A stretch of DNA of 64,000 nucleotides, from contig CAWFKU010000004.1 of the NCBI GenBank assembly GCA_963816485.1, positions 642,454 to 706,453 on the forward strand. The letters run 5' to 3'. Positions 1-64,000 of this stretch are shown here, one piece after another (within the stretch, counting starts at the first letter, position 1; each line of letters starts with the position of its first letter). The stretch is from an uncultured Actinomycetota bacterium (GTDB lineage Bacteria; Actinomycetota; Actinomycetes; Streptosporangiales; Streptosporangiaceae). The translations under genes and the position numbers were made by a program. The notes beneath the pieces are model-generated. The model was not told the DNA's origin. It did no database searches and saw only the letters and a program-made list of their open reading frames with translations.

Positions 1-385
1 ACTCGTCCGAGGCGTACTGGTCCCTGGGATAGGTCCATACCTCCTTGGCCTTGCCGTCGGTGAGGTGGAAGACCTGAACGGTGTCGTCCTGCAGGCTCCG
101 GCCCTCGCGTTCGGCGCGGACCGTCGTCAGGGCGACCGCGTGCTCGTCGTTGGCGATCACGTCGCGCACCTCGACGGTGATGGACCCCCAGCATGCCTCG
201 AATGTACGCAGCAGCCATCCCGCCACCTGATCGGCGCCGTAATAGTCACCGCCGAGCGGGCTCTTGCCGGGATAATGCCAGCGGATGTCCTCGGCGAAGA
301 ACCTGCTCTTCAGCGTATTGATATCACCATGCTCGAAGGCCGCATACCCGTCCCTCAGCCGATCTTCGTTGGCGTGTGCCGTCAT
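1..385 (-). CDS. SnoaL-like / NTF2-fold family protein (3' end runs off the window start)
   Basis: Minus-strand ATG at 385-383 gives MTAHANEDRLRDGYAAFEHGDINTLKSRFFAEDIRWHYPGKSPLGGDYY..., open to the window edge. Absent from the ORF track because it is edge-truncated. The sequence pattern is typical of SnoaL/NTF2-like proteins. Confidence 0.6.
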   Translation of the reverse strand, partial: MTAHANEDRLRDGYAAFEHGDINTLKSRFFAEDIRWHYPGKSPLGGDYYGADQVAGWLLRTFEACWGSITVEVRDVIANDEHAVALTTVRAEREGRSLQDDTVQVFHLTDGKAKEVWTYPRDQYASDE

Positions 386-445
386 CGTCTCTCCCTTCCA
401 TCAGTGCCAGCAGGAACTGGCTTCGCCGGGCAGTGTCAGGATTCG

Positions 446-2230
446 TCAGGAACTCGCAGGCTTAACTGGAGTCAGTCGCGCAGCGGCCGTCGTATGCAGG
501 TGACGGTGCACCAGGGGAATGGTGGCCGCGCCTTCTCCTGCCGCGGAGGAGACCCGTTTGACCGATCCGCGGCGTACGTCACCGACCGCGAACACCCCAG
601 GCAGGCTTGTCTCCAGCGGCAGCGGTGCGCGGCCGGAGGGCCAGCAGCCCACGGTGTCAGCGGGCACGTCCTGGCCGGTGCGAATGTATCCCCGCGGGTC
701 GCGCGCGACGGCTTTGCCGAGCCACTGCGTCCGTGGCTGTGAGCCGATGAGCACGAACAGCGCGTCAGCCGGGACGCTGCGCCTCGCCCCGGAGACGGTG
801 TCTTGCAATATCAGCGATTGGAGGTGGCCGGTGGCGGCGCCATCGGCCACCTGTACGCGGTAGCAGACGTCGACGTTGGGCGCAGCGTCTAGCTGGCGGA
901 TCAGGTAGTCGGACATACTGCTCGCCAGCGACTCTGCGCGCACCAGCACCGTTACCCGGCTGGCCCACTTGGCCATGTGCAGTGCGGTCTGCCCCGCGGA
1001 GTTGCCGGCTCCGGCGACGAACACGTTCCGCTCGCGCATAGCCGCTGCCTCGCTGGTCGCGGCGCCGTAGAAGACGCCCCGGCCTTGCAGGTGCTCCAGG
1101 TGCGGGATACCGAGCCGCTGGTAGGTAGCGCCGGTTGCGATGATAACGGTGCGCGTGGTGAGAGCGCTGCCGTCGGATAGCCGCAGCCGGTAGTGGCCGT
1201 CGCGTCTCGACAGGCTCTCGGCCCGGCGCATGTGCAAGAAGGTCGTGCCGAAGGTCCAGGCCTGCTGCCAGGTCTCCTGGGCCAGACTGGCGCCGCTGAT
1301 GCCCTGGGAGAAGCCGGGGTAGTTGCGGATCATCGAACTGGTCCCGGCCTGCCCCCCGATGGCCTCATGCTCGACTACCACGGTCCGCAGGCCTTCGGAG
1401 GACGCGTAGACCGCGGCTGCGAGCCCGGCGGGGCCTGCACCGACTACCGTTACGTCGAAAACCTCCGCGGCGGAGATCGGCCTCATCAGGCCGAAGGCGT
1501 CGGCGATCTCGCGGTTGGACGGATTAACCAGAGCCGGCTGCTCAGCGCCGAACCGGAGTGCGACAACGGGCAGTTCCGGCGACTCCAGGCCGAGTTCGTG
1601 CAGCATCTGCCGGGCGTGCTCGGAGGTCGCGTCATAAAACCCGACCGGGACCCGGTTGCGCGAGAAAAGGTCACGCAGTTCTTGAGACCGCGCGGACCAT
1701 CGCTCGCCGATTACCTGCGCTGCCTCGAAACCGCCGCCCCGCTGGCTGCTCCACTCCATCAGGAACTCGGTCACCGAGCGGTGGAATTCCTCGGCCGGGG
1801 CCTGCAGGGGACGCGTCAGCCAGTGATCGATCTTGCCCAGGGCGACCGCGTCGAAGATCGACCGCATCGAGTCCCAGTCACCCCAGCGAACCGCGGCCAC
1901 CCGAAGTGCCGTCGGGTCGAGGGCGCGGATCGCCGAAAGCGCCTCGATGCCGTCGGGATCCTGCGCACTGACGGCGCCAATGACCAGCGCAACCGGCAGC
2001 CCAGCGGCCACCAGATCGCGTATCCAGGAGACTAGCTCCGCGGACCGGTCACAGACCACGATCTGATAATCCGCGCCATACCGCTTGGACAGCTCCCGGT
2101 GGAGGATCTCACGCGCGCCAGGCTCACGGCAGACGACGACGATGGCCGCTCGCACCCCGGCAGTTTCACCGATCCGGGCGGCAGCTAGCTCTTCGTGCAC
2201 CGTTGTGGGAGTGCGGGCTGAGGTGGTCAT
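446..2230 (-). CDS. FAD-dependent pyridine nucleotide-disulfide oxidoreductase (thioredoxin-reductase-like) with N-terminal receiver-like domain
   Basis: ORF 446..2293. Preferred start is ATG 2230, preceded by GAAGGGGAG. FAD motif VVGAGPAGLAAAVYASSEG, NAD(P) motif VAGAGNSAGQTALHMAKW, and GVFAVGDVR near the C-terminus. About 200 aa of CheY-like N-terminus. I see no CxxC redox pair. Confidence 0.8.
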   Translation of the reverse strand: MTTSARTPTTVHEELAAARIGETAGVRAAIVVVCREPGAREILHRELSKRYGADYQIVVCDRSAELVSWIRDLVAAGLPVALVIGAVSAQDPDGIEALSAIRALDPTALRVAAVRWGDWDSMRSIFDAVALGKIDHWLTRPLQAPAEEFHRSVTEFLMEWSSQRGGGFEAAQVIGERWSARSQELRDLFSRNRVPVGFYDATSEHARQMLHELGLESPELPVVALRFGAEQPALVNPSNREIADAFGLMRPISAAEVFDVTVVGAGPAGLAAAVYASSEGLRTVVVEHEAIGGQAGTSSMIRNYPGFSQGISGASLAQETWQQAWTFGTTFLHMRRAESLSRRDGHYRLRLSDGSALTTRTVIIATGATYQRLGIPHLEHLQGRGVFYGAATSEAAAMRERNVFVAGAGNSAGQTALHMAKWASRVTVLVRAESLASSMSDYLIRQLDAAPNVDVCYRVQVADGAATGHLQSLILQDTVSGARRSVPADALFVLIGSQPRTQWLGKAVARDPRGYIRTGQDVPADTVGCWPSGRAPLPLETSLPGVFAVGDVRRGSVKRVSSAAGEGAATIPLVHRHLHTTAAARLTPVKPASS

Positions 2231-2661
2231 GCGCTCCCCTTCAGGTGAGTCGTGTTGGCGGGCGCCGGTCCGAGCGGTGATCGCATCGGCCACCCAGTCA
2301 AGCGGCCGGATGAACGCCAGAGACCAGGCTCGCTTCCGCCAGATACCGTCCTGCTGGCCACCTTGGCCCCAGGCTGGCGGGGGAGATGGATGGGACAGTG
2401 GGCGTCCTTATACCGAGCCGTATAGAACATGATGAGTGACGTGGCCACGATCTGGATCCCGCCGAGCACGATGAAGACGCCGGCATGAATGGCGATGGCT
2501 TGTGCTGTGGTCAGGAAGGACGCCAGGAGCCACATCTCAAAGGCCACCCGGCTGATGCCTGCCGAGCAGCGGGCCCTGATGAGGTGGGAAATCTGCGGTA
2601 CGTAGGCGGCTCCGGCCAGCCCGGCACCGACAAAACCCGCGATCTCTGTAGCGGTCAGCAT
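2227..2661 (-). CDS. PQ-loop (SemiSWEET-like) small membrane protein
   Basis: ORF 2227..2757. Likely start is ATG 2661 (MLTATEIAGFVGAGLAGAAYVPQISHLI...). Three hydrophobic helices and a PQ motif. The stop overlaps the ATG of the downstream oxidoreductase (ATGA). Confidence 0.6.
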   Translation of the reverse strand: MLTATEIAGFVGAGLAGAAYVPQISHLIRARCSAGISRVAFEMWLLASFLTTAQAIAIHAGVFIVLGGIQIVATSLIMFYTARYKDAHCPIHLPRQPGAKVASRTVSGGSEPGLWRSSGRLTGWPMRSPLGPAPANTTHLKGSA

Positions 2662-2941
2662 CGCGGACTCAAGGACTGAGCCGCCGAAAGGTCCGCCCGC
2701 GCCGTTGCCGTAGTCATGACTCCTCCTCCGCAGCCCCGGTACCGGGCCGCTCGGCAACCAGCTTGCGGCGAAGGTCGCGCCGCGGACGAGTGACGGTCTC
2801 GTACCACCACCTGGCCGGTCAGCTACTCGGACGAATCGGCATCAAATGACCAGCGGCACCCGCACATGCTGGGCCGACACGCCGGTCGGGAGTACGGAAT
2901 CTGTACTACCTTGGGCCGTGCCGACCAGGCATCATGGGCAT

Positions 2942-3652
2942 ATGACGAGCTACGCGGACTACTGCCCGATCTCAGTCGGCGTCGAGGTACTGGGTGACCG
3001 GTGGACGCCGCTGGTCATCCGCGAACTCATGATGGGCGCCGGTGGCTTCAACGAAATCCACCGGGGGATTCCGCGGATCAGCAGGACCATGCTGGCGCAG
3101 CGACTCCGACTGCTCGAGCGGCGCGGGCTGGTTTGCCGTGAGACTGCGGCCCGTGGACGGCCTGGCCGCTACACGCTGACCCCGGCGGGGGAGTCGGTCA
3201 CCCCGGTTATCTGGGCCATCGGCCACTGGGCGGCTGAGTGGACCTTCGGGGACCCAGCTGAAGGCGATTGCGACGGACGGTCGCTCATGTGGCGCCTGCA
3301 CCAGCATGCGATCGCGGCCAGGCTCCCCCGGCAGCGCACGGTCTTGCATCTGACGCTGACCGGGGCGGGCGCTGCTGAGGGCTGGCTCGATATTCAACAT
3401 GGCGCGGTCACAGTGTGCACCGACGACCCCGGCTACGACGTTGACCTGGCGATCGAAGCCGATACCGGGCAGATGCAGCGCTGGCTCGTCGGCCTCGTCC
3501 CGTTCCGCGACCTGATCGCCGACGGCAACGCCCGGCTGCTCGGGCCAAGCCGGCTGACCCGGGCGTTCCCGACCTGGTTCGACACCTCCTACTTCGCTGA
3601 CAGCCTGCGCCGGGCCGAGCAACGCCGCGGGCTGCAGACCGCGCTCGCCTAG
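2942..3652 (+). CDS. HxlR-family winged-helix transcriptional regulator with extra C-terminal domain
   Basis: MTSYADYCPISVGVEVLGDRWTPLVIRELMMGAGGFNEIHRGIPRISRTMLAQRLRLLERRGLV is a classic HxlR signature. Divergent from the PQ-loop/oxidoreductase pair. Confidence 0.8.
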   Translation: MTSYADYCPISVGVEVLGDRWTPLVIRELMMGAGGFNEIHRGIPRISRTMLAQRLRLLERRGLVCRETAARGRPGRYTLTPAGESVTPVIWAIGHWAAEWTFGDPAEGDCDGRSLMWRLHQHAIAARLPRQRTVLHLTLTGAGAAEGWLDIQHGAVTVCTDDPGYDVDLAIEADTGQMQRWLVGLVPFRDLIADGNARLLGPSRLTRAFPTWFDTSYFADSLRRAEQRRGLQTALA

Positions 3653-3736
3653 TTCTGCGCCCAGGTCTTCGCGTTTGGCCCCCTCGCCGAGACGGCCGCG
3701 TAGCCAGGATGTTCTTTAACAGGTATCTTTCGATAG

Positions 3737-4360
3737 ATGTCTATTAACAAACCTGCCTCAGACGCGGAGCCGGTTGCGCCAGTAGCGCCGCGCCCGATCG
3801 GTGATCCGCCGACGCTGCGCGCCCTGGCGCATCCGATCCGGATCGCCCTGCTCGAGGCGCTGGGCGGACGCGAGCCCCTCAACGCCACCGAGGCGGCCGA
3901 GATCATCGGCGAGTCGCCCTCGGCCTGCTCGTTCCACTTCCGGATGCTGGCCAAGTACGGCCTTGTCGAGGACGCCGGAGGCGGCACTGGCCGACGCCGG
4001 CCATGGCGCCGCGCGAGCCCGGCCGGCTTCACCTTTCCTGCGGTCAGCAACGACACGCAGGCCGGACTGGCGGCCGACGCCCTCTCGAGCGTCGTGTGGG
4101 GCAGGTACCTCGACCGGGCCCGAGCGGCGCTCGCCCGAAGGCCAGTGCTGGCCGCGGAGCAGGAAGCGCTCACCAGCGCCGCGCAGACCGTCGCCTACGT
4201 CACACGGCCGGAAGCCGCCGAGTTCCTGTCGGAACTGCAGGCCCTCATCGGCCGGTACCAGAACCGCCTGGCCGACCAGTCGCTTCGCCCGCCCGGCGCC
4301 GTGCCGCTGGAACTGCTGCTGTTCACCTATCCGCTCGACGCGATCCCCCCCGGAGGGTGA
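3737..4360 (+). CDS. ArsR-type winged-helix transcriptional regulator
   Basis: LRALAHPIRIALLEALGGREPLNATEAAEIIGESPSACSFHFRMLAKYGLVED is an ArsR/SmtB-like HTH. It sits immediately upstream of the MFS gene. Confidence 0.7.
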   Translation: MSINKPASDAEPVAPVAPRPIGDPPTLRALAHPIRIALLEALGGREPLNATEAAEIIGESPSACSFHFRMLAKYGLVEDAGGGTGRRRPWRRASPAGFTFPAVSNDTQAGLAADALSSVVWGRYLDRARAALARRPVLAAEQEALTSAAQTVAYVTRPEAAEFLSELQALIGRYQNRLADQSLRPPGAVPLELLLFTYPLDAIPPGG

Positions 4361-4364
4361 CGGC

Positions 4365-5624
4365 ATGCGGCGGCTCCTGCTCCATCGCAACCCCCGGCTC
4401 TATCTGTCCGGCCAGGTCATGTCGCTGTTCGGCGACAGCGCGCTATGGCTCGCCATCGCGATCTGGATCAAGGTCCTCACCGGCAGTTCATCGGCGGCGG
4501 GACTGTCCTGGTTCGCGCTGGCGCTGGGCAGCCTGTTCGGCCCCGTCGGCGGGATGCTGGCCGACCGGGTGCGGCGCAGGCCTTTGCTGGTGGCGACGAA
4601 CCTGGCCACGGCGGCCCTGGTGCTCCTGCTGCTGCTGGTCCGCGATCGTCACCAGGTCTGGCTGATCTACCTGGTCATGTTCGGCTACGGCGTGTCCGGC
4701 AGCTTGCTGGGCCCAGCTCAGACCGCCCTGGTCCAGGGCATCGTCCCGGCCGATCTCCTTAGCGACGCGAATGGCGTCCTCCAGACGGCGCAGCAGGGCA
4801 TGCGCCTGGTGACACCGCTCGCGGGCGCCGGACTGTTCGCCGTGCTCGGTCCCGGTCCCGTCATCATCGGCGACGCGGCCACCTTCCTGGTGGCGGTGGC
4901 GACCTTGCTCGCCATCAGGTTCCGCGAGCCGCCTCCAGTGCGGACCCGGCAGCGCTGGCTTGCGGAAGTGACCGCGGGCGCCCGTCACATTGCCCGGACG
5001 GCAGCGCTACGGCAGCTGACGGTGACGGCGGCCATTGTCGTTACCGCCTATGGCCTGTCGGAGACCATTCCGTTCGCCGTCGTCAGCCAGGGACTGCATC
5101 GGCCGGCGCCGTTTGTCGGAGTCATGACGGCGGCTCAAGGTGCGGGGGCGATCCTCGCCGGCATCGCGGCCGGCCCGCTCATGCGCCTGCTCAGCGAAGG
5201 ACTGGTGGCCACGCTGGGGTTGGGTTGCGCGGCAGTCGGCTATCTGCTGCTCATGCCGGCCCACCTGCCGCCGGTTCTCGTCGGCAGCGCACTGCTTGGA
5301 GCGTCACTGTCCTGGATCATTGCCGGGATCATGACCCTGTTTCAGCGCCGAACCCCGCCAGAACTCATGGGGCGCACCGACGCCGCGTTCACGTTCTGCT
5401 ACGCGGTGCCGCAGACGCTCGCGATCGTGGCCGGGGCCGGCCTCATCGCGGTGCTGAGCTACCGGATTCTGCTGCCGATCATCGCCGGAGTCATGACGCT
5501 GGCCGCTGTCTACGTCGCCACCCGAAGCGAGCAGCGGCGAATGATCCGTGCCCGGGTTGTGAGGGGCAACCTGAGCCTGGAACGCTATGGGAACACCTTT
5601 GCCGGAGAAGGGCCGCGCCGATGA
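4365..5624 (+). CDS. MFS transporter
   Basis: Within ORF 3801..5624, ATG 4365 gives MRRLLLHRNPRLYLSGQVMSLFGDSALWLAIAIWIKVLTG... About 12 hydrophobic segments and an MLADRVRRRPLL loop motif. Confidence 0.8.
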   Translation: MRRLLLHRNPRLYLSGQVMSLFGDSALWLAIAIWIKVLTGSSSAAGLSWFALALGSLFGPVGGMLADRVRRRPLLVATNLATAALVLLLLLVRDRHQVWLIYLVMFGYGVSGSLLGPAQTALVQGIVPADLLSDANGVLQTAQQGMRLVTPLAGAGLFAVLGPGPVIIGDAATFLVAVATLLAIRFREPPPVRTRQRWLAEVTAGARHIARTAALRQLTVTAAIVVTAYGLSETIPFAVVSQGLHRPAPFVGVMTAAQGAGAILAGIAAGPLMRLLSEGLVATLGLGCAAVGYLLLMPAHLPPVLVGSALLGASLSWIIAGIMTLFQRRTPPELMGRTDAAFTFCYAVPQTLAIVAGAGLIAVLSYRILLPIIAGVMTLAAVYVATRSEQRRMIRARVVRGNLSLERYGNTFAGEGPRR

Positions 5625-6493
5625 AAATGCCTCCCTTTGACTATGAGGCGCCTACGACCATCTCCGAGGCGGTCGACCTGCTGGCTGAGCATTTGGACCA
5701 GGCGAACGTGCTCGCGGGCGGCCAGAGCCTGATCCCGCTACTGGCGCTGCGGCTGGCCTACCCGGCGGTGCTCATCGACATCAACGGCATAGCTGGGCTG
5801 TCCGGGGTGTCAGCGACCGACGGCTGGGTGGCCATCGGTGCCATGACGCGGGAGTACGTCGCCGAGGAATCCAGGACCGTCGCCAGTGCCGTGCCGTTGC
5901 TGACCGCTGCTCTGCCGCTGATCGGCCATGAGGCAATCCGCAGCCGCGGCACGATCGGTGGCAGCCTGGCGCATGCCGACCCGGCAGCGGAGTTGCCGGC
6001 CGTCGCGCGGGCGCTCGATGCCGAGTTCGTTGTGCGCAGTCAGTCGGGCGAACGGGTTATCCCAGCGGCAGACTGGTTCGAGGGCTACCTCACGACGTCG
6101 CGCCGACCCGACGAGCTCCTCGTGGAGGTGCGCTTCCCAACCGCAGCACTGGGCACGGGGACTAGCTTCCAGGAGGTCGCCAGACGCCACGGCGACTTCG
6201 CGATTGTCGGCCTGGCAGCATCACTGACGCTCTCCGACGGCGCGATCAGCGATGCCCGGCTGGCTCTGGCCGGCATCTCCGCTGTGCCAGTCCGGGCCGC
6301 CGACGCGGAAGACCTCCTGGTCGGCGAGAGGCCGTCGGCCGAGCTGTTCGATGAGGCAGCGCGCCGGGCGACCGAGAATATCGACCCGCCAGCGGACCTG
6401 CACGGGTCGTCGGAGTACCGGAAGAAGGTCGGCGCCGCCCTGGTGCGTCGCGGCCTGCGAGCGGCCGCTGACAACGCCGACGAAAGGCAGTGA
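5621..6493 (+). CDS. Xanthine dehydrogenase/CO dehydrogenase family FAD-binding medium subunit (CoxM-like)
   Basis: ATG 5621 overlaps the MFS stop (ATGA). MKMPPFDYEAPTTISEAVDLLAEH..ANVLAGGQSLIPLLALRLAYPAVLIDINGI and AIRSRGTIGGSLAHADPAAELP are typical of this subunit. Confidence 0.85.
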   Translation: MKMPPFDYEAPTTISEAVDLLAEHLDQANVLAGGQSLIPLLALRLAYPAVLIDINGIAGLSGVSATDGWVAIGAMTREYVAEESRTVASAVPLLTAALPLIGHEAIRSRGTIGGSLAHADPAAELPAVARALDAEFVVRSQSGERVIPAADWFEGYLTTSRRPDELLVEVRFPTAALGTGTSFQEVARRHGDFAIVGLAASLTLSDGAISDARLALAGISAVPVRAADAEDLLVGERPSAELFDEAARRATENIDPPADLHGSSEYRKKVGAALVRRGLRAAADNADERQ

Positions 6494-6966
6494 CTCAAGT
6501 GGACATAACGCTGCGGATCAACGGCGTGACATGCACGGGCTCGCCGGAGGCGCGCAAGACACTGGCCGACTTCCTGCGCGATGACCTCAATCTCACCGGC
6601 ACCCACGTCGGCTGCGAGCACGGGGTCTGCGGTGCGTGCACCGTCATCGTCGACGGACGTACGGTGCGCTCGTGCCTGATGCTGGCGGTCCAGGCCGCCG
6701 GCGGCGAGGTAACGACAATCGAGGGGCTAGCGCCGGACGGCGAGCTTGGCCCGCTGCAGCAGGCGATGTTGGACTCGCACAGCTTCCAGTGCGGGTTCTG
6801 CACGCCCGGATTCGTCATGCAGGCTACGGCGTTTCTCCGAGCCCATCCCGACGCCGACGAGCAGCAGATTCGCGAGGCGCTGTCCGGCAACATCTGCCGG
6901 TGCACCGGCTACCAGAGCATCATCGACGGTGTCCTGCTGGCCGCCGAGAGGGCCCGTCAGAGCTGA
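6490..6966 (+). CDS. (2Fe-2S)-binding small subunit of a molybdenum hydroxylase (CoxS-like)
   Basis: GCEHGVCGACTV and CGFCTPGF...NICRCTGY cysteine motifs. 4-nt overlap with the upstream gene. Confidence 0.9.
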   Translation: MTQVDITLRINGVTCTGSPEARKTLADFLRDDLNLTGTHVGCEHGVCGACTVIVDGRTVRSCLMLAVQAAGGEVTTIEGLAPDGELGPLQQAMLDSHSFQCGFCTPGFVMQATAFLRAHPDADEQQIREALSGNICRCTGYQSIIDGVLLAAERARQS

Positions 6967-6979
6967 GCGAGGAGCGATC

Positions 6980-9349
6980 ATGGCAGGAATAGTGGCCGAG
7001 CGTTACACCGGCGCCAGCATCAAGCGTTCGGAGGACCCGCGCATTCTGACCGGCTCGGGTCGGTACGTCGACGACGTCAAGCTGCCGGGGATGCTGCACG
7101 CTGCCTTCGTGCGCTCTCCGCTGGCGCACGCGCGTGTGCTCTCCGTCGATGTCTCGGCTGCCCGGGCGCTGCCCGGAGTCGTCGCAGCGTTCACGGGGGC
7201 AGAGCTAGAAGCGATGACCGTCCCTGGGCCCGATGCGCTCTCGGCTCTCATGGGCACCGGCGGCCCCACCCCCCAGTTCACCCTGCTTGCGACGGACAAG
7301 GTGCGCTTCGTCGGTGATCCGCTGGCGGTCGTCATTGCCGAGAGCCGGTACCTCGCCGAGGACGGCTGCGAGCTAGTGGAGGTCGGATACGACGACCTGC
7401 CGCCGGTCACCAGCGCCGCCTTCGCGCTCGATCCGGCGAGCCCGCCGCTGTTCGCCAATCTCTGTGACAACATCGCCCGCCCGCACTCGCGCCACGAGTC
7501 CGGCGACGTCGACGGCATTTTCGGCGCCGCTGATCGCGTCTTCGATTTCCGCATCGACGTGCATCGTCACCAGAACGTGCCGATGGAGGGCCGCGGCTGC
7601 GTCGCGAGCTACGACGCCGACGCGGAGGTCATGACCGTGTATGCGGCGACGCAGAGCGTGCACGTCAGCAAGATCGCCGTGGCCATGCGCCTCGGCATGG
7701 CACAGGACAAGGTGCGCGTCCTGGCCGGCGATGTTGGCGGCTCGTTCGGCTTGAAGATCGGCGCGTCACGGGAAGAACTCGCGGTCGCGGCTGCCTCGCG
7801 TGCTCTCGGCCGGCCGGTCAGGTGGATCGAGGACCGGAGCGAGAACCTCATCGCGTCCGGCCAGGCACGCGAGGAGAGCTTCGATGTCCGGGCGGCCGTC
7901 AGCAACGACGGCGACCTGCTCGGCCTGGACGTGAAGATGGTCATCGACACCGGCGCCTACCCGGGTATGGGAGGCATGGTCCCGTCGATCGTCGAGGCGA
8001 TGCTGCCGGGTCCGTACAAGCTGGCGGCGCTCGGCTTCGAGTCCACCGCAGTGATCACGAACAAGGCGTCGTACGTTGCCTATCGCGGCCCGTGGGCGTC
8101 CGAGACGTTCGTGCGGGAGCGCATACTCGATGTCATCGCCAAGGCCCTTGGACTCGATCCGGTCGAGATCCGGCTGCGCAACGTCGCTCCCCGCAGCGAT
8201 CCGCCAGCCGCCATGATCACCGGGCGGCCGCTGGTCGGAATCACGACGCGGGAGTCACTGGAGCGGATCACCGAGCTCGTGGATATCCCGGCGTTCCGGC
8301 GCCAGCAGGCCGAAGCGCGAACCCGCGGGCGTTACCTCGGCATCGGCGTCGCAACGTTCATCGAGGCCGCCCCCGGCCCGCGCTCGCCGGACGGACCCAG
8401 CGGCCCGATGGGTATCGAGTCCATGCGCCTCCAGCTCGACGGGGGCGGCATGGTAGTGCTGTTCACCGGCCAGATGCCGCACGGCCAGAGCCACCAGACG
8501 ACCCTGGCCCAGATCGCTGCCGACGAATTCGGGGTGCCGTTCGAGCAGGTCCGCGTCGTCGTCGGCGACACCGACGTCGTCCCGTTCGGTCTGACCGGCG
8601 GCAGCCGGTCGGCCACCATGACCGGAGGCGTTGCCCTCCACGGTGCCCGGCAGCTCAAGGCCAAGGTGCTGGACTTCGCCTCGCATCTCATGGAGGCCCG
8701 CGCACAGGACCTCCAGATCGTCGACGGCAATGTCGTTGTGCGCGGCGACCCTGAGAGCGCGATCGCGGTCAGCGAGGTCGCGCGGCGGGCAGCATCGGGG
8801 CAGTTCGGCGCCGACGTGGACGCCAATCTCGAGGTCGAGGCCGCGTTCGACGGCGGCGAGGGCGGCTGGTCGGGCGGCAGTCACTGCGCCGTCGTCGACG
8901 TCGACGTCGAGACCGGCCTGGTGACCGTGCAGCGGTACGTCGTCGCCGAGGACTGCGGCGCGCTCATCAACCCGGCCGTGGTCGAGGGCCAGATCCGGGG
9001 CGGCGTCGCGCAGGGCATCGGCGCGGTGCTGCTTGAACGATCGGTGTACGACGAGGACGGCAACTTCCAGTCAGCCACCTTCATGGACTACCTGCTGCCG
9101 ACCGCCTGCGACATCCCCCGGATCGAGATAGCGCATCTGGAGACCGTGCCTCTTGATGCCGACGTCAACTTCCGCGGAGTAGGCGAGGGCGGAATGGTCG
9201 TCGCGCCGCCCACGATAGTGAACGCCATCGAGGACGCGCTCTCGCCCTTCGGCGTGCGGATCTACGAGCAGCACCTGCCTCCGGCCCGAATTCTGGAACT
9301 CATTGCCGCTGCTGCGCCCGGTCCGGCTCGGCCAGCGCATTCCGGGTGA
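6980..9349 (+). CDS. Molybdopterin-binding large subunit of xanthine dehydrogenase/aerobic CODH family (not a true CO dehydrogenase signature)
   Basis: ATG 6980 within ORF 6746..9349. MAGIVAERYTGASIKRSEDPRILTGSGRYVDDV..., GGSFGLKIG, RGVGEGGMVVAPPTIVNAIEDAL. The active-site loop reads VAYRGPWAS, so it lacks the VAYRCSFR cysteine of form I CODH. Confidence 0.85.
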   Translation: MAGIVAERYTGASIKRSEDPRILTGSGRYVDDVKLPGMLHAAFVRSPLAHARVLSVDVSAARALPGVVAAFTGAELEAMTVPGPDALSALMGTGGPTPQFTLLATDKVRFVGDPLAVVIAESRYLAEDGCELVEVGYDDLPPVTSAAFALDPASPPLFANLCDNIARPHSRHESGDVDGIFGAADRVFDFRIDVHRHQNVPMEGRGCVASYDADAEVMTVYAATQSVHVSKIAVAMRLGMAQDKVRVLAGDVGGSFGLKIGASREELAVAAASRALGRPVRWIEDRSENLIASGQAREESFDVRAAVSNDGDLLGLDVKMVIDTGAYPGMGGMVPSIVEAMLPGPYKLAALGFESTAVITNKASYVAYRGPWASETFVRERILDVIAKALGLDPVEIRLRNVAPRSDPPAAMITGRPLVGITTRESLERITELVDIPAFRRQQAEARTRGRYLGIGVATFIEAAPGPRSPDGPSGPMGIESMRLQLDGGGMVVLFTGQMPHGQSHQTTLAQIAADEFGVPFEQVRVVVGDTDVVPFGLTGGSRSATMTGGVALHGARQLKAKVLDFASHLMEARAQDLQIVDGNVVVRGDPESAIAVSEVARRAASGQFGADVDANLEVEAAFDGGEGGWSGGSHCAVVDVDVETGLVTVQRYVVAEDCGALINPAVVEGQIRGGVAQGIGAVLLERSVYDEDGNFQSATFMDYLLPTACDIPRIEIAHLETVPLDADVNFRGVGEGGMVVAPPTIVNAIEDALSPFGVRIYEQHLPPARILELIAAAAPGPARPAHSG

Positions 9350-9596
9350 GCAGGCGCGCCGCGATCAGCAGCGCGATCACCGGAACCGCGAGCTGGGCCA
9401 GCTACACCGCCGTGTGGTACGGATCCTCCTTCCACGGGCTGATCGCCCAGGCGGCCTTGTTCCGGATCTCCGGTACCGTCAGGGCCTCGAACACGGCGCT
9501 GCGTCGGCGCTGCCGCTGAGCATCAGCCCGCCGTCGCGACGACCGTCGGCTTTCTCCGGAGCCTGTGAGGTCCGCAGGCGGCCTGAGCATCGAGGG

Positions 9597-10472
9597 TTAC
9601 GCGGTCCAGAGGGCACGGAGCCGGTCCACCTCCGCTGCCGCTTGCCGGACGCCCGCCTCGTACGCGCCGGCCACCCTGGACGGGTTCATCAGCTCGGCGC
9701 CCCAGCCGCTCACCTCAAGGAACTCGGCGCCCGGGCCGATGATCTCCACCGCCGCGCCGCCGTCGCGCAGCACCGCGACCTCGGTCTCCATCTGGGCCGC
9801 GGTCGCTTCGAACACCGGGTCGCTGATCCCTTCAGGCAGGGTCATGGGCAGGCAGGACACCACGACTACCGCCGCGTAGCCGACGGCCAGGTCGGCGTTG
9901 AGCGGGGTGCGCATACCACCGTCCATGTAGCGCCTGCCGCCGATCGTCACCGGCGGGAACACCATCGGGACGGCGCAGCTCGACGCGACGGCGCGGTCCA
10001 GCGGCACGCCGGCCGTGGCGTCCCAGACCCGCAGCGCGCCGGTCCGCGTGTCGATGGCCGTGCACCGGAACGACGCTGGCCAGTCACGGCCGGCCAGGCG
10101 CGCGAACACCGCCGCCCCGGCGAAATCGCCTTCCGTCACCGTGTGCGCGTCCAGCGCGAGCTTGCCCAGCTCGCCGCGCATCTGCTCCGGGGTCTGCGCC
10201 CGGCTCGCGGCGTCGGCCCAGGCGGTCATCAGGTCGGCGATTGTCGCGCCCGCACCGGCCTCGACCGGCAGCGGCTGGGCCACCGCGCTGACTGTCCCGG
10301 CCAGTTCCAGCCCGAGGGCGAGCCCGGCCCCCACGATCGAGCCGGCCGAGGTTCCCACGACGAGGTCGGCCGCGTCGAGCGCGAGCCCGGCCTCGGCCAG
10401 GCCAGCGGCCAGCCCCGACTCCCAGCCCACGCCGACCGGACCACCGCCACCCAGCACCAGCGCTCGTGTCAT
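9597..10472 (-). CDS. Patatin-like phospholipase family protein
   Basis: ALVLGGGGPVGVGWESG (oxyanion GGGxxG) and VGTSAGSIVGA (GxSxG nucleophile elbow). Confidence 0.8.
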   Translation of the reverse strand: MTRALVLGGGGPVGVGWESGLAAGLAEAGLALDAADLVVGTSAGSIVGAGLALGLELAGTVSAVAQPLPVEAGAGATIADLMTAWADAASRAQTPEQMRGELGKLALDAHTVTEGDFAGAAVFARLAGRDWPASFRCTAIDTRTGALRVWDATAGVPLDRAVASSCAVPMVFPPVTIGGRRYMDGGMRTPLNADLAVGYAAVVVVSCLPMTLPEGISDPVFEATAAQMETEVAVLRDGGAAVEIIGPGAEFLEVSGWGAELMNPSRVAGAYEAGVRQAAAEVDRLRALWTA

Positions 10473-10516
10473 GGCGACACCTTAACCTGTTCCGCGCGGC
10501 ATTCCGCCCGAGGGAT

Positions 10517-10544
10517 TTGTTAATCCGGTAAATGTTTGTAAATT
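10517..10544 (+). promoter_or_regulatory. Candidate sigma70-type promoter upstream of the acylase gene
   Basis: TTGTTA, 16 nt, TAAATT in the only AT-rich patch of the 104-bp divergent intergenic region. GAGGGGG RBS lies upstream of ATG 10577. Confidence 0.3.
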
Positions 10545-10576
10545 AGGCCAGAACGCACAGAGGGGGCGATCGCCAC

Positions 10577-12983
10577 ATGCCGCTGTCGGCCGACGTGCCC
10601 GTGTCCGGGCTGCGGGCGCCGGCCGAGATCCTGACCGACCCGTGGGGTATCCCGCACATGTACGCGTCAAGCGCGCACGACGTGTTCTGGACGCAGGGGT
10701 TCCAGGTCGCGCGTGACCGGCTATGGCAGATCGACACCTGGCGGCGGCGCGGCCTCGGGCTGCTGGCGCAGGTGTGGGGCGCGGAGTATGCCGAGCAGGA
10801 CCGGGCCGCCAGGCTGTTCCTGTTCCGCGGGGATATGCACGCGGAATGGCGGGCCTACGCCGCCGACACCGAGGACATCGCCACCGCGTTCACCGCCGGG
10901 ATCAACGCCTACGTGGCCCTGACCCAGCAGGACCCTTCCCGGCTCCCGCCGGAATTCCGCGAGCTCGGCTACGAGCCCGCGTTCTGGGCGCCGTCCGACG
11001 TGGTCCGCATCCGCAGCCACGGCCTGTTCCATAACGTCACCCAGGAAGTGGCCCGCGCGCTGATGCTGCGCGACTTCGGGCCAGCGGCGGAGGAACTGCG
11101 GCGGCGGCGCGAGCCGGGCGGCGAGCTGACCGTGCCCGATGGCCTGGACCTGAGCGTCATCCCCGACGACGTGCTGCGTGACTACAAGCTCGCGGTGGCG
11201 CCGGCTCAGCTCCGGGGGCAGGCTGGAGCCCCGGCCGCGGCCGGGACCGGGCCCGCGCAGGCCGGCGAGGGCAGCAACAACTGGGCGCTCGCGCCGGAGC
11301 GGACCGGGACCGGGCGGGCACTGCTGGCCAACGACCCGCACCGGACCGTGTCGCTGCCCTCACTCCGGTACGTCGTGCACCTCAGCGCGCCCGGCTTCGA
11401 CGTGATCGGCGCCGGGGAGCCGGCCTTGCCCGGACTGTCGGTCGGCCACAACGGCCACGTGGCGTTCGGGTTCACGGTGTTCTCCGTCGACCAGGAGGAC
11501 CTGTATGTGTACCGGACCCGGCCGGGCCAGCCCCGGGAATACTGGTACCGGGACCGGTGGGAGCCGATGACGGTGGTCCGTGAGGAGATCCCGGTGCGGG
11601 ACTCGCCGCCGGTGCCGGCCGAGCTCTGGTTCACCAGGCACGGGCCGGTAATCCGCTCGGCCCCGGAATCCGACGCCGCGTTCGCCGTGCGGGCGGCGTG
11701 GCTGGAGCCGGGCATGGCCCCGTACCTGACAAGCATCGAGACCATGCGGGCACCGGACGCGGAGCGGTTCACCGCCGCGCTGGTCCGGTGGGGCGCGCCC
11801 GGTGAGAACCTGGTCTACGCCGACGAGTCCGGCACCATCGGCTGGAAGGCGGCCGGGCTGACCCCGGTCCGGCCGAACTGGGACGGCACCCTGCCGGTGC
11901 CTGGCGACGGGCGCTACGAGTGGGCCGGCTTTTACCACATGGACGCGCTGCCCGCGGAGGTGAACCCGGCGCGCGGCTGGATCGCCACCGCGAATGAGAT
12001 GAATCTTCCGCCTGGGTTCCCTGACGACCGGGTCATCACCCGCGACTGGCCCGCGCCGTTCCGCGCGGAGCGGATCGCCGAGGTCCTCGGCCCGGCCACG
12101 GGGAGCACCGTCGCCGACATGGTGCGCCTGCAGGGCGACTACGTCAGCTTGCCCGCGCGGCGGATAGTGCGCGCTCTGGCCGGGCGGCGCTGGACCGACC
12201 CGGCCGCGGAGCGCGCGGCCCGGATGCTGGCCGGCTGGGACGGGACCCTGGCCGCGGACTCCGCCGCCGGCCGCCGTGTTCCAGGTGTGGTACCGGCGGC
12301 ACCTGCGTCCTGGCCTCCGCGAGCTGGCGCTGGCGCAGATCCTGCCGCCCGGGAAGGTCCCGGCGGCGCTCGCCGCCGTGCTGCCCGGCGATGACCTGGC
12401 CGGGGATCCCCGGATCGACCTGGACCTGATCGAGAAGCCAGGCGATCGGCTTGGCGCGAACCCGGCCGCGGCCCTGGCCGGCCTGTTCGAGGCCACGCTG
12501 TCCGCCGCCATGGCCGACCTGAGTAGCCTGCTCGGCCCCGCCGAACAGGACTGGGCCTGGGGCCGGCTGCATCAGGCCCGGCTCGCCCACCCGGCCGGGC
12601 CCGGGATGTCCGCTGCAGCGCGCGAGCAGGCCGCGATCGACCCGGTGCCGCGCGGCGGCAGCTCGGACACGGTGGGCGCGACCACCTACGCGCCCGATTT
12701 CACGCAGGCCGCTGGCGCCACGTTCCGGCTGGTCGTGGACGTGGGCGGGTGGGACAACTCGGTGGTCATGAACAGTCCCGGCCAGTCAGGCGATCCGGCC
12801 AGCCCGCACTACGCCGACCTGCTCGCGCCGTGGGCGGCGGACGGAGCCGTTCCCCTGCTGTACAGCCGGGATCGGATCGAGGCCGTGGCCCGCGAGCGGA
12901 TCCGGCTGGTACCAGCGGGCTCAGTGACCGGCGGTCCGGCCGCCGTCGATGTGCAGGATCTCTCCGGTGACGTAGGGCGATGA
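10577..12983 (+). pseudogene. Penicillin acylase (Ntn-hydrolase) family gene interrupted by a single frameshift near 12265-12275
   Basis: ORF 10577..12394 carries GSNNWALAPERTGTGRALLANDPHR (beta-chain N-terminal Ser nucleophile region). ORF 12276..12983 continues the family C-terminus (FQVWYRRHL...NSPGQSGDPASPHYADL). Removing one G in gccgccGgccgcc restores DSAAAAVFQVWYRR. No N-terminal signal peptide is visible. Confidence 0.75.
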
Positions 12984-13643
12984 CTCCAGATACAGGATGC
13001 CGTTCACGACGTCACTGACCTGGCCCACGTGCCCTACCGGGGGGAGTTTCCCCGCGAGCGCCTCGGGCGTATAAGAATCGGCCGGGTGCAGCGGGGTCTG
13101 GATGATGCCCGGTGCGACGGCGTTGACGCGGATGCCGCGCGAGGCGTACTCGACGGCGAGTGACCTGGTGACCGCGGCCAGGCCACCCTTCGTCAGCGCG
13201 GCCAGCGCGGTTGGCTCCACGGAGTCCGCATGGTCCGCGATGCTGGCGCTGATGTTGACGACATGGCCGCCGCCCTGCTGCAGCATCTGCCCGATGGCGC
13301 GCTGGGTCAGCCAGAAGAACCCGGCCAGGTTGACGCCGGTGACCAGCGCGTAGTCCTCCGCCGTGTAGTCGGTGAATGGCTTGGCGACGAAGACGCCTGC
13401 GTTGTTGACGAGAGTGTCGACGCGCCCGAAGTGTTCGAGCGCCTGGCTGATGATCTGGCCGGCGCTGGCTTGCTCGGAGACGTCGCCCTGGACCGTCAGG
13501 ACGCCCGGGTCATTCGACGGCTTGATATGAAGCGAATTCGCCACGACCGCCCAGCCTCGCTGCCGGTACCCGGCGACGAGGCCGGCGCCGATGCCTTGCG
13601 AGCCGCCCGTGATGACTGCGACCTTCTGCGTCCTTTCGCTCAC
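12921..13643 (-). CDS. SDR family oxidoreductase
   Basis: GTG 13643 is preceded by GGAGAA. VSERTQKVAVITGGSQGIGAGL (TGxxxGIG), NNAG, and SASIADHADS...Y..TKGGL. The longer ORF upstream is Arg-rich and not protein-like. Confidence 0.8.
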   Translation of the reverse strand: MSERTQKVAVITGGSQGIGAGLVAGYRQRGWAVVANSLHIKPSNDPGVLTVQGDVSEQASAGQIISQALEHFGRVDTLVNNAGVFVAKPFTDYTAEDYALVTGVNLAGFFWLTQRAIGQMLQQGGGHVVNISASIADHADSVEPTALAALTKGGLAAVTRSLAVEYASRGIRVNAVAPGIIQTPLHPADSYTPEALAGKLPPVGHVGQVSDVVNGILYLESSPYVTGEILHIDGGRTAGH

Positions 13644-13669
13644 GGGTTCTCCGTTCTCAGGTGCTCGGG

Positions 13670-14620
13670 TCACAGGCGGGAGGTGAGCTCGGTCACGATG
13701 TCGGCCGCTGACTGTGGCTGTCTGGCGAGTGCGACGCTCTGCCCGGCCCACATCGAGAGCGCTTCGATATCGCCGGTCGTGCCGGCCATCGGCGGCGCTG
13801 GCTCGTAGCGAACAATTGACTCGGCGGAGGCGAAGTGCGCGATCACGTCTCCCTCGCCCGGCCGATGGCCGGGCGAGGGGCGGCCCGCTGCCTCCCACGC
13901 CCTGGCCGTTGAGTTGATCAGCGCGCGGTGGGGAGAATCGGGCCAGCCGACCTCGTACAGGTTGGGATACCACTGCGGATCGGTCTCGGCCGCGGCTATC
14001 AGCCGCCGTCGGTATTCCTCATGGATCGGCATCTCCTGCGCCAGCAGGAACCGCGTACCCAGCCACGCGGCCTGGGCGCCGAGGGCGAGTACCGCCGCGA
14101 CTCCCCGAGCGTCACCGATCCCGCCGGCCGCGATCACCGGTACCGGCGCCACCGCGTCCACCACAGCGGGCACCAGCGGCAGCGTCGCGACCTGACCCCA
14201 GACGTGCCCGCCGGCCTCCCAGCCCTGGGCGACGACCACGTCCACGCCGGCCGCGGCTGCCCGCCGTGCCTCCTCGGCACTGCCGACCGTATGCATCACG
14301 ATGCCCCCGGCGTCGTGCACGGGCTCGACGTAGCCGCTGGGATCTCCCCACATGAACGAGACGATCCGCAAGCCGGCCTCGAGGGCCTGGTCCAGCCGAG
14401 GGTGATGATCTTCGGTGAGAACCAGGTTGCCGCCGAACGGCCGCCCGGTCAGCGCCGCCGTCTCCCGAACCACGGCTCCGGCGTCATCGGACCACGTGAG
14501 CGTCACCATGCCGAGCGCGCCGGCATTCGAGACCGCCGCGGCCAGCCGGGGAATTGCGGCCATAGGTGCCTGGACGATCGGTCGTTCAATGCCGAGCAAC
14601 TCACACACCGGTGTGATCAT
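13670..14620 (-). CDS. Nitronate monooxygenase (NMO / 2-nitropropane dioxygenase-like, FMN)
   Basis: ATG 14620 gives MITPVCELLGIERPIVQAPMAAI..., then VVAQGWEAGGH, and VIAAGGIGDARGVAAVLALGAQAAWLGTRFL. Confidence 0.85.
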   Translation of the reverse strand: MITPVCELLGIERPIVQAPMAAIPRLAAAVSNAGALGMVTLTWSDDAGAVVRETAALTGRPFGGNLVLTEDHHPRLDQALEAGLRIVSFMWGDPSGYVEPVHDAGGIVMHTVGSAEEARRAAAAGVDVVVAQGWEAGGHVWGQVATLPLVPAVVDAVAPVPVIAAGGIGDARGVAAVLALGAQAAWLGTRFLLAQEMPIHEEYRRRLIAAAETDPQWYPNLYEVGWPDSPHRALINSTARAWEAAGRPSPGHRPGEGDVIAHFASAESIVRYEPAPPMAGTTGDIEALSMWAGQSVALARQPQSAADIVTELTSRL

Positions 14621-15222
14621 GATTGCTCGTAAGAGGTGGGCCTCGACTGCGCCGAACGCCGGTCCCATCCGTGAAACTTCGAGTAGTCCCCGGCGTCCCA
14701 GGCCTCGCGCAGCCCGGGGGTGCTCAGGTCCCAGTCCGGGCGGATCTCGGCGGTGGCAGCGCGCAGGTCGCGCCACAGGTCGTAGAACGACGGGCGGCCC
14801 CAGAACCAGTAGCCGTTGTAGATGCTGTGGACGACGAGTCCGGGCTTGAGCACGAGCGTGTGCGGGATCATCGGGTTGTGGTCGGGGTCGGTGTACTCCT
14901 GGATATCCAGATCCTTTTGCACAATCCGCTCGGGGTCGGACAGGAAGGGCCACTGGGCGCCGACCGAGTTGCGGAACTCCTGCAGCGTGTGATGGTCGTC
15001 GGTGGCGATCGTGGCGACCTGGGTATAGGCCACCGCGATCTTGGGGTAGTTCTCGGCCAGTTCCAGGTGCTGCCGGTGCTCTTTCGGGCAGTAGTTGCCG
15101 CGCGCGAGCGTCAGGATCATCGGGTCCCGGCCCTGGAGCTCGCTCAGCGTGCGGACGGTGCCGGCCTGGTCGGGCAGCGCGTAGTCGGGGAAGGTACCGC
15201 CGGGGACGATGTCGGAACGCAC
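14617..15222 (-). CDS. Redoxin/AhpC-TSA-like family protein
   Basis: In-frame GTG 15222 after GGAGAGG. PGGTFPDYALPDQAGTVRTLSELQGRDPMILTLARGNYCPKEHRQH. The stop overlaps the NMO ATG. The start codon choice is uncertain. Confidence 0.65.
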   Translation of the reverse strand: MRSDIVPGGTFPDYALPDQAGTVRTLSELQGRDPMILTLARGNYCPKEHRQHLELAENYPKIAVAYTQVATIATDDHHTLQEFRNSVGAQWPFLSDPERIVQKDLDIQEYTDPDHNPMIPHTLVLKPGLVVHSIYNGYWFWGRPSFYDLWRDLRAATAEIRPDWDLSTPGLREAWDAGDYSKFHGWDRRSAQSRPTSYEQS

Positions 15223-15359
15223 GTGATAAACCGCCTCTCCTGTGAGCCTGCCGATAGGCGTGCCCGTCGGCGCTCCTGCCCACACTCCCGTCAGCTGGGG
15301 AGGTCCGCCGGGCGCTCGCGGCCAGCTTGCCGTGCAGCAGTCCGGTGAACTGGCCGACT

Positions 15360-15740
15360 TCAGCGCTTGTATTCCTGGATCGCCCACATGTTTCCGTCGA
15401 TGTCTTCGAAGAAGCAGTAGCGTGAGCCGGGCGTGCCTTCGGGACCCATCTGCTGCACATCGCTGATGCCGACACCCCGGCCGGCGAGTTCGCCGCGGAT
15501 GGCGTCGAGGTCGTCGACGACGAGCTGAACTCCCTTGACCGAGCCGGGTTCGCCGAGCGGCAGGCCCTGGCCGATCACCACGGAGCACGCCGAGCCCGGT
15601 GGCGTCATCTGCACCACCCGCATGTTCTCGCTTGGCTTGACGTCCTGGTCGAGGGTGAAGCCCACCTGCTGGGTGTAGAAGTTCTTCGCGGCGTCGACAT
15701 CGCGCACCGGGATGGGAATGACCTCAAGTTTCATGTCCAT
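15360..15740 (-). CDS. VOC (glyoxalase/bleomycin-resistance) family protein
   Basis: MDMKLEVIPIPVRDVDAAKNFYTQQVGFTLDQD ... CFFEDIDGNMWAIQEY. Confidence 0.8.
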   Translation of the reverse strand: MDMKLEVIPIPVRDVDAAKNFYTQQVGFTLDQDVKPSENMRVVQMTPPGSACSVVIGQGLPLGEPGSVKGVQLVVDDLDAIRGELAGRGVGISDVQQMGPEGTPGSRYCFFEDIDGNMWAIQEYKR

Positions 15741-15785
15741 GAATCGTCACGTTACCGAGCCGGGCCGGGCCGCCGTCGCGTCGGC

Positions 15786-16163
15786 CTAGACAGCACTGGC
15801 GGCCAGCAGCAGGGCGGCCGATCCCGCAAGCAGGAAGGGGCAGACCTTGAACCAGATCACCGCCGTCCGGGCGCCGGTCAGCCCGGTCAGTGCGGCCAGC
15901 GCGATCAGCAGCGCGGCGGCGGCCCGGTAGACCCAGTCCCGCGTGCCAGCCCCAGGTCCGCCACCGGACGCGGTGGCCGCGACGACGATCGCCGCCACGC
16001 CCCACATGGTGAAGGCCTCGGCCAGCCATTCCTGCAGGACGACGCGGCGGTTGTCCGCCGTGACCGGCGCGAACCCGGCCAGCATCCGGCTCGTCGGGAT
16101 CGCGTGCGCGACGCCCCACAGGGCGATGACGCCGGCAGCGGCGTACGCGAGGACCGAGCTCAT
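15786..16163 (-). CDS. Small integral membrane protein, unknown function
   Basis: 125 aa with four hydrophobic helices (MSSVLAYAAAGVIALWGVAHAIP...). High GC3. Confidence 0.55.
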   Translation of the reverse strand: MSSVLAYAAAGVIALWGVAHAIPTSRMLAGFAPVTADNRRVVLQEWLAEAFTMWGVAAIVVAATASGGGPGAGTRDWVYRAAAALLIALAALTGLTGARTAVIWFKVCPFLLAGSAALLLAASAV

Positions 16164-16287
16164 GCCTCACATCCTCGGCAGGCCGGCCTCATCGCTGGTG
16201 AATCGTGCTTAATCGGCTCCGCTGCGGGGACATTGGCTGCAGGCCCGGTCGTAGACGGGATGAGAATCCGACCAACGGAGGTGCTGG

Positions 16288-16599
16288 ATGGCCGATAGCT
16301 CGCCGCCAGAGGGGATTGTGCTGGCGCACTTCATCGTGTCGGACGATGTCGAGCGCTCTAGGCGCTTCTACAGCGAGGTTCTCGGCGGCAGGGTGGTCTT
16401 TTCCGGAGACGTGTACGCCGAGTGGAGCGCCCGCGGTGCTCAGTTCCTGACGCCTCCGAAACAGCACCAGTACGAGAAGCGCTGCTACATCCGCGATCCC
16501 GACGGCCATCTGATCGAAGTAGGGCAGACCACCGACCCAGAGGGTGACTGGTCGCCCGCGCACTGGCCACCGAGTACGCGCGCCGGCGATTCCGAGTGA
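16288..16599 (+). CDS. Short VOC/glyoxalase-like protein (possibly truncated)
   Basis: LAHFIVSDDVERSRRFYSEVLGGRVV ... CYIRDPDGHLIEVGQ. At 103 aa it is shorter than typical family members. Confidence 0.55.
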   Translation: MADSSPPEGIVLAHFIVSDDVERSRRFYSEVLGGRVVFSGDVYAEWSARGAQFLTPPKQHQYEKRCYIRDPDGHLIEVGQTTDPEGDWSPAHWPPSTRAGDSE

Positions 16600-16614
16600 A
16601 TGCAATCAGGACTG

Positions 16615-17247
16615 TCAGGCTCGGTCAGCCGGGCGGTCACTAGTGGCGGACTGGCGACCGCCGTAGGAGGCGGCTAGCGCCGCGGCGACGTTCGCGGCAT
16701 CCGCCCCGGCCACCTTCTCCGGGTATTCGGGCAGCAGGTCGTCCCAGATGACCAGCCATGATCCGTAGAGCTGGGCCTGTCCCTCGGGCCGGGCGAAGAA
16801 CCAGATGTGCAGGTGCGCGGCACCGTCCCCGATGCGATACACGTGGGCTCGGGAGATATTCGGCAGGGCCTGCATGTGGCGGACGATATGTGTGGTCAGC
16901 ACACCCAGTTCGGCGGCCCGCTCATCGGGCAGGTCCGCCAGGTCGTAGTGATCGCGCGGATGCAGCATCAGCACCAGTGGCACGCCGACGCCGCGTATCC
17001 GGGTGAGCCGCCAGGTGTCGTCGAGCCAGATCCCTTCGTCCCTGGCGCGGCAGGAGTTGCAGTCTGCCGGGTCATCGCCAGCCCGGCCCGGCTCGGGCAT
17101 GACCGGCCGGCGCAGCGGCGCGACGCGCAGTCCGTCCGGCTCGAACGGACTGATATCCCACCCGGTCATGCGGGCAAGCGGGAGCCGGCACTCACCGTCA
17201 GCAGCAGCTAGGGCATGGTCATAGAACTCGTCGGGTCGCAACGCCAT
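16615..17247 (-). CDS. HIT-superfamily-like hypothetical protein
   Basis: ATG 17247 (MALRPDEFYDHALAA...). The segment IGDGAAHLHIWFFARP resembles the HIT histidine triad region. Assignment is tentative. Confidence 0.45.
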   Translation of the reverse strand: MALRPDEFYDHALAAADGECRLPLARMTGWDISPFEPDGLRVAPLRRPVMPEPGRAGDDPADCNSCRARDEGIWLDDTWRLTRIRGVGVPLVLMLHPRDHYDLADLPDERAAELGVLTTHIVRHMQALPNISRAHVYRIGDGAAHLHIWFFARPEGQAQLYGSWLVIWDDLLPEYPEKVAGADAANVAAALAASYGGRQSATSDRPADRA

Positions 17248-17353
17248 GATCCGAAGGCTAGCCCGGTCCCGGCGGCGCCTTCCAAACGCGCACCCGAACG
17301 CACTCCGGGCGGATGGGCGTTTCATCATTGACGAGATGTGGAGGCAACTGGCG

Positions 17354-17959
17354 TTAGCCGACGCGGCGATAGCGGATGTGGGTGGTCAGCGGTGAGTGAA
17401 GCACCTCGGCGGGTTCGAAGCCGAAGGATTCAACCCCGTCGAAGATGCGTTCGCCCGAACCGAGCAGGACCGGTGCGATGTCGAGGGTGAGCTCGTCGAT
17501 CACGCCGGCGATCAGTGCCTGGCGGACGGTCGAGGCCCCGCCGGCGATGTCCACGCCGTTGTCCCCGGCGGCCTGGCACGCTGCGGAGTAGGCCGCGTCG
17601 AAGCCCTCGGTGACGAAGTGGAAGGTCGTCCCCCCGTCCATCTGGATCGGGTCATGTCCGTGATGGGTCAGCACGAACACCGGCGCGTGATACGGCGGTT
17701 CGGGGCCCCACCACCCGGTCCACTCCTCTTCCCAGTCCCCGCGGATCGGGCCGAACATGTTCCGACCCATCACATACGCGCCCCGCGGGCGCATGAGCCA
17801 CCCGTTCGCGACCTTGTCGGCGTCGTTGGCTCGCGGGTCGCCCATGTGCCAGCCGTGCAGTTCCCGCCCCCGCTTGCCCAGGGGGTCCTCACGGCTCTGG
17901 TCCGGCCCGGCGACGAAGCCGTCCAGCGAGATCGACATATGGCAGGTAGTGTCCGGCAC
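17354..17959 (-). CDS. Dihydrofolate reductase family protein (RibD C-terminal domain type)
   Basis: GTG 17959 after GGAGG. CHMSISLDGFVAGPDQS...MGRNMFGP...VDIAGGASTVRQALIAGVIDELTLDIAPVLLGSGERIF. Confidence 0.75.
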   Translation of the reverse strand: MPDTTCHMSISLDGFVAGPDQSREDPLGKRGRELHGWHMGDPRANDADKVANGWLMRPRGAYVMGRNMFGPIRGDWEEEWTGWWGPEPPYHAPVFVLTHHGHDPIQMDGGTTFHFVTEGFDAAYSAACQAAGDNGVDIAGGASTVRQALIAGVIDELTLDIAPVLLGSGERIFDGVESFGFEPAEVLHSPLTTHIRYRRVG

Positions 17960-18086
17960 CGCGAACCTCCTGAGTGATTGCGGCTGGCGAGCGCTCCAGA
18001 CTCGGCCTGAAACTGACCTACCAGCCAGGCGACAAGACCTACGAACAGAGGTCAACCTGACGAGCGCCGCAGCATTGGCATTTCGA

Positions 18087-18174
18087 TGGTGTCCGAGGGG
18101 GGACTTGAACCCCCATGCCCTTTACGGGCACTAGCACCTCAAGCTAGCGCGTCTGCCTATTCCGCCACCCGGAC
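18087..18174 (-). tRNA. tRNA-Leu (anticodon GAG), CCA encoded
   Basis: Reverse complement is GTCCGGGTGGCGGAATAGGCAGACGCGCTAGCTTGAGGTGCTAGTGCCCGTAAAGGGCATGGGGGTTCAAGTCCCCCCTCGGACACCA. It has a 7-bp acceptor stem, anticodon stem CTAGC/GCTAG with loop TTGAGGT, a long variable arm, and T-arm GGGGG-TTCAAGT-CCCCC. Confidence 0.9.
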
Positions 18175-18303
18175 TCACCTGGACCTGGTTGTCAACCAGC
18201 CCAGCCGCATCACGATAGCAAATCAGGTCACCAGCGTGCGAGGTGCCGACCAGAGCGGACATCTCGCGGCAACTCTGTTAACCCGTGGTGGCACTATGGC
18301 CGG

Positions 18304-19608
18304 ATGACGACCATCACAGCGCAGCAGGAAGTCGCGGGCCTCGCCAGCGACCTGATCAGGATCGACACGACGAACACGGGTGATGACTCGGGGCCGGGCG
18401 AGCGCCTGGCGGCCGAGCATGTCGCCGGGCTGCTGGCCGAGGTCGGTCTCGAGCCGACCGTGCTCGAGTCGCGCCCGAACCGGGCCAGCGTGGTGACCAG
18501 GATCGAAGGCGAAGACCCGTCCAGGCCCGCGCTGCTGATCCACGGCCACCTGGATGTCGTGCCCGCGGATCCCGACGACTGGCGCGTGCATCCCTTGTCG
18601 GGCGAGATCTCCGGTGACTGCGTCTGGGGCCGTGGTGCCGTCGACATGAAGGACATGGACGCGATGATGCTGGCCGTGGTCCGGCAGCGGCTGCGCGAGG
18701 GCCGCAAGCCGCCCCGCGACATCGTGCTCGCCTTCCTGGCGGACGAGGAGGCCGGCGGAAATCACGGCGCTGGCTGGCTGGTCGACAACCATCCCCAGCT
18801 CTTCGACGGGGTCACCGAGGCGATCGGCGAGGTCGGGGGCTTCAGTACGGTCATCGGCGGCCAGCGGCTCTACCTGCTCCAGACGGCCGAGAAGGGGATC
18901 GCCTGGCTGCGGCTGACCGCCCGCGGCACTGCCGGGCACGGCTCGATGCTCCAGCCCGACAACGCGGTCACCGAGCTGGCCGAAGCGGTCGCCCGGATCG
19001 GCCGCCACGAATGGCCGGTCCGGCTGACCCCGTCGGTGACCGCCTTCCTGGAGGCCGCCTGCGAGGCACTCGGAATCAGCTTCTCGCGCGAGGATCCGAC
19101 GGCGGTACTGGCGAAGATCGGGCCGATCGCCCGCATGATCGGGGCGACGCTGACGAACACGGCGAACCCCAGCATGCTGCACGCTGGCTACAAGGTGAAC
19201 GTCGTGCCGCAGACAGCGTCGGCGCAGGTCGACGGCCGGTTCCTACCGGGCCACGAGGAGGAGTTCTTCGCCGAGCTAGACGAGCTGCTCGGGCCGGGAG
19301 TCCGCCGGGAGTTCGTGAACAACGCGATCGCGATGGAGACGACCTTCGACGGCGCGCTCTGCGACGCGATGACCCAGGCACTGCTGCGCGCCGACCCGGA
19401 CGGCAAGGTCGTGCCGTATTGCCTGTCCGGCGGCACCGACGCGAAGTCCTTCAGCAGGCTGGGCATCCGCTGCTTCGGGTTCACGCCGCTGCGGCTGCCA
19501 CCGGACCTGGATTTCGCTGGCCTGTTCCACGGCGTTGACGAGCGGGTGCCGGTGGCGGCGCTGGAGTTCGGCACCGAGGTGCTCGACCACTTCATCGACC
19601 TGTGCTGA
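18304..19608 (+). CDS. M20/M25/M40 family metallo-hydrolase (dipeptidase-like)
   Basis: LLIHGHLDVVPADPDDW, GRGAVDMKDMDA, and ADEEAGG metal-ligand motifs. Confidence 0.85.
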   Translation: MTTITAQQEVAGLASDLIRIDTTNTGDDSGPGERLAAEHVAGLLAEVGLEPTVLESRPNRASVVTRIEGEDPSRPALLIHGHLDVVPADPDDWRVHPLSGEISGDCVWGRGAVDMKDMDAMMLAVVRQRLREGRKPPRDIVLAFLADEEAGGNHGAGWLVDNHPQLFDGVTEAIGEVGGFSTVIGGQRLYLLQTAEKGIAWLRLTARGTAGHGSMLQPDNAVTELAEAVARIGRHEWPVRLTPSVTAFLEAACEALGISFSREDPTAVLAKIGPIARMIGATLTNTANPSMLHAGYKVNVVPQTASAQVDGRFLPGHEEEFFAELDELLGPGVRREFVNNAIAMETTFDGALCDAMTQALLRADPDGKVVPYCLSGGTDAKSFSRLGIRCFGFTPLRLPPDLDFAGLFHGVDERVPVAALEFGTEVLDHFIDLC

Positions 19609-19629
19609 CTGATCGACCTGTGCTGACTC
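19594..19629 (+). repeat. 18-bp tandem duplication spanning the M20 stop codon
   Basis: atcgacctgtgctgactg followed by atcgacctgtgctgactc (17/18 identical). Each copy contains an in-frame TGA (..IDLC*). Confidence 0.9.
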
Positions 19630-20213
19630 ACCGGTCGGCGCTCGCCGATGTTCGCGCAGGTAGTTCGATAAATGGGCAGGCGGGCTCGCACACCGTGATC
19701 ACTACGCATTAGTCAGTAACCGTTATGTAGTTTCGCGGTTTGCCCCACGCAAACCCTGAGTAGTGCTACGGTGACACTTCGTGTGGGGCTGACTGCAAGA
19801 CGTACCCCTTCCGCTACGTCTAGTCAGCAATCCATACGTAGCCGGTTGGACGAGGAGGGTTGCCTGTGCTGCCGGATCAGCTCCAGGGCCCCGGTGGGCC
19901 GTCACCTGCCCGCGCTGTCTGGGGGGCGGGTGGCGTTGCGCCTTGTGCGGCGTCCTGGCAGTCCGGCTGCTTGATCCTTGTACCCGGCAGCGGAACGGGT
20001 TCCGCTCCGGTGGCCACGGCTGGTGCGGCGCCGCATCTGGTCGTGGCCACCGGAACCCGAAGGTAGAACGGCGCGGCGCGACGAACAACGAAGCATTGGC
20101 ATGCACTATGTCAGTTACAGAATGTAGTTGCTTAGATACAAATCAATACATAGTACGGCAACGGGGGATCGGGGCTAGACGTCAGCGAAGTAGTAATTGA
20201 GCGAGGAGCGCAC
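19630..20213. other. Unusually long, locally AT-rich intergenic region with repeated GTCAG-N8-9-AYGTAG motifs and strong stem-loops (possible sRNA or complex regulatory region)
   Basis: Motif copies lie near 19710-19736, 19821-19845 and 20108-20132, with a looser copy near 20181-20197. There is a 12-bp perfect stem CCGGTGGCCACG/CGTGGCCACCGG at 20007-20053 and a hairpin AGCGGAAC-GG-GTTCCGCT at 19989-20006. No convincing ORF. Confidence 0.4.
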
Positions 20214-21128
20214 ATGCAGACGTGGGCGACACTGGCGGCGAAGCACGCCGCCCTTACCTCGGGTATCGGACTCGGTGCCATCCCGGCGATGGGGTGGGAC
20301 TCGCTGGACGGCGTCGCGGTGGGCGCGCTGCTGGCCGGAGTCGGATTCGCGGTCCTGAATTCCCCGCGGCGAGCGCAGAACTGCCAGCTCCCGCTGACGA
20401 CGTACGAGGCCGCCGGGCAGGCGCAGGCCAGCCGGGCGGCGCACGGGCGGCTCGCCAGGGTCAGGCGGCGGGTGGACGGAGTGCTCACCGGAATGCTCAG
20501 TGACGACTCTGGCCGGATGACGCCGGCTCTCGCGACCTGGCCGAGCCAGGCGCCGGAAGACCAGCGGCCATACGAGCAGCCGCCGCGTGAGCAGTCATCG
20601 GCCGGGCCGTCGCCGGCCGAGGACGCGTGGCCTGGTCTGGCCCCTGAGGAGCTGACGGCGGTATCCGCGCACGCCGAGCCCGCCACTGCGGATGCCGAGC
20701 CCACTGCGCACGCCGAGCCCGCCACTGCAATCGCCGAGCCCGCGGCAGCAGGCGCCGAGGCCGCGACGGACGCCGAGCCGGCCGCGGACGCCGAGCCGGC
20801 GGCACGCGCCGAGCCGGCCGCAGACGCCCAGCCGCCGGCTGACGAAGCGCCCAGGGCAATGGCCGGCTCGGTGGCGGACGCCGAGCCGCCTGCCCGCGCG
20901 TCCGACGAGGGATTCTGGGGCCCGGCCGAGCCAGGAAGCGCGGCCCCGGCCAGCGGCTACCGCAGCAGGCACCGCCTGGACGCGCCGGCCATGAGCGCTG
21001 CGCCTGCCGCGGGCGGCCGGTCCGGTCCCCGGCACGCTGCCCCGCGAGCCGGCTTCGGTGCCGCTCTCAGCCGCACCCTGACTAGCCCCAGGCTGACCAG
21101 CCGGTCCGCCGCCCACGCCGGCGGCTGA
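20214..21128 (+). CDS. Ala/Pro/Glu-rich repeat protein with N-terminal hydrophobic segment, unknown function
   Basis: ATG after GAGGAG. N-terminus GIGLGAIPAMGW...VAVGALLAGVGFAVL. The central region has 9-10 AEPA(A/T)(D/H)-type repeats. High GC3. Confidence 0.6.
   Translation: MQTWATLAAKHAALTSGIGLGAIPAMGWDSLDGVAVGALLAGVGFAVLNSPRRAQNCQLPLTTYEAAGQAQASRAAHGRLARVRRRVDGVLTGMLSDDSGRMTPALATWPSQAPEDQRPYEQPPREQSSAGPSPAEDAWPGLAPEELTAVSAHAEPATADAEPTAHAEPATAIAEPAAAGAEAATDAEPAADAEPAARAEPAADAQPPADEAPRAMAGSVADAEPPARASDEGFWGPAEPGSAAPASGYRSRHRLDAPAMSAAPAAGGRSGPRHAAPRAGFGAALSRTLTSPRLTSRSAAHAGG
20668..20845 (+). repeat. Imperfect 18-21-bp tandem repeats (GAC GCC GAG CCG GCC GCG type) inside the coding sequence
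   Basis: Direct reading shows about nine consecutive units encoding (D/H)AEPA(A/T). Confidence 0.8.
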
Positions 21129-21168
21129 CGACCAGCGCCGGTCACGCGACCTGGTCCGGCCATACCGA

Positions 21169-21399
21169 TCAGGTCCGCCAGAACTGGCCGCTAGCCGGCC
21201 CCGTCTTCGCGCTTGCCTGCCGGGGCCGGATAATCTTGCGGCGCAGGGTGGCCGTCCGGCTGCCGTCGGCCGCGAGGCGGAGCCTGGCCAGCTCCCAGTG
21301 CCCGTACTCGGCATGGTCCGTCAGGATCCGCCGCGCGACGTCCCTGGACGTTCCGCGCGGAAGATTGAGCACGAGGTAGGAGTACTCCGCCATCACCAC
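21169..21399 (-). CDS. Small conserved actinobacterial protein (DUF5703-like)
   Basis: MVMAEYSYLVLNLPRGTSRDVARRILTDHAEYGHWELARLRLAADGSR. I recall this family next to the M20 peptidase and topA in actinomycetes. Family name is from memory. Confidence 0.6.
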   Translation of the reverse strand: MVMAEYSYLVLNLPRGTSRDVARRILTDHAEYGHWELARLRLAADGSRTATLRRKIIRPRQASAKTGPASGQFWRT

Positions 21400-21559
21400 T
21401 TATTGTGCGCGACCGCGGCGGTGATTCAATCAGGTGCGAGGGAATCAGTTACCCGAAAGGCGTTTGGTGGATCAGATGAGCGATGTGATCGGACGCGCGG
21501 AGTCAGCCCGCCACCTAGGGTAGCCTCCTGGCGTCTGCGAGATGTGAGGTAGAGAAGGC

Positions 21560-24424
21560 GTGGCAGCAAGGACGAGCCCGGCAGGACGGAACGGCAAGGC
21601 GACCGCCGGTACCGCGGATAACGGTACCCGCAGGCTGGTCATCGTCGAGTCGCCGAACAAGGCCAGAACGATCGCCGGGTACCTCGGCAAGGGCTACGTC
21701 GTCGAGTCGAGCATCGGTCATATCCGCGATATGCCGGGTAGCGCCGCTGACATTCCGGACAACCTTCGCAAAGAGCCGTGGGCGAGGCTTGGCGTCAATA
21801 TCGACGCCGACTTCGAGCCGCTCTATGTGGTGAACGCCGACAAGCGCCAGCAGGTCAGCAAGCTCAAGAAGCTGCTGAAGGACGCCGACGAGCTCCTGCT
21901 CGCCACTGACGAGGACCGCGAGGGCGAGGCCATCGCCTGGCACCTGGTGCAGGAGCTCAAGCCCAAGGTGCCCACGAGGCGGATGGTGTTCCACGAAATT
22001 ACGCCTGAAGCGATCGCCGCGGCCGTCGCCAGCCCCCGCGAGATGGACAACGGCCTCGTCGAGGCGTACCAGACCCGCCGGGTTCTCGACCGGCTCTACG
22101 GCTACGAGGTCTCGCCCGTGCTGTGGAAGAAGGTCATGCCGCAGCTGTCGGCGGGCCGGGTCCAGTCGGTGGCGGTCAGGCTCGTGGTCGACCGGGAGAA
22201 GGAGCGGATCGCCTTCCGGCCGGCCCGCTACTGGGATCTCGAGGCCGAGTTCGCGCCCCGGCCCGCTGACCAGGACGCGACCTGGTTCGCCGCCACCCTG
22301 GTCGCCCTCGACGGCCGGCGGATCGCGCAGGGCCGCGACTTCGCCCCGACCGGAGAGCTGCGGTCCGCCGCCGCCGGCCAGGGTGCGGAGGACAAGCAGG
22401 GGGCACCGGTTCTGCATCTGGACGAGGCGGCCGCCGCCAGCCTGGCCGACCGGCTCAGCGGCGCTTCGTTCAATGTGAAATCGGTTGAACGCAAGCCCTA
22501 CCGTCGGTCGCCGTACGCGCCGTTCCGTACGACGACGCTGCAGCAGGAGGCCTCGCGCAAGCTCGGCTTCTCGGCCAAGTACACGATGCAGGTGGCGCAG
22601 CGCCTGTACGAGAACGGTCACATCACCTATATGCGGACGGACTCGGTGACGCTGTCCCAGACGGCGATCACTGCGGCCAGGGCGCAGGCACGCGAGCTCT
22701 ACGGCCCCGAGTACATCCCGGACACCCCGCGGACCTACGTCAGCAAGGTGAAGAGCGCGCAGGAGGCGCACGAGGCGATCAGGCCGGCCGGCGACAGGTT
22801 CCGCACCCCGGCGAGCGCCGGCATCTCAGGTGACGAGCTGCGGCTGTACGAGCTGGTCTGGAAGCGCACGGTCGCCTCGCAGATGAAGGACGCGGTCGGG
22901 GAGTCCGTCTCGGTCCGGGTCGCCGGCCGGTCGACGGCGGGCGAGGAGGCCGAGTTCGGCGCCTCCGGCAAGATCATCACCTTCTACGGCTTCCTCAAAG
23001 CCTATGTCGAGGAGGTCGAGGAGGGCGACGGTACCGACCGGGACGACCGCGAGCGCAGGCTCCCGCCGCTGGCCGAGAACGACCCGCTGGCCCACCGGAA
23101 CCTGCACCCGGCCGACCACGCGACCAGGCCGCCGGCCAGGTACACGGAAGCGTCGCTGATCAAGGAACTGGAAGACCGCGAGATCGGGCGGCCGTCGACG
23201 TACGCGTCGATCATCGGCACGATCCTGGACCGCGGCTACGTGTTCAAGAAGGGCACCGCGCTGGTGCCCTCGTTCGTCGCCTTCGCGGTCGTCAACCTGC
23301 TCGAGCGGCACTTCACCCACCTGGTCGACTACGAGTTCACGGCCAGCATGGAGGAGGCGCTGGACGAGATCGCCAGGGGCGAGGCGGGCCGGGTGCCGTG
23401 GCTGCGCCGGTTCTACTTCGGCGCCGACGCTCCCGCGGGCGGCGACGGTCACCGGGAGGAAGGCCTCAAGGACCTGGTCAGCGATCTCGGCGACATCGAC
23501 GCCAGGGACGTGAGCTCGTTCCCGCTGGCCGGTACCGACATCGTGATCAGGGTCGGCCGGTACGGGCCGTACCTGGAGCGCGACGGCGAGCGCGTGAACG
23601 TCCCCGAGGGGACGGCGCCGGACGAGCTGACGCCGGAGTACGCCAGCGAGCTGTTCTCCCGGCCGAGCGGCGACAAGATCCTCGGCACGGACCCCGGCAG
23701 CGGGCTGACCATCGTCGCGCGGGCCGGCCGGTTCGGCCCGTATGTCACCGAGGTGTTGGAGCAGGACGCGGCGTCGGCGGCCAAGCCGAGGACGGCCTCG
23801 CTGCTGAAGGCGATGGACCTGGACAGCGTCACGCTGGACGAGGCGCTGCGGCTGCTCACCCTGCCGAGGACGATCGGCGAGATCGACGGCGAGCAGGTCA
23901 CCGTGCAGAACGGCCGCTACGGGCCGTACGTCAAGAAGGGCACGGACAGCCGGTCGCTCGAGTCGGACGAGCAGCTGTTCACGCTGACGCTTGACCAGGC
24001 CACGGAACTGTTCGCGCAGCCCAAGCAGCGTGGCCGGGGCGCGCGGGCGGCGGCGGCGCCGCCGCTGCGCGAGCTGGGCGACGACAGCGCGAGCGGCAAG
24101 CCGATCGTGCTGCGGGAGGGCCGGTTCGGGCCGTACGTGACCGACGGCGAGACGAACGCGTCGCTGCGCAAGGGCGACGCGCCCGAGTCGATCACCCTGC
24201 AGCGAGCCATCGAGCTGCTGGCTGAGCGCCGGGCCGCGGCTCCGGCGCCGAAGCGGCGCGCGGCGACGGCCAGGAAGCCGGCGGCAGCTTCGGCTAAGAA
24301 GACGCCCGCCAAGAAGCCGGCGGCAGCCAAGAAGACTACGACGGCTAAGGCCACGACGGCCAAGAAGACCACGTCGCGGTCGGGCCCGTCCCGGCCGGGA
24401 ACGGGCAGCCAGGAAGCCGGCTGA
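21560..24424 (+). CDS. topA: DNA topoisomerase I (type IA) with lysine-rich C-terminal tail
   Basis: GTG start. LVIVESPNKARTIAGYLG (Toprim), ATDEDREGEAIAWH, the active-site region GHITYMRTDS, and repeated GRFGPYV/GRYGPYV C-terminal modules. The tail reads KKTPAKKPAAAKKTTTAKATTAKKTT. Confidence 0.95.
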   Translation: MAARTSPAGRNGKATAGTADNGTRRLVIVESPNKARTIAGYLGKGYVVESSIGHIRDMPGSAADIPDNLRKEPWARLGVNIDADFEPLYVVNADKRQQVSKLKKLLKDADELLLATDEDREGEAIAWHLVQELKPKVPTRRMVFHEITPEAIAAAVASPREMDNGLVEAYQTRRVLDRLYGYEVSPVLWKKVMPQLSAGRVQSVAVRLVVDREKERIAFRPARYWDLEAEFAPRPADQDATWFAATLVALDGRRIAQGRDFAPTGELRSAAAGQGAEDKQGAPVLHLDEAAAASLADRLSGASFNVKSVERKPYRRSPYAPFRTTTLQQEASRKLGFSAKYTMQVAQRLYENGHITYMRTDSVTLSQTAITAARAQARELYGPEYIPDTPRTYVSKVKSAQEAHEAIRPAGDRFRTPASAGISGDELRLYELVWKRTVASQMKDAVGESVSVRVAGRSTAGEEAEFGASGKIITFYGFLKAYVEEVEEGDGTDRDDRERRLPPLAENDPLAHRNLHPADHATRPPARYTEASLIKELEDREIGRPSTYASIIGTILDRGYVFKKGTALVPSFVAFAVVNLLERHFTHLVDYEFTASMEEALDEIARGEAGRVPWLRRFYFGADAPAGGDGHREEGLKDLVSDLGDIDARDVSSFPLAGTDIVIRVGRYGPYLERDGERVNVPEGTAPDELTPEYASELFSRPSGDKILGTDPGSGLTIVARAGRFGPYVTEVLEQDAASAAKPRTASLLKAMDLDSVTLDEALRLLTLPRTIGEIDGEQVTVQNGRYGPYVKKGTDSRSLESDEQLFTLTLDQATELFAQPKQRGRGARAAAAPPLRELGDDSASGKPIVLREGRFGPYVTDGETNASLRKGDAPESITLQRAIELLAERRAAAPAPKRRAATARKPAAASAKKTPAKKPAAAKKTTTAKATTAKKTTSRSGPSRPGTGSQEAG

Positions 24425-24477
24425 CAACCACGTTCCGTCGGCCAGCGGCGCTGCCCCAGTCTCGATAGCCTTGCACA

Positions 24478-26661
24478 ATGAGCCTTAGGTCCGCATTCGG
24501 GCAGCACCAGGACGGCGTGCTGTCGATCAGGCCCTTCAGGCGGCTGTGGATCGCGACCTCACTGTCCAGCCTGGGGGACTGGCTGAGCCTGCTCGCGCTG
24601 TCCGCGCTGGCCTACTCGCTGACGGGCAGGCATGTCCAGGCGACCGCCGGCGCGATCGCCGTCAGCGGCGTCTGGATCACCTCGCTGCTGCCTTACCTGC
24701 TCTTCGGGCCGCTGGCCGGCGCCGTAGCCGACCGGCTCGACCGCCGGATGAACCTGGTGATCGGCGACGTGGTCAGGGCGGTCCTGTACCTGTCCATCCC
24801 GCTGAACCTGATCTTCGGCTTCGCCAACAAGCTGACCTGGCTCTATGTCGCCCAATTCCTGGCCTGCTGCGCCTCGCTGTTCTGGACCCCGGCCAAGGAC
24901 GCGTCGATACCGAACCTGGTGCCGCCGGACAAGCTCGAGCAGGCCAACCAGTACAGCCTGCTGACCACGTACGGGACGGCGCCGGTCGCCTCGCTGCTGT
25001 TCGTCGTGCTGGCGGCGATCAGCAGCGGCCTGGCCGAGAGCAGGCTCAGCTATTTCGGCAACCCGGCCACCGGCCAGGTCAGCCTGGCGCTGTACTTCAA
25101 CGTGGTCACGTTCGTGATCTCCGCGGTGGCCTGCTACTCGCTCAGGGAACTGCCCCGCCGCCGGGCGGGCGACGCGATCTCGGTTCCCTCGGTGGCCAAG
25201 TCGATCTGGGAAGGGTGGCGGTTCGTCGGCCAGAACCGGGTCGTCCGCGGTATCACGATCGGCATGATCGGCGCGTTCGCGGGGGCCGGTGCGGTCGTCG
25301 GCCTCGGCTATGTGTACGTGAAGGGGACGCTGAAGGGCGGGTCTGCGGGCTGGGGCCTGGTGTTCGCGGCCATCTTCGTCGGGCTGGCCGTCGGCATGTC
25401 AGCTGGGGTCCGGGTGCTCGGCCAGTTCAGCAGGCGTCGGCTGTTCGGCCTGGCCATCGCGGCGGCCGGCATCCCGCTGGCCCTGATCGGGCTGATCCCC
25501 AACCTGCCGGTCGTGGTGTTCCTCGTCGTCGTGCTCGGAATCCTGGCCGGAATGGCCTACGTGACCGGCTATACGATCATCGGCCGCGAGGTCGACGACG
25601 ACACTCGCGGCCGGACGTTCGCCTTCCTGCAGTCGGCCCTGCGGGTCGTGATGTTCGCGGTGATCGCGATCGCCGGTGCGCTCGCCGGCGGCGTCACCTC
25701 GCTGGTCGGCCGGCTCTCCGGGTCAGACAACCTGTCGATCGGCACGGTGAAGTACGTGGCAGTGGGCAACAACGTGGTGCTGCTGCTCGCCGCCGTCGTG
25801 GCGATGGTGCTCGGCTTCACCTCCTACCGGCAGATGGATGACCGGCCTGGTGTGCCGCTGCTCGCCGACCTGGCGGCCGCCGTCCGCGGGAGGTCGGCGC
25901 CATACGAGCCCGATGCGGCCGGCGGCGATGGCGGCGCCGGCCGATACGCCGACGGCAGTCTGGCCGACCTGGCGGCCAGCCGCCCGCCGGGTCACGGCCT
26001 GCTGATCGCGTTCGAGGGCGGCGAGGGGGCCGGCAAGTCGACCCAGGCCAGGCTGCTCGCGATCTGGCTGCGCGAGAACGGCTACGACGTGCTCGCGACG
26101 CACGAGCCAGGTGCCACCAAGATCGGCATGCGGCTCCGCGCGCTGCTGCTCGACACCGCCCACACCGGCCTGTCACCCTGGGCCGAGGTGATGATGTACG
26201 CGGCGGACCGGGCCGAGCACGTGGCCAGCGTGATCAGCCCGGCGCTGGCCAGGGGGACGATCGTGGTGACCGACCGGTACGTCGACTCGACGCTGGCCTA
26301 CCAGGGCGGCGGGCGCCAGCTCCCCTTCAACGCGATCCGGCGGGTCAACGAGCTGGCCACCGGTGGCCTGGTGCCCCACCTGACGTTCCTGCTCGACCTG
26401 CCGCCGTCCGCCGGGCTGGGCCGCCGGGCGAGCTCAGCGGACCGGCTCGAGGCCGAGCCCGAGGAGTTTCACGACCGGGTTAGGGACGCGTTCCTCGGTC
26501 TGGCCAAGGACGACCCCGACCGGTACCTCGTGCTCGACGCCACCATGGAGCCCTCGCAGATCAGCCGGGCCGTCCAGGCCGCGGTGCGGGACCGGCTGCC
26601 CGACCCGGTGCCCGAGCGGGCCGAGGAGATCACGGGCTCCATCCCGGTGATCCGCGAATGA
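24478..26661 (+). CDS. tmk: MFS-type membrane domain fused to thymidylate kinase (dTMP kinase)
   Basis: The N-terminal ~470 aa is polytopic. The C-terminus reads LLIAFEGGEGAGKSTQARLLAIWLRENGYDVLATHEPG...DRYVDSTLAYQGGGR. Confidence 0.85.
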   Translation: MSLRSAFGQHQDGVLSIRPFRRLWIATSLSSLGDWLSLLALSALAYSLTGRHVQATAGAIAVSGVWITSLLPYLLFGPLAGAVADRLDRRMNLVIGDVVRAVLYLSIPLNLIFGFANKLTWLYVAQFLACCASLFWTPAKDASIPNLVPPDKLEQANQYSLLTTYGTAPVASLLFVVLAAISSGLAESRLSYFGNPATGQVSLALYFNVVTFVISAVACYSLRELPRRRAGDAISVPSVAKSIWEGWRFVGQNRVVRGITIGMIGAFAGAGAVVGLGYVYVKGTLKGGSAGWGLVFAAIFVGLAVGMSAGVRVLGQFSRRRLFGLAIAAAGIPLALIGLIPNLPVVVFLVVVLGILAGMAYVTGYTIIGREVDDDTRGRTFAFLQSALRVVMFAVIAIAGALAGGVTSLVGRLSGSDNLSIGTVKYVAVGNNVVLLLAAVVAMVLGFTSYRQMDDRPGVPLLADLAAAVRGRSAPYEPDAAGGDGGAGRYADGSLADLAASRPPGHGLLIAFEGGEGAGKSTQARLLAIWLRENGYDVLATHEPGATKIGMRLRALLLDTAHTGLSPWAEVMMYAADRAEHVASVISPALARGTIVVTDRYVDSTLAYQGGGRQLPFNAIRRVNELATGGLVPHLTFLLDLPPSAGLGRRASSADRLEAEPEEFHDRVRDAFLGLAKDDPDRYLVLDATMEPSQISRAVQAAVRDRLPDPVPERAEEITGSIPVIRE

Positions 26662-27824
26662 CCCCGTGGGCCGTGTTCGGCCAGCTAGCCGGCCAGGAGA
26701 CCGTCGTCGAGCAGTTGCGGGCGGCGGCCGACGGACGGGGCGGCCTGACGCACGCCTGGCTCTTCACCGGGCCGCCCGGCTCGGGACGATCGGTCGCCGC
26801 CCGTGCCTTCGCGGCGGCGCTGCTCTGCCACGACCAGGGCTGCGGCGAATGCGCGAGCTGCCATCAGGTCGCCGTCGGCGCCCATGCCGACCTGCTGCTG
26901 ATCCGGCCGGACGGGCTCTCCTACGGGGTCCGGCAGACCAGGGAGCTGGTGCTCAAGGCGTCCGCCTCCCCGGTGTACGGCGGCTGGCGGATCGTGCTGT
27001 TCGAAGACGCCGACCGGGCGACCGAGCAGGCGGCAAACGCGCTGCTCAAGGCTATCGAGGAGCCGCCGCCGCGGACCATCTGGCTGCTCTGCGCGCCGTC
27101 GGCGGCCGACCTGCCGACGACGATCAGGTCCCGGTGCAGGCTGATCACGCTGCGGACCCCGCCGACGGCGGCCGTGGCCGCCATCCTCGAGCGGGAGGGC
27201 GTCAGTCCGGAGGCCGCGCTCGACGCGGCACGTGCCTCGCTCGGCCACATCGGCCGCGCCCGCCGGCTGGCGACTGACCCCGACACCGCCCGGCACCGGG
27301 CCGAGGTCCTCTCGGTGCCGCTCCGGGTCACCGGCCTGGCCGAGGCCTTCGCGGCCGCCGCCGCTCTGGAGAAGGCGGCCAAGGCCGAGGGAACGGCGAC
27401 GAAGGAGGCGCTCGACGAGCCCGAGCGCGAGGCGCTCAGGCGGGCGTTCGGCGAGGGTTCCACGGGGAAGGGCGTCGCGGCCGCGATCAGGGGCTCGGCG
27501 GGCGCCATGAAGGACCTGGAGGCGCGGCAGAAGTCTCGTGCGACCAGGATCGAGCGGGATGCTCTTGACCTCGCGCTGCTCGATCTGGCGGCGTTCTACC
27601 GGGACGTGCTCGCGATCCAGTTCGGGGCCGACGTGGAGCTGGCGAACGCGTCCAGGGAGCCCGACCTGCGCCGGATCGCCGAATCCTCGACACCGCGGAT
27701 CACGGTGCGCCGGATTGAGGCCATCATGCTCTGCCGGGAGCGGCTGGCCGCCAGTGTCGCCCCGCTGCTCGCCGTCGAAGAGCTGGCACTCGCCCTGGCC
27801 AGCCGCCCCTCCGTCCTCGCCTGA
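26658..27824 (+). CDS. holB: DNA polymerase III subunit delta prime
   Basis: HAWLFTGPPGSGRSVAARAFAAALLC..GCGECASC.., ANALLKAIEEPP, and TIRSRC. 4-nt overlap with tmk. Confidence 0.9.
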   Translation: MTPWAVFGQLAGQETVVEQLRAAADGRGGLTHAWLFTGPPGSGRSVAARAFAAALLCHDQGCGECASCHQVAVGAHADLLLIRPDGLSYGVRQTRELVLKASASPVYGGWRIVLFEDADRATEQAANALLKAIEEPPPRTIWLLCAPSAADLPTTIRSRCRLITLRTPPTAAVAAILEREGVSPEAALDAARASLGHIGRARRLATDPDTARHRAEVLSVPLRVTGLAEAFAAAAALEKAAKAEGTATKEALDEPEREALRRAFGEGSTGKGVAAAIRGSAGAMKDLEARQKSRATRIERDALDLALLDLAAFYRDVLAIQFGADVELANASREPDLRRIAESSTPRITVRRIEAIMLCRERLAASVAPLLAVEELALALASRPSVLA

Positions 27825-27865
27825 CGCCGCCCCCCGTCCGGCCGCCCCTCCGCGGCTTACGCTTC

Positions 27866-27918
27866 CATGATCACGGAGACTTCCCGGTCGTCAGTGCTGT
27901 CAAGTCTCCGTGATCATG
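27866..27918 (+). terminator. 17-bp perfect inverted repeat (hairpin) downstream of holB
   Basis: CATGATCACGGAGACTT (27866-27882) and AAGTCTCCGTGATCATG (27902-27918) with a 19-nt loop. No U-tract follows. Confidence 0.4.
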
Positions 27919-28094
27919 AAGATCGTCGGTCGAGCGGAGGCCGACCGGGCCCGAACGCCGGGTTTGCGTCCGCGGCCTGGTAGCGGGCGCCGAGGCCGGC
28001 CAGCCCGCCGGGATGAAGGGCGTACGCTCCGTTAACGGACAAAGAACGGTTCCCGATCTAACGGATTGCCGTGATCTGGCCGTAACCTTAGACG

Positions 28095-28943
28095 GTGCCG
28101 ATGATGATGGCGGTGAGCTTCGAGCGGCGTGGCCAGCTGCATTACCTGGACCCCGGGTCGCACCGGCCGGCCGTGGGCGACAAGGTACTTGTCCCGACCG
28201 ATACCGGGCCGGAGGTCGCCGAGTGCATCTGGGCGCCGCAGTGGATCGACGACGACATCGGCGGCCTGCCGGTCTGCGAAGGGCTGGCGACGGAGGCTGA
28301 CCTCGCGCGGGCCGAGGGGAACCGGGCCAGGCGGGCCGAGGCCAAGGTGGTGGCGCGGCGGCTGGTACGCGAGCACGACCTGCCGATGAAGGTCATCGCG
28401 GTGGACTATATCTCCGCCGCGCAGCAGCTGATCATCTACTTCAGCGCGCCGCGCCGGGTCGACTTCCGGGCCCTGGTCCGCGATCTGACCGGGCGGTTGC
28501 GCGCGAAGGTCGAGCTGCGCCAGGTCGGGCCGAGGGACGAGGCCAGGCTGCAGGGCGGCATCGGGCCCTGCGGGCGGGACCTGTGCTGTTCCACGTTCCT
28601 CAAGGACTTCGAACCGGTAACGATCAGGATGGCCAAGGACCAGGACCTTCCGGTCAACCCGATGAGGATCGCCGGCGCGTGCGGCCGTCTGATGTGCTGC
28701 CTGAAGTACGAGCACCCGCTGTACGTCGACTTCCGGGCCCGCGCGCCGAAGCTGGGCGCCTCGGTCGAGTCGCCGGAGGGTGCCGGTGTGGTCGTCGGGT
28801 ACAGCGTTCCGGCCGATCAGGTGATCGTGAAGGTCGCCGAGACCGGCTCTCGCTGCGCCTGCCCGAGAGCGAGCGTCTGCGGGTCCCGGCAGGCCTACGA
28901 AGCTACCCATGGCCGGAAGCGAGAACTGCCCGGCGACCGGTAG
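28095..28943 (+). CDS. PSP1 domain protein (RicT/YaaT-like)
   Basis: GDKVLVPTDTGPEVAECIW...MKVIAVDYISAAQQLIIYFSAPRRVDFRALVRDL...LRQVGPRDEARLQGGIGPCGRDLCCSTFL. Start is GTG 28095 or ATG 28101. Confidence 0.85.
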   Translation: MPMMMAVSFERRGQLHYLDPGSHRPAVGDKVLVPTDTGPEVAECIWAPQWIDDDIGGLPVCEGLATEADLARAEGNRARRAEAKVVARRLVREHDLPMKVIAVDYISAAQQLIIYFSAPRRVDFRALVRDLTGRLRAKVELRQVGPRDEARLQGGIGPCGRDLCCSTFLKDFEPVTIRMAKDQDLPVNPMRIAGACGRLMCCLKYEHPLYVDFRARAPKLGASVESPEGAGVVVGYSVPADQVIVKVAETGSRCACPRASVCGSRQAYEATHGRKRELPGDR

Positions 28944-28975
28944 ACTCTCTGAGCCGCCGCCTTCTGGGCCGGCGC

Positions 28976-29072
28976 GCCGCCTTAGCTCAGTCGGCAGAGC
29001 GGTTCACTCGTAATGAACAGGTCGTCGGTTCTCGTAATGAACAGGTCGTCGGTTCGATTCCGACAGGCGGCT
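28976..29072 (+). tRNA. tRNA-Thr (anticodon CGT) gene carrying a 24-nt internal tandem duplication (97 nt instead of 73)
   Basis: GCCGCCT TA GCTC AGTCGGCA GAGC G GTTCA CTCGTAA TGAAC AGGTC GTCGG TT [CTCGTAATGAACAGGTCGTCGGTT] CGATT CCGAC AGGCGGC T. Removing either 24-nt copy gives a canonical cloverleaf. Confidence 0.85.
29007..29054 (+). repeat. Perfect 2 x 24-bp tandem duplication inside tRNA-Thr
   Basis: ctcgtaatgaacaggtcgtcggtt at 29007-29030 and again at 29031-29054. The unit starts at the same base as the att direct repeat. Confidence 0.95.
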
Positions 29073-29073
29073 C
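29031..29073 (+). repeat. attL core (3' 43 nt of tRNA-Thr)
   Basis: ctcgtaatgaacaggtcgtcggttcgattccgacaggcggctc is identical to 51614-51656. Confidence 0.85.
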
Positions 29074-29130
29074 ACATTAGTACTGGCCACAGGAATATTT
29101 CGTTGCTACTTTCGTCATTGATCATCTTCC

Positions 29131-29154
29131 CGTGGACCGGGTCGTGGACCGGGT
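29131..29154 (+). repeat. Tandem 12-mers CGTGGACCGGGT x2, 58 nt downstream of the attL core (arm-type site candidate)
   Basis: Direct reading. The same offset and near-identical 12-mers are found after attR (51714). Confidence 0.7.
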
Positions 29155-29295
29155 CGCCTGATCGGCCGGCCGGGTGCCCTGATCGCCGGTCACTGACGGT
29201 GATGGCGACAGGTGGTGCGGTGCTCCTGGCTGGCAGGCGGGGGCTGCGATCGGGGAGCGCGACGCGAGAATTAGCCTTGTATGGGCTGGTTTCGG

Positions 29296-29800
29296 CTAGC
29301 CGTGCGGTCCCCTGGTTGCCTCTCGGCTGCCGGTGGCCTGGTGCGGCCGGATGGCTGTCGGACAGGCCGGTGACCCGTCAATGAGAAGCTCCTGCGGTAA
29401 CTCTGTTCTCCGGAGCCGGATACCCAGTGTTCGAGCAGTCGCCCGGTCACCTCGGCTCGGCAGGAGCGCGGCGACGATGCCCCTGCCGCGTGCGGCCATA
29501 CGGCTGATCCTGGTGGCGACTGCATCCAATCACCTGTCGCTGTCAACGCTGCGGGTCATGGTTTCGTCGGAGGACCACCGCTGTCTCCGGAATGGATCAT
29601 GGTGCCTATCTGCAGGCGCCACGAGCGGAAAGAGGCTGGTTTGGCCAGCTGCATTCCCACGGTCTCGCGCCCGTGATCGGCGAAGGTGATCATCACGGCG
29701 ACGGCGGCCGGGCCGTAGATCTTGACCCAGCGCACCCGAGCTGAACTGCTTGAGCAGAACGGCCGCGGAACGGTGATGGGTCATCTTGAACCTGCCGAGA
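29296..29800 (-). pseudogene. Possible heavily decayed DDE (rve-type) transposase/integrase remnant
   Basis: Pieces across three minus-strand frames read ITFADHGRETVGMQLA, TMIHSGDSGGP, ISRMAARGRG and AIRPHQ. They occur in the order expected for the D..(SR.vGw), HSD.G, SMSr.G and RPH motifs of IS3/IS481-like catalytic cores. This is motif-level resemblance only. Confidence 0.3.
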
Positions 29801-30054
29801 GAAGCGAATCCCCCAGTCAAGGAATGGCGGTGACCTGCTCGCCAGGAGCCAAGGTCCCCGGTACTGGCCCTGCCCTCGATCCCGGCTCGCCTGGCAAAGG
29901 GACGAGACCAAAGGGGCGGGCGGCCGGGACGTTGGGCTCTACCGGGCCGCGCGTCCGGCAGCCACGCTGGGGCGACTAGAGGGCGGTCGCTTCCCGGTCA
30001 CGGGAGCGGCTGCGCTATTGGCGCACCGATGCGAGTCGAAAGGCGGCGGTTCCG

Positions 30055-31267
30055 ATGAGGAGGCGCTCGGCGGCATTAGCGATCGGAAGGCTCGTCCGGG
30101 TGCTGCCCGTTGTCGTACTCGCCGCGGGCGTGGCGGCTGTCCCGGCGGCTGCGGGGGCAGTCGGCGCCGCAGCGGCGCCAGGCTCCGGTCACCGCGCGGC
30201 CGCTCCAAGCACGTTCCGCGGTACCTGGCGGCTGCTGCCGAGCGCACCGGTGACCAGTCTGCCGGCGTCGTGGGCGGTGTCCCATGCCTGGACCGGGCGG
30301 CACCTGATCGTGCACTATGCCCTGCTGGGCTCCTCGCAGGCTGGGAGCCGCGCCGTCACGTTCTCCTTTACCCCGGCCGGCAATGCCTGGGCGAAGCTCC
30401 CGGCCGGCCCGAAGCCCGTGCCTGCTCAAGGTGACGACGCCGCGGCGTGGACCGGATCCCGGATGCTCGTCTACGGACTGACGGGCGGAGCGTACTCGCC
30501 GGCCAGCAACACCTGGCAGCGCATCGCGCGGCCCGGCAGGCCGCCGAGCCAGATCAGCGGCTGGACCGGCAGCCGGCTGGTGGTCTGGGACGAGATCTGC
30601 TGCGGCATGACCGTCAACACCGCGGAGGTCTACAACCCGGCGGCCGATGCCTGGCACACGTCGACGTCGCCGCTGGACAAGCGGTCGGGCGCGATGGGTG
30701 CCTGGACCGGCAAGGAACTGGTCATCTTCGGCGGCTTTTCCGGCTTCCCGGCCGGAGGCAGGGTCTTCAGGGACGGCGCCGCGTACAACCCCGCGACGGA
30801 CACCTGGCGGCGGCTGCCGCCGATGCCGCAACGCCGCGGCGGCGGGACGGCGGTCTGGGACGGCAGGGAAGTGCTATTCCTCGGCGGCACGGGACCGGGG
30901 ACCAGCCAGCCTTCACTGCGCGGCATGGCATTTAACCCGGCGACCAACAACTGGCGGCTGCTGCCCGTTATGCAGTACCGGCGAGCCCGGCTTCGCGGCG
31001 GTGTGGACCGGTCGGGACGTCCTGGTGTGGGGCGGGCTGTCCGGGCATCTGGGCGCGTGGGTCGTCCCGCCGCACGGCGAGGCGTACAACCCGGCGGCCA
31101 ACCAGTGGAGTGCGCTGCCGAAGTCACCGTTGCAGGGCCGTGAGGTCGCCGTCGCCGTGTGGACGGACCGCCGGTTGATCGTCTGGGGCGGCTACATCCC
31201 GGGGCCAGGCCAGTCCGTGCAGCGGACCTTCCTCAACGGCGCCGCATTCACCCCGCGCCAGCCCTGA
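30055..31267 (+). pseudogene. Secreted Kelch-repeat protein, frameshifted near 30975-30990
   Basis: Signal-peptide-like N-terminus. Repeated W(T/D)G..(L/V)(V/I).(G)G ... YNPA(T/A)(D/N).W units. ORF 30055..31143 loses the repeat pattern after NNWRLLPVMQY. The pattern resumes in ORF 30647..31267 (EPGFAAVWTGRDVLVWGG...AYNPAANQWSALP). Confidence 0.7.
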
Positions 31268-31395
31268 CATTGCCGTCGGGCGCGGCCCTGGGCCGGAAAA
31301 GATTCGCGATGCACACGTACTCCGTCCGCGCCATCGTGGCACTGGCTCAGTACAGGCCGGACCTCGGGGTAGGACTGCGCGACGCTGGCCTACCG

Positions 31396-31564
31396 CGTCG
31401 CGACCGGAGCGCAGGTGTGGGTCGCGCGGTACAGCGGCCACGGCAGGGCGCGTGACACCGCCTTCGCGGTGGCCACCGGCTCTGGCGGCGGGGTGTTCGT
31501 CACCGGGAGCAGCGCCGTCTCGGCGTCGCAGGCCGGCTACGAGACCGTCGCCTACGGCGGCTAG
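31396..31564 (+). pseudogene. C-terminal fragment of an SBBP-type beta-propeller repeat protein
   Basis: The frame ending at TAG 31562-31564 reads ATGAQVWVARYSGHGRARDTAFAVATGSGGGVFVTGSS...YETVAYGG. It matches the repeat unit of the 33244-34669 gene, with no start codon or signal peptide. Confidence 0.55.
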
Positions 31565-31941
31565 TGGACCGGGCGGCCCGATGCATCGGCTGGGCGCCCT
31601 GATCGTCGGCCCGGTCATCAGGTGCGCCCTCGCTCCGGCTAGGTCCCGCGATCTCGTGGCACCGTGCCCGTCCCGAGTCCTTGTCCTGACCGGCAAGCGG
31701 CGCCGGTGGCCGATGGCCAGCCATGCCACCGAATGCCCATCCGGCGTCCCCGGAGCAGCACCCGAACGCGGCCGGCTGGCGGGGTGGCTGGTTGCGGGCA
31801 AGCGTTATCCCGGCGCTGCTGGAGGGCAGCCTTAAGTACCGAGTCATTGCACCACGCTTACGGCTCCGATCTGTGAGCACCAATGAACAGCCTGTCGTGA
31901 TCTCGGCACCAGGTGATTAGCAGACTTCTGGGAGCATCGAA

Positions 31942-31978
31942 AGCAGGAGGCCGGGCGGCTCGCTCCGGCCTCCTGCTT
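31942..31978. terminator. 13-bp GC-rich stem-loop
   Basis: AGCAGGAGGCCGG (31942-31954), 11-nt loop, CCGGCCTCCTGCT (31966-31978). It lies between gene remnants and the convergent epimerase gene. Confidence 0.4.
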
Positions 31979-32178
31979 GGTGCTGGCGATTAGCGGGCGT
32001 GCGTCTCACGCCCCCGGGTCAGCGCCCCCGGTGCGGTCGGCCAAGACCGGGAAGGACCTGCGTGCCCTCAGCCTGAACGGCGGGCCCCGCCGGCCTTCCT
32101 CGAGCCTCCCGAGCTGCCCGAGCCCAGCCTGACGTGGGGCACCTGGTAGTTCCTATCTGAGTAGGCGTGCGCCGTCGG

Positions 32179-33172
32179 TCATGGCGCGAGCCCGCCGCGC
32201 ACCGTGTCGCGCAGCGCCTCCAGCGCGGTGAACCGGGGCGACCAGCCGAGCAGCTCCCTTGCCCGGGTCGTGCTCATGATCGCTGGCCGGCTCACCGCCT
32301 CCGCCCAGCCGGCCACGCCCGGGAGGGCGGGTAGCGCGGTCAGCAGCCTCGCGGCGGCCTGCGCGGGAGCGGCGGGCAGCGGCACCGGCAGCAGCCCGAG
32401 CTCGCGGATGATGCCGGCCGGGGTGACGATGCCGTCGGCGGCGATGTTGTAGGCGCCGGGCGGCCCCGCGCCGACCGCGCAGAGCAGCAGCGCACTGCCG
32501 ACGTCCTGCTCGTGCACGAGCTGCAGAGGCAGCGCCGGCGCGGCGACGGCTAGCGAGATCGGCGGCCGGACCTGATCACGGCGTCGGCTAGGCGCCGGCC
32601 GAGCGGCACCAGCGCGCCGGGCAGCAAGTCCTTGGCCCCTACGCTGGCGCGGGCCGACCACGATGCACGGCCGGAGCAAGTAGAGCGCAGGCTGCCCGGG
32701 ACCGGCGGCCTCGGCGTTGAGCAACTGCTCGAGCTCAGCCTTCTGGCGCGCGTAGAACAACCGCGCCGCCGGCCGCACTGGCCACTCTTCGGTCATCTCG
32801 GCTGGATTGTCGCGATGGAATCCGTAGGCGGCGACCGACGAGGCGTAGACGAAGCGGCGGGCGCCTGCTGCCGCAGCAGCGCGGTACGCGTTCAGCGTCC
32901 CCTCGACATTGGTCTGCTCGATCTCTCCCGGTGGCTCTACGCCAGTGACCATGAACGCCAGGTGCACGACGACGTCGGCCCCGCGGAACGCGGCAGCCAG
33001 GGTCGTGGGGTCACGCACGTCGCCGCGCCGGTAGAGCAGTTTCGTCCAGCCGCGTGCCGCAGGATCGAACGGGCGCCTAGCCACGCCCGTCACCAGCCCG
33101 ATCCGGGAGTCGGCCTGAAGCAGCGGAATCAGGCCGAACCCGAACGTTGCCGGTCGGTCCGGTCACTGCCAC
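32179..33172 (-). pseudogene. NAD-dependent epimerase/dehydratase family gene with an N-terminal frameshift (and a probable internal out-of-frame stretch)
   Basis: ORF 32179..33093 carries DVVVHLAFMV, YASSVAAYG and YARQKAELE (YxxxK). The Rossmann N-terminus VAVTGPTGNV(G)FGLIPLL lies upstream (to GTG 33172) in another frame. Residues around 32550-32640 read better in an alternate frame (GAKDLLPGALVPLGRRLADAV). Confidence 0.6.
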
Positions 33173-33243
33173 GGCCTTTCGCCGGGCGTTACGTGCAAAG
33201 GTTGAGGCGAATTACGAACGCTCGAAGGTGAGGGGATCACGCA

Positions 33244-34669
33244 ATGCGCGGAACCATGAGGCATGCGTGCGCCGCGATAGCGGCGGTCGCGACGCTCGGC
33301 GGGCTCGGAGTCCTCGGGGCCGGGGCCGCCAGCGCGGCTGGAACCGCCAGTCCGGCAACGGCCCTCTCGGCGGCTGTTGGGGGCGCTCGGCTGTGGGTGA
33401 GCCGCTACGACGGCCCGGGCCACGGCTTCGACGGCGCCAGCGCGGTGGCGGTGACCGGGGGTGGCCGTAAGGTGTTCGTGACGGGAACCAGCGGGCGCAT
33501 GGCCGCCACGATCGGCTACGACGCCTCCACTGGCGCGCGGCTGTGGGTCAAGCGGTACGGCGGGCCCGGTGACCGCGGAGCCAACGGCGAGGCGGTCGCG
33601 GTTAGCCCGGATGGCGGCACGGTGTTCATGGCCGGGTTCAGTTCCGGTGCCACCTCACGCGATGACTACGTCACGATCGCGTACAACGCCGCAACCGGGG
33701 GGCGGCGCGGCGGCGCACTACAACGGCTCGGCCAGCAACGGCGATGAGGCATTCGCCCTGGCGGTCTCACCGGACGGCAAGACCCTGTTCGTCACCGGGC
33801 AGAGCGCCGGCGTCGGCTCAGGCGCCGACTACGCCACGATCGCCTACAGCACGGCCACCGGCGCGCGCCTGTGGGCGGCGCGGTACAACGGCCCCGGCAA
33901 CAGCTACGACACCGCGAGGTCCCTGGCGATCGGGCCTGGCGGCCACAGAGTATTCGTGACGGGGTTCAGCACGGGGGCGAGTACTGCCGGGCAGTACGCC
34001 ACGGTCGCCTACGACGCTGCCTCCGGCAGGCAGCTCTGGGTGCGGCGGAGCCCTGGCCCGGGCCTCGCCTTCGCTTCATCGGTTGCGGTCGGTCCGGGCG
34101 GCGGCCGGGTGTACGTCACCGAGACCAGCGGCATCACCGCCGCGACCCTGGCCTACGACGCGGTCAGCGGAGCGCGGCTGTGGGCCACGCGGTATCGGGG
34201 CCAGGACTCCCGGGGTGCCTTCGCCGCCAAGGTGGCCGTCAGCCCGGACGGCGACACGGTATACGTCGCCGCCACGTCCGGACAGGTGGTCAGCGACGAC
34301 TACGCCACCATCGCCTACAACGCCAGCACCGGTGCGCGAAAGTGGCTCCGGCTCTACAACGGTCCCGGCAACAGCGTGGACGACGCGACCGCCCTGGCCG
34401 TCAGCCCGAGCGGCACGGTCTACGTCACCGGCGCGAGCAGCAGCGGCAGCGCGACCGCGACTGACTACGCCACGGTCGCCTACAGCGCCGCTGGCCGGCA
34501 ACTATGGGTTGGCCGATACAACGGCCCGGCCAACGGCGAAGACCACCCAGCCGCGATCACAGTCAGCTCGGCAGGCAGCCGAGTGTTCGTCACCGGCCAG
34601 AGCCTCGGCGCCACGACCTCCGGCCACAACGCCGGCTTCGACTACGCCACCGTCGCCTACTCCGGCTAG
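33244..34669 (+). pseudogene. Secreted SBBP-like beta-propeller repeat protein, disrupted near 33697-33715
   Basis: Signal peptide MRGTMRHACAAIAAVATLGGLGVLGAGAASA. About 9 repeats of DYATIAY(N/S/D)A.TGARLW..RYNGPGNS.D.A.A.AVSPDG..V(F/Y)VTG.S. ORF 33244..33747 and ORF 33569..34669 are the two halves. The junction repeat lacks the LW residues, which suggests a small out-of-frame deletion in a G-run. Confidence 0.7.
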
Positions 34670-34994
34670 CCCATCCGCGACCTCGGCCACCCAAGAGCAG
34701 GCTGGCGACATCCTTTACACGGCCACCGCCACACGGCGCCAGTTCTGGGCCGTGGGCAGCTAGTTCTCATCGTCGCGAGGAAAGACCGTCACAATGCGCC
34801 GCTGCCAGCCGTAACACCACCGTTCCGAGCCTTTGCCGGATCGGCCGCCGAAGGGGCCCCGGCTGATGGCCGGCCAGGCGGTCAGGGCGAGAGAACATCG
34901 CCTGAGCTGGCTTGGCGCCGCCGCCACCAAGCCCGCGCCGTCACTGCCAGTACCAGCGGCGACGAGAACGAGTTCACTAAGTGCGGCTGCCGTA

Positions 34995-36377
34995 TTAGTG
35001 GTGGCGCAGCCAGACGCCGAAGTCCTGTCCCGCGTTAGAGAGGACTGAGGCGTCCGCCACGACCGCCCCGGCATGGGTACCGTCGGTGGTGTCAATCCAC
35101 CGGCTGGTGGCCCAGGGGCCGAGGATGCTGCCATGGCCGCCGCGGTAGGTGGTGGCTTTGCTGCCGGTGAACTGCCATATCTGAGTGTCCGCCGGTGGCG
35201 GGCTCATGGTGCTGTTGTCGAACATCGCGAGCACTTCGGCTGAGTTCAGCGGCATCTGAGCGGCATATGGCGCGGCCACCGTGACGGTCTGGCTGGTTCC
35301 CCTGGTGGGATCGCTGACGGTGAAGGCGTAGTGGCCGTTCCGGTCGTAGTAGATGCTGACCGCCAGCTGGTCACCGGGCGCGGGGTTCACAGCGAACGTG
35401 CCCTGAGCCGCGTTGGAGGCGAAGCTGATGCTGCCCGCGCCGCCGCCGGGAAGGACCTCGATGTCCGCGTACGGCCGCGGGGTCGGCCCGCCGTTGTGGC
35501 CGAGGCTGACCAGCGCCGTGCCGCCGTTGGCGGCCGGTGCCTGCGCTGGGGGCACCGTCATGGTCGTGGCGATATACCGGAAGGGGCCCGCGCTGTCTGA
35601 GTAGCCGGCGAAACCCGAGGTGTAGGTCAGCGGCAGCGCACGCAGCCAGACGCCGAAGTTCGCCCCGCCCTTCGACAGTCCGGACGGGCTCCTGACCACC
35701 GCGCCCGTAGAGGTGCCGGTGCTGGTCTGGATCAGCTGCCTGGTTTGCCACGGGCCGGTCACCGTGCCGCGGGTGCCGCTGTAAGTGGTCAGCCGTGCGC
35801 CAGTTACCTGCCATAGCCGCGTGTCGGCGGTTGGAGGCGGCACCGGCCCGCCACCCGCGTTGCCGGATAGCGAGGCCACGTTATAGACGGCTTTGCCGGT
35901 CTTGACCCGCACGGTGCGGGTGACGTCCTGGGTAACATCCACGGCGGTGAAGTAGATATGGCTGTTGCGGTCGTAGTAGATGCTGACCCGGAGCCGATCA
36001 CCGGTCTTCGGGTTCATCGCGAGTGGGGTCAGTATCTGGCCATCGCCCCATCCGACGGTGCCGGAACCGCCGCCAGGACGAACCACGATGCTGAAGGGCG
36101 GACTCATGGGCGCGGCGTTTCGCAGCGTCATGATCATCTGGCAGAAATAGCTCTGGGACGGGATGACCTGCGGGACGGTCACCGTGGCCTCGACGTACCG
36201 GAACCACCGCCCCGTGGACACGTAACCCGCATCGTTAGTGGTGTAGACCGACGGGCCCAGCGACCCCAGGGCCGCGATAGCCGGGGACGCAGCCCCGGCA
36301 AAGCCGAGAGTGACGGACGTCATGCCCGCCGCTGCTGTGGCATACAGCGCGTGGGTGAAGTGGCTGCGCATCGACAA
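34995..36377 (-). CDS. Secreted protein made of two homologous ~200-aa domains (G1 glutamic-peptidase / concanavalin-like fold suspected)
   Basis: Signal-like N-terminus. The two halves align: AGYVSTGRWFRYVEATVTVPQ...DRLRVSIYYDRNSHIYFTAVD...RLWQVTGARLTTYSG...FGVWLR versus AGYSDSAGPFRYIATTMTVPP...DQLAVSIYYDRNGHYAFTVSD...QIWQFTGSKATTYRG...FGVWLRHH. The fold guess is weak. Confidence 0.7.
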   Translation of the reverse strand: MSMRSHFTHALYATAAAGMTSVTLGFAGAASPAIAALGSLGPSVYTTNDAGYVSTGRWFRYVEATVTVPQVIPSQSYFCQMIMTLRNAAPMSPPFSIVVRPGGGSGTVGWGDGQILTPLAMNPKTGDRLRVSIYYDRNSHIYFTAVDVTQDVTRTVRVKTGKAVYNVASLSGNAGGGPVPPPTADTRLWQVTGARLTTYSGTRGTVTGPWQTRQLIQTSTGTSTGAVVRSPSGLSKGGANFGVWLRALPLTYTSGFAGYSDSAGPFRYIATTMTVPPAQAPAANGGTALVSLGHNGGPTPRPYADIEVLPGGGAGSISFASNAAQGTFAVNPAPGDQLAVSIYYDRNGHYAFTVSDPTRGTSQTVTVAAPYAAQMPLNSAEVLAMFDNSTMSPPPADTQIWQFTGSKATTYRGGHGSILGPWATSRWIDTTDGTHAGAVVADASVLSNAGQDFGVWLRHH

Positions 36378-36925
36378 GACCTCCTGCCGTGCAGCCCAGG
36401 GCCGGATAACCGTGGCCTATTATCAACAATGGCCCCGTGGCCGGTCCCAGGCCCAATCCTCGGTTGCTCCGCATTCTGCTGGCCGCTGGTACGCCAAGTC
36501 GGGAGTAGGACGTCACTCCAGTGACCACCCAGCAATTTGATTTTCCCGAGATCCCAGACCATCAGGGCAGGGCCATTCGGCCTGTCGGCCACGGCAGACG
36601 ACTCCCGTGAGGGCCGGATACGCACGAGAGAACGACCAGACAGAGCAATAACTGCTGGAGGCATCACCGGAACTCATAGATCAGCGCGTAGCAGGTCGCG
36701 CCCGGCGGGTCGACCGAAAAGACGCTACTGCGATCGCGGTCAGCGCTCATGCGCCGTCTCTGGCTGGAACGCGGAGATGTGCCAGGCGGGCCAGTGACTC
36801 ATGACCGGGTCCAGCCGGCTGTTGCCGACCGGGCGGATCGTTGCGTGTGCATGGCTCGGGCGCTGCCAGAGCGGGGAAGTGGGTCGCCGGGATGCCCGGG
36901 ACTGCGTTCGGGCTGGGCTACCCGG

Positions 36926-37236
36926 GAGCTTGCGGAACTCAGCCGTGGTCAGGGTCGCCCTGGTGATCGAGGCCAGGGTTCCGCGCTTGATCGTGCCGTG
37001 CTCAGAAACCACGGCCGCCCCGCCCTCGGCGTCGCGGTCGACGGCGTGGCTTCCCTTAACCCGCGCCCTCGAAGCCTGCGACCCGCGGTCCGCGACATCG
37101 CGGACCGGCAGGTCCGACAGCGCCGGACTGAGGCAGCAGGCAGCGCGGACGAGGCCCACCAGCGGCGTGCTGAAGACATAGAGCGCCGGGTCGTCCGCTT
37201 CATCCAGGTAGAGTCCGACGGCCTCCGCAAGGCTGG
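36926..37236 (-). pseudogene. Decayed hicB-hicA toxin-antitoxin remnant (paralog of 50923-51365)
   Basis: SLAEAVGLYLDEADDPALYVFSTPLVG..SPALSDLPVRDVA...VKGSHAV.RDAEGGAAVV...GTIKRGTLASITRATLTTAEFRKL. It parallels the intact pair (SLAEAVGLYLDEVDDPERYVSSTPLV / SPALSDLPGRDVA..VKGSHAVYGDADGRVAVVPGLGTIKRGTLASILRRAGLTTDEFLKL). The HicB N-terminus is missing, there is an internal shift, and the stop codon is lost. Confidence 0.65.
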
Positions 37237-37283
37237 GCCTTGTGGCTGGCCGTCGTGGTCACCGTGCGGATTGCCGCACCTAA

Positions 37284-37715
37284 TCACCCGGCCGGTTTCC
37301 ACGCGGGATAAAACGCGGACCAGAAACCTGATGCTGTCGGGTACCTGGTGATCCACGGGGCGCGGTGCAGGCCGCGAACCGCCGCCTCCGCGTACGGAGA
37401 CGGCTGCCGGGTCCCGGCTGCCGAGGGAGCGCCGATGATCTGCTTGCTGCCGATCCGCCGCCACGGGCCTGCGAAGCCGCCGCCGATGAGCTTGGCCCAC
37501 AGCCCGTCGCGGTAGCCGTGGATCAGGATCGATCCGCCGTTGCTCTCCGGGATGTAAGCGATCGCCGGCGCATTCCTGGTATGACCGCCGACCGACGTCC
37601 ACCGCCAGTGCGCGAATGAGGACGTCGTCCGGACGCCGTGGTCGGTCCATCCGGCCGCGACCTCCCTCCGCCTCGCTGCGCAGCCCTCCCTTCCCTGGGC
37701 TCGCAATAACCCCAC
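37284..37715 (-). pseudogene. Fragment of a beta-propeller (PLL/DUF346-like repeat) protein
   Basis: WTSVGGHTRNAPAIAY....SILIHGYRDGLWAKL...GPWRRIGSKQIIGAPSAAG has the W..(I/V)GG....AP...(V/I)..(G).DG.LW periodicity. High GC3, but only about 1.5 repeats and no credible start. Confidence 0.3.
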
Positions 37716-38013
37716 CGTTCCGCGACCGCAGGTGACCTGTCACCACCTGCCCGTCGGTGTCAACCTAGAGAAACGGCCGTAGGGTCGGCCGGGGAGGCCC
37801 GGGCAAGAGGGCTCTCCGAGCGGGTAATGATCAGTGGCCGTGTTCAGGCAGCCACCGGCCCGTCCTGGCTGCGGCGTCCACCTAGGTGAATTCGGGCGGT
37901 AGGTGATGACAGGTCACCTGCCGGGGTGTGAGCCTAAGATCGCGATGCAGCGGCCGGGTAACGGCTGCGGCGGAGTCGATGAACCGCCTGGCAAGGGATG
38001 CCAGTGAAACTGG

Positions 38014-38353
38014 AGGAGGGCCCATGACCGCCGATACACCTGTCCTTGACACCCTCGCCGACATCACCGCGGCGTCGGTCGAGCACAATTCTCTTGCCCC
38101 GCGCGAGCTCATGCTCGCCAGGATCGCCGCCCTGATCGCGGTGGACGCGCCGCCTGCCTCCTACCTCGCCAACGCCGGCGCCGCCGAGGACAGCGGGGTC
38201 ACCGCCGACGACGTCCAGGGAGTCATGATCGCGGTTGCCCCGGTGGTGGGCACAGCCAGGGTGGTCTCGGCAGGCGGGAAGATCCTTAGGGCGCTGGGTT
38301 TCGCGATTGAGGTGGCCGCCGAGTTGGCCGACGACGCCGATGCGGGGCAGTAG
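38014..38353 (+). CDS. Carboxymuconolactone decarboxylase (AhpD-like) family protein
   Basis: ATG 38014 after GGAGGAGGG. LAPRELMLARIAALIAVDAPPASYLANAGAAEDSGVTADDVQGVMIAVAPVVGTARVVSA. Confidence 0.65.
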
Positions 38354-38889
38354 CAGCAACCAGGCCCAAAGGTCGAGGAAGTGATCGAGAACGCTGTGAC
38401 CAGGGCGGAGAAGCAGACAACCAAGGAGCTTGACGTGGATCTGAAGGACCTCGACAAGGGCCATCGCGGCGGTCGAACGGCTCGGTGATCTCAGGGCGGG
38501 CAGCCGCCGGACGGTCTCAGGGCGGCTGACGCGAACCTGACGATTCTGCGGGCCTGCTTTCTGTGGGGAGATATCGGCGCTCAGCTGGAAAATGACCGCT
38601 GGGCGGCCGGGCTGGAAGGCCTCGGGTCGCCTTGGCGGCCATCGGCTTGCTGGGCGGTTGGCACGGGCCTACCATCGAAGACCCGTCCTAGGCGGCCGGA
38701 CTACGAATACACGCACGCAGCCTGACTCAGCCAGAACCCGCAGGTCACCCGGACTGAATCGTATTGTCGAGGTACAAGATCAGACCGGCGGCGCAGGTGG
38801 CTGCCGTGTCGACGCCCGGAAACCCGCCGATGTGGCGGGGCGCGATCCGTCAGTAGGGTCGGTCTGAACGTATCGTGGAAGGAGGCCTG

Positions 38890-39237
38890 ATGGGCGAGCA
38901 GGAGTACCTACCCGATGTGTATCTGAGTTTCCGGGACCGATTTCCGGCGGTGGCAGCCGCTGTGGACAAGCTCGCGGAATCCGCCGATGCAGCGGGCCCG
39001 CTGGACGAGCGGACCGTTCGCCTGGTAAAGCTCGGGCTAGCGGTCGGAGGTCTCGCCGAAGGCGCGGTGCGCTCCAACGCCCGCCGCGCGCTGAGCGCTG
39101 GGGCCACGCCAGCGGAGATCTGGCAGGTGGTGGCGCTGGCGGTGACCACGAGCGGGTTTCCCTCGGCTGTCGCTGCCTTCGGCTGGATCCGTGAGGTGCT
39201 CGAGCCGGCGGTGCCGGGGGTAGCCGACCGCAGCTGA
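38890..39237 (+). CDS. Carboxymuconolactone decarboxylase (AhpD-like) family protein
   Basis: ATG 38890 after GGAAGGAGG. LDERTVRLVKLGLAVGGLAEGAVRSNARRALSAGATPAEIWQVVALAVTTSGFPSAVAAFGWI. Confidence 0.7.
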   Translation: MGEQEYLPDVYLSFRDRFPAVAAAVDKLAESADAAGPLDERTVRLVKLGLAVGGLAEGAVRSNARRALSAGATPAEIWQVVALAVTTSGFPSAVAAFGWIREVLEPAVPGVADRS

Positions 39238-39349
39238 TGGGCCTGCGGCTTCAGCCGCGCATCGCGTGGCCGATGCTTTTCCGTTGGCCAGACGGCTTCC
39301 GTCGTCCTCGCCCTCGGCGTCTGTTGGTCTCGAAGTTGGTGGTTCTCCT

Positions 39350-40291
39350 TCACCGGGTGAAGCGTTCCCACCATTCCGGATCCGGACGGAACGGCGCTGC
39401 CGGCAGGCCGGTGGCATCGGTGTCCACCCGGTAGACCAGTCCGGCGGCCAGATCGGAGCGGCGCTGCTCGTCGGTCCAGCCCTCTGTCGCTGTCGTGACG
39501 AAGAGCCGGTGCAGGCCGGGGCCGCCGAAGGCACAGCACGTGCACTGCTGGGCCGGGATGGGGTACACGTCGCGCAGCGAGCCGTCGGGTGCGTAGTGGT
39601 TGACCCGCCCGCCGCCGTAGATCGCCACCCAGAGGTCACCCGCAGCGTCCACCGTCATCCCGTCTGGTGCTCCGATGTCTTCGGGCACGGTGACCAGGAC
39701 TCGCCCGGCGGAGATGGTGCCGCGATCACCGTCGAAGGTGAACGCGTGGACCACCCGCGGGCCGCTGTCCACTAGGTACATTGTCCGCCCGTCGGGGCTC
39801 CAGCCAATTCCGTTGGAGATCGTCAGGCCCTCGAGCACCACCTCGGTCCGCCCTGTCCGGTCCAGCCGGTAGAGCGCGCCCCCGCCGGTGTGGTGGTCGT
39901 CGGCCAGGGTCCCGCCCCAGAACCTGCCCTGGGGATCGCAGGCGCCGTCGTTCATGCGGGTCCCGGCCGGTGCGACCTGGGCGATGGTGCGGTGGGTGCC
40001 GTCGAGCGCGAGGTGAACGAAGCCGCGCCCGGCCCCCAGTACCCAGCCGTCGTCCCCCTGGATGGGAGCGATCATCCCGACCGTTCCAGGCAGCTGGTAG
40101 ACCCCGACGCGCTCGATCAGGCCGTCCTCGCGGAGCAGGCCCCGGGCGACCCGTCCGGCCAGGATGTCGACTGCCAGCAGCTCGCCGCGGCGGCCGTCCC
40201 ACCGGATGCCCTCACCGAGCTGAGTCTGCTCGGTATTGCAGGCGACTGCCTGGCCGTCTCGCAGGGGACCGTTTTTCGTGTTAGTTACCAT
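39350..40291 (-). CDS. SMP-30/gluconolactonase/LRE family protein (sugar lactonase)
   Basis: ATG 40291 after GGAGG. QLGEGIRWDGRRGELLAVDILAGRV..., NDGACDPQGRFWGGT, ISNGIGWSPDGRTMYLVDS, PDGMTVDAAGDLWVA. Last gene of the minus-strand operon. Confidence 0.85.
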   Translation of the reverse strand: MVTNTKNGPLRDGQAVACNTEQTQLGEGIRWDGRRGELLAVDILAGRVARGLLREDGLIERVGVYQLPGTVGMIAPIQGDDGWVLGAGRGFVHLALDGTHRTIAQVAPAGTRMNDGACDPQGRFWGGTLADDHHTGGGALYRLDRTGRTEVVLEGLTISNGIGWSPDGRTMYLVDSGPRVVHAFTFDGDRGTISAGRVLVTVPEDIGAPDGMTVDAAGDLWVAIYGGGRVNHYAPDGSLRDVYPIPAQQCTCCAFGGPGLHRLFVTTATEGWTDEQRRSDLAAGLVYRVDTDATGLPAAPFRPDPEWWERFTR

Positions 40292-40293
40292 TG

Positions 40294-41340
40294 TCAGCCT
40301 CCGAAGTCGACGACGACCTTGATGTCGTCTGGCCCGCGCTGCAGGGCGTCGGCGATGTTCTGGGGCGGGACCCGGCGGGAGATCAGCCGGGCCAGCCAGG
40401 CCCGGTCGGCCCGGGCCAGCTCCTCGGCGGCCCGGTAGAAGTGCCGCCGGTTGGCGTTGACCGAGCCGAGGACCACGTTGTTCTGCAGGACGACCTGTTT
40501 GGCGACGTCGGCCGTGGATAGCCCGCTCGGCGCCCCTCCGCTGCCCACTCCGGTGAGGCAGACCACCCCGCCGGCGCCGACGTGGCGGATCGAGTCGATG
40601 ATCACCGAGCCGACCCCGGTGCACTCGATCACGACATCGGGTTCGAGGCCCAGGGCGTCAATGGCCCCGGCATGGTAGGTAGCGCCGAGGTCGGAGACGA
40701 GCTGAGGCTTGGCGCCCTTGGTGACCTGGTCGAGGACGTGGACGTCGAGCCCGTGCTGGACGCCGATCAGGGCGGCGAGCATGCCGATCGGGCCGGCGCC
40801 GGTGACCAGCACGTGCCGGGGTTCCCAGAAGGCCCGCGCTCGCATGGCCGCGACCAGTTCCCAGGCCTTGGCCACCACGGTGGCCAGCTCGAGCAGCACG
40901 CCGAGGACGCCGAGGGAGGGGTCGAGCTTGGTGAAGTACCCGGGTTCGATCCGCCAGCGTTCGGACATGAACCCGTCGATCTGCTTGATGCCCCGCTCGG
41001 TGTACTGACCGTTGCGGCACATATCCCACTCACCGACGGCGCAGTTGGGGCAGGGCACCGGGTCGGGGCGCCGGACGATCCCGACGATAAGGTCGCCGGC
41101 CTGCAGCCCGCTGCGCGGCCCGGGATCCACGACCCGGCCGAGCGACTCGTGGCCGAGGATGAGCCGGTCCCGCCCGGGAGGCGCCCAGCCGTAGGCGCCC
41201 GAGGTGATCTCGACGTCCGTTCCGCAGATGCCGACGGCCACCGCCTCGACCAGGACCGAGCCGGTGCTCTGGTCCGGTTCGGGGACCTCCTCGAAGCGAA
41301 CCGACCCCGCGACGCCCGGCTGAACCGTTACTGCTTTCAT
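40294..41340 (-). CDS. Zinc-dependent MDR dehydrogenase, glucose 1-dehydrogenase-like
   Basis: MKAVTVQPG...VAVGICGTDVEITSGAYGWAPPGRDRLILGHESLGRVV..., CPNCAVGEWDMCRNGQYTERGI, VLVTGAGPIGMLAAL. Its stop lies 2 nt before the lactonase ATG, and its ATG overlaps the upstream stop. Confidence 0.8.
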   Translation of the reverse strand: MKAVTVQPGVAGSVRFEEVPEPDQSTGSVLVEAVAVGICGTDVEITSGAYGWAPPGRDRLILGHESLGRVVDPGPRSGLQAGDLIVGIVRRPDPVPCPNCAVGEWDMCRNGQYTERGIKQIDGFMSERWRIEPGYFTKLDPSLGVLGVLLELATVVAKAWELVAAMRARAFWEPRHVLVTGAGPIGMLAALIGVQHGLDVHVLDQVTKGAKPQLVSDLGATYHAGAIDALGLEPDVVIECTGVGSVIIDSIRHVGAGGVVCLTGVGSGGAPSGLSTADVAKQVVLQNNVVLGSVNANRRHFYRAAEELARADRAWLARLISRRVPPQNIADALQRGPDDIKVVVDFGG

Positions 41341-44300
41341 GACTGCTCCCCAGATAGTCTTTTTCGCTGGGCCGGAGGCGCGATCTGAATCACCGGGAGT
41401 TGAGCTCTCCGTCGCGGGAGAGCGGGCGCTGCCCCTCGCCCGGCGGGACGATCGGCCCGCAGCCGCGCGCATGACGGGCAGAGCTCGCGGTCCAGAAGGG
41501 CCGCCATGTGATCCGGCAGGCGATCGCGGATGAATTCCCGGTGCGCGGGCGTCTGCGTCGGCGCGCCGCATTCGCTACAGGTCAGCAGCGGCTGCTCGCA
41601 CACGACGGTTCCGGTGATGACCGTGCGGCGCACGAGGTCCGGCGCGGCGCCGCCGAGCGCGCCAGCCAACAGGTCGACCTCATCCTCGATCCGGATGGCG
41701 CCGGTCGGGCATACCTGGGTGCAGGCGCCGCAGCCGATGCACAGCTCGGCTGGGCGGGTGAAGTCGAAGTAGGCGAGCCGGCCGGCGTCGGTGTCTGACA
41801 TGCGCAGCGCGTCGACGCCCATCTCGCTGCAGGCTGCCATGCACAGGCCGCAGCCGATGCAGACGTCGCAGCGCAGGCAGCGGCGCGCCTCGTCGTGTGC
41901 CATCGCGTCAGTCAGGCCCTCCTCGATCTGGACGTAGTTGCCGAGGCCGACAACGTCGTCGGCGGTCCGCTCGGGCATCACGGCACGGGGCAGGTAGGTG
42001 CGATCGTCCGCCCCGACGGTCAGGGGAATGACGTCGGCGCGGCGTACTGGCGTGCCGGTGGCGACGTCCATGGGCTCCCCGCGCAGCCAGGCATCGATCG
42101 CGTTCGCGGCGATCTTCCCGGAGCGGATGGCCTCCACGACCGTCCGCGGGCCGTGCTCGACGTCGCCCCCGGCGTAGACGCCTGGCACCTTGGTCATCAG
42201 AGTCTTCGGGTCGGTGAGGATGAAGCCGTGGGTGGTCTCGACCTCGCTGCCGTGCAGGATCGTCAGGTCGGTGCCCTGACCGGTGGCGAGGATCACGTGG
42301 TCGCCCTCGAGCTTCAGCAGGCGGGCGGCGTCGAACTTCGGATCAAAGGCTCCGGTCTCGTCGTGGACCTGCTCGCAGAACTGGAAGGTGGTCTCGCCGT
42401 CCGCCCCGATCCGGACCGGGCCCCAGCCGGGGTGCAGTTGCACGCCTTCCCCGACGGCGTTCTCGATCTCGTGGGCGCTGGCCGGCATCTCGCGGCGGTT
42501 CTCAAGGGAGACCATGTCGACATGCGTTGCGCCTTGGCGCAGGGCCGTCAAGGCGACGTCGATCGCGACGTTGCCGCCGCCGACGACGATCACCCGCGGC
42601 CCTACCCGGACCGGCTGGCCGCTGCGCACGTCCCGAAGGAAATCGATGCCCCCGAGCACGAAGGGCTGATGGACACCTTCGATCGGGATCAGGCGCGAGC
42701 GCTGGGTGCCGAGGCCGAGGAACACGGCGTCGTAGTTCTTGCGGAAGGCATCGAGGCTGCCGACCTCGGCACTGGTGCGGATCGCGATGCCCAGCGCCCG
42801 GATCTGGTTGAGCTCCTGGTCGAGGAGGTCGGGCGGCAGGCGGTAGGCCGGAATGCCGTAGCGCAGCATTCCGCCGGCCTTCTCCTGCTCCTCCAAGATC
42901 TCGACCTCGTGACCGAAGGTGCGCAGGTAGTAGGCAGCGGTGAGGCCGGCTGGGCCGAGCCGGCGATGCCGATCCGCTTGCCGCTGTCCGGCGCGATCTC
43001 GGGTTTCGGGTAGCCGCCGTCGGCGAGGCAGTGCTCGGCCGCCTTGGCCTTCATCGGCCGGATGAACACGGCGCCGTTGCTGTCGCCGCGAACGCAGGCC
43101 GATTCGCACGGCGCCGGGCAGACCAGGCCGCAGGTCAGCGGCAGCGGGTTGTCACGCCTGATGACCTCGATCGCCGCCCGGTAGTCGCCATGGCCGATGT
43201 GAGCGATGAAGCTCGGGATGTCGATGTTGGCCGGGCACGTGCCGTGACACGGCGCGGCCTGGTGCTCGAAGCACAGCCCCTCCGGGCAGGACTCGCGCCG
43301 GGCGTGACGCTCCCACTGCTGGCGGTAGTAGCGCAGCGAGCTGCCCAGCGGCCACGCGGCCGCCAGCCCCTGCGTGCCCAGCTCGAGCGCGACTTCGTCG
43401 AGTGCTCGGAGATCGGCGGCGTCACCGCGGCCGAGCGTTAGCTCGGCCACCAGGCGGCCGGCCCGGGCGAGCAGGGGCCGCACCGGATCGCCTTCGGCGT
43501 TGTCGGCGAGCTGCCAGTGCCGGTAGAGCGCGCGGCGCGTCTGGCGCAGCAGGCACGCGCCCTCGGCCATCACCATCAGCGTGGACGGCACGGGCTCGAC
43601 GCCGGCGGAGGCGAGCGACAGCGGCCGGCATGACACGTCGGCCTCGGACAGCGGTAGGAAGCCGCCCAGGCCGTCGTCGAACACGAGCACCGGGTCCTGG
43701 CCCGCCACCTCAACGCCACCACCCCAGGCGTCGATCTGCCGGCGCAGGCTCTGTGACTGGGCGAGCTCGACCAGGCCGCGCTGCTTGATGCCGCGCCGCA
43801 GCGTCAGCAACGACGCCCCGGGGCCCGACGCGCCGGCGAACAGCAGGGCGATCCGGCACCAGGTCTCAGGCGTGTGGATGAGCCGCGAGGCGTCGTTGGG
43901 CGGTCCCTCCGCCCACGGGCCGGGGTGGCTGTCGCGCTGCACGGTCAGCTGCATGCGGGGCGTGGTGACGTGGGCGAGCGAACGGATCGCGTCGACGGCG
44001 TTCAGGAGGGCGGCTTCGTGACCGTTCAGCTCGGCCGGGAGGCGCAACTGGACCTCGCGGCTGTCGCGCAGGCCAGCGGCGATCAGCACCCCCTCGGCCA
44101 GCAGCCGCGGAGCGCCATCGAGGACCGCGGCTGTGCCGCGGGCGCGCGGATCGAGGCCGGTGGCATCGATCACCAGTACCGTAGGGCCGATGCCGCGCAG
44201 AAACCGGCGCCAGGCCACAGAGACCGGCTCGCCCGCACGGCTGCTCTCCGCGAGGCCCGACTCCTGCACGCGCTGCAACCGCTGCAACGGCGTCAGCTCC

Positions 44301-44416
44301 CGCGCCTGGGCCAGGCCCGGCAACGCGCCGGCGAGCGTGGCCGCCGGCGGCACAGGACCGACCAGGGCGGCGGCGCCCGGGTCAAGCCAGCTCGGCAGCG
44401 TCTGGACCGCGCTCAT
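41337..44416 (-). pseudogene. Fusion oxidoreductase: degenerate NuoF/RnfC-like N-domain + GltD-like (4Fe-4S + FAD/NAD(P)) + C-terminal 2x[4Fe-4S] ferredoxin. Reading frame broken once near 42955
   Basis: ORF 42689..44632 (ATG 44416) ends in out-of-frame text after GKRIGIAGS. ORF 41337..43109 continues with PAGLTAAYYLRTFGHEVEILEEQEKAGGMLRYGIPAYRLP..., IVVGGGNVAIDVA, VYAGGD, then CLRCDVCIGCGLC and CIGCGACTQVCP. One missing base in ggctcggcccagcc (expected GSGPAG) restores a single ~1026-aa ORF. This is either a genuine frameshift or a homopolymer sequencing error. Confidence 0.75.
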
Positions 44417-44940
44417 GGCGAGGTGTCCTCGCCGCCCGGCGGCTCGGCGAGGATGTGCCGGGCGTAGCGCTCGCGGCGCGGGTCCGGCAGCTCGTTGGCC
44501 TCGCCGAAGGACAGGCAACCGGTCACGCACTTGGTGACGCAGGCGGGCTGCAGCCCGGCGTCGAGCCGGTCCATGCAGTAATCGCACTTGACCACCTTGT
44601 TCGTGGCGGGGTCCCACTGCGGAGTGCCCCACGGACAGGCCGCGATACAGCTCTTGCAGCCGATGCAGAGGCTGTCCTCGACAAACACGATGCCGTCCTT
44701 CTCACGTTTTTGCATCGCGCCGGTCGGGCACGCCCGGACGCACCACGGGTCTTCGCAGTGGAAGCACGGCATGAACACGAAGCGGGTCAGGGGCAGTCCG
44801 TCGGCCTCGACCGGTTCCAGCGCGATGACCCGGCACGGATCGGGGCCGGGACCGAGCTGCTTGTTGGTCTTGCAATGGACTTCGCAGGCCAGGCACCCGA
44901 TGCAGTTGGCCTCGTCGTGGCGAAGCTCGTATTTGCTCAT
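44413..44940 (-). CDS. 4Fe-4S dicluster subunit (DmsB/PsrB-like electron-transfer subunit)
   Basis: CIGCLACEVHC, CFHCEDPWCVRACP, CIGCKSCIAACP, CDYC...CVTKC. ATGA-type overlaps with both neighbours. Confidence 0.85.
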   Translation of the reverse strand: MSKYELRHDEANCIGCLACEVHCKTNKQLGPGPDPCRVIALEPVEADGLPLTRFVFMPCFHCEDPWCVRACPTGAMQKREKDGIVFVEDSLCIGCKSCIAACPWGTPQWDPATNKVVKCDYCMDRLDAGLQPACVTKCVTGCLSFGEANELPDPRRERYARHILAEPPGGEDTSP

Positions 44941-47090
44941 CCGGCTGCTCCTTCCGGTGTCCGGCGCCTCACCTGCACGACCGTCTCGGTCAGCGCATTG
45001 CCGCCGCCGGCGGGATCGAAGTCGTAGAGCTTGCCGTGCTGCAGGCGCTGGTCGGCGACGCCGAGGCCGCGGGCGCGGGTGGCGAGTGGCACCGTGGCGC
45101 CGTAGCCGTGCAACATGAACACCGCGTCGGGATGGATCCAGCGGGTGACCTTCGCCGGCAGGCAGCCGGTGTAGCGGCCACCGCCGTTGACCTCCACCTC
45201 GTCGCCGTCGGCGATCCCGAGCGCCGCGGCACGGTCGGGGTGGATCCAGAGCACCTGTTTGGGTGCTCTCTCGTTGAGCAGGGGATTGTTGAGCGACTGG
45301 CCCTGCGCGAGCGTCGCCGTCTTCGCGAACAGCAGCGTGAACTTCTCGCCCGTCGGCGCATCTTTGGGGACGTACGCCGGCAGGCTCTCAAGCCCGGCCT
45401 GCTTGAGGACCTCGCTCTCGATCTCGATCTTCCCTGAGGGCGTCGGGAACGTGAGCTCGTCGCGGGGGATCAGTTTCGGAGCCGCCGCCAAGCCGACCAG
45501 GCCGGCCTCGCGCATCTTCGAGACGGTGACGCCGGTGCCATCGAGCTGGTAATTCCACAGCTCCTCGATGGTCTCGAAGTCAAGCGCCTGTCTGATGCCC
45601 ATCCGGTGCAGGATCTCGCGGAAGATCCACCACGCCGGGCGGCTGTCGAAGCGCGGTGCGATCGCCTGGTCGCGCATGGCGAAGACCGGCACCGGGCCGT
45701 TCATCTGGCAGAGGATGTTCGCGCGCTCCAGGTAGGTCGACTCGGGGAGGATGACGTCGGCGAACCAGCCCAGTTCCGAGTAGCGCACGTCGATCGAGAC
45801 GAGCAGCTTCAGCTTCTCGATCGCCCGTTGCGTCGCCTCCGGGTCGGGCATGCCGGTGAACGGGTCGTGGCGGTAGGCGAAGTAGGCGCCGATCCCGTAC
45901 GGCTGCCCCGTCTCCATCGCGGCGAAGGCCTGATGCAGCATGCCGATCGCCGGATCCCATTGCGGCCGCTTGCCGCCAGCGCCATCCACGCGCGGCTCCC
46001 TGACCTCCGGCACCCGATCTATCAGATGGTTCAAGCCCTTGCGGCCGTAGTGCTCGGGCGGCTTCCCCAGCACGCATCCACCCGGAAGCTCGATGTTGCC
46101 CATCAGCGCGTTCAGGATCAGCGCCGACCGGCTCACGTAAAACGACTGCTTGTGACGAGCTGACATCCACCCCGGATGGAAGATCACATGTGGTGCGTCC
46201 GCAGCGATCTCGGTCACGAACGCGCGAAGCTCGGCGGCGGGAACGCCGGTGTGCGGCTCCTGCCACTCCGGCGTTGTGTCCTTAACCGCCTCCCGCAGGT
46301 AGTCCAGGCCGGAGACGAAACGGGCGACGAAGTCCTTGTCGTAGGCATCCTGCCTCAGGACCTCATGGATTATGGCGAGGTTCAGCGCGTAGTCGCTCTT
46401 CGGTCGCACCTGCCAGTAGCGGGTGGCCTTGGACGCCGTGATCGTGGCGCGCGGATCGATGTAGGTGCAGCGCATCCCCCTCGCCACCGCGGCCATGAAC
46501 GCCTTAGCCTCCTTGACCATCAGCGATTCGACGACATTGCGGCCGTAGAGCACGAGATGCTTGCAGTGCTGGTAGTCGAACAAGAGCCCTGCGGCGCCGA
46601 AGCCGTAGAGCGAGCGTGTGGCGTTATGAACATTGCCGGCGCAAGCGGCATCGTGATCGAAGTAGTTCGGCGAGCCAAGCGCCCGAACGAAGGTCTGGGT
46701 CAGGTCAGTAAAGGGGCCGCCACGATCGGAAAGCGCGATACCGCGCCCGCCGAAGACATCGATCGTCTCAGTCAGCTTCTCGGCGATGTAGTCGAGGGCC
46801 TCGTCCCAGGACACCCGCCGCCACTGGCCGCCGCCACGCTCGCCAGCACGGATCAGCGGCGCCTGCGGCCGCTCGTCGTCAGACTCCAGAAACAGGCCGG
46901 CCGCGCCCTTCGCGCACAGGCTGGCGCCGAGGGCCCGGTCGTGCGTATTGCCCTGCAGCCAGGTCACACGGCCGTCCTCGACCGTCACCTCCATCGGGCA
47001 ACGCACCGCGCACATGCCGCACATGCTGTAGACCGTGCGCCGGCCTGGAGCACCCACGCCGCTTACGTTCGGTGCCATAGGGGAAGTCAT
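44937..47090 (-). CDS. Molybdopterin (bis-PGD) oxidoreductase catalytic subunit, cytoplasmic (no Tat signal), substrate unknown
   Basis: ATG 47090 after GGAG. The N-terminal FS0 motif is CGMCAVRC...CAKG. A candidate Mo-ligand Cys is in FDHDAACAGNVHNATRSLYG. The C-terminal beta-barrel region reads LWIHPDRAAALGIADGDEVEV. No RRxF(L/V)K twin-arginine motif upstream. Confidence 0.85.
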   Translation of the reverse strand: MTSPMAPNVSGVGAPGRRTVYSMCGMCAVRCPMEVTVEDGRVTWLQGNTHDRALGASLCAKGAAGLFLESDDERPQAPLIRAGERGGGQWRRVSWDEALDYIAEKLTETIDVFGGRGIALSDRGGPFTDLTQTFVRALGSPNYFDHDAACAGNVHNATRSLYGFGAAGLLFDYQHCKHLVLYGRNVVESLMVKEAKAFMAAVARGMRCTYIDPRATITASKATRYWQVRPKSDYALNLAIIHEVLRQDAYDKDFVARFVSGLDYLREAVKDTTPEWQEPHTGVPAAELRAFVTEIAADAPHVIFHPGWMSARHKQSFYVSRSALILNALMGNIELPGGCVLGKPPEHYGRKGLNHLIDRVPEVREPRVDGAGGKRPQWDPAIGMLHQAFAAMETGQPYGIGAYFAYRHDPFTGMPDPEATQRAIEKLKLLVSIDVRYSELGWFADVILPESTYLERANILCQMNGPVPVFAMRDQAIAPRFDSRPAWWIFREILHRMGIRQALDFETIEELWNYQLDGTGVTVSKMREAGLVGLAAAPKLIPRDELTFPTPSGKIEIESEVLKQAGLESLPAYVPKDAPTGEKFTLLFAKTATLAQGQSLNNPLLNERAPKQVLWIHPDRAAALGIADGDEVEVNGGGRYTGCLPAKVTRWIHPDAVFMLHGYGATVPLATRARGLGVADQRLQHGKLYDFDPAGGGNALTETVVQVRRRTPEGAAG

Positions 47091-47636
47091 CGCAATCTCC
47101 GTCCCCGCGCCGCCATTGGCGTCAGGCCTCCGGGCCGCGCGGCGCTTGGCTGGCGGTGTACTTGTCCTCGCATCGATCGATCGTGGCACCCTCCCGGAAT
47201 GGCAGGCAGGGCCGTAGCGCCTGCTCCAAGGGGACCAATGGCCTCGCGAGGACCGGGGCGGCGAGGCAGCCGGGTAGGCGGGGGACTGTGCATCCGCGAC
47301 AGGGCGTCGGCACGCCCAGGGTCGTCGCCGTCGGCGGCGGCAATATCGTCGAGGCTTGGGCTTCGAAATCATGGTGGCCGAGGCCGAGGTGGCCGAGGAC
47401 GCGGGCGCCACTCAGTAAGCCCAGGCTCCCTTCAGGCACCCGATGAGCCGGGAGATCGCCGGCTCCCCAGGTCGCCGATCTCGTGGCCGGACCGCAGGTC
47501 CTTGACCAGGAGTATGGCCGTCCGATCTGGGCATCGACAACACCGGGCACTAGGAGGAGGTACCTATCCCGGCCGACGTCAACAGCACGCTGCAGACCGG
47601 CGGCGACGTGCCAGTGGAGGAAGCTGGCGGCATGTA

Positions 47637-48944
47637 ATGTCTTTCTCGCCAACTTCCAGCAAAAGGGGCCTGGCAGTGGATACTGGCCTTGCGCTTGTCG
47701 GTCTGACGCTGCTGCTCGTCGCCGCGGTATCCCGACCTCTGTCGAGCACGCCCATCACGCCCGCGATCGTGGTGGTCGCGGTCGGTGTTCTGGTCGGCCC
47801 GCTCGTGCTTAACGACCTGACGGTGCGACCCACGAGCTCGACGGTGCAGACACTCGCCGACGCGACGCTCGCGGTGGTGCTGTTCTCGGATTCCTCGCGC
47901 GTGAACCTGCGGGCGCTGCGGCGTGAGGCGTCGATGCCTGTCCGCTTGCTTGGCCTCGGTCTGCCGCTGACGATCGTGCTGGGTGGGCTGATCGCGGTTG
48001 CCCTGTTCGGCTCGTTCTCGATCAGCGAGGCGCTGATCCTTGGCGTGATCCTCGCTCCGACCGACGCCGGGCTTGGTAGCGCGGTCGTCACGGACACGAG
48101 GCTTCCGCAAGTTGTTCGGCAGTCGCTGAACGTCGAGAGCGGCCTGAACGACGGGATCTGCGTCCCGCTGCTGTTGATCGTGCTGGCTACCGTCTCCGGC
48201 GCTGGCAGCGAGTCCCACCCGTTGCGGGTGCTCGCCGAGGAGATCGGCTACGGGCTGCTCGGCGGGCTCGCTGCTGGCGCGCTCGCCGCGGCGGTTGTGA
48301 TCCTTGCCGGACGACGGCACTTGATCGACGATGCTTGGCGGCAGATCATTCCGTTGTCCTCAGCGGTGCTCGCGTACGGGATCGCGAACGCCCTGGGCGG
48401 TTCGGGATTCATCGCCGCGTTCGTAGCCGGCGCACTGTTCGGCCTGCTCGCTGGCGACCGAGCCGCGGGAATGATGCCCTTCACGGAGGAAGCCGGGGCC
48501 GCGCTCGACAACGTTACGTTCCTCGTGTTCGGTGCCGTGCTGCTCGGCCCGGCGTTCGAGCATATGAGCTGGCAGATCGCGCTGTATGCCGTGCTGAGCC
48601 TCACGGTCGTGCGGATGTTGCCGGTGGCGATCTCGCTGTGGGGCACTCACGCGCGGGTTCCGACGGTCGCGTTCATTGGCTGGTTTGGCCCGCGCGGGCT
48701 TGCGTCGATCGTGTTCGCGGTGATCGTCGAGGACGCGCATCTCCCTCACGCCGGGACGATCGTCGCGGTCAGCTACCTGACCGTCGGGCTGTCGGTCCTA
48801 GTACACGGGCTTTCGGCCGCGCCGCTGGTAAGTCGCTATGCCAGCTGGTACCAAGCCGCCGCGGAGAAGAGCCCTCCTGTGATGGAGAGCCAGCCAGCGC
48901 ACGAGCACCGGGCGCGGGGATCCGCCGCGGTGCCGAGCAGGTGA
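47637..48944 (+). CDS. Cation:proton antiporter (CPA1, Na+/H+ exchanger family)
   Basis: C-terminal part of ORF 46176..48944. ATG 47637 (or GTG 47676). LILGVILAPTDAGLG, SGLNDGICVPLL, WFGPRGLASIVFA. About 12 TM segments. Confidence 0.8.
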   Translation: MSFSPTSSKRGLAVDTGLALVGLTLLLVAAVSRPLSSTPITPAIVVVAVGVLVGPLVLNDLTVRPTSSTVQTLADATLAVVLFSDSSRVNLRALRREASMPVRLLGLGLPLTIVLGGLIAVALFGSFSISEALILGVILAPTDAGLGSAVVTDTRLPQVVRQSLNVESGLNDGICVPLLLIVLATVSGAGSESHPLRVLAEEIGYGLLGGLAAGALAAAVVILAGRRHLIDDAWRQIIPLSSAVLAYGIANALGGSGFIAAFVAGALFGLLAGDRAAGMMPFTEEAGAALDNVTFLVFGAVLLGPAFEHMSWQIALYAVLSLTVVRMLPVAISLWGTHARVPTVAFIGWFGPRGLASIVFAVIVEDAHLPHAGTIVAVSYLTVGLSVLVHGLSAAPLVSRYASWYQAAAEKSPPVMESQPAHEHRARGSAAVPSR

Positions 48945-49376
48945 CCGCTGGCCTAGGCCAGTAGCGGGTCGGCCATCATAGACAGCCATTCTCGGCGGCG
49001 CGGTTGGAGGTGACCACGGTCGAGGACCAGGACGGAACACTTTCTGCGGCTTCCTGGAACTGGCTCGCGACAACCTCGTGCAGCTGCGCACCGGGCACGC
49101 GTGCACGCTCGACGACATCGCCCGCGACCGCGCCGGCCGCGGTGAGGCGCTGACAGATGAGGTGCAGGTCATGCGCGAGATGGTCATTCGCCTGTACCCG
49201 CGCTGGGCACGTCTCATCACTGGTACCAGCCCATTGGCCATCACCGCATACGGCGCGGCCCGCGTCGCCCGGCGGTGTGGTCGCCGGGTGAGCACCTGGT
49301 GATCGACTGGGCGCACAGGGCGGGCGGGCTGGTGTTCTGCGCCCGCGGGTGCGGCAGCAGAAGCGAAGGCAATACG

Positions 49377-49475
49377 AAGGTCTTGACGGTGTATGCGCAC
49401 CACCACCCGCGGTCGTTCTGCCATGGCGTACTGGAATGGTTCACCGACGGCTTGCAGCGGGCCGGTCACACCAGC
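49377..49475 (+). pseudogene. N-terminal fragment of a flavodoxin-like-fold NAD(P)H oxidoreductase, start codon apparently ACG
   Basis: KVLTVYAHHHPRSFCHGVLEWFTDGLQRAGH matches the M-KVL-VYAHPEPRSF-N..L......L..AGH opening of this family. The codon before K is ACG, 5 nt after GAAGG. Family similarity stops after about 32 aa. Confidence 0.4.
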
Positions 49476-49901
49476 GGCGCGTCACGTCCGGGCATCGCGC
49501 AAGCCGTGATCCCAGGAGGCCTGGACGCCGAATCCGGGGCAGCCAACCATGTTGAGGAATCGGTGTCTGCCGCGCTGACCACCCGCGCGACGTGGCCTCC
49601 AGCCGGGATGACGACGGCCCTGTCGCTTCATAAGACCAGACGGCCGCCCGGCATGAGGGTCATCTACGCTCGTCCTGGCCGGTCCGTGCCAGCCTGGAAG
49701 CGGCGGTGAGAATGCCGGTCGCCTGGCGCGTCACCCCCAGCCAGTACCACATCCAGCCGCTTCGCCGGCGCGACCGCGCCAGCGCACCAGCCGGCTTGAC
49801 CAGGACGCTGGTTAAGGGCGGCAATGCAACCGGCCAGGAGGTTGCCGGCGCAGCCGCGTCAGCGGCGCCGCCTTGGTCGGCGCCGGGATCCGGGCCGCGC
49901 C

Positions 49902-50174
49902 CTAGCAGCGGGCTCGCTCGTGAGGCATCGAGCTGAGGTGCTCATCGAGCGCCGCCACGCCGTTGGCTAGCGCGGAGTGCGGCCCGCGGAGCTTCTGAAG
50001 CTCGGGCGACACCTGGTCGTAATTCAGGTTCGGGTCGTCGCCGCAGACCGGGCAGATGACCTCGTACTTGCCCGTGTAGCCGACCGATGTACGGCCATCG
50101 ACCACGCGGGCCGGCTGCGCTCGCAGAAACACGCCGTCGTGGTGCCCGGCGGCCCGATGACTGACATCCCCCAT
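49902..50174 (-). CDS. Small hypothetical protein
   Basis: MGDVSHRAAGHHDGVFLRAQPARVVDGRTSVGYTGKYEVICPVCGDDPNLNYDQVSPELQKLRGPHSALANGVAALDEHL. Protein-like composition. I recognise no family. Confidence 0.45.
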   Translation of the reverse strand: MGDVSHRAAGHHDGVFLRAQPARVVDGRTSVGYTGKYEVICPVCGDDPNLNYDQVSPELQKLRGPHSALANGVAALDEHLSSMPHERARC

Positions 50175-50922
50175 GCCGCCATTCTGCAGCGCGAGCCGCC
50201 CGCAGCAGGAATGGGCCAGATGAACACTAGGAGACAATCAGGCGCAATGCCGCCGAACTCCCGGCGCTCATGCCGGACCGGTAGGTCGCCGCCTGCCTGG
50301 CGCTCGCCCGTCCCATCGGTCGCGCGTCCGACCGTTTGAGTAAGTGATCGTGGCGGGTCACGGGGCCCGGACTCCTCCGTTCGAAGTAGACCGTGGACGC
50401 TTGCGGCCGCCTGGTTTCCGCCCGAAGCGTCCAGCAGCAGAACGCGTCCGAGGGCATGGCCGCCGAGATCGTGCCCGGCCAGGCTCGGATCATCGTGACG
50501 CAACCACGAACGACAACGCAAGGGAGACGGCGCGAGAACTGGCCGTTCCGTTGCCCTCACCCGCCGCGAATTTCGTCATCGGCCAGCCAATGCACGGTCC
50601 GGGGCGCTCCGGGCTGATTAACCGTATGGGTGCCGATCCGCCGGAGCTATCACACGCCGTCACCAGCGCTTCCGTGTGCTTGACGCGCCGGACCCGCCGT
50701 TCTGGGCGGCAACCCGGTCGCTGGCGTGGCGGCTCGTGGTGCGCCCGAACGGGTGGAGCTGTGGCGGCCAGGCGCGCAGCGGGCGCAGCTGACCGACGCG
50801 CTTTTCTGGTGACCGGATGTTATGCCGGGCTTGACGGTCGGGCTGAGGGCTCGCTGGTGGGTGCCGCGGATGGCGAGCTGGCGACAGGGGTCGCCGGAAT
50901 GCCCGGGACTGCCTAGGCTGCG

Positions 50923-51147
50923 CTAGTCGAGGAGCTTGAGGAACTCATCCGTGGTCAGGCCCGCCCGCCGCAAGATCGAGGCCAGGGTCCCACGCTTGAT
51001 CGTGCCGAGCCCGGGAACCACGGCCACCCTCCCGTCGGCATCGCCGTAGACGGCGTGGCTTCCCTTGACCCGCACCCGCTCGAAGCCCGCGGCCCGCAGG
51101 GCGCGCGCCACGTCGCGGCCCGGCAGGTCCGACAGCGCCGGGCTCAC
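50923..51147 (-). CDS. hicA: Type II toxin-antitoxin system HicA family toxin
   Basis: GTG start overlapping the hicB stop. SPALSDLPGRDVARALRAAGFERVRVKGSHAVYGDADGRVAVVPGLGTIKRGTLASILRRAGLTTDEFLKLL (YcfA/HicA pattern). Confidence 0.85.
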   Translation of the reverse strand: MSPALSDLPGRDVARALRAAGFERVRVKGSHAVYGDADGRVAVVPGLGTIKRGTLASILRRAGLTTDEFLKLLD

Positions 51148-51365
51148 GCAGCAGGCAGCGCGAACGAGGTGACCAGCGGCGTGCTGGAGACGTATCGCTC
51201 CGGGTCGTCGACTTCATCGAGGTAAAGCCCGACCGCCTCCGCGAGGCTCGCGAGCGCCTCATCGATGGTCCGGCCCTGGCTGGCGACATCGACCTCCAGG
51301 CACTGGGCCACGTACCAGTCCTCTTCCCGGTGCACTGCGGCAGTCAGGGTCCGCGACTCGGCCAT
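51144..51365 (-). CDS. hicB: Type II toxin-antitoxin system HicB family antitoxin
   Basis: LTAAVHREEDWYVAQCLEVDVASQGRTIDEALASLAEAVGLYLDE is the typical HicB N-domain. It lies immediately upstream of hicA. Confidence 0.8.
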   Translation of the reverse strand: MAESRTLTAAVHREEDWYVAQCLEVDVASQGRTIDEALASLAEAVGLYLDEVDDPERYVSSTPLVTSFALPAA

Positions 51366-51500
51366 GAGCTCAGCCTAACCCAGGCAGGCCCGAGCTCGTT
51401 TGGGCTGTCGGGCCAGCCCGGAACGCCGAGCGCCCCAGCACCCGGACCTGCACCTTGACTACTGGCGGTTACCTGGTCAGGCCAGGCCGGCTGGCGGGCG

Positions 51501-51524
51501 CGTGGAACGGGTCGTGGACCGGGC
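51501..51524 (+). repeat. Tandem 12-mers CGTGGAACGGGT CGTGGACCGGGC, 90 nt upstream of the attR core (arm-type site candidate)
   Basis: Direct reading. Same family as 29131-29154 and 51714-51749. Confidence 0.65.
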
Positions 51525-51613
51525 GGAGTGCTCAACGGGTGCATCGTGTGCATTCTGTGCGTTCGGGCGTGCTATCTGTGCAGCTAGCGCGTCTGGTGCT
51601 GGCGGGCGTGTTT

Positions 51614-51656
51614 CTCGTAATGAACAGGTCGTCGGTTCGATTCCGACAGGCGGCTC
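51614..51656 (+). repeat. attR core: orphan copy of the 3' 43 nt of tRNA-Thr(CGT)
   Basis: ctcgtaatgaacaggtcgtcggttcgattccgacaggcggctc is identical to 29031-29073. No tRNA 5' half precedes it. Confidence 0.9.
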
Positions 51657-51713
51657 TCTTTCCCGCGGTTCAGTGATGTTTATCGATTTAAATTTCGACG
51701 GCTTGTCAATCTC

Positions 51714-51749
51714 CGTGGAACGATTCGTGGAACGAGTCGTGCGGTCGGG
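51714..51749 (+). repeat. Tandem 12-mers CGTGGAACGATT CGTGGAACGAGT (plus a degenerate third unit), 58 nt downstream of the attR core
   Basis: Same spacing from the core as the 29131 repeat after attL, preceded by a comparably AT-rich spacer. Confidence 0.65.
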
Positions 51750-52070
51750 ACAGCCGGACGCAAGGGTTAGCTTGCTACGGTCAGTAATCGACGGTCGTGT
51801 GTCAGTTCCGCTTGGGCACGGCGACCCGACACGCAGCCGTCCGCCAGCTGCGTGCCATCGTCGGGCATCTCGCCCTCGCCAGCTAGATGATCCGTGCGCT
51901 GCGCCTCGTCCGTCGGCGCGCTCCAGTCCAGCGCGGCACCGTTCCGGGGGTTCAGTGTGCCGCCGGGTTAACGCGTCGTCCTGTGTGCGGGCCGGCTGAC
52001 ACTCACGGCGGGCACCGGCCAGCTGGCCTGGTCCAATGCGCACCGGCGCTCTGCTCATGCTTGCGCGGCG

Positions 52071-52446
52071 ATGGTCGCCGCTGCAAGGCTGCTCATGGGC
52101 AGGCGCCCTCCCCGGATGGCGTCACGGAGTGTTGCGACGGGCTCAACACGTACGCGCAAGTACGGCTCTGATTGCGTGGGTGCAGGCGCTGCGGGTTCTC
52201 CCGTAACGGCAGAATCCACCTCGTTCCCTTCCGGGCACGCCGCGTCGGCGTTCGCGTTCGCTTACGCGGTTGGGCGGTACGTACCGGAGCTGGCCGTGCC
52301 GGTCAGGCTGCTGGCAAGCGGGGTCGCCTACTCTCAGGTCCACACGGGCGTGCATTTATCCGGGCGACGTGGTGATCGGCTCGGTTCTCGGCGCGGGAAC
52401 TGCGGCCATGGTCGCGGCGGCGTGCGATCGGATCCTGCCGGTTTAG
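52071..52446 (+). pseudogene. PAP2-superfamily phosphatase remnant (frameshifted, N-terminally truncated)
   Basis: RLLMGRRPP (K/RxxxxxxRP-like), SFPSGHAASAFAFAY, then SQVHTGVH followed by a shift. An extra T in catTtatcc is needed to read YPGDVVIGSVLGAGTAAMV. TM helices expected upstream are missing or out of frame. Confidence 0.5.
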
Positions 52447-52590
52447 CGAGAACCGGCCTGATCCTGCCATCCGGCCGGCCCACGGCTGCCCTTCAGCCCG
52501 AGCCAGAGGCGCAGGTTCTGCGGTCTTGGCAGGCGGTGATAGCCACTAAGGCTCGTGGAGCACGCTGGCGGATGTCGACGCGTGCGGCGG

Positions 52591-52857
52591 TCAAGTCGCT
52601 TCTGCCTGGTCGAGGTAGCTGGCGCCGTAGACGTGCTCGACGGTGATCTCCAGGACGACGCGGTTCATGGCGGCCAGGTCCGCGTCGCTCATCGGTTCGA
52701 CCGGCTGGCCGCCGATGCGCGACCACACGTACGCCGTGTCGGAGCCGATGTCGACCGCTGGCACAAGATCTGGGCGGGTCTGGGCATCCCGGAGGTGCAG
52801 GTTGCTGCCTTCGGCGTCGGCGGTGAGCTGCTGATCTGCGTGCGGAATAATCGGCAA
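52591..52857 (-). CDS. Hypothetical protein
   Basis: 88-aa ORF with protein-like composition (..IGSDTAYVWSRIGGQPVEPMSDADLAAMNRVVLEITVEHVYGASYLDQ). No family recognised. Confidence 0.35.
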   Translation of the reverse strand: MPIIPHADQQLTADAEGSNLHLRDAQTRPDLVPAVDIGSDTAYVWSRIGGQPVEPMSDADLAAMNRVVLEITVEHVYGASYLDQAEAT

Positions 52858-52925
52858 GACATGTCAGGGTCGCCGTCGGCCGAGTCGGCGGCGGCCATCC
52901 CGCGCCGTTCTTGGGGGAGGCTGCG

Positions 52926-53225
52926 ATGGAGGAGAACTTCATCTGGATGACAACACGCCGGATCAAGCCGGGCACGCTGGCTGACTTCAAGCGGACCTGG
53001 CGACCTGAGCGTCATCCCGACGGCATGCTGCACGCGTACGCACACTGGTCTGACGATGAGCAGGAGATCGTCGCCGTGTCGTCGTGGGCCTCCAGGGAGG
53101 CATGTGACAGATGGCGGGCATCGTGGGAGGAAACGCGGCGCCGGGCGGCGATGGATCCTTACGTTCTGAGCGAGCACGAGGGGTTTTACCATGGCCGCGA
53201 GCTGATCGTGTCAGCGGCGCCCTGA
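52926..53225 (+). CDS. Small ferredoxin-fold (ABM-like) protein
   Basis: ATG 52926 after GGGGGAGG. MEENFIWMTTRRIKPGTLADFKRTWRPERHPDGMLHAYAHWSDDEQEIVAVSSWASREACDRW. Confidence 0.55.
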   Translation: MEENFIWMTTRRIKPGTLADFKRTWRPERHPDGMLHAYAHWSDDEQEIVAVSSWASREACDRWRASWEETRRRAAMDPYVLSEHEGFYHGRELIVSAAP

Positions 53226-53279
53226 CCAGCCGGGGCCGAACGCCAGGTCACCCCTGCGAGTCCTCCGCCCAGGAACCAG

Positions 53280-53420
53280 TTACCGGGGCAACGGCTCGAG
53301 TTCGTCGATGACGACCATGACACCGTGTCCGAGCCAGGCCAGCCCCCGACGACCGCGTCGCGTTGCTCCCGGGTCCGCGTAGATCTTTCCGGCTGAAGTG
53401 GCTATGTTCTGGGCGCTCAT
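53280..53420 (-). pseudogene. C-terminal remnant of a BON-domain paralog
   Basis: ..RRGRRGLAWLGHGVMVVIDELEP.. parallels the C-terminus of the 55683-56336 gene (RDAVEAAAWLAQGVMVVINETEVTG). The shared DNA string is gatgacgaccatgac. Confidence 0.4.
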
Positions 53421-53653
53421 CCTTCGCCGTCGTCCTCAACCTTCCTGTGGTCGTGCTGCCTTCTTTGCAGAGCGCTAGGGCTGAGGCCGCCGCTGGCAAG
53501 ACCCCCGCCGAGGCGCAGCCAAGACTGGCGTTCGGCGTCCAAGAGGTCGCCGACGCCCTCGGCGTCAGCCGCGAACTCGTCAAGCAGCTCGGCCGCCGCC
53601 TCATCAGCCGCAAAGCCCTGGACCGCTTCCTCGCCGGCACCGACCACGCGTAA
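53363..53653 (+). CDS. Possible excisionase-type (MerR-like) HTH protein, degenerate
   Basis: The C-terminal part LAFGVQEVADALGVSRELVKQLGRRLISRKALDRFLAG resembles Xis-family HTH proteins. The only upstream start is TTG and the N-terminal half is not protein-like. Confidence 0.35.
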   Translation: MLPGPRRSFRLKWLCSGRSSFAVVLNLPVVVLPSLQSARAEAAAGKTPAEAQPRLAFGVQEVADALGVSRELVKQLGRRLISRKALDRFLAGTDHA

Positions 53654-53935
53654 CGCCGCCCAGCCCGCCGAGAAGCGCGGCAAAGCCTCCGAGTACCGCC
53701 AGCCTGCGAGAGCGATCATCTCCGCCGGTGCCCTACCTGAAGCCGCCTGCTCCGTGAGCTTGGCCTACACATGGCGTTTTCAGCGGTGCTTGATCTGCGC
53801 CGCTCTACGGCCAGCTCGGCGATCTCGGCCGACGACTGGTGCGACGTTCGCCAGCGTCCGCATGGAGAAGTCGGCGGCGCGCGTGCCGGGGTCCATGGCC
53901 ACGCTGGAAGGAGTGATGCGGCGAGCCATGCCAGA

Positions 53936-54616
53936 TCAGCCGGTGACTATCAGGTCATCACGAACGTTGCTGACGCCGACGCCCCTCCATGCAGCGTCGA
54001 TGACCGCGTCATGCTCGCCCAAGGTCTCGACATGGCCGCTGATAGTGACGGTGCTGTCGCTGGCGGCGACCTGCACGTCGGTGTCACCCGGTAGCACCCC
54101 GTAGCGGTCCAGGGCGCCTTGCACCAGATCGGTCACGTCAGCAGCCTGGATGTCTTTGAGGATCTCGATGTCGTCGCTGATGCCGCGGACGCCGGTCAGC
54201 CCCGCGACGGCCTGCTCGGCCGCGTCGCGCTCGAACCGGTTAGCCACCATGCCGGTCAGCCAGACATCTCCCTCGGTGACGCTGGCCTCGACGCTGGCAG
54301 GCACGCTGACGCTCATCTTCAGGGCCTTGTTCGCATCCGTCGCCAGAAGCACATCGTCCCGGAAATCGGCAAACGGCAGGTCAACCATCAGGTGGTTATG
54401 CACCCTGGTGACCCCTTGCACCCGCCTGGCCGCCGCAGCAGCGTGCAGGTACTGCGGGTAGCTGGGCACGGTGCCGTTCAGCGCCACATTCCCGCTCATG
54501 TTCTTCACGATTATGCGCGACGCGTCGACGAGCGGGTCGTAGTCGAGTTCCTTCCGGACAGCCTCGCGGACATCCTTGCTCCTGCGAGCTGCCTCGCGTG
54601 GGCTCTTTACCGCCAC
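53936..54616 (-). CDS. BON-domain protein (three BON repeats, OsmY-like, no signal peptide)
   Basis: GTG 54616 after GGAAGGGGGA. DVREAVRKELDYDPLVDASRIIVKNMSGNVALNGTVPSY...GVTRVHNHL; ...VWLTGMVANRFERDAAEQAVAGLTGVRGISDDIEI; ...VTISGHVETLGEHDAVIDAAWRGVGVSNVRDDLIVTG. Confidence 0.8.
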   Translation of the reverse strand: MAVKSPREAARRSKDVREAVRKELDYDPLVDASRIIVKNMSGNVALNGTVPSYPQYLHAAAAARRVQGVTRVHNHLMVDLPFADFRDDVLLATDANKALKMSVSVPASVEASVTEGDVWLTGMVANRFERDAAEQAVAGLTGVRGISDDIEILKDIQAADVTDLVQGALDRYGVLPGDTDVQVAASDSTVTISGHVETLGEHDAVIDAAWRGVGVSNVRDDLIVTG

Positions 54617-54967
54617 GGCTAGGTCCCCCTTCCCGCCAGCCGGCTGGTGCTCTCTGCTTATGTCCCTTGAACCTACCCACGGCCAGCAACCGCCAGTCGT
54701 CGCAATCATCGGCTTCTGGATGCCTGGTGGCCGTGGGCGCCGGATTCCAGCAGCAGGAGAATCGGCCAGCTATTTCGTAGCGGGCCTCCAGCCACGTGGA
54801 GGTGGTCAGCCGCCAGCACTCCTCAGCATCGCCGTGGTCAGCCCGGTCACCTGAAGGGGGCCTGTGGGCCGCGCGCCAACGGCGGGCGGCTGCTGAACGC
54901 AAGCGGGCCGCTCGCCGTGGACGCACGGCCCGCTTGCACGCCCGGCGCCGACAGGAAGCAGGCGAGC

Positions 54968-55384
54968 TCAGGCCGAGTTGAGCTGCTTGGCGTCCTGGCT
55001 GGTGATCTCGACCTCGCGCGGCTTCGCCGACTCGCGCACGGGGATCGACAGAGGCAGCACGCCGGTGGTGGTGTAGTCAGCACTCATGTGCTCGGGGTCG
55101 AGCGTTTCGCCGCGGAATACCTGCCGGGTGAACACGCCGGCTGGGCGCTCGGCGACGATCAGTTCTGGTCCGTCTGGCTGACTGCCGGCGCGCTCGGCGC
55201 GGATCGTCAGGACGCTCTGCTCGACGGTCAGGTCGATCGAGTCGAGCTGGATGCCGGGGAGATCAAGGTGAATGTAGAACGCGTCGCCCTGGCGGTATGC
55301 GTCCATCGGCATCGCCGCAGGCCTTGCCATCGTGCCGAGGACCTGCTGGGTGAGCCGGTCGAACTGGGCCACGAGCTTGCGCAT
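54968..55384 (-). CDS. Hsp20/alpha-crystallin family small heat-shock protein
   Basis: ATG 55384. MRKLVAQFDRLTQQVLGTMARPAAMPMDAYRQGDAFYIHLDLPGIQLDSIDLTVEQSVLTIRAER...VFTRQV.LGETLD...ADYTTGVLPLSIPV. Confidence 0.85.
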   Translation of the reverse strand: MRKLVAQFDRLTQQVLGTMARPAAMPMDAYRQGDAFYIHLDLPGIQLDSIDLTVEQSVLTIRAERAGSQPDGPELIVAERPAGVFTRQVFRGETLDPEHMSADYTTTGVLPLSIPVRESAKPREVEITSQDAKQLNSA

Positions 55385-55459
55385 CCGCTTCAATGCGATG
55401 GCGCTGGCATCCAGCGGCGGTCCCTCGACCAGGCGCCGTAGTGCCTGGTCCGCTCGCCT

Positions 55460-55576
55460 CACGTCAAACGCTGGCGGCCGCTGCCCGAGCAGGTAGTTCT
55501 CCGCCCAGTAGTTCCAGATCAGGTTCCCTGGGCGCAGCCAGGCGAACACCTCGGCCTCCTCTCGGGTGTACCGGCC
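55460..55576 (-). pseudogene. Fragment of a poly(3-hydroxyalkanoate) synthase (PhaC) gene
   Basis: GRYTREEAEVFAWLRPGNLIWNYWAENYLLGQRPPAFDV matches the conserved F..LRPNDLIWNYWVNNYLLG..PPAFD segment of PhaC. It is isolated, with no flanking PhaC sequence in frame. Confidence 0.55.
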
Positions 55577-55682
55577 TGGTTTCTCTTCCGCCGCAGGTGC
55601 CGAAGTGCTCCCAGCGGTCGGCCGAATCGGGGGCCCGCGACAGCTCGGGCCGGTCCAGATAACACATGACGTCGGCCATCGG

Positions 55683-56336
55683 TCAGCCAGTGACCTCGGT
55701 TTCGTTGATGACGACCATGACCCCCTGAGCCAGCCAGGCAGCCGCCTCGACGGCATCACGCTGCACGCGGGTCCGCACATGTCCGACCAGCACGACCTTG
55801 CCGCCGGTGACATTCGCGGTCACGTGAGTGTCGTCGGGAAGTACCTGGTGGCGGTCGAGCGCCTGCCTGACCAGCCGGTTGACGTCGGCCGGGTCCACCT
55901 CGAAGGTGAGCTCGACTTGGTCTTCAACGTTCCGCACCCCGGGTAGCCCGATCACGGCTGATTCGGCCGCAGCGCGCTGCCGCCGGTACTTGACCATGCC
56001 AGTCAGGCGCAGGTTTCCGTTCTTAGCGATCGCCTTGACCCGTTCGAGCCCAGCAGCGCTGGCCGCAAGGGCATTGTTCGCCTCCGTGGCCAGCCTGGCG
56101 TCATCGCGCTGATTCTCCTGCGGCAGCGCGACCTCCAGGTGATTGCGCACGCTGGTGACCCCGGCGATGCGCCAGGCCGCGTGTACGGCTTCGAGGTATT
56201 GCGGGTAGCTGGGTACGGTCCCGTTAAGCGACACGTCTCCGCTGATCGTCAGGACGGTGATGCCGTCGGCGTCGATAACCGGGTCGTCGGCTAGCTCTGC
56301 TTCCACTGCCTCGCGGACCTCTTTGGTCTTGGGCAT
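55683..56336 (-). CDS. BON-domain protein (three BON repeats)
   Basis: ATG 56336 after GGAAGGGAG. MPKTKEVREAVEAELADDPVIDADGITVLTISGDVSLNGTVPSYPQYLEA...GVTSVRNHL...LRLTGMVKYRRQRAAAESAVIGLPGVRNVEDQVEL...VVLVGHVRTRVQRDAVEAAAW. Confidence 0.8.
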   Translation of the reverse strand: MPKTKEVREAVEAELADDPVIDADGITVLTISGDVSLNGTVPSYPQYLEAVHAAWRIAGVTSVRNHLEVALPQENQRDDARLATEANNALAASAAGLERVKAIAKNGNLRLTGMVKYRRQRAAAESAVIGLPGVRNVEDQVELTFEVDPADVNRLVRQALDRHQVLPDDTHVTANVTGGKVVLVGHVRTRVQRDAVEAAAWLAQGVMVVINETEVTG

Positions 56337-56430
56337 GCCTAGTCTCCCTTCCGGCTGCGACGTGGCTGCCTGCTGATTTCCTTCCCAGTTGCCTACGTCA
56401 GACATCAGGATCTATTGGAGCCGAGGTTCG

Positions 56431-56772
56431 TCAATGCAGGACTGGGACGGCGAGGTAGACGGCGGCGATGACGAAGGCGACCAGCGCAGGCGCTGCCTCT
56501 TTGATCCGGTCGCCGGCCCGCCGGTGGCTGACCAGCGCGCCGATTAGGAGCAGGACCATGCCGCTAGCGGCAGCCAGGCCCAGAACGTGCCACAACAGGC
56601 CAGCCAGGACGCCGGCCGCAGCGGCCAGTTCGGCCACGCCGATGAGCTGGTAGCTCCGCCACGAGATGCCGAAGTGCGCAGCGGCCTGCCGCATCCTCGG
56701 CAGCCCAAGGACCTTGGACAATCCGGGCACCAGGCAGACCGCGGCCAGGAGCACTGAGAGCGCGACGTACAT
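56431..56772 (-). CDS. DoxX-family membrane protein
   Basis: 113 aa with four helices. LSKVLGLPRMRQAAAHFGISWRSYQLIGVAELAAAAGVL...VSHRRAGD. Confidence 0.65.
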   Translation of the reverse strand: MYVALSVLLAAVCLVPGLSKVLGLPRMRQAAAHFGISWRSYQLIGVAELAAAAGVLAGLLWHVLGLAAASGMVLLLIGALVSHRRAGDRIKEAAPALVAFVIAAVYLAVPVLH

Positions 56773-56859
56773 GGGATCCTCCTTCGCTTAAGGCCGTTGA
56801 ACGGCAGCCGGCCGAGAGTCCCAGCGCCACGCCGCGGCCCGTCCGGCGACTTGCTGACG

Positions 56860-56888
56860 AACTTATCATGACTGTGATGGATTATCAA
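56860..56888 (-). promoter_or_regulatory. Candidate sigma70-type promoter for the doxX-BON-hsp20 transcription unit, inside a 140-bp AT-rich patch
   Basis: Minus strand reads TTGATA (56888-56883), 17 nt, TAAGTT (56865-56860), about 90 nt upstream of doxX ATG 56772. Duplicated TGACGAAC and GATGGGAG words occur nearby. Confidence 0.3.
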
Positions 56889-57314
56889 TCTCGATGGGAG
56901 ACTTCATCAGGGTCTTCTGTGTCCGGGCATCAGATGGGAGCTACGTCGTTCTGTGACGAACAATCAATACTGATGATATTCGCTATGCTGGCTCATGTGA
57001 GTCGGCCCTGGCGGTCGGGGCGAGGGGAGAATGATGATGGGCGCGGCAGGAGCGGCCGAAGTACCCTCGGTACGGCCGCCGCGCCGCGGGATGCGGCCCA
57101 CGCTGGACAGCGGCCAGCTCGGGATCGTCATTGTCGGCCCGCCCAGCGCTCCGCCCCCGCACGGCAGGTATGCATTTCGGGATCCGCCAGGCAGCGCTGC
57201 GGGACCGTTCCCCGGCGGCAGCTGAGCGCGGCGCGGCTTGGTCCGCCCATCCCGCCGCGGCGCTAGGCCGTCCGGCCTGGTCCGGGATCCGTCCCGGACC
57301 GGCTAGCCAAGCCT

Positions 57315-57848
57315 TCAGGACCGTTGCGCGTGCCGCACCTCGAAACCGACGACGATGTCGGAGATGCCGCGGAACAGGGCGAAGAACCGGACCCAGAAGA
57401 TGAGCAGGGCTGCTCTGGTCGGAAAGGCCTGCTGCGATGCCCAGAATCCGATGATGATCTCAGCGATTCCGGCAAGCAGGCCGAGCCACCAGGCTGGGTT
57501 GATCGTCCTGGCGTTGATGGACATCACCAGGTCCAGGCTGCCGCGCAGGATGAGCAGCAGCCCGACGATGGTGGCGAGCGCCCAGAACGCGTTGTACGGG
57601 TGGACGAAGGCCCAGATGGCTGCGCCGATGAACAGGACGCTCATCAGGATGTGCAGCCAGCCCCAGCTGGCCCGGGCCGATGCCAGCACAATCTCGCTTA
57701 CAGACGCGATCAGGAACACCGCGCCGATCAGCACCCCGATGGTGGTGATCGAGGTGGTGCTGAACCGCAGCACCGCAGCCGAAATGATCAGCCAAGCGAC
57801 GCCGGTCGCCAGCAGGATCCACCACGGCCCGCCGAGCTCCCTGAGCAT
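57315..57848 (-). CDS. HdeD/DUF308 family membrane protein
   Basis: MLRELGGPWWILLATGVAWLIISAAVLRF... has six helices with the repeated W..(L/I)..G(I/V)..(I/L)..G pattern. An alternative start is at 57932. Confidence 0.65.
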   Translation of the reverse strand: MLRELGGPWWILLATGVAWLIISAAVLRFSTTSITTIGVLIGAVFLIASVSEIVLASARASWGWLHILMSVLFIGAAIWAFVHPYNAFWALATIVGLLLILRGSLDLVMSINARTINPAWWLGLLAGIAEIIIGFWASQQAFPTRAALLIFWVRFFALFRGISDIVVGFEVRHAQRS

Positions 57849-57964
57849 GGCACGACGGCGTTCCTGCGGCTGAGCTGGAGTAGTCGTTTGCGTGCGGTAG
57901 TCATTGCACGCTCTCTTCAGCGGACCCGGCATTTCAGCCGGGTCGGTCGGATGCGGCGGGGCCG

Positions 57965-58651
57965 TCAGCCGGTGATCACCAGGTCATCGCGGACGGCGGT
58001 GACGCCGAGCCCGGCCCAGGCGGCCTGGATCACCGCGTCGTGCTCGGCCCAGTCCACGACGTGCCCGGTGAGCGTGATGGTGCCGTCGCTGGCGTTGACC
58101 ATGACGTCGCTGTCGTCAGGGAGCAGCGAGTACCGGTCGAGCGCGTCCTGGACCAGGAACGAAACGTCTTCGGCTTCGACGTCGCTGAAGATCTCGATGT
58201 CGTTGGTGATGCCGCGTACGCCGGTGAGCCCGGCGACCGCCTGGCCGGCGGCGTCGCGCTCGAACCCGTTCCGCACCGTGCCGGTGATCCAGATGTTGCC
58301 TTCGTAGGAACTGGCCTCGACGGTGGCCGGCACACTGACGGTCTGGGCCAGGATGTTGTTCGCCGCCGTGGTCAGCTGCGGGTCGTCGCGGTAGCTGGCG
58401 GGCGGAAGGGCCACCGCCAGGTGGTTATGCACTCGGGTGACGCCCTTGACGCGCTTGGCGGCGTCGGCTGCGTGCAGGTACTGCACGTAGCTCGGCACGG
58501 TGCCGTTCAGCGCCACGTCCCCGTTCATGTTCTTCACCCTGATACCGGCCGCATCGACCAGCGGGTCGAAGTCCAGCTCCTTCACCACGGCCGCGCGGAT
58601 GTCCTTGGCGGCCTGGACCTTTTCCCGGATCGGGTCCTTCTTCGGTGCCAT
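57965..58651 (-). CDS. BON-domain protein (three BON repeats)
   Basis: ATG 58651 after GGGAGGGGGA. MAPKKDPIREKVQAAKDIRAAVVKELDFDPLVDAAGIRVKNMNGDVALNGTVPSY...GVTRVHNHL...IWITGTVRNGFERDAAGQAVAGLTGVRGITNDIEI...ITLTGHVVDWAEHDAVIQAAWAGLGVTAVRDDLVITG. Confidence 0.8.
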   Translation of the reverse strand: MAPKKDPIREKVQAAKDIRAAVVKELDFDPLVDAAGIRVKNMNGDVALNGTVPSYVQYLHAADAAKRVKGVTRVHNHLAVALPPASYRDDPQLTTAANNILAQTVSVPATVEASSYEGNIWITGTVRNGFERDAAGQAVAGLTGVRGITNDIEIFSDVEAEDVSFLVQDALDRYSLLPDDSDVMVNASDGTITLTGHVVDWAEHDAVIQAAWAGLGVTAVRDDLVITG

Positions 58652-58859
58652 CGCGGGTCCCCCTCCCAGCCAGCACGAATAGCCATCATTGCGGCTGTAC
58701 CCCCGTCGGCCGCTCCCTAGACGGACAGCCGGCCTCCTTCTGGCAGGGCCGCCGGGGCCGCCCCGAGCAGTCGCCAGAACACGGCGGCGGCGTACGTCGC
58801 CGGGCAGCAAGGACGAGCAAGATCATTCGAGGCTGTTGGTGGCACCATTCCGCCGTCCG

Positions 58860-59123
58860 AAGATGATCCCGACCCGTCGTGTGATGCGCGTTGTATCGGA
58901 GAACCCATGGATGCGGTCGAGCACGGCCAGTCGTTCACGGTGACCAGGGACGGGTACCCGATCGCGGAGTTGATCCGTTGCGGCGGCGGCGAAGGCTGGT
59001 TCCGCGGCGGGAGTTCGTCGTTATGTCGCGTCGCGTAATGCTCCTGGCATGGACCCGGAGGCGTTCCGGGCAGACCAGCAGGCCGCGCTCGACGACGAGG
59101 CCAGCAGCCGGTATGACCGTTGA
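58860..59123 (+). pseudogene. Phd/YefM-type antitoxin (vapB-like) remnant, multiple frameshifts
   Basis: The pieces MDAVEHGQSFTVTRDGYPIAELI and PGMDPEAFRADQQAALDDEASSRYDR lie in different frames. The end overlaps the PIN gene ATG by 11 nt. Confidence 0.45.
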
Positions 59124-59489
59124 GAGGCTGCGGCAGAGTCTGCTCGATACCAACATCGTGATCTTGCGCAAGTGGTTCGATCCGGGTGAGTTGCCCGCGG
59201 AGATGGCGAGCAGGACGCCTACGACGAGCATGCCGAGCGGGCGCGGCGCTTGGAGATCTTGCAGCGGGCCGAGAGCGAGTTCGAGCCGGTGCCGTTCGAC
59301 GCCGAGGCGGCTCGCCTGTTCGGCCGGGCGACCGCTGCGATCGGGCGCAAGCCGCGCCGGCGGGTCGCGGGCTTGATGATCGCTGCAACCGCGATGGCCG
59401 AGGGCCTGCCAGGACTTCTGGTGACCACCAGCCAGGACAACGCCCGGCCGTCCACCCGGACTTATCCGACTGGCAGCCGGTCGTCGTAG
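59113..59489 (+). pseudogene. PIN-domain toxin (vapC-like), frameshifted near 59210-59250
   Basis: MTVERLRQSLLDTNIVILRKWFDPGELPAEMA (frame 1), then EILQRAESEFEPVPFDAEAARLFGRATAAIGRKPRRRVAGLMIAATAMAEGLPGLLVTTSQD (ORF 59250..59489). Confidence 0.55.
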
Positions 59490-59628
59490 TTGAGCACCAC
59501 CGTCCCAGGAAACCCGGCCAGGGCGCGCTGATCGGCTCCGCCTGGGCTGAATGCCGGGCTTGCCATGATCGACGACCGTCAGGGCGTGATCGGTTGGTTG
59601 GCGCGGGCCTGTCAGGAGGCCGACAACA

Positions 59629-59796
59629 GCGGAAGCGGAGCCGCTTGGGATCCCATCTGCGGGCCTGCCCGTGCGGGGCCAGCATGGCCGTCCAGGCGAG
59701 CAGGTCGCAGGCCAGGACGACGATCTCGGTCCAGATCTGGTTCTGAGCGAAGCCTTCGTGGAAGCGGCGAGAGCCCTCTCGTGCTCGCTGACGCAC
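59629..59796 (-). pseudogene. C-terminal fragment of an IS1380-like transposase
   Basis: FHEGFAQNQIWTEIVVLACDLLAWTAMLAPHGQARRWDPKRLRFR matches the conserved ..NaaW..l..lA.NLlaW...L.......ePKrLRyR tail of IS1380-family transposases. No catalytic domain is present. Confidence 0.5.
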
Positions 59797-59876
59797 CGGC
59801 TACTGGGTGCGCATGAGGCGGCAACGACTCAGCCTGGCGGAAGGTCAGCGTAACTTATCGTCCGTCTCGGGTGCGG

Positions 59877-59906
59877 TTTACATTAAGGTCGCCAAACCCC
59901 TATAAT
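59877..59906 (+). promoter_or_regulatory. Near-consensus sigma70 promoter upstream of the AI-2E transporter gene
   Basis: TTTACA (59877-59882), 18 nt, TATAAT (59901-59906) in a low-GC patch, about 60 nt upstream of ATG 59969. Confidence 0.4.
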
Positions 59907-59968
59907 GCGCAATTCGCTTCGAACGGGACGTGGGTGGCACGCAATAAGGCGCCTGCGCGCTGCTCAAC

Positions 59969-61528
59969 ATGCTTTGCGATCATGGAAACATGGACAAGGA
60001 TAGGCGGCCAGCCTCCCGCTCGGAGAGGTTCTGGGCTGGCGCCAATGTCAAGGGTATTCCCCTGCAGGCAATCGTAGCTACGGTGGCAGTCGTCGCCGCA
60101 ACATACCTGGCCGGAAAGCTGCTCTACCGGCTGCGCGATGTTGTCTTGCTGCTACTACTTGCAGGCTTTTTTGCGGTGCTCTTGAACCCTCTTGTCACTG
60201 GTCTGCAACACCGGGGAGTCCGGCGCCGTGGTGCCGCGGTCTTTGTCGTGACAGTGCTGGCGGTGCTGGTGTTTGGTGGCCTCGCAACTGCGTTCGGTTA
60301 TCCACTCTCCCGCGGGATCGCTCACCTAGCGCACGCCATGCCCGGGTATGTCGCTCAGGCTAAGAGCGGCCGGGGCTGGATTGGTCATCTCGTACGCCAG
60401 TACCACCTGGCAGGCTGGGTCAGCCGCAATGAGTCAAAATTTGTTAAATTCGGCCAGGACCTGGCGAGGCCGGCGCTGACTGTAGGCAAGGGCGCCGTAT
60501 CGCTGCTGGCGGCGCTGGCGACACTCGTCGTGCTTGTCGTGCTCTTGCTCCTGGACGGGCCCGCGCTGGTGCAAGGGATACTGAACGCGATGTCGCCCGC
60601 GCACGCCGAAAGGTTCTCCCGAATTGCCGGCGAGGCCAGCCGCGCGGCCACCGGCTACATGGCCGGTAACGGCCTGACGTCGCTGATCGCTGGCATCGTT
60701 GTGTTCGTCACGCTGTTCATCCTGGGCGTGCCTTTCCCGTTTTTGTGGGGACTTTGGGTGGCACTCATCGATTTCGTACCGCAGGTCGGCGGCGCGCTCG
60801 CAGGAATACCGACAGTGCTGTTCGCGGCAGCCCACTCGCTGACGGCCGGAATCGTCACTGCAGTGGTTTTTGCGGTCTATACCCAGATCGAGAACCATGT
60901 GCTCAATCCCGTTGTCATGAGCAAGACGGTCCGAGTCAGCCCGCTGTTTGTCCTCGTCTCGGTGCTGGTCGGGGCGTCCATCGGGGACTGGCTGGGCGGA
61001 GTCGTCGGCGCTGTCGTGGCGGCTCTGCTCGCGGTCCCGACCGCCGCGGCGCTTCAGACGGTCCTACGGGAGCTATGGCGGGAAACCGCACCCGAGAGAT
61101 CATCGCCTTCCGGCAACGGCAAGTTACCCGTATGCACCTGCCGGGCCGCGGATCTGGTCCTTCCATCCGCGACTGGGCCGACTCATCTCCAGCGCCAGCC
61201 CGATCTCGAAGGGACGGTAGGCAACCGGTTCCAGCGCGACGCAGCTGAGCAGGCCATAGCCGTGCTACCGGGGGTGCGAGGCATCGTCGACGACATCGAG
61301 ATCTTCAGCGACATCGAGGCGGCCGACGTCACCGACCTGGTGCAAGGCGCTCTCGATCGCTACGGGGTGCTTCCGTTTGACAACGACGTCGCGGTGCAGG
61401 CCGGCGACGGCACCATCACTCTTACCGGCAGCGTGGGCAGCTGGGGCGAGCATGACGCGGTGATCGACGCGGCCTGGCGGGGCATCGGCGTCAGAAATGT
61501 CCGCGATGACCTGGTAGTTACCGGTTGA
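59969..61528 (+). CDS. AI-2E family transporter (PerM-like) whose ORF runs in-frame into a BON-domain gene remnant (chimeric C-terminus)
   Basis: The transporter part reads FAVLLNPLV..., LIDFVPQVGGALAGIP, YTQIENHVLNPVVMSK. From about 61200 the ORF reads GTVGNRFQRDAAEQAIAVLPGVRGIVDDIEIFSDIEAADVTDLVQGALDRYGVLPFDNDVAVQAGDGTITLTGSVGSWGEHDAVIDAAWRGIGVRNVRDDLVVTG. This is close to the C-terminal 1.3 BON repeats of the 53936-54616 gene, but on the opposite strand. Confidence 0.7.
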   Translation: MLCDHGNMDKDRRPASRSERFWAGANVKGIPLQAIVATVAVVAATYLAGKLLYRLRDVVLLLLLAGFFAVLLNPLVTGLQHRGVRRRGAAVFVVTVLAVLVFGGLATAFGYPLSRGIAHLAHAMPGYVAQAKSGRGWIGHLVRQYHLAGWVSRNESKFVKFGQDLARPALTVGKGAVSLLAALATLVVLVVLLLLDGPALVQGILNAMSPAHAERFSRIAGEASRAATGYMAGNGLTSLIAGIVVFVTLFILGVPFPFLWGLWVALIDFVPQVGGALAGIPTVLFAAAHSLTAGIVTAVVFAVYTQIENHVLNPVVMSKTVRVSPLFVLVSVLVGASIGDWLGGVVGAVVAALLAVPTAAALQTVLRELWRETAPERSSPSGNGKLPVCTCRAADLVLPSATGPTHLQRQPDLEGTVGNRFQRDAAEQAIAVLPGVRGIVDDIEIFSDIEAADVTDLVQGALDRYGVLPFDNDVAVQAGDGTITLTGSVGSWGEHDAVIDAAWRGIGVRNVRDDLVVTG

Positions 61529-61529
61529 C

Positions 61530-61756
61530 CCAACCGATCGCCCGCGCCCTCCTGGGTGTGACTGGTCTGCCGCCTGCCCGGCGTCGCTGGCCGGGTCCGC
61601 TTGGAGGCTTTGCGCTGCCCTGAGCTGTTCGACGCGGGCCGTGATCTGCTGGCTGGTTTCCCGGCTCGCTTGTTCCACGGACTCTTTGAGCTCATTGACC
61701 TGGCGCTGCAATGCGTCGATGTGCTGGCGAACTGCCTGCGGCTCGCGAACGCTCAT
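61530..61756 (-). CDS. Possible small coiled-coil protein (only the N-terminal part of ORF 61265..61756 looks genuine)
   Basis: MSVREPQAVRQHIDALQRQVNELKESVEQASRETSQQITARVEQLRAAQSLQ. The remainder of the ORF is antisense to the BON remnant and Arg/Gly-rich. Confidence 0.3.
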
Positions 61757-61957
61757 GTTCCCCCCTGACTCGCGCCAGCCTGCCTGCTTCTCTACGGCTT
61801 GCAGTCAGGCGCTTGCACTGTCACCGTAACAAGGCCCACTCCGGACCAGCCAGAGCGGCAGGTCACGCCGATCATCTGACCGATGGATGACCTGGTGCTG
61901 CGGTGCCGGGTCACTGGCACAGCCACAGGTTTCGGCGGCGATCAGGGCACCTTTCCA

Positions 61958-63142
61958 TCAGCGATCTGACTGGCCTGGGCTGACTTCTCCCGAGCCGTCA
62001 GACCCGGATCCCGCCCGTCTGTGAGCAGCTCTCGCGTACTGGCGGCGGTAGAGCAGGTAAGCGGGCAAGCCCGAGACAAGTGGTAGCCAGTAGGACGCGA
62101 GCCGGTATGCGAGGGTGGCCAGGACGGCGTTGGCGGGGTGCACGCCGGCCAGGATGAGCAGGCTGCTCAGGCCCGCCTCGACGATGCCGAGCCCGCCCGG
62201 GGTGATCGGCACGAGGGCGAGAATGCCTGCGGCGGCGTACGCCAGCAGTACCAGTGCGGGCTGGGGCGAGCTGGTGGTCGCGTGCAGCGCCGCCAGCAGG
62301 CAGCCGTAGTCGAAGGCCAGCCGCCCGGTGGTCAGTAGCAGCGCCTTCCGCCAGTGCTCGCCGAGTACCGTGCGGACGGCGTCGCGGTCGGCCAGAAGCC
62401 GCTGATCCAGGCCGGTGACCGGATGCCGGCCGAGGGTCAGCCAGTTCCACACCTTCTGCCCGACCCGTCCGGCTGTGGCCAGCGGCCGATCCGTCGTGAG
62501 CACAAGTGCGCCAAGGCCGGCGAAGAGAACGAAACCTGCCAGTCCGATGAGCGCTGCATGGGCCAGACCCGGGCTCACCCGAATTCCGGCGATCATCGCC
62601 GGCGCGGCGAACAGCGGCAGCCCCAGCAGCGCGGCGACTCCGATAAACGAGATTGCTGCCAGCCCGCTGAGGGCGGTGTCGGTGTCGAATCCGGCGGTGG
62701 AGAGCATCCGGAACTGAACGCCGGCACCTATCGCGCTGCCGCCCGGCAGGCTGTTAGTGACCGAGTTGCCCGCCAGGCCGGCCGTGACGACGGCGAACCA
62801 GCCTTTCGCTCGCAGTGCCAGCCGCTGCAGCCCGAAGTTACAGGTGAAGGACGCAACCTCCGCGGCCAGCGCGACGGTGAACCAGATGGGATCCAGGGTG
62901 GTCAGACGCGGCCAGGCACTCAGCACCTTCGTTATCGCCGGGAAGAGCACGTAGATCGCGGCGCCGGCGACAGCTAGCGGGATGGCGCGTTTCAGCAGCG
63001 CCCGCCAGGTCGGCGGGTGCTTCCGCGCCGCGTCGATCGCGGCGGTCTTCTTCTGGATCGCTGACTCCCGGCCGCCGGCTGACCTTGCGGCAGCTGACGG
63101 GGCGTCATGCCCGGCTGAAAGTTTGTGATCCAAGATAGCCAC
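61958..63142 (-). CDS. UPF0104 / lysylphosphatidylglycerol-synthase-TM-region family membrane protein (flippase-like)
   Basis: Polytopic. LAGNSVTNSLPGGSAIGAGVQFRML and ALVPITPGGLGIVEAGL are the family signature. Confidence 0.7.
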   Translation of the reverse strand: MAILDHKLSAGHDAPSAAARSAGGRESAIQKKTAAIDAARKHPPTWRALLKRAIPLAVAGAAIYVLFPAITKVLSAWPRLTTLDPIWFTVALAAEVASFTCNFGLQRLALRAKGWFAVVTAGLAGNSVTNSLPGGSAIGAGVQFRMLSTAGFDTDTALSGLAAISFIGVAALLGLPLFAAPAMIAGIRVSPGLAHAALIGLAGFVLFAGLGALVLTTDRPLATAGRVGQKVWNWLTLGRHPVTGLDQRLLADRDAVRTVLGEHWRKALLLTTGRLAFDYGCLLAALHATTSSPQPALVLLAYAAAGILALVPITPGGLGIVEAGLSSLLILAGVHPANAVLATLAYRLASYWLPLVSGLPAYLLYRRQYARAAHRRAGSGSDGSGEVSPGQSDR

Positions 63143-63796
63143 CCGGTCCGGCGGGCTCGCAAGTCAGGACAAATCGGGTTCGGGCGAGACCTCGCCGCGA
63201 GCTTCGGCTGGCAAGGCCAGCTCGGTCGACCTGGCCCACTTATCCCGCGCCGCAATCTGCGGCGATACAGCGTCGGAATCGCGAGCAGGTCTGCGACCGC
63301 ACCGAACGTGCCGCCTGCCCGTTGCCGTTGCCCCCTGTTCCCCCGGTTTCGTTCCCCCCGGTGGCCCTGGTTGGGCTCTTGCAACGCTAAACAAGTACCC
63401 CGGGTGCCGGACCGGCGAAACGGTCCTGGGAGTGTCAGCACATGCTGTGGCTAGGTCCGGCGACTCCCAGACCGGCCACTCGAGGGCATGACAGGGGGCA
63501 CGCAGGGACGAAACACGATGTCCGGGGATGTAACCATCTCGCTGCCCGACCCGTGCATAGCGAGCGGGAGTAGCGATCAGTGACCGGGCACGTGTGGAGG
63601 CACACGTCCACCGCCTCGGTCACCGGGTGGCAGGACTGGAAGTCGACCGGGTTGAGATACGACGATGAGTCCGTCGGCTAGGGATTGGAGTTCGACGTGA
63701 TGATCCTCGTCGGAGCGGATGAGGACAGCGTGCGTCACTATCTGTCAGCCAGCGATCCCGCCAAGCGCGCCCGGGCGAAAACTCGTCGGCTGTGGC

Positions 63797-64000
63797 TTAG
63801 GTCAGCTTGATCACCTTCGGGGAGGGGGTTTCCCGGCTGGGCACAGAAGTCGCGGCGGCAGAGAGGGTCCACGGCAGGCGCGGCAGTCGGGGCGCGGTCG
63901 CCACGTCGGCGATGACCCGGTCTGGCCGCACGAGGACGGCCAGCCCAGGGTCGCGGATCAGGGCCTGCAGCGCCGCTGCCTCGTGGCCGCGTGGCGGGCT
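63797..64000 (-). CDS. C-terminal end of an oxidoreductase-like gene entering from the right edge (FAD-monooxygenase-type tail suspected)
   Basis: The minus frame reads ..PPRGHEAAALQALIRDPGLAVLVRPDRVIADVATAPRLPRLPWTLSAAATSVPSRETPSPKVIKLT* with TAA at 63799-63797. The LVRPD motif resembles the tail of aromatic-ring hydroxylases. Partial, so a weak call. Confidence 0.3.
   Translation of the reverse strand, partial: SPPRGHEAAALQALIRDPGLAVLVRPDRVIADVATAPRLPRLPWTLSAAATSVPSRETPSPKVIKLT

Follow-up and report, generated by a model that had tools for sequence, protein, structure and literature searches.

Respiratory molybdoenzymes of the Psr/Phs clade, such as PsrABC of Thermus thermophilus and PhsABC of Salmonella, are periplasmic and use a PsrC/NrfD membrane anchor that oxidises quinol. 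Other Mo/W enzymes are soluble and NAD-linked, and consist of catalytic, Fe-S and flavoprotein subunits, for example FdsABG (NAD-dependent formate dehydrogenase), AorABC (tungsten aldehyde oxidoreductase) and Geobacter SfrAB. In addition, SoeABC is a cytoplasmic sulfite:quinone oxidoreductase that works oxidatively, with a SoeA reported at ~109 kDa and SoeC as the membrane anchor. NAD(P)H-dependent sulfur/persulfide reductases (Npsr/CoADR-rhodanese, NSR and sulfhydrogenase) are also cytoplasmic, do not conserve energy, and serve as a fermentative electron sink or in the control of reactive sulfur species (RSS). Meanwhile, in the gluconate shunt of methanotrophs, glycogen is converted to free glucose, which glucose dehydrogenase (GDH) turns into gluconate, and cyanobacteria are cited for the same route (PMC8062543).

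Here we analysed a window of 64,000 nucleotides, the whole stretch of DNA under study, from an uncultured Actinomycetota bacterium. A previous reading of the sequence alone (hereafter the sequence-only reading) had described in it a five-gene translationally coupled operon. We confirmed all of the ORF coordinates, three ATGA overlaps (44937-44940, 44413-44416 and 41337-41340) and one 2-nt gap (40292-40293), where the GDH/lactonase junction reads TGAcaATG. The five genes all lie on the minus strand (47090..39350):

44937..47090, minus strand, Mo subunit, 717 aa; catalytic Mo/W-bisPGD subunit of the PsrA/PhsA clade
44413..44940, minus strand, FeS subunit, 175 aa; PsrB/DmsB-like electron-transfer subunit
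41337..44416, minus strand, Fe-S flavoprotein, 1026 aa after repair of a 1-nt deletion at ~42956
40294..41340, minus strand, GDH-like gene, 348 aa; homolog of the MDR archaeal-type glucose 1-dehydrogenase
39350..40291, minus strand, lactonase, 313 aa; SMP-30/gluconolactonase family

The FeS gene shares ATGA overlaps with both of its neighbours, a purine-rich Shine-Dalgarno-like stretch precedes all five start codons, and no terminator-like site was found on the minus strand within the five-gene block. These three features support the operon structure, and the five genes are predicted to form one co-transcribed operon. The Pfam and NCBIfam domain calls agreed with the labels that the genes had been given before. 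The operon includes no NrfD/PsrC-type anchor gene, as had also been claimed.

The Mo subunit contains three Pfam domains (Molybdop_Fe4S4, Molybdopterin and Molydop_binding). Its top NCBIfam model is PhsA, with 482.7 bits below the cutoff of 694, and its top PDB match is Thermus PsrA (2VPW, E 9e-102). As in PsrABC and PhsABC, there are a three-domain Mo-bisPGD fold, an FS0 [4Fe-4S] cluster and a Cys Mo ligand. We located the FS0 cysteines, noticed already in the sequence-only reading, at Cys24, Cys27, Cys31 and Cys59, and the candidate ligand at Cys150 (in AACAGN), whose counterpart in the alignment with Thermus PsrA is the Mo ligand Cys173. Unlike those periplasmic enzymes, the Mo subunit has no Tat signal, and this earlier observation was upheld by three findings: just ~22 residues lie upstream of FS0, nucleotide homology to relatives stops within ~15 nt 5' of the ATG at 47090, and the ortholog N-termini inspected carry an equally short leader. 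Judged by the missing Tat signal, the Mo subunit is predicted to be cytoplasmic.

Furthermore, PsrA His145 is replaced by an invariant Arg123 and PsrA Arg332 by an invariant Trp308 in 112 Mo-subunit orthologs. In the paper on the PsrA structure (2VPW), His145 and Arg332 were reportedly proposed to handle polysulfide. Because neither is kept, Psr-like chemistry of the Mo enzyme is not assured. The protein does not cluster with any characterised enzyme, the closest being PhsA (31-32% identity) and Thermus PsrA (roughly 38%, estimated by eye). The next full-length relatives outside the family share at most 47% identity, and the Mo-subunit family forms a discrete clade. We found no published description of this group in the literature.

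The FeS subunit matched Pfam Fer4_11 (92 bits) and NCBIfam DMSO_dmsB (140 bits, below its cutoff). Its cysteines fall into four groups, as expected for four [4Fe-4S] clusters, and it thus resembles the four-cluster PsrB/DmsB-type partner in PsrABC and PhsABC. However, the place of their anchor is taken by a soluble Fe-S flavoprotein, apparently of NAD(H) type. This arrangement is like that of FdsABG, AorABC and SfrAB, in which a pyridine-nucleotide flavoprotein feeds or drains the Mo/W centre through an Fe-S wire with no membrane link. The operon differs from these systems in that its catalytic subunit is of the Psr/Phs clade and not Fdh or AOR, its flavoprotein is a fusion of an apparently dead NuoF-like part with GltD-like and ferredoxin parts, and a dedicated glucose dehydrogenase and lactonase are included.

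The domain order of the flavoprotein (Pfam and NCBIfam) is a degenerate NuoF-like domain (~residues 1-380), a GltD-type part with a pair of [4Fe-4S] clusters (Fer4_20) followed by an FAD/NAD(H) Pyr_redox_2 module, a 2x[4Fe-4S] ferredoxin domain and a C-terminal Cys4 motif. Its PDB matches are the GltD-like modules of NfnA, StnC-type proteins, NfnB and GltD (E 1e-98 to 1e-49), with weak matches to NuoF/HydB (E 1e-14 to 1e-6). The FMN loop and the N3 motif are missing from the NuoF-like domain in 61 of 61 orthologs, although the domain is still 69-79% conserved. The earlier label of a NuoF/GltD/ferredoxin fusion is thus right in domain makeup, but the 'NuoF' part is degenerate and probably catalytically dead. 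The best structural relatives of residues 372-859 are the NfnAB, NfnABC and Stn-type transhydrogenase modules (9N5U, 9BOV, 8OH5, 4YLF and 5JCA), whose GltD-like modules share with the flavoprotein the two Fer4_20 clusters and the FAD/NAD(P)H fold; in Bfu-type enzymes, NuoF-like and GltD-like parts likewise act together. Unlike the Nfn/Stn systems, the flavoprotein has neither FMN loop nor N3 cluster, so flavin-based bifurcation at the NuoF-like site is unlikely, and its partner is a true Mo-bisPGD enzyme.

In addition, five NADPH-type PDB homologs carry YRR[ST]xxEMPA, with the 2'-phosphate motif YRR[ST] of the Nfn/Stn modules, where the flavoprotein has SLExRREMPA. The latter was found in 33 of the 34 pattern-matched flavoprotein orthologs, and the remaining one has SLEQRD. 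Meanwhile, the GDH-like protein has an Asp at the end of its beta2 strand (HVLDQ), and HVLD[RQ] is kept in all 22 pattern-matched GDH orthologs (of 52). At both nucleotide sites, an acidic residue thus stands in place of the Arg-Arg of NADP-type homologs, and by motif logic both seem to be of NAD(H) and not NADP(H) type. NAD(P)H had been put forward as the electron carrier, and the motifs point to NAD(H).

The GDH-like protein matched Pfam Glu_dehyd_C (204 bits) and ADH_N, and in the PDB it comes closest to the glucose dehydrogenases of Haloferax (E 2e-41) and Sulfolobus (E 9e-39). The Zn-ligand positions are Cys39, His64 and Glu65. The lactonase matched Pfam SGL (249 bits), and its PDB matches are SMP-30 family proteins and regucalcin. 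As in the gluconate shunt, GDH goes together with glycogen/trehalose breakdown, whether a lactonase is present or not, and free glucose would be oxidised without ATP cost. However, in the methanotrophs the GDH was identified by its ~39% identity to the Bacillus subtilis enzyme (PMC8062543), whereas the GDH here belongs to the archaeal-type MDR family (Glu_dehyd_C), and the shunt is tied to a redox complex. No gluconate kinase homolog was found among the genes annotated in the clusters.

The Mo, FeS and flavoprotein genes were syntenic in all 80 related loci examined. The Mo subunits are 72-97% identical to that of the window across about nine phyla, and the FeS subunit was found in 80 of 80 loci with 72-97% identity. 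The hosts are soil and sediment bacteria, most of them heterotrophic soil Actinomycetota, Chloroflexota, Acidobacteriota and Bacteroidota. In 57 of the 80 loci, GDH is found no more than 10 kb from the Mo genes, in three different gene orders: it directly follows the three redox genes in 26, directly precedes them in 18 and has another position within this range in 13. The other 23 loci have no GDH within this distance. The lactonase comes after GDH in 24 of 80 loci, and PF10282 lactonases or more distant SMP-30 proteins replace it in other lineages. At least one glucose-releasing or glucose-oxidising gene was present within 10 kb in 66 of 80 loci; of the 14 without one, 5 are truncated contigs. 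These neighbours include GDH, lactonases (PF10282 among them), GDE/GH63-like hydrolases, GlgX (734 bits, above the cutoff of 641), GH15 trehalase-like (TreH-like) proteins and G6PD. In some GDH-less loci, the redox genes lie beside G6PD, GDE/GH63-like hydrolases, GlgX or patatin/SDR/ADC sets. For instance, G6PD immediately precedes the Mo gene in L025 and L043, and some GDH-less Betaproteobacteria loci have patatin, SDR and acetoacetate-decarboxylase genes instead. The gene order changes between lineages, but the linkage stays. Thus, the five-family combination recurs, and the coupling that had been called unusual belongs to a recurrent conserved cluster. The window operon appears to be a local copy of this cluster, which is widespread and has moved horizontally.

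Homology to other classes and phyla, at 77-96% nucleotide identity, covers the block 39300-47105 as a unit with sharp edges. Only in this limited sense does the earlier description of the operon as island-borne hold, and no integrase or transposase domain was found among the flanking ORFs scanned. The flanks of the operon contain stress genes (Hsp20, three BON-domain proteins, DUF308 and a Na+/H+ exchanger), and the following features lie next to it:

47484..48944, plus strand, Na+/H+ exchanger, divergent from the operon; Pfam Na_H_Exchanger, E 3e-42
38464..37934, minus strand, DUF1269-like paralog in the context region 37842..38686; blastn matches to DUF1269 genes of L020 and L002
38489-38686, plus strand, remnant of a LuxR/MalT-type regulator, 66 aa; tblastn, 47% identity

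The exchanger gene shares 89-90% nucleotide identity with the neighbour in L002 and L018, and its family is beside the operon in 14 of 80 loci. The DUF1269 and large LuxR/MalT-type families both flank the operon in relatives, and intact large LuxR genes adjoin it in L008 and L017.

Such stress-rich flanks in the window and its relatives (Hsp20, BON, DUF308, DUF1269, Usp, ion transporters and DUF2252) would suit co-location in a stress/dormancy neighbourhood without metabolic coupling. GDH and lactonase would then form a gluconate shunt that passes free glucose from glycogen or trehalose into central metabolism, as documented for glycogen in another system (PMC8062543), and an independent Mo enzyme would, for example, repair or detoxify S-oxides, N-oxides or oxyanions with the general NAD(P)H pool. 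GDH orthologs are often found with glycoside hydrolases (GH63/GDE-like), MIP channels, CoADR-rhodanese and SulP but without Mo genes, with CoADR-rhodanese directly upstream of GDH, and most orthologs with long flanks have no Mo genes within 10 kb (L086, L095, L119, L132, L143, L158 and L164). Thus, GDH does not need the Mo enzyme, and this weak reverse association suggests that the GDH/lactonase pair is a 'gluconate shunt' module of wider occurrence, to which the Mo enzyme attaches. However, GDH directly follows the flavoprotein gene in the window (with an ATGA overlap) and in 25 other loci, the linkage persists through the three gene orders and about nine phyla, G6PD can occupy the slot directly upstream of the Mo gene (L025 and L043), and the NAD(H)-type signatures match at both nucleotide sites. 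We consider co-location without coupling rather unlikely.

The flavoprotein gene is frameshifted, as had been noticed before: one C of GGCTCCGG is missing at ~42956, within the GxGxxG motif, compared with 14 of 14 closest relatives. If this deletion is real, the window's flavoprotein copy may be inactive, and the operon could be a decaying pseudogene cluster whose complex is non-functional in the window genome; the LuxR-type remnant just downstream (38489-38686) would fit such decay. However, both halves of the gene retain coding-type GC3, the flavoprotein, once the base is restored, matches its closest relatives at 92-95% identity from end to end, and none of the other four genes is disrupted. 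In addition, the related loci, mostly MAG assemblies of uncultured genomes, contain 23 frame switches at 23 different positions in ~540 kb of the same genes, a rate at which a 7.7-kb operon would carry ~0.3 by chance. An assembly indel is the simplest explanation of the frameshift, and decay of the operon is an unlikely one.

The membership of the Mo subunit in the Psr/Phs clade and its Cys ligand hint at sulfur. CoADR-rhodanese (persulfide-reductase-like), rhodanese and SulP genes adjoin the cluster in Bacteroidales, one Actinomycetes locus, Acidobacteriota, Chloroflexia, Holophagales and Sulfurisoma, in a minority of loci and in common among closely related genomes, and CoADR-rhodanese genes recur beside the same GDH module. 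The likeliest acceptor class would be a sulfur compound, namely polysulfide/sulfane sulfur or thiosulfate; with the altered active site, other anions or oxides may also serve. The proposed role would resemble the cytoplasmic NAD(P)H-driven sulfane sulfur reduction of Npsr/CoADR-rhodanese, NSR and sulfhydrogenase, but these protein families are unrelated to the Mo complex.

The rhodanese and CoADR-rhodanese neighbours, which fit sulfane-sulfur handling, would also suit the reverse direction. The complex would then be a soluble dehydrogenase that passes electrons from a low-potential inorganic donor to NAD(P)+, as one of several NAD(P)H producers in a stress regulon. Sulfite, as for cytoplasmic SoeAB, or thiosulfate/sulfide-derived sulfur would be the most plausible donor. 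In principle, a GltD-like module can run either way. Two sulfur oxidisers, Sulfurisoma sediminicola (L079) and Allochromatium warmingii (L080), carry the cluster, and SulP permeases, which could export sulfate, lie after the three genes in L079 and within Bacteroidales clusters. Compared by description, SoeABC is similar in its Fe-S subunit and in a Psr-like Mo subunit that faces the cytoplasm, but it has the anchor SoeC, works oxidatively, and is set apart by the reported, much larger size of SoeA. Furthermore, oxidation of an inorganic donor would leave the tight translational coupling to GDH and lactonase and the linkage to glucan hydrolases without a reason, and the hosts are mostly heterotrophs. 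We judge it improbable.

The sequence-only reading had offered two explanations. One was that a sugar-derived product of GDH and lactonase is the substrate of the Mo enzyme, and the sole point in its favour is the physical linkage to sugar-oxidising genes. We know of no Psr/Phs-clade enzyme that acts on carbohydrates. Other loci pair the Mo genes with G6PD or patatin/SDR/ADC sets, or hold no sugar gene, and no gluconate dehydratase or KDG aldolase homologs are among the neighbouring genes as annotated, that is, short of a family-specific search. We found no evidence supporting this explanation, and it is very improbable. The other, that sugar oxidation feeds NAD(P)H to a soluble reductase, is favoured by comparative genomics, with GDH beside the redox genes in 57 of 80 loci.

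Thus, we tentatively propose a sugar-fuelled cytoplasmic reductase, in which oxidation of glucose to gluconate would supply NADH for reducing a small acceptor in the cytoplasm, possibly thiosulfate or sulfane sulfur. Its core would be a soluble three-subunit molybdoenzyme, with the catalytic subunit (Mo-bisPGD, FS0 and Cys ligand) wired via the four-cluster ferredoxin subunit to the Fe-S flavoprotein, which would stand in for the membrane anchor of the respiratory Psr/Phs enzymes. Free glucose would come from glycogen or trehalose, in other genomes via the adjacent GDE/GH63-like, GlgX and GH15 enzymes. The MDR glucose dehydrogenase would oxidise it, and the lactonase would form gluconate and make the step irreversible. 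NADH from GDH would presumably reduce the FAD of the GltD-like module, and electrons would probably flow through ~nine Fe-S clusters to the Mo centre. A small soluble acceptor able to enter the cell would be reduced there, without direct energy conservation. In line with the stress genes around the window operon, the complex may serve these bacteria, when they are stressed, hypoxic or dormant, as an electron sink or as a detoxifying reductase that brings its own fuel supply.

The operon consists of five minus-strand genes at 39350-47090 of the window. The ORFs and gene junctions were as the sequence-only reading had described, and its domain labels agreed with the Pfam and NCBIfam results. The five genes are listed below.

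47090..44937, minus strand: Mo subunit (Molybdop_Fe4S4, Molybdopterin and Molydop_binding; Pfam)
44940..44413, minus strand: FeS subunit (Fer4_11; Pfam)
44416..41337, minus strand: flavoprotein (Fer4_20, Pyr_redox_2 and a ferredoxin domain, with a weak N-terminal match to the NuoF family; Pfam, NCBIfam)
41340..40294, minus strand: GDH-like protein, homologous to archaeal-type MDR glucose 1-dehydrogenase (Glu_dehyd_C and ADH_N; Pfam)
40291..39350, minus strand: lactonase (SGL; Pfam)

Three of the four junctions are ATGA overlaps, and the fourth reads TGAcaATG. In addition, a Shine-Dalgarno-like sequence lies 5′ of all five start codons, and no terminator-like site was found on the coding strand within the five-gene block.

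Each of the three domains of the Mo subunit exceeded its Pfam cutoff. The top NCBIfam model was PhsA (thiosulfate reductase catalytic subunit) with 482.7 bits; the second-best model, at 184 bits, was far behind, and the PhsA equivalog cutoff of 694 bits was not reached. Meanwhile, the best solved structure was Thermus thermophilus PsrA, the polysulfide reductase catalytic subunit (2VPW; E = 9e-102, 345 bits), and the runners-up were acetylene hydratase (181 bits), FdhF, and ArrA (124 bits). The profile and PDB match scores thus favor an affinity with Psr/Phs over the Fdh, Arr, Dms and Nar clades, and on these scores we assign the Mo subunit to the Psr/Phs clade of the DMSO-reductase (Mo/W-bisPGD) superfamily. 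Enterobacterial PhsA shares 31-32% identity with it; no ortholog was found in the plasmid collection, where only PhsA at this identity was present. Furthermore, the FS0 cysteines (Cys24/27/31/59, counterparts of PsrA Cys44/47/51/79) and Cys150, the counterpart of the Mo ligand Cys173 of PsrA, were invariant in 112 aligned orthologs. However, PsrA His145 and Arg332, presumably the active-site residues that handle polysulfide, correspond to invariant Arg123 and Trp308 in these 112 orthologs; Arg312, His313 and Lys314, also invariant, are close by.

About 22 residues lie ahead of FS0 in the Mo subunit, with no hydrophobic h-region after. We found no N-terminal extension or Tat motif among the ortholog N-termini inspected, and the nucleotide homology to the relatives ends ~15 nt 5′ of the Mo-gene ATG. 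This places the Mo subunit in the cytoplasm. In PhsABC and PsrABC, in contrast, the catalytic subunit is periplasmic and carries a Tat signal, and the third subunit is the NrfD-type, quinol-oxidising membrane protein PsrC/PhsC. Here, the third gene encodes a soluble flavoprotein, both in the window and in 80 of 80 related loci. The FS0 cluster and candidate Cys ligand, the missing Tat signal and the missing membrane-anchor gene, all noticed from the sequence alone, are therefore borne out by the relatives.

In a search of 1.84 billion cluster representatives, the Mo-subunit orthologs fell into one 50%-identity cluster. Their identity across phyla is 72-97%, and the next full-length relatives (P0138-P0147) reach at most 47% and likewise have no signal peptide. 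Longer Psr/Phs-like relatives, with 30-38% identity, have 40-60 extra N-terminal residues at the position of a signal peptide. For all of the relatives outside the cluster, short and long, PhsA was the best model, with scores below its cutoff. Judged by these identities, the orthologs form a discrete clade. The nearest sister protein, P0138 (47% identity), is part of a two-gene Mo and FeS unit without a flavoprotein (8001-10564 of its loci, L165/L166). P0138 is itself Tat-less, and its host genome encodes cytochrome c3.

The FeS subunit matched Fer4_11 with 92 bits and scored below every NCBIfam equivalog cutoff; its translation has four Cys groups, as for four [4Fe-4S] clusters. In the flavoprotein, residues 372-859 matched GltD-like NADPH modules, including NfnA (of NfnABC), the Stn-type transhydrogenase, NfnB, GltD and DPD (E from 1e-98 to 1e-43 overall, and from 1e-98 to 1e-49 for NfnA, NfnB and GltD), and both the Fer4_20 two-cluster domain and the Pyr_redox_2 FAD/NAD(P)H fold are present. 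Its conserved cysteines make up two clusters of the GltD type, two of the ferredoxin type and a Cys4 motif at the C-terminus, and the cluster cysteines are conserved at 98-100%. The fusion had also been described as containing NuoF. This part stands as a weak homology (residues ~120-383 vs NuoF/HydB, E from 1e-14 to 1e-6) but not as a complete site: the window and all 61 orthologs lack both the FMN loop (GxGGAGF) and the N3 motif (CxxCxxC...C). Nevertheless, the NuoF-like domain, although catalytically dead, has been retained and is 69-79% conserved in the orthologs. Electron bifurcation at this site, as in Bfu/Stn-like enzymes, was rejected on the absence of the FMN loop and N3 cluster in all orthologs, which makes a Bfu-type bifurcating site unlikely.

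The flavoprotein gene of the window is broken into two frames, with one base absent at ~42956, within the GxGxxG (first, FAD) motif. The intact form at this site is GGCTCCGG, and the extra C is present in 14 of the 14 closest relatives and absent from the window. Such a break could reflect local pseudogenisation of the operon. With one base restored, the flavoprotein has 1026 aa and is 92-95% identical over its full length to the closest relatives, and coding-type GC3 is kept in both halves of the gene. The related loci (L001-L080) mostly come from assemblies of uncultured genomes (MAGs), largely those of the MFD series, and ~540 kb of their five operon genes contain 23 frame switches, each at a different position. 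This is a rate of about one per 24 kb, with a chance expectation of ~0.3 in the 7.7-kb operon. Given this indel rate, the GC3 of both halves and the full-length identity, an assembly indel is the probable cause, and clearly the likelier one than pseudogenisation. An exact look-up returned no annotated context on record for the window's own protein. The count of frame switches also helps to gauge how often indel errors occur in these assemblies, most of which are MAGs.

The GDH-like protein matched Glu_dehyd_C with 204 bits (cutoff 34.9) and also ADH_N, and in the alignment its Cys39, His64 and Glu65 occupy the Zn-ligand positions of Haloferax GDH. The lactonase matched PF08450 (SGL six-bladed propeller) with 249 bits, and its PDB matches were SMP-30 proteins and regucalcin. 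These domains confirm the early labels of a glucose-dehydrogenase-like enzyme and an SMP-30 lactonase. As for the cofactor, an acidic residue ending beta2 is a classical NAD(H) signature. GDH has HVLD[RQ] where Haloferax GDH has GRR, and this is kept in 22 of 22 pattern-matched orthologs. Meanwhile, five NADPH-type structures have YRR[ST]xxEMPA, and the window flavoprotein reads SLEN-RR in place of the 2′-phosphate-binding YRR[ST]; the family pattern is S/C-L-E-x-R-R-EMPA in 33 of 34 pattern-matched orthologs and SLEQRD in one. Because of the acidic residue at the end of beta2, we infer that both the flavoprotein and GDH use NAD(H). Glucose is the putative substrate of GDH, and the support comes from relatives in which GlgX, GDE/GH63-like and GH15 genes are adjacent. 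The resemblance of GDH plus SMP-30 lactonase to SQ dehydrogenase plus SGL lactonase raised a sulfoquinovose (sulfo-ED) reading, which was rejected: the hydrolases are GlgX, GDE-like and trehalase-like, and no dehydratase or aldolase was found among the annotated neighbours.

To estimate the distribution of the Mo subunit, one genome per GTDB species was scanned with exact peptide patterns, and at least 236 relatives were confirmed; because the patterns were exact, this number is a lower bound. The best 80 of the 236 belong to Actinomycetota (Actinomycetes, Acidimicrobiia, Thermoleophilia/Solirubrobacterales), Chloroflexota, Dormibacterota, Acidobacteriota, Bacteroidota including Ignavibacteria, Planctomycetota, Gemmatimonadota, Desulfobacterota, and Alpha-, Beta- and Gammaproteobacteria. 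Among these 80, the cultured carriers of the three redox genes (Mo, FeS and flavoprotein) are Sulfurisoma sediminicola BSN1 and Allochromatium warmingii DSM 173. A gene-neighbourhood search for co-occurrence of the five families had been suggested at the outset. When run, it found the three redox genes together and syntenic in 80 of 80 loci and GDH nearby in three arrangements: directly 3′ of them in 26 loci (in 24 of these the lactonase follows, which is also the window's order), directly 5′ of them in 18, and at another site within 10 kb in 13. Of the 80 loci, 66 have one or more genes that release or oxidise glucose, and 5 of the remaining 14 are truncated contigs. For instance, large GH63/MGH1-like or GDE-like hydrolases are near the Mo genes in 37 loci, and GlgX, exceeding its equivalog cutoff, is also among the neighbours. 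Other partners are a GH15 TreH-like trehalase, phosphofructokinase, lactonases of the PF10282 6-phosphogluconolactonase type or more distant SMP-30 type, and G6PD directly 5′ of the Mo gene (L025, L043). In some Actinomycetes loci, MoeA is found just 5′. Neighbour genes were clustered with a codon-position GC filter against antisense shadow ORFs, which confound single-linkage in GC-rich DNA. The linkage outlasts repeated rearrangement across phyla, and it is thus strong evidence that the three redox genes and the glucose genes are functionally connected.

Some lineages have other gene sets. In Betaproteobacteria (L058, L067, L074, L044, L069), a patatin-like lipase, an SDR, an acetoacetate-decarboxylase-family protein, DUF3141 and a Na+/Ca2+ exchanger replace GDH, and the patatin/SDR/acetoacetate-decarboxylase set may be an alternative fuel module, possibly lipid- or PHB-derived. 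In Bacteroidales (L046/L048/L050/L051, ~400-16500), a same-strand array comprises CoADR-rhodanese, SBF transporter, SulP permease, GH63-like hydrolase, GDH, Mo, FeS, flavoprotein and MIP channel; this version of the cluster is fuller and includes sulfur-related and transport genes. A MetA-type outer-membrane protein heads the array, at that end only in L048 and L051. An arsenic reading, with SBF and MIP as ACR3- and AqpS-like neighbours, was rejected: SBF gave only a weak, generic BASS match, and MIP is generic. In addition, a conserved ~183-aa protein without a Pfam match (family f14) lies beside the operon in L013 (17771-18319) and 13 other loci. It is directly downstream of the lactonase in Solirubrobacterales, and no f14 homolog was detected in the window.

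The association was also viewed from the side of GDH, with at least 578 relatives in metagenome contigs. Among the best 80 of these (66-92% identity), Mo genes adjoin only L087, L090, L091, L093 and L125, with a fragment in L089, and seven long-flanked GDH loci have no Mo genes. The neighbours in the Mo-less loci are GH63/GDE-like hydrolases, MIP channels, CoADR-rhodanese, SulP, DUF2252 and ion transporters. Since GDH loci without Mo genes keep glucan hydrolases, GDH and glucan hydrolase form a broader module, and the Mo enzyme is usually attached to this module rather than the reverse. In its logic, this broader module resembles the gluconate shunt, for which there is experimental evidence from methanotrophs (PMC8062543). 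CoADR-rhodanese is linked to GDH orthologs even without Mo genes (L092, 410-3135; L095, 8048-11041; L086, L132, L140, L163).

Comparison of the window with the loci by blastn gave one sharply bounded homology block at 39300-47105. Its identity is 94-96% in Actinomycetes MAGs, 85-87% in Solirubrobacterales and 77-78% in Chloroflexia with the same five-gene order; the matches outside the block are only a Na+/H+ exchanger and a DUF1269 paralog. The sharp borders and the high nucleotide identity across classes indicate that the operon has spread horizontally. The GC content of the redox core follows the host and is 0.3-10 points above the flanks in 22 of 23 loci measured. The operon had been called island-borne. 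This holds in the sense of a horizontally shared operon within stress-gene neighbourhoods, but not in the sense of a mobile element: no integrase or transposase domain was found among the flanking window ORFs scanned with Pfam, no tRNA lies at the operon borders (the nearest are at 18 kb and 29 kb), and the flanking 'repeat' was ruled out as a mobile element because it consists of DUF1269 paralogs. An ARAGORN call of a 98-nt 'tRNA-His' with anticodon ATG at 28976-29073 may be spurious or an odd tRNA-like element, given its length and anticodon. In L083, a 92%-identical relative, a fragment of a group II intron maturase (GIIM) and a carbonic anhydrase of the alpha type are located just 3′ of the five-gene operon, at 18289-19756.

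The right flank of the window (53936-61528) is a dense stress-gene neighbourhood with the following genes.

55813..54968: Hsp20
54709..53936, 56405..55683 and 58810..57965: three BON-domain (OsmY-like) proteins
57932..57315: DUF308/HdeD-like membrane protein
59969-61528: AI-2E transporter fused to a BON domain

The flanks of the relatives add Usp-domain SulP, DUF2252, CLC, P-type ATPase, MalT/LuxR-type regulators and carbonic anhydrase. Just 3′ of the operon (37842-38686), the window has a DUF1269-like paralog, together with 66 aa left over from a large regulator of the LuxR/MalT type. Intact DUF1269 and LuxR/MalT families flank the operon in relatives, which suggests a local deletion or rearrangement. 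Such surroundings would fit a rival explanation, in which the genes share a stress island without metabolic coupling; on the other side stands the glucose linkage that persists across phyla.

The best-supported reading is that oxidation of storage glucose fuels a soluble cytoplasmic reductase. That sugar oxidation feeds the reductase was one of the two original proposals, and it is favored by the GDH linkage across phyla, with its NAD(P)H narrowed to NAD(H) by the motifs. In this predicted pathway, storage-derived glucose would be oxidised by GDH, and the lactonase would pull the reaction onward. NADH from GDH would then reduce the FAD of the GltD-like module, the Fe-S chain would carry the electrons to the Mo centre, and a small cytoplasmic acceptor would be reduced there. 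There are two further rivals. The enzyme could run in reverse as a SoeAB-like dehydrogenase, in which case the Mo centre would be the electron source; this would leave the tight linkage to GDH and the lactonase unexplained. An unlikely rival is action on a sugar-derived substrate, the other original proposal; its support is the physical linkage to sugar genes, and carbohydrates are not known as substrates of Psr/Phs-clade enzymes.

For glucose-fuelled reduction, the favored, putative acceptor is a sulfur compound (polysulfide/sulfane sulfur, or thiosulfate), because of the Psr/Phs clade, the Cys ligand and the CoADR-rhodanese, rhodanese and SulP neighbours. Six Bacteroidales loci have CoADR-rhodanese, a persulfide reductase family, and so does L020, which is among the closest Actinomycetes relatives and has the gene next to its operon. 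Five loci from four lineages have rhodanese, in one case directly 5′ of the Mo gene, and SulP permeases are present in Bacteroidales and Sulfurisoma. CoADR-rhodanese also lies directly 5′ of GDH in two contigs without Mo genes, so two candidate sulfane-sulfur reductases, unrelated to each other, have a common fuel module. However, the presumed polysulfide-handling residues of PsrA are not conserved, and sulfur-related neighbours are a minority; both count against a sulfur acceptor.

Neither the design, in which a soluble Mo/W enzyme is wired to an NAD-binding flavoprotein, nor the Psr/Phs clade is new in itself. Three features appear new: a Psr/Phs-type enzyme that has neither Tat signal nor anchor is combined with a flavoprotein in which dead-NuoF, GltD and ferredoxin parts are fused; this combination shows a conserved linkage to a glucose dehydrogenase module; and the group is broad and well conserved. 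Full-text literature searches found no published description of this Mo enzyme group. One paper reports a cytoplasmic NAD(P)H polysulfide reductase for Thermotoga (PMC9431562). A more far-reaching reading, which we offer with considerable doubt, is that the cluster represents a new form of life on reserves. With a mobile, soluble Psr/Phs-clade NADH:acceptor oxidoreductase, its hosts, which are soil and sediment bacteria from many phyla and mostly aerobic, would oxidise stored glycogen or trehalose (glucose to gluconate) without a respiratory chain, and the electrons would pass to cytoplasmic inorganic sulfur or another small acceptor.

The Mo-subunit family is large and unusually conserved across phyla, and the proposal is directly testable, with cultured carriers and intact operons available. 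JGI labels these proteins 'thiosulfate/polysulfide reductase chain A', so metagenome inferences on the sulfur cycle may take a soluble, NAD(H)-linked enzyme for a respiratory reductase. Should the reading of life on reserves be true, the genes labelled 'thiosulfate/polysulfide reductase' in soil metagenomes would represent another process, one that is not respiratory. Furthermore, if the glucose coupling is real, the operon would be a compact, transferable module disposing of the reducing power of storage carbohydrate, and it would bear on how non-fermenting soil bacteria persist in hypoxia, drying and starvation.

Follow-up and report, generated by a model that had tools for sequence, protein, structure and literature searches.

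The window, a 64,000-nucleotide stretch of genomic DNA from an uncultured member of the Actinomycetota, carries an operon of five minus-strand genes, three of which would encode the subunits of a molybdoenzyme (Table 1). These three genes, for the catalytic subunit, the iron–sulfur subunit and a large flavoprotein-like third subunit, are adjoined in most relatives by the gene for the Zn-dependent dehydrogenase, and the SMP-30/gluconolactonase-like gene accompanies them only in the closest relatives. The operon is conserved across phyla, and the third subunit belongs to a conserved cytoplasmic PsrA-like/PsrB-like molybdoenzyme that, as far as we found, is uncharacterised; the literature searched contained no paper on its three-subunit architecture.

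Table 1. Genes, domains and short features of the operon, in window coordinates
Feature	Position	Strand	Evidence or remark
SMP-30/gluconolactonase-like gene, approximate start	39350..40291	-	Pfam SGL, E 1e-73
Zn-dependent glucose-dehydrogenase-like gene, 348 aa	40294..41340	-	Pfam Glu_dehyd_C, ADH_N; start overlaps preceding stop (ATGA)
Third subunit, 1026 aa read across the break	41337..44416	-	NuoF-like remnant, Fer4_20, FAD/NAD(P) domain, 2x[4Fe-4S], Cys-rich tail
C-terminal 2x[4Fe-4S] ferredoxin domain	41691..41867	-	Pfam Fer4_7, Fer4_21
Pyr_redox_2, FAD/NAD(P)H-binding, GltD/NfnB-like	42117..42956	-	Pfam PF07992, E 1e-25
GCCGGC palindrome adjoining missing base	42945..42950	.	Motif marks frame-switch sites genome-wide
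Missing base (one C)	42955..42956	-	Inside GSGPAG (GxGxxG) codons of FAD-binding fold; frame reading and alignment
Second GCCGGC palindrome, opposite side of missing base	42959..42964	.	
Fer4_20, two [4Fe-4S] clusters of GltD/DPD type	43028..43273	-	Pfam PF14691, E 3.7e-18
Degenerate NuoF/BfuB-like module, aa 30-380	43277..44329	-	hhalign, AlphaFold2, Foldseek
Iron-sulfur subunit, 175 aa, DmsB/PsrB-like	44413..44940	-	Pfam Fer4_11; stop overlaps next start (ATGA)
Catalytic Mo-bisPGD subunit, about 717 aa, PsrA/PhsA-like	44937..47090	-	Pfam Molybdop_Fe4S4, Molybdopterin, Molydop_binding

The catalytic subunit starts with MTSPMAPNVSG...CGMCAVRC and contains the FS0 cysteine motif CGMCAVRC...C. 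Its best PDB match is Thermus thermophilus PsrA (2vpw, E 1e-100), and one of its cysteines aligns with residue 173 of 2vpw_A, the Mo ligand in PsrA. The enzyme resembles PsrABC and PhsABC in its catalytic subunit and also in its beta subunit, a four-cluster Fer4_11 protein that scores 140 bits with the NCBIfam model DMSO_dmsB (cut-off 214); the closest catalytic subunits use polysulfide or thiosulfate as substrate. It differs from these systems in that its best NCBIfam match, PhsA, stays below the cut-off (483.8 bits against 694), in that the N-terminus of the catalytic subunit has no RR motif or twin-arginine (Tat) signal, and in that the conserved cluster has no NrfD/PsrC membrane subunit, a soluble NAD(P)-linked flavoprotein taking the place of this anchor. 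PsrA-like subunits without a Tat signal are also present in green sulfur bacteria, where cytoplasm-facing Psr-like complexes have been proposed to oxidize sulfite (PMC3906813); those complexes pair with PsrB and a quinone-linked membrane PsrC, whereas the family described here lacks PsrC.

The flavoprotein part of the third subunit shares its Fer4_20, FAD and NAD(P)H domains with GltD/NfnB flavoproteins, and its best PDB matches are 9bov_A, NfnA (9n5u_A) and 8oh5_C (E 5e-98 to 3e-82). The first of these was deposited as a molybdopterin oxidoreductase and is chain A of an Nfn-ABC entry, and the last is chain C of a StnABC entry; in these A and C chains, of about 1170 residues, the partner is fused, whereas here a genuine Psr-type Mo enzyme on its own chain serves as partner. 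The C-terminal piece scores 372 bits with NF009410 (NCBIfam; cut-off 516), and the subunit departs from the GltD/NfnB flavoproteins in having an additional NuoF-like module at the N-terminus, a ferredoxin domain at the C-terminus and a Cys-rich tail. The second dinucleotide motif, VVGGGNVAIDVA, of the NAD(P)H-binding GGGNVA type, is present, while the first, GxGxxG, is split in the window and reads as an intact GSGPAG in relatives. In a full-length AlphaFold2 prediction of an intact relative (P0003; pLDDT 71, pTM 0.50), the individual domains fold and their mutual arrangement is unreliable.

The likeness of the N-terminal ~400 residues to NuoF, proposed earlier from the sequence alone, is borne out by profile and structure comparisons. 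Homology to NuoF was detected by hhalign over residues 30-380 (99.9%, E 3.5e-33), and the AlphaFold2 model of the module (pLDDT 87.7) matches HydB, NfnB, StnB and NuoF in Foldseek with TM scores of 0.72-0.81 over about 390 columns; the model has the NuoF layout of a Rossmann-like FMN domain, an SLBB domain and a C-terminal four-helix bundle. Curated family models do not recognize the module: TIGR01959 (NCBIfam) reaches 34.5 bits against a curated cut-off of 558.65, and there is no Pfam match even at E<=10 (PF01512, PF10531, PF10589). The cofactor sites have been lost. The FMN loop position reads AESSRAGEPVS, against GRGGAGFPTG in NuoF, and the alignment of GLAESSRAGEPVSVAW with the NuoF loop GLRGRGGAGFPTGVKW agrees with the degradation of the loop noted earlier at this place; a segment of roughly 25 residues corresponding to GAYICGEE...LEG is deleted in all family members. 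All four cysteines of cluster N3 are missing family-wide. The absence of the cysteines from this gene had been noted earlier, although the site had been placed about 20 residues too early, at AEGACLLRQTRRAL. This sequence aligns with NuoF EETCIVAATHNLAR, and its cysteine matches a conserved cysteine outside ESCGxCxxCR; the true counterpart of ESCGxCxxCR, about 20 residues further on, is LADNAEGDPVRPL, which contains no cysteine ligands, and the fourth, distal N3 cysteine falls within a 5-residue deletion.

In its N-terminal 380 residues the third subunit carries a fossil NuoF/BfuB module that has kept its fold and lost its FMN site and N3 cluster. Because both sites are lost in every family member, the module most likely has a structural or docking role and no redox site, and the earlier suggestion of a non-catalytic scaffold is consistent with this family-wide loss while still resting on inference. 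In contrast to NuoF and BfuB proteins, including HydB, NfnB and StnB, the module forms one chain with a GltD-like flavoprotein instead of being a separate subunit with a NuoE-like partner, and, unlike in the Bfu-type complexes HydABC, NfnABC and StnABC, no NuoE-like domain is present in the five operon genes.

Read across the break, the gene would encode a third subunit of roughly 110 kDa in a soluble, cytoplasmic, three-subunit molybdoenzyme. Electrons from NAD(P)H would pass to the FAD of the GltD/NfnB-like domain and on to the two Fer4_20 clusters, from which they may reach the C-terminal 2x[4Fe-4S] domain and the PsrB-like subunit, and finally the PsrA-like subunit, through FS0 to its Cys-ligated Mo-bisPGD. 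Electron flow in the reverse direction would also be possible.

In the window, the third-subunit gene is divided between two minus-strand ORFs, 42689..44632 and 41337..43109, as described in the sequence-only reading. Joined, they form one gene of 3080 nt (44416..41337), whose length leaves a remainder of 2 when divided by 3. Up to the break, frame A gives ...KRIGIAGS, and frame B carries on as GPAGLTAAYY, which confirms that the break splits the dinucleotide loop, and on the minus strand the window reads GGC TCG|GCC, against GGC TCC GGT/GGC in intact relatives. When the gene is aligned at the DNA level with two intact relatives, every gap is a multiple of 3 except the single base at the break, where the relatives have GGCTCCGGT and the window has GGCT-CGGC. 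The position first estimated as about 42955 is thus correct, but the supposed C/G run is a CC dinucleotide that has lost one C (on the plus strand, GG reduced to G) rather than a homopolymer. If the deletion were genuine, the sequence expected across the break in the sample DNA would be GGCTCGGCC.

The frequency of such breaks in the assembly was estimated by scanning the whole genome (6.5 Mb in 7 contigs) for same-strand frame switches with a detector based on codon log-odds, which in simulation had a sensitivity of 62% and a median position error of 3 nt. It returned 139 candidates (21.5 per Mb), the break at 42955/42956 among them. All four of the top-ranked candidates checked by HMM are single proteins that have been split, and among lower-ranked candidates drawn at random, six of the nine that could be evaluated are one protein split in two, the other three being false positives of the detector. 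The broken genes include dnaG and smc, each of which is the sole copy in the genome according to tblastn, and metK, metG, leuA, clpB, thiI, carA and a class-II fumarase gene also carry frame switches. The broken essential genes point to sequence errors, since no viable cell could do without them. Within the window, frame switches are also found nearby at 12270 and 33698.

The switch sites are marked by a short palindrome. Of these sites, 40% have GCCGGC within 20 nt on either side, compared with 10% for control windows from the same genes, a 4-fold enrichment (Fisher p 1e-16), and two copies are found at 7.2% against 0.27%, a 27-fold enrichment; the 42955/42956 break has two copies, and the motif also occurs at the break sites of dnaG, metG, clpB, thiI and katG. 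Detector bias was ruled out as the source of the enrichment, as random indels simulated in the same pipeline have GCCGGC nearby in 10% of cases, equal to the controls. Homopolymer error was likewise ruled out, both by run lengths at the 139 sites that resemble the background (longest runs averaging 3.29 against 3.25) and by the origin of the lost base in a CC pair. Judging by how contiguous it is, by its pattern of errors and by its relatives, the assembly appears to derive from a long-read (Nanopore-type) platform, and the clustering of errors at GCCGGC suggests that a base modification may have disturbed base-calling. Modification-associated consensus errors in Nanopore assemblies are described in PMC10687267, PMC11610573 and PMC6591954, and the present indels resemble them in being concentrated at a short palindromic motif, away from homopolymers; for this genome the platform, the modification and its motif specificity are putative. 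The genome encodes an orphan C5 methyltransferase, located at about 747.1-748.2 kb of C2 in the assembly. No NgoMIV-type restriction enzyme (PF09015) was found, a result that is uninformative because the control genomes were likewise silent.

Relatives at 95% and 89.5% nucleotide identity are intact, all other gaps being multiples of 3, and the intact relatives encode proteins of 983-1033 residues with up to 96% identity over the N-terminal 480 residues. The dN/dS ratio is 0.24 upstream and 0.34 downstream of the break in comparison with one relative (L013), and 0.25 and 0.24 with another (L014), showing no relaxation past the break. All clean relatives encode the third subunit in one frame, and none is split at GxGxxG. 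The best genome matches are Microflora Danica MAGs, which were assembled from Nanopore data alone and polished by a single round of Medaka (PMC12313526), and in three of these MAGs the third-subunit gene itself contains frame switches, 2 to 7 or more. Among 24 same-genus genomes there is no full-length third-subunit orthologue and the operon is absent, and the comparison of close kin therefore drew on metagenome contigs. The operon is accessory.

On statistical grounds, the frameshift is probably an assembly artefact: the organism itself would carry an intact gene, from which a long-read (Nanopore-type) metagenome assembly would have lost one C through an indel error. Sequencing error, one of the three explanations offered in the sequence-only reading, is thus the favoured one, but in a GCCGGC-associated form in place of the homopolymer kind. 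A genuine deletion, by which an accessory, island-borne operon was recently inactivated and left as a pseudogene with neither product having an intact FAD fold, is unlikely. The lesion is present in the assembly, the same-genus genomes lack the operon, and there are several damaged genes nearby in a stretch that had been called an island, where a true pseudogene would come as no surprise; yet essential single-copy genes of the same assembly share both the type of lesion and its GCCGGC context, no second lesion is found across 3 kb, selection past the break is unrelaxed, and the remaining four operon genes are intact.

Two further explanations would leave the sequence correct and the gene functional. 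A true split gene, whose NuoF-like plus Fer4_20 and flavoprotein plus ferredoxin polypeptides pair non-covalently, would have a parallel in the NfnABC and StnABC complexes, which have separate A and B subunits at comparable domain boundaries, but it is very improbable, as the break lies within the first beta-alpha-beta unit of the Rossmann fold and off any domain boundary, no start in the downstream frame would preserve GxGxxG, and no relative is split at this point. A programmed -1 ribosomal frameshift joining both frames into a full-length protein, which had earlier been rated less likely, is scarcely credible: the required shift is indeed -1 and the frames overlap by 420 nt, but GCC GGC TCG GCC CAG contains no X XXY YYZ slippery heptamer, the clean relatives are all single-frame, and the site falls within a catalytic motif.

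Spurious frame breaks in this genome number on the order of 100-200, concentrated at GCCGGC, and a single-base 'pseudogene' here or in a sister long-read MAG calls for read support before it is given a biological reading. The wider reading of the family is tentative, and we put it forward with more reserve than conviction: it may be an uncharacterised soluble, NAD(P)-linked molybdoenzyme of the Psr/Phs type, in which the NuoF fossil and the GltD/NfnB flavoprotein replace PsrC, the fossil being a remnant of a Bfu/Nfn-type bifurcating enzyme reused as a docking scaffold, and horizontal transfer may have carried the cluster between soil Actinomycetota, Betaproteobacteria, Chloroflexota, Acidobacteriota and Desulfomonilaceae. 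In this family, a NuoF module that retains its fold after the loss of FMN and cluster is joined to a Psr-type molybdoenzyme that has become soluble and linked to pyridine nucleotides. If characterised, the enzyme would extend the polysulfide/thiosulfate reductase family by a branch that is cytoplasmic and NAD(P)H-coupled, and would provide a natural case of a redox module that has become a scaffold.

The gene for the third subunit of the predicted molybdoenzyme (44416..41337, minus strand) is 3080 nt long, one base below a multiple of three, and is split into two overlapping ORFs; meaningful sequence in the upstream frame ends at ...KRIGIAGS and continues in the downstream frame as GPAGLTAAYYLRTFGHEVEILEE. 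When its DNA was aligned with intact relatives on contigs L013 (95.0% nt identity) and L014 (89.5%), the sole gap of a length not divisible by three was a single base, at which the window reads GGC T-C GGC and both relatives read GGC TCC GGT. The missing base is a C from a CC pair (GG on the plus strand), between window 42956 and 42955, and its loss falls in the GSGPAG dinucleotide-binding motif. The alignment and the gene length confirm the one-base frameshift that the sequence-only reading had described as splitting the dinucleotide loop into two ORFs; the homopolymer context was overstated, as the C is lost from a CC pair only.

The frameshift is most likely an artefact, and is of little interest by itself. 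A real deletion is possible if it is very recent, and the operon is indeed accessory, being absent from 24 same-genus genomes, but an old pseudogene is disfavoured by the absence of any second lesion in the 3 kb aligned with L013 and L014, by dN/dS values upstream and downstream of the break of 0.24 and 0.34 against L013 and of 0.25 and 0.24 against L014, and by the intactness of the remaining four operon genes. A programmed -1 shift, by which both ORFs would yield one product, is excluded for practical purposes, with the slippery heptamer absent at the break and a single frame in all clean relatives.

The window is part of contig 4 in a 6.47 Mb genome with 7 contigs and 70% G+C. Frame switches were sought with codon log-odds scores trained on long high-GC3 ORFs, a switch being a point where the coding signal changes frame but not strand, 45 nt or more ahead of the first frame's stop; simulated single-base indels were recovered in 62% of cases with a median position error of 3 nt. 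The genome yielded 139 candidates (21.5 per Mb), among them the target gene (at window 42950) and two further sites in the window, 12270 and 33698, and many hit core single-copy genes. The top candidates are single proteins cut in two: methionine-tRNA ligase, DNA primase, and ThiI each have a single HMM stretch that crosses the junction, ClpB is split likewise, and tblastn found no second copy of dnaG or smc in the genome. Ten lower-rank candidates were drawn at random: a single protein is evident in six (photolyase, class-II fumarase, MetK, CarA, an APH-family kinase, and a glycosyltransferase), three are false positives formed by neighbouring genes, and one is unassignable. No organism is viable without primase or SAM synthetase, yet both genes are broken here; the assembly therefore holds indel errors, probably about 100–200 in total. 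Because this load is substantial, any "pseudogene" in the assembly needs read support.

Features of the target gene, its operon, and the source genome G000 (C1, C2, C4, and C5 are contigs of G000; other coordinates are window positions)
Feature	Location	Strand	Remark
ORF, upstream part of target gene	42689..44632	-	overlaps ORF 41337..43109
ORF, downstream part of target gene	41337..43109	-	overlaps ORF 42689..44632
Fer4_20 domain	residues 382-463 of target protein
Fer4_11 protein gene	upstream of target gene		175 aa
Mo-bisPGD subunit gene	upstream of target gene		717 aa
dnaG frame switch	C1:485488		detector candidate
smc frame switch	C5:664878		detector candidate
metG frame switch	C2:1041357		detector candidate
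metK frame switch	C2:2147122		detector candidate
leuA frame switch	C2:1012097		detector candidate
clpB frame switch	C4:205339		detector candidate
katG frame switch	C4:1125775		detector candidate
carA frame switch	C2:2157416		detector candidate
Orphan C5 cytosine methyltransferase gene	C2:747149-748174 (locus L095 1441-2466)		Pfam DNA_methylase

Switch sites show no homopolymer excess, the longest nearby run being equal to background. An unbiased k-mer test picks out GCCGGC: 40% of switch sites have it in the surrounding ±20 nt versus 10% of same-gene control windows (4-fold; Fisher p 1.3e-16), and it is also found near 10% of simulated indels. Its occurrences cluster between -16 and +12 relative to the estimated switch, and a pair of copies inside the ±20 nt span is seen at 7.2% of switch sites versus 0.27% of controls (27-fold). 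In the target gene, copies at 42945 and 42959 flank the missing base on both sides, and the hexamer is also present at the breaks in dnaG, metG, clpB, thiI, and katG. Short-palindrome errors without a homopolymer link are a known base-modification signature in Nanopore consensus sequences (PMC10687267, PMC11610573, PMC6591954), and the enrichment suggests modification-linked base-calling errors at this NaeI/NgoMIV-type palindrome. A candidate source of the modification is the product of the only Pfam DNA_methylase gene in the genome, which is flanked by a shikimate dehydrogenase gene and infC and is called orphan because no restriction gene is adjacent. Elsewhere in the window, the acylase frame switch at 12270 coincides with GCCGGC at 12266, and the switch at 33698 is located at a GGGGG run. 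The detector thus bears out the 12270 lesion, whereas two other sites proposed to carry one-base lesions, at about 30980 and 33145, were not among its candidates.

The closest relatives of the target gene in genome collections are in Microflora Danica MAGs, which were assembled from Nanopore reads only, with one Medaka polishing round (PMC12313526). In three of these MAGs the orthologous gene itself contains between two and at least seven frame switches; at loci L020, L021, and L022 (labelled Chloroflexia and Acidobacteriota) the ortholog is in 3 to 9 tblastn pieces in differing frames, and looks like error-laden long-read consensus, not decay. We infer that the present genome shares this Nanopore-type origin. 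The related ENA protein P0004 (1026 aa) keeps good identity until ...AIDAWLRG, followed by ~240 Arg/Pro/Gly-rich, out-of-frame residues; its gene was called across a frame error.

The degeneration of the NuoF module is genuine and extends across the family. Residues 1–380 have no Pfam match even at E<=10, and the NCBIfam NuoF model matches weakly (residues 198–371, E 7e-9, 34.5 bits versus a cut-off of 558.65). When all 1.84 billion representatives were searched with phmmer, few divergent family members were returned, followed by ordinary NuoF/HydB proteins at 24–32% identity, some spanning residues 30–378. The NuoF-like assignment made by eye is borne out by profile–profile comparison of the family with a NuoF set (99.9% probability, E 3.5e-33; residues 30–380 versus NuoF 26–422) and by a confident AlphaFold2 model of residues 1–380 (pLDDT 87.7, pTM 0.89), whose best structural matches are BfuB/NuoF subunits (TM 0.72–0.81), namely 9mqx_B, HydB 7p92_B, NfnB 9bov_B and 9n5u_B, StnB 8oh5_B, and Aquifex NuoF. 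NuoF SGLRGRGGAGFPTGVKW aligns with SGLAESSRAGEPVSVAW, where the FMN-loop counterpart had been placed, and the NuoF GAGAYICGEETA...LEG segment is deleted. The counterpart of NuoF ESCGxCxxCR is LADNAEGDPVRPL, and the fourth Cys falls within a 5-residue deletion. The proposed absence of the Fe–S cysteines thus stands, but not their proposed location: AEGACLLRQTRRAL lies ~20 residues too early and pairs with NuoF 'EETCIV...', where its Cys falls on a conserved NuoF Cys that is not part of the cluster motif. The losses are common to family members down to 35% identity and therefore represent a state both old and selected, from which a structural role for the domain is naturally inferred.

After the Fer4_20 domain come a flavoprotein domain (Pyr_redox_2) and a 2x[4Fe–4S] domain; among solved structures, this part is closest to 9bov_A (Nfn-ABC entry, chain A), NfnA 9n5u_A, and 8oh5_C (StnABC entry, chain C). 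The C-terminal tail (window 41400–41560, aa ~950–1000) carries a CSECG...CPSC four-Cys knuckle, kept in most relatives and absent in the related protein P0101, which may form a Zn ribbon or provide an additional metal site. The two genes upstream, with overlapping stop and start codons, encode the Fer4_11 protein and the Mo-bisPGD subunit. The latter has no Tat signal and scores below the NCBIfam PhsA cut-off; among solved structures it is closest to Thermus PsrA (E 1e-100), and one of its Cys residues aligns to residue 173 of that chain, the Mo ligand of PsrA.

The Mo/FeS/flavoprotein trio is kept, with no membrane subunit present, in MAGs labelled Solirubrobacterales, Rhodocyclaceae, beta proteobacterium, Chloroflexia, Acidobacteriota, and Desulfomonilaceae, and a glucose-dehydrogenase-like gene often adjoins it. 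Between window 39368–48947 and contigs L014 and L015, which come from other samples, only ~9.5 kb is shared, at 84–89% nt identity, comprising the five-gene cluster and a divergent Na+/H+ exchanger gene; MAGs assigned to several phyla carry the trio itself at 63–90% aa identity, a distribution consistent with either horizontal transfer or mis-binning. The cytoplasmic Psr-like enzymes described so far carry a PsrC anchor (PMC3906813), whereas the window family is predicted to be NAD(P)-linked and to have no membrane subunit; no paper on such a soluble NAD(P)-linked form was found in the library searched. The NuoF-remnant protein and its partners represent a modestly novel predicted enzyme architecture.

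Follow-up and report, generated by a model that had tools for sequence, protein, structure and literature searches.

A probable membrane-associated stress module of cytoplasmic triple-BON proteins at a tRNA-Thr hotspot in an uncultured actinomycete

A 64,000-nucleotide stretch of DNA from an uncultured member of the Streptosporangiaceae, referred to here as the window, carries three genes for triple-BON proteins interleaved with genes for membrane proteins. On balance, the cluster as a whole is probably a cytoplasmic, membrane-associated stress module, carried as accessory cargo at a tRNA-Thr hotspot and present in two diverged copies. We infer the function of the module, i.e., membrane-associated stress on the cytoplasmic side; its gene combination is found again in related bacteria of acid soils, which makes this role probable. 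The locus is built wholly from known, uncharacterised gene families.

Results

Three intact triple-BON proteins lack a signal peptide

The three genes all lie on the reverse strand and encode BON1 (53936..54616, 226 residues), BON2 (55683..56336, 217 residues) and BON3 (57965..58651, 228 residues). As the initial annotation had proposed for these proteins of ~220 residues, Pfam finds three BON stretches in each (E 1e-31 to 4e-35), with 109-120 bits for family PF04972 against a cut-off of 27. The strong purine-rich ribosome-binding sites that it described are evident in the sequence itself (GGGAAGGGGGA, GGAAGGGAGA and GGGAGGGGGA). The dN/dS of the BON genes is 0.18-0.29 (0.18-0.24 for BON1), which indicates purifying selection. 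All three proteins have the 'three x BON' architecture, that is, three tandem BON domains in ~220 residues, of cluster 3 in Table 1 of Bryant et al. 2020, which holds 690 proteins, 25 of them from Actinobacteria (PMC7806268). That cluster shares their architecture and size class, but is a database grouping without an assigned function. At E <= 1e-5, the triple-BON family counts 4,129 relatives in the database, for which the sole name given is 'OsmY'.

A hydrophobicity scan agreed with the earlier reading that none of the three proteins has a signal peptide. BON1-3 have no hydrophobic N-terminus (maximum KD19 over the first 45 residues <=1.03) and no TM-like segment, and their N-termini (MAVKSPREAARR..., MPKTKEVREA... 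and MAPKKDPIRE...) contain no lipobox or signal sequence. Since the organism is a monoderm, triple-BON proteins without a signal peptide must act in the cytoplasm. They are acidic, with a pI of 4.65-5.28 and a net charge of -7 to -13. An AF2 model of a triple-BON protein (pLDDT 85.9, pTM 0.76) consists of three alpha-beta-beta-alpha-beta units. Its best structural matches, and the best matches in sequence and fold together, are OsmY (8rjx), DolP/YraP (7a2d) and BonA (6v4v), which share this tandem BON fold. Each of those, however, has two domains, carries either a signal peptide or a lipobox, and belongs to the periplasm or outer membrane, whereas the proteins described here have three domains, neither signal, and a monoderm host. 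An OsmY-like periplasmic protein was therefore rejected, given the three domains instead of two and the lack of a hydrophobic N-terminus, and so was a DolP/BonA-like lipoprotein, given the lack of a lipobox or signal sequence.

A BON protein that does work in the cytoplasm is Kbp (YgaU), the BON-LysM potassium sensor of E. coli, a K+-binding protein (cited in PMC7806268) that is among the PDB matches. The cytoplasmic location and high acidity of BON1-3 would suit cytoplasmic cation (K+) binders or sensors of this kind, tied to AI-2E and APC/K_trans-like permeases, and a 751-residue permease with a partial K_trans match is found in the same segment and at five related BON loci. Kbp, however, has one BON domain plus LysM, and its matches to the triple-BON proteins are weak (sequence E 0.44, fold E 0.014). 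Pfam finds no LysM domain in BON1-3, for which reason a Kbp-like protein was rejected, and the permease is a minor neighbour, at 5 of 49 loci. We thus consider a role in K+ sensing improbable.

Membrane-protein genes recur beside triple-BON genes, and hsp20 does not

All of the neighbours named by the initial annotation, i.e., hsp20, doxX and an HdeD-like (DUF308) gene between the BON genes, and AI-2E and UPF0104 genes beyond them, are matched by Pfam. The DoxX_2 protein (56431..56772, reverse strand; E 4e-18) has four TM-like segments, and its gene is 77.6% identical in nucleotides to a second copy at C4:710809-711159 of the same contig. BON2 lies 98 nt downstream of doxX and is probably co-transcribed with it. 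The DUF308 gene (57315..57932, reverse strand; E 2e-11) follows BON3 after a gap of 33 nt, the two forming an operon; this pairing is also found in the nearest relative with long contigs, genome G010. The UPF0104/LPG_synthase_TM gene (61958..63142, reverse strand; E 9e-25) is 89% identical in nucleotides to that of G010. Across the membrane partner proteins, 4-8 TM-like segments are seen. Beside the UPF0104 gene, a small coiled-coil ORF (61532..61756, reverse strand), for which there is no Pfam family above cut-off, is kept in relatives (tblastn, 75% in L023; also L015 and L027).

We surveyed the neighbourhoods of 49 related BON loci from 42 isolates, and at 34 of these, which come from kin so that the counts are not independent, at least one membrane partner is encoded: DUF308 at 26, AI-2E at 13, LPG_synthase_TM at 12 and DoxX at 8. 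The four families have only about 2-4 copies each genome-wide. In several BON clades, AI-2E and BON genes are adjacent on the same strand, 1-108 nt apart. The core of the module is found repeatedly among Trebonia-like actinomycetes (Streptosporangiales) of soil and peat. The recurrent partners are thus DUF308, AI-2E, UPF0104 and DoxX; Hsp20, present at none of the 49 loci, is not among them. Bryant et al. 2020 (PMC7806268) do not link three x BON proteins to any of the four families, and no paper with both 'BON domain' and 'AI-2E' was found in the literature searched.

Structurally, too, hsp20 (54968..55390, reverse strand; PF00011, E 1e-13) is an odd member of the cluster. Its alpha-crystallin domain is intact (51.4 bits, profile positions 4-102 of 102, within ORF 54968-55813), whereas its native N-terminus and promoter have been replaced. 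Orthologues (68-72%) align only from ...QFDRLTQQ, at query residue 18-19. Upstream in the same frame, in place of a native N-terminal arm and a start of its own, is debris (55391..55682, reverse strand): a piece from the N-terminal region of an APC/K_trans-like permease (BLASTP E 2e-10 to the 751-residue protein) that encloses 34 residues of PhaC (about 55460-55576). The PhaC fragment, already noticed in the initial annotation, matches PDB entry 5hz2 at E 3.3e-6; no PhaC_N match exists in the whole genome.

These observations bear on whether the cluster might be a DosR/lxa-type regulon for hypoxia or dormancy, in which BON and Hsp20 proteins are co-induced when respiration stops. The lxa locus of Burkholderia cenocepacia J2315 is strain-specific; the genes that it induces most at low oxygen include those for an Hsp20 and a 23.5-kDa BON protein, and storage-polymer genes are also carried (PMC3721108, PMC6127331); PHB genes there would have their echo in the PhaC fragment here. 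Nevertheless, lxa is rich in USPs and under the control of an FNR/FixK-type box, while our segment has no USP, nitroreductase or DosR-type regulator and a different motif. Its Hsp20 is a 5'-truncated passenger absent from the 49 related loci, and its PhaC is a fragment only. The lxa BON protein, BCAM0280, and the triple-BON proteins were compared by description only. In addition, a canonical dormancy-like locus, with a nitroreductase, two CBS-CBS-BON proteins, Hsp20 and P-type ATPases, exists elsewhere in the genome (C1:63-74 kb). A regulon of this kind is therefore quite unlikely. The initial comparison with osmotic, acid or dormancy stress loci is weakened as well: it loses its Hsp20 leg, and the stress response itself is retained here as our interpretation.

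A promoter-like motif precedes BON genes

The motif G(A/T)CT-N16-GGGTA is conserved in 45 of 83 BON upstream regions, as compared with a background of ~1%, and is absent upstream of the partner genes. In the window it occurs on the reverse strand upstream of BON1 (GACTG-N15-GGGTA, 54674..54698), where the PWM score of 22.4 is the highest in the genome, and, by motif search, upstream of BON3 (GTCTA-N15-GGGTA, 58698..58722). No genome-wide regulon emerged: there were 12 matches against 11 for the control and, with the PWM, 37 against 35. The -10 half, GGGTA, is similar to the GGGTA(C/T) element of SigB/SigF-type promoters in actinobacteria; the -35 half differs from the GTTT of those promoters.

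The AI-2E permease carries a BON tail

The AI-2E permease is encoded in one in-frame ORF (59969..61528, forward strand) with the 3'-terminal ~105 codons of a BON1-type gene. Pfam finds AI-2E_transport, a full-length match (PF01594, 166 bits, profile positions 14-323 of 327), followed by two BON stretches. A sigma-70-like promoter (TTTACA-18-TATAAT, 59877..59906, forward strand) precedes the gene, with 11 of 12 positions matching. The BON part at 61211-61528 is 79% complementary to the 3' end of BON1 (repeat family I1), and in a tree the tail of the fusion and the BONs that adjoin AI-2E in G010 and G007 form one group (100% support). The initial annotation had correctly seen a BON remnant here (61125-61528). 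We rejected a reading of it as a stray inverted piece: comparison with G010 and the tree point to a tandem AI-2E -> BON pair from which a deletion removed ~0.7 kb, leaving this piece. The chimera, on this sequence evidence, is the product of that one deletion, and the BON tail of the permease is specific to this lineage; no other AI-2E::BON fusion was found among 5.8e9 proteins. The N-terminus of the AI-2E protein is basic, which implies that its C-terminus is cytoplasmic.

Two diverged copies of the module adjoin each other

The chimera is the first gene of the right copy of a module whose two diverged copies adjoin each other, with 78-84% nucleotide identity. The left copy spans 52.8-58.7 kb and holds one intact gene per BON lineage, whereas the right copy, which extends from 59.9 kb to about 12-14 kb beyond the end of the window, has had all three of its BON genes broken or lost through deletions. 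The right copy is collinear with G010 and 86-91% identical to it. The lower identity between the copies therefore implies that they diverged before those genomes split. BON1, BON2 and BON3 fall into three supported old clades, each with orthologues in other genomes. The phylogeny that the initial annotation had called for thus speaks against in situ duplicates and its 'repeated paralog duplication'. Its suggestion of recombination holds, as comparison with G010 reveals real recombination and deletion scars.

The left copy begins with an ABM-like gene (52911..53225, forward strand; PF03992 E 1.7e-4, under the cut-off), 87.5% identical in nucleotides to G010 344114-344495, where it lies beside BON2. 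It is convergent with the 3' remnant of a BON2-type gene (53280..53420, reverse strand), in the same arrangement as in G010. This fourth BON remnant of the initial annotation is confirmed by repeat family D9, in which 45 nt (53295-53339) are 82% identical to the BON2 3' end (55695-55739); a sixth lies beyond the window at C4:713836-713997. A TetR gene and other spacer DNA are missing from the left copy, which has gained the 5'-truncated hsp20 with its permease and PhaC debris. Its scarred spacer (56773..57314, reverse strand) is ~1.5 kb shorter than the G010 counterpart, and retains, along with the remnant of a 254-residue ORF, a 26-nt element (56949-56974) that matches G010 exactly. A PAP2 lipid-phosphatase fragment (52071..52646, forward strand; PF01569, 33.7 bits, profile positions 23-102 of 130) lies to the left; within it, 52210-52456 is 94% identical to G010, where it is inverted. 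At the window's end, the right copy runs on through the 3' end of a gene for a 609-residue FAD monooxygenase (63797..64000, reverse strand).

For the other debris listed by the initial annotation, matches exist, all under Pfam cut-offs: a short ORF with an excisionase-type HTH (53363..53653, forward strand; HTH_17 E 8e-4), antitoxin/PIN-like (vapBC-type) remnants (58891..59489, forward strand; PIN E 0.063, the rest by eye) and the C-terminal tail of an IS1380-type DDE transposase (59600..59796, reverse strand; PF13701 E 0.0013, profile positions 351-394 of 435). 'Pseudogenes' with a single frameshift could be assembly errors instead of real decay.

So much debris raises the question of whether the cluster still has any function or is island cargo in decay. 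Three BON genes are broken or removed, hsp20 is truncated, spacers are deleted, and fragments of permease, PhaC, PIN and transposase genes are scattered about. Yet exactly one intact gene has been kept per BON lineage, with conserved ribosome-binding sites and promoter-like motifs, and the low dN/dS of these genes, together with a GC3 of 0.81-0.88 in the intact genes, renders this explanation very improbable.

The cluster is bracketed by att junctions derived from a tRNA gene

The tRNA-Thr(CGT) gene (28976..29078, forward strand; ARAGORN, 98-nt tRNA), with the anticodon loop CTCGTAA, contains a 24-nt tandem duplication, shown by repeat family D7, and forms att copy 1. The att repeat of the initial annotation is borne out: 29029-29078 and 51612-51661 are 96% identical. 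The latter, att copy 2 (the tRNA 3' half; forward strand, D7), is the left boundary of the cluster segment and is flanked by conserved P and P' arms carrying GTGGAACGnnTCGTGGAACG repeats. In total, 30-mer matches reveal seven direct copies of the tRNA-Thr 3' half, in a 94-kb array of P-O-P' junctions. The cluster lies between copies 2 and 3 (C4:694080 and C4:719680), two complete junctions that enclose 25.6 kb.

Direct repeats of a tRNA 3' half, with conserved arms and short direct repeats by the core, are also typical of tRNA 3'-end islands and pSAM2-type AICEs, integrative elements at tRNA 3' ends. Here, however, no integrase, excisionase, replication or transfer gene is left in the 94-kb array, and no tyrosine integrase (PF00589) is matched from C4:671 kb to C4:766 kb. 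The block is patchily distributed, with triple-BON homologues in 8 of the 24 genus genomes searched and none in several long-contig genomes. The left flank of the tRNA gene is syntenic in five of five genus genomes, while to the right of the array synteny is absent in five relatives. Gene order, too, differs from one relative to another. Because of the att bracketing and the 8/24 distribution, the horizontal acquisition suggested initially is supported, as far as an accessory, island-borne status is concerned.

Alternatively, the cluster could be an old chromosomal locus beside an integration hotspot, never itself mobile, with att copies left by elements that inserted to its left and right. 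The orthologous block of G010 is found to the right of the final att junction that can be recognised, and the next ~150 kb contain no arm-type site; the GC content of the block (0.63-0.69) resembles that of neighbouring DNA (0.66-0.75), i.e., base composition is not deviant; the array has no integrase; and the family is widespread across the wider Trebonia-like group. Against this stand the two complete P-O-P' junctions around the block, the patchy distribution, the inconstant gene order, and a right flank that is non-syntenic when the left is conserved. We regard a never-mobile locus as unlikely. The evidence supports, as part of the best explanation, an accessory block carried by integrative elements that have stacked up and decayed at the tRNA-Thr(CGT) gene.

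Discussion

In the mechanism that we propose, soluble, acidic triple-BON proteins would reside at the cytoplasmic face of the membrane, and most of their genes (here BON1 and BON3) would each be served by a separate promoter, G(A/T)CT-N16-GGGTA. They may bind lipid head groups, the cytoplasmic parts of co-encoded membrane proteins, or both, and binding would stabilise or regulate the partner membrane proteins during envelope stress (acid, osmotic or drying). The BON domains of DolP bind anionic phospholipid (PMC7806268); judging by sequence, the acidity of BON1-3 would not obviously fit such lipids. A bolder and rather unlikely version is that triple-BON proteins are dedicated soluble partner subunits that dock, from the cytoplasmic side, on polytopic membrane proteins, chiefly AI-2E permeases and DUF308/HdeD-like proteins, to gate or stabilise them and, with UPF0104, DoxX and lipid kinases/phosphatases, make up a new membrane-protection system of acid-soil actinomycetes. 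If so, the accidental AI-2E::BON fusion would be a natural 'Rosetta stone' for their contact.

The locus is a clear worked example of how related elements gather at a tRNA hotspot and how, once a second module copy has come in, redundancy is removed one gene at a time. Nearly all discussion of BON proteins treats them as periplasmic envelope proteins of Gram-negatives; here, a large family without a signal peptide is found in a monoderm. Its setting is that of abundant acid-soil and peat actinomycetes, for which a cultured relative, Trebonia kvetii, exists. The genomic tie to four uncharacterised membrane families, AI-2E, DUF308, UPF0104 and DoxX, offers a concrete and testable way into what all five families do.

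Gene content and the triple-BON proteins

The window (contig C4:642454-706453) is high-GC actinomycete DNA, and its closest public relatives are soil and peat Trebonia-like Streptosporangiales MAGs and the cultured Trebonia kvetii. Strain 15TR583 of the latter has triple-BON genes at NZ_RPFW01000005.1:195592-196269 and NZ_RPFW01000001.1:699308-699946. Three genes on the minus strand, namely BON1 (53936-54616), BON2 (55683-56336) and BON3 (57965-58651), contain three BON stretches each according to Pfam (E-values of 1e-31 to 4e-35 across the three). Interspersed with them, Pfam finds DoxX_2 and DUF308 genes as well as an HSP20 domain. An LPG_synthase_TM/UPF0104 gene (61958-63142) comes after an ORF at 59969-61528 that encodes an AI-2E permease and, at its end, two further BON stretches. 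The gene list of the initial annotation is thus borne out, as are the purine-rich ribosome-binding sites of BON1-3. The encoded proteins are 47-66% identical to one another and strongly acidic (pI 4.65-5.28). A scan of their sequences revealed neither a hydrophobic N-terminus nor a transmembrane-like segment, in agreement with the annotated lack of a signal peptide. Because the host is monoderm and a signal peptide is absent, the predicted proteins must be cytoplasmic. Likewise, the AI-2E protein has eight transmembrane-like segments and a basic N-terminus, and therefore its C-terminus, with the fused BON tail, would also be cytoplasmic.

An AlphaFold model of a triple-BON protein, computed with a 38-sequence input, is confident (pLDDT 85.9, pTM 0.76) and shows an alpha-beta-beta-alpha-beta unit repeated three times. 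Its best matches are OsmY, DolP and BonA, followed at low TM-score by three-domain ring proteins of type III secretion. The family has 4,129 relatives at E <= 1e-5, named only 'OsmY', and the triple-BON architecture is already a listed database cluster (PMC7806268, Table 1).

The BON-bearing segment also carries an aromatic-catabolism trio, i.e., a 609-aa FAD monooxygenase, an FAA hydrolase and a glyoxalase/dioxygenase-fold protein (window 63797-64000, continuing in extracted locus L090:1-3741), which is collinear with G010, a genome from the same genus assembled in ten contigs. An Rfam scan of 50-64 kb returned only a sub-threshold miRNA match.

Two diverged copies of the module

G010 served as the BLASTN reference for the module. 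A stretch that begins at 59894 and extends some 12 kb beyond the window (C4:702347-718359) is collinear with G010 C3:329509-352622, at 86-91% identity and with two deletions. The first, of about 0.7 kb, took out the stop codon of AI-2E, the intergenic DNA carrying the BON promoter-like motif, and ~118 codons from the start of the BON gene that lies 3' of AI-2E in G010. At the junction, within 60.9-61.3 kb, about 70 nt of filler remain and the frame is open. The AI-2E::BON chimeric ORF therefore arose by deletion from a tandem AI-2E -> BON pair. The AI-2E-linked BON remnant reported initially is therefore a genuine BON piece, and its position as an AI-2E tail is the work of the deletion. No natural AI-2E-BON fusion was found among the candidates of suitable length in a database of 5.8 billion proteins. 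The second deletion eliminated the 3' part of a BON3-type gene, an ABM gene and a BON2-type gene, leaving a promoter-proximal BON stub (C4:713836-713997) beside a second DUF308 gene. Recombination at this locus, which the initial annotation had suggested, is evident from both deletions, the chimera and the stub.

To the left of this right-hand copy, window 52844-58702 contains the same kinds of genes (ABM, BON1, BON2, DoxX, DUF308, BON3), at 77.6-83.8% identity to the right copy and 74-87% to G010. Because the identity between left and right copies is below that between the right copy and G010, the two copies evidently diverged before the split of the host genome from G010. The left copy thus did not arise by recent duplication in situ; it is either an old duplicate or was acquired in a second event. 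One intact gene of each BON lineage is kept in the genome, in every case in the left copy; in the right copy all three are broken or gone. The doxX-DUF308 interval of the left copy is about 1.5 kb shorter than in G010, where, as in the right copy, a TetR gene and another ORF occupy this place.

Upstream of doxX, 26 nt (56949-56974) are identical to G010 C3:340643-340668, with flanks at ~76-80%, and overlap the word GTTCGTCA, of which the initial annotation had noticed two occurrences. They may represent an operator for TetR, whose gene the left copy has lost but G010 and the right copy retain. Elsewhere, 553 bp at C4:742332-742884 are 97.6% identical to G010 C3:322526-323078, in surroundings of 80-90%, and may be mobile or have been exchanged recently.

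In a maximum-likelihood tree of 87 BON sequences, BON2 groups with its G010 counterpart (99% support) within a 100%-supported clade of six; BON3 falls in a 99%-supported clade with sequences from G009, G007 and G010, all of the same genus; and BON1 lies in a third group. In situ paralog duplication, as originally proposed, is contradicted by this tree, in that the three genes belong to separate groups and BON2 and BON3 have orthologues in relatives. The fused tail joins the AI-2E-adjacent BON genes of G010 and G007 with 100% support, separate from BON1. Each intact BON gene is under purifying selection (dN/dS 0.18-0.29).

A promoter-like motif upstream of BON genes

Forty-five of 83 distinct BON genes have the motif G(A/T)CT(A/G)-N15-GGGTA at 45-75 nt ahead of the start codon, in DNA that is otherwise variable; a similar regular expression matches about 1% of random 300-nt pieces. 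The motif is present at BON1 and BON3. BON2, which lies 98 nt downstream of doxX, does not have it, and neither do the regions upstream of AI-2E, LPG_synthase_TM, DUF308, DoxX, ABM and Hsp20. The AI-2E gene is preceded by a strong sigma-70-like promoter. Genome-wide scans with the BON-derived weight matrix and regular expressions showed no excess over reversed-sequence controls, and therefore the motif does not qualify as a regulon signature. Actinobacterial SigB/SigF-type promoters have GGGTA(C/T) as the -10 element. The putative -10 half of the BON motif resembles it and the -35 half does not resemble that of such promoters. The SigF/SigB consensus GTTT-N14-19-GGGTA matches once in the window, which is the chance expectation, and in the literature searched no paper pairs 'BON domain' with 'SigF'.

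In distant BON clades (55-62% identity; loci L048, L050, L052, L056, L059, L063, L066 and L076), GGGTA is absent upstream; these share the word (G)TGGACT(G/A), with a (G)TAATCC- or GTAC-like word 11-18 nt beyond it.

Debris and the truncated hsp20 gene

The 34-residue PhaC fragment is real, with an E-value of 3.3e-6 to PhaC 5hz2 in a search of PDB sequences; the PhaC_N profile, which does not span the fragment, has no match in the whole genome. The fragment sits within an N-terminal piece of a 751-aa APC/K_trans-like permease, whose gene is also present in intact form 18 kb to the right. This debris shares its reading frame with hsp20. The nearest hsp20 orthologues, on contigs unrelated to BON genes, are 68-72% identical. 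Because the upstream debris is in frame and the orthologues align only from ...QFDRLTQQ onwards, hsp20 must have lost its native N-terminus and promoter. The BON remnant at 53280-53420 was correctly recognized: it corresponds to the 3' end of BON2 (82% over 45 nt) and is convergent to the ABM gene, as is intact BON2 in G010. The annotated vapBC, IS1380 and Xis-like pieces do have PIN, IS1380-type and excisionase-type HTH matches, all weak and under the Pfam cut-offs; the PIN gene is frameshifted.

The tRNA-associated array

The 50-nt repeat initially described as an att site corresponds to a tRNA 3' half. The tRNA that heads the array (28976-29078) can be read as tRNA-Thr(CGT) interrupted by two tandem copies of a 24-nt sequence (CTCGTAATGAACAGGTCGTCGGTT); ARAGORN miscalls it as a 98-nt 'His(atg)'. 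The assembly holds no other Thr(CGT) tRNA, its Thr set consisting of tgt and two ggt; either this tRNA is broken or the duplication is an artefact of assembly. A 30-nt core occurs seven times on C4 in direct orientation (671497-765152), i.e., over 94 kb from window position 29044 to ~58 kb past the window end. Copies 2-7 have a common left arm of 150-250 nt, and their right arms are shared in two groups; GTGGAACGnnTCGTGGAACG-type direct repeats mark both arms. The copies represent P-O-P' junctions in a stack of related elements, the second segment of which (C4:694080-719680, 25.6 kb) contains the BON cluster. The base composition is unremarkable.

Five genomes of the genus share synteny over the 10 kb that precede the tRNA. 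The right flank of the array is not syntenic, mapping to other contigs or far off in five relatives, and is thus of no use as a marker of the array end. Horizontal acquisition, put forward in the initial annotation, is favored by the bracketing array and by the patchy presence of triple-BON homologues, found in 8 of 24 genus genomes searched and missing from several with long contigs. On the other side, no tyrosine integrase was found anywhere within the array, and G010, which has a similar array of six copies, carries the orthologous block 14 kb past the last junction. No arm-type repeat follows that block for ~150 kb, which counts against a clean island model. We read the block as accessory cargo in a hypervariable hotspot at a tRNA gene, and as no more than a putative discrete mobile unit.

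The arm repeat also marks a second array in the same genome (C3:18-97 kb) and a possible eighth junction at C4:777717; arrays of similar kind exist in G010 and G017, another genome of the genus. A long run of repeats with a ~165-nt period (C4:744258-751737), matching G010 C3:320428-321285, corresponds to genes for repeat proteins of the kind present in the first island segment.

Genomic neighborhood and possible function

We clustered GC3-supported ORFs within ~5 kb of the BON gene at 49 related loci from 42 isolates, with at least 4.5 kb on each side, and scanned representatives with Pfam. DUF308 genes of two types occur at 26 of the 49 loci, AI-2E at 13, LPG_synthase_TM at 12, LysR at 9, DoxX and a second BON gene at 8 each, TetR at 7 and a DAGK_cat lipid kinase at 6; Hsp20 occurs at none. 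At least one of the four membrane families is present at 34 of 49, counts that overstate independence as the organisms are related. The 6.5-Mb genome has only ~2-4 copies of these families. In several separate BON clades, AI-2E and BON genes are same-strand neighbors, 1-108 nt apart and in either order; in the literature searched, no paper links 'BON domain' with 'AI-2E'.

The BON domains of DolP bind phospholipid (PMC7806268), and the lipid-linked neighbors include a PAP2 fragment, a DAG-kinase-like protein and the flippase-like UPF0104 protein. Based on that lipid binding and on the membrane and lipid-enzyme neighbors, the most economical reading, which we hold as a tentative one, is that the triple-BON proteins would form a cytoplasmic, membrane-facing module, protective or regulatory, that would serve under envelope stress. 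There are two main rivals, a Kbp-like cation-sensing role of the BON proteins and a role in hypoxia or dormancy. For the latter, the closest parallel studied by experiment is the lxa locus of B. cenocepacia, which shows >200-fold induction of both a 23.5-kDa BON protein and an Hsp20 (PMC3721108). However, a classical dormancy-like locus exists elsewhere in the genome (C1:63-74 kb; L103:5547-16114), with a nitroreductase, two CBS-CBS-BON proteins, a thioredoxin, P-type ATPases (one with a hemerythrin domain), an AMIN-like protein, Hsp20 and a PNPOx-like protein, and this argues against a dormancy role for the triple-BON module.

The locus falls within known kinds, i.e., a stress-type BON cluster and a tRNA-linked island stack, and is not a new type of system; the neighborhood pattern is a useful, testable lead.
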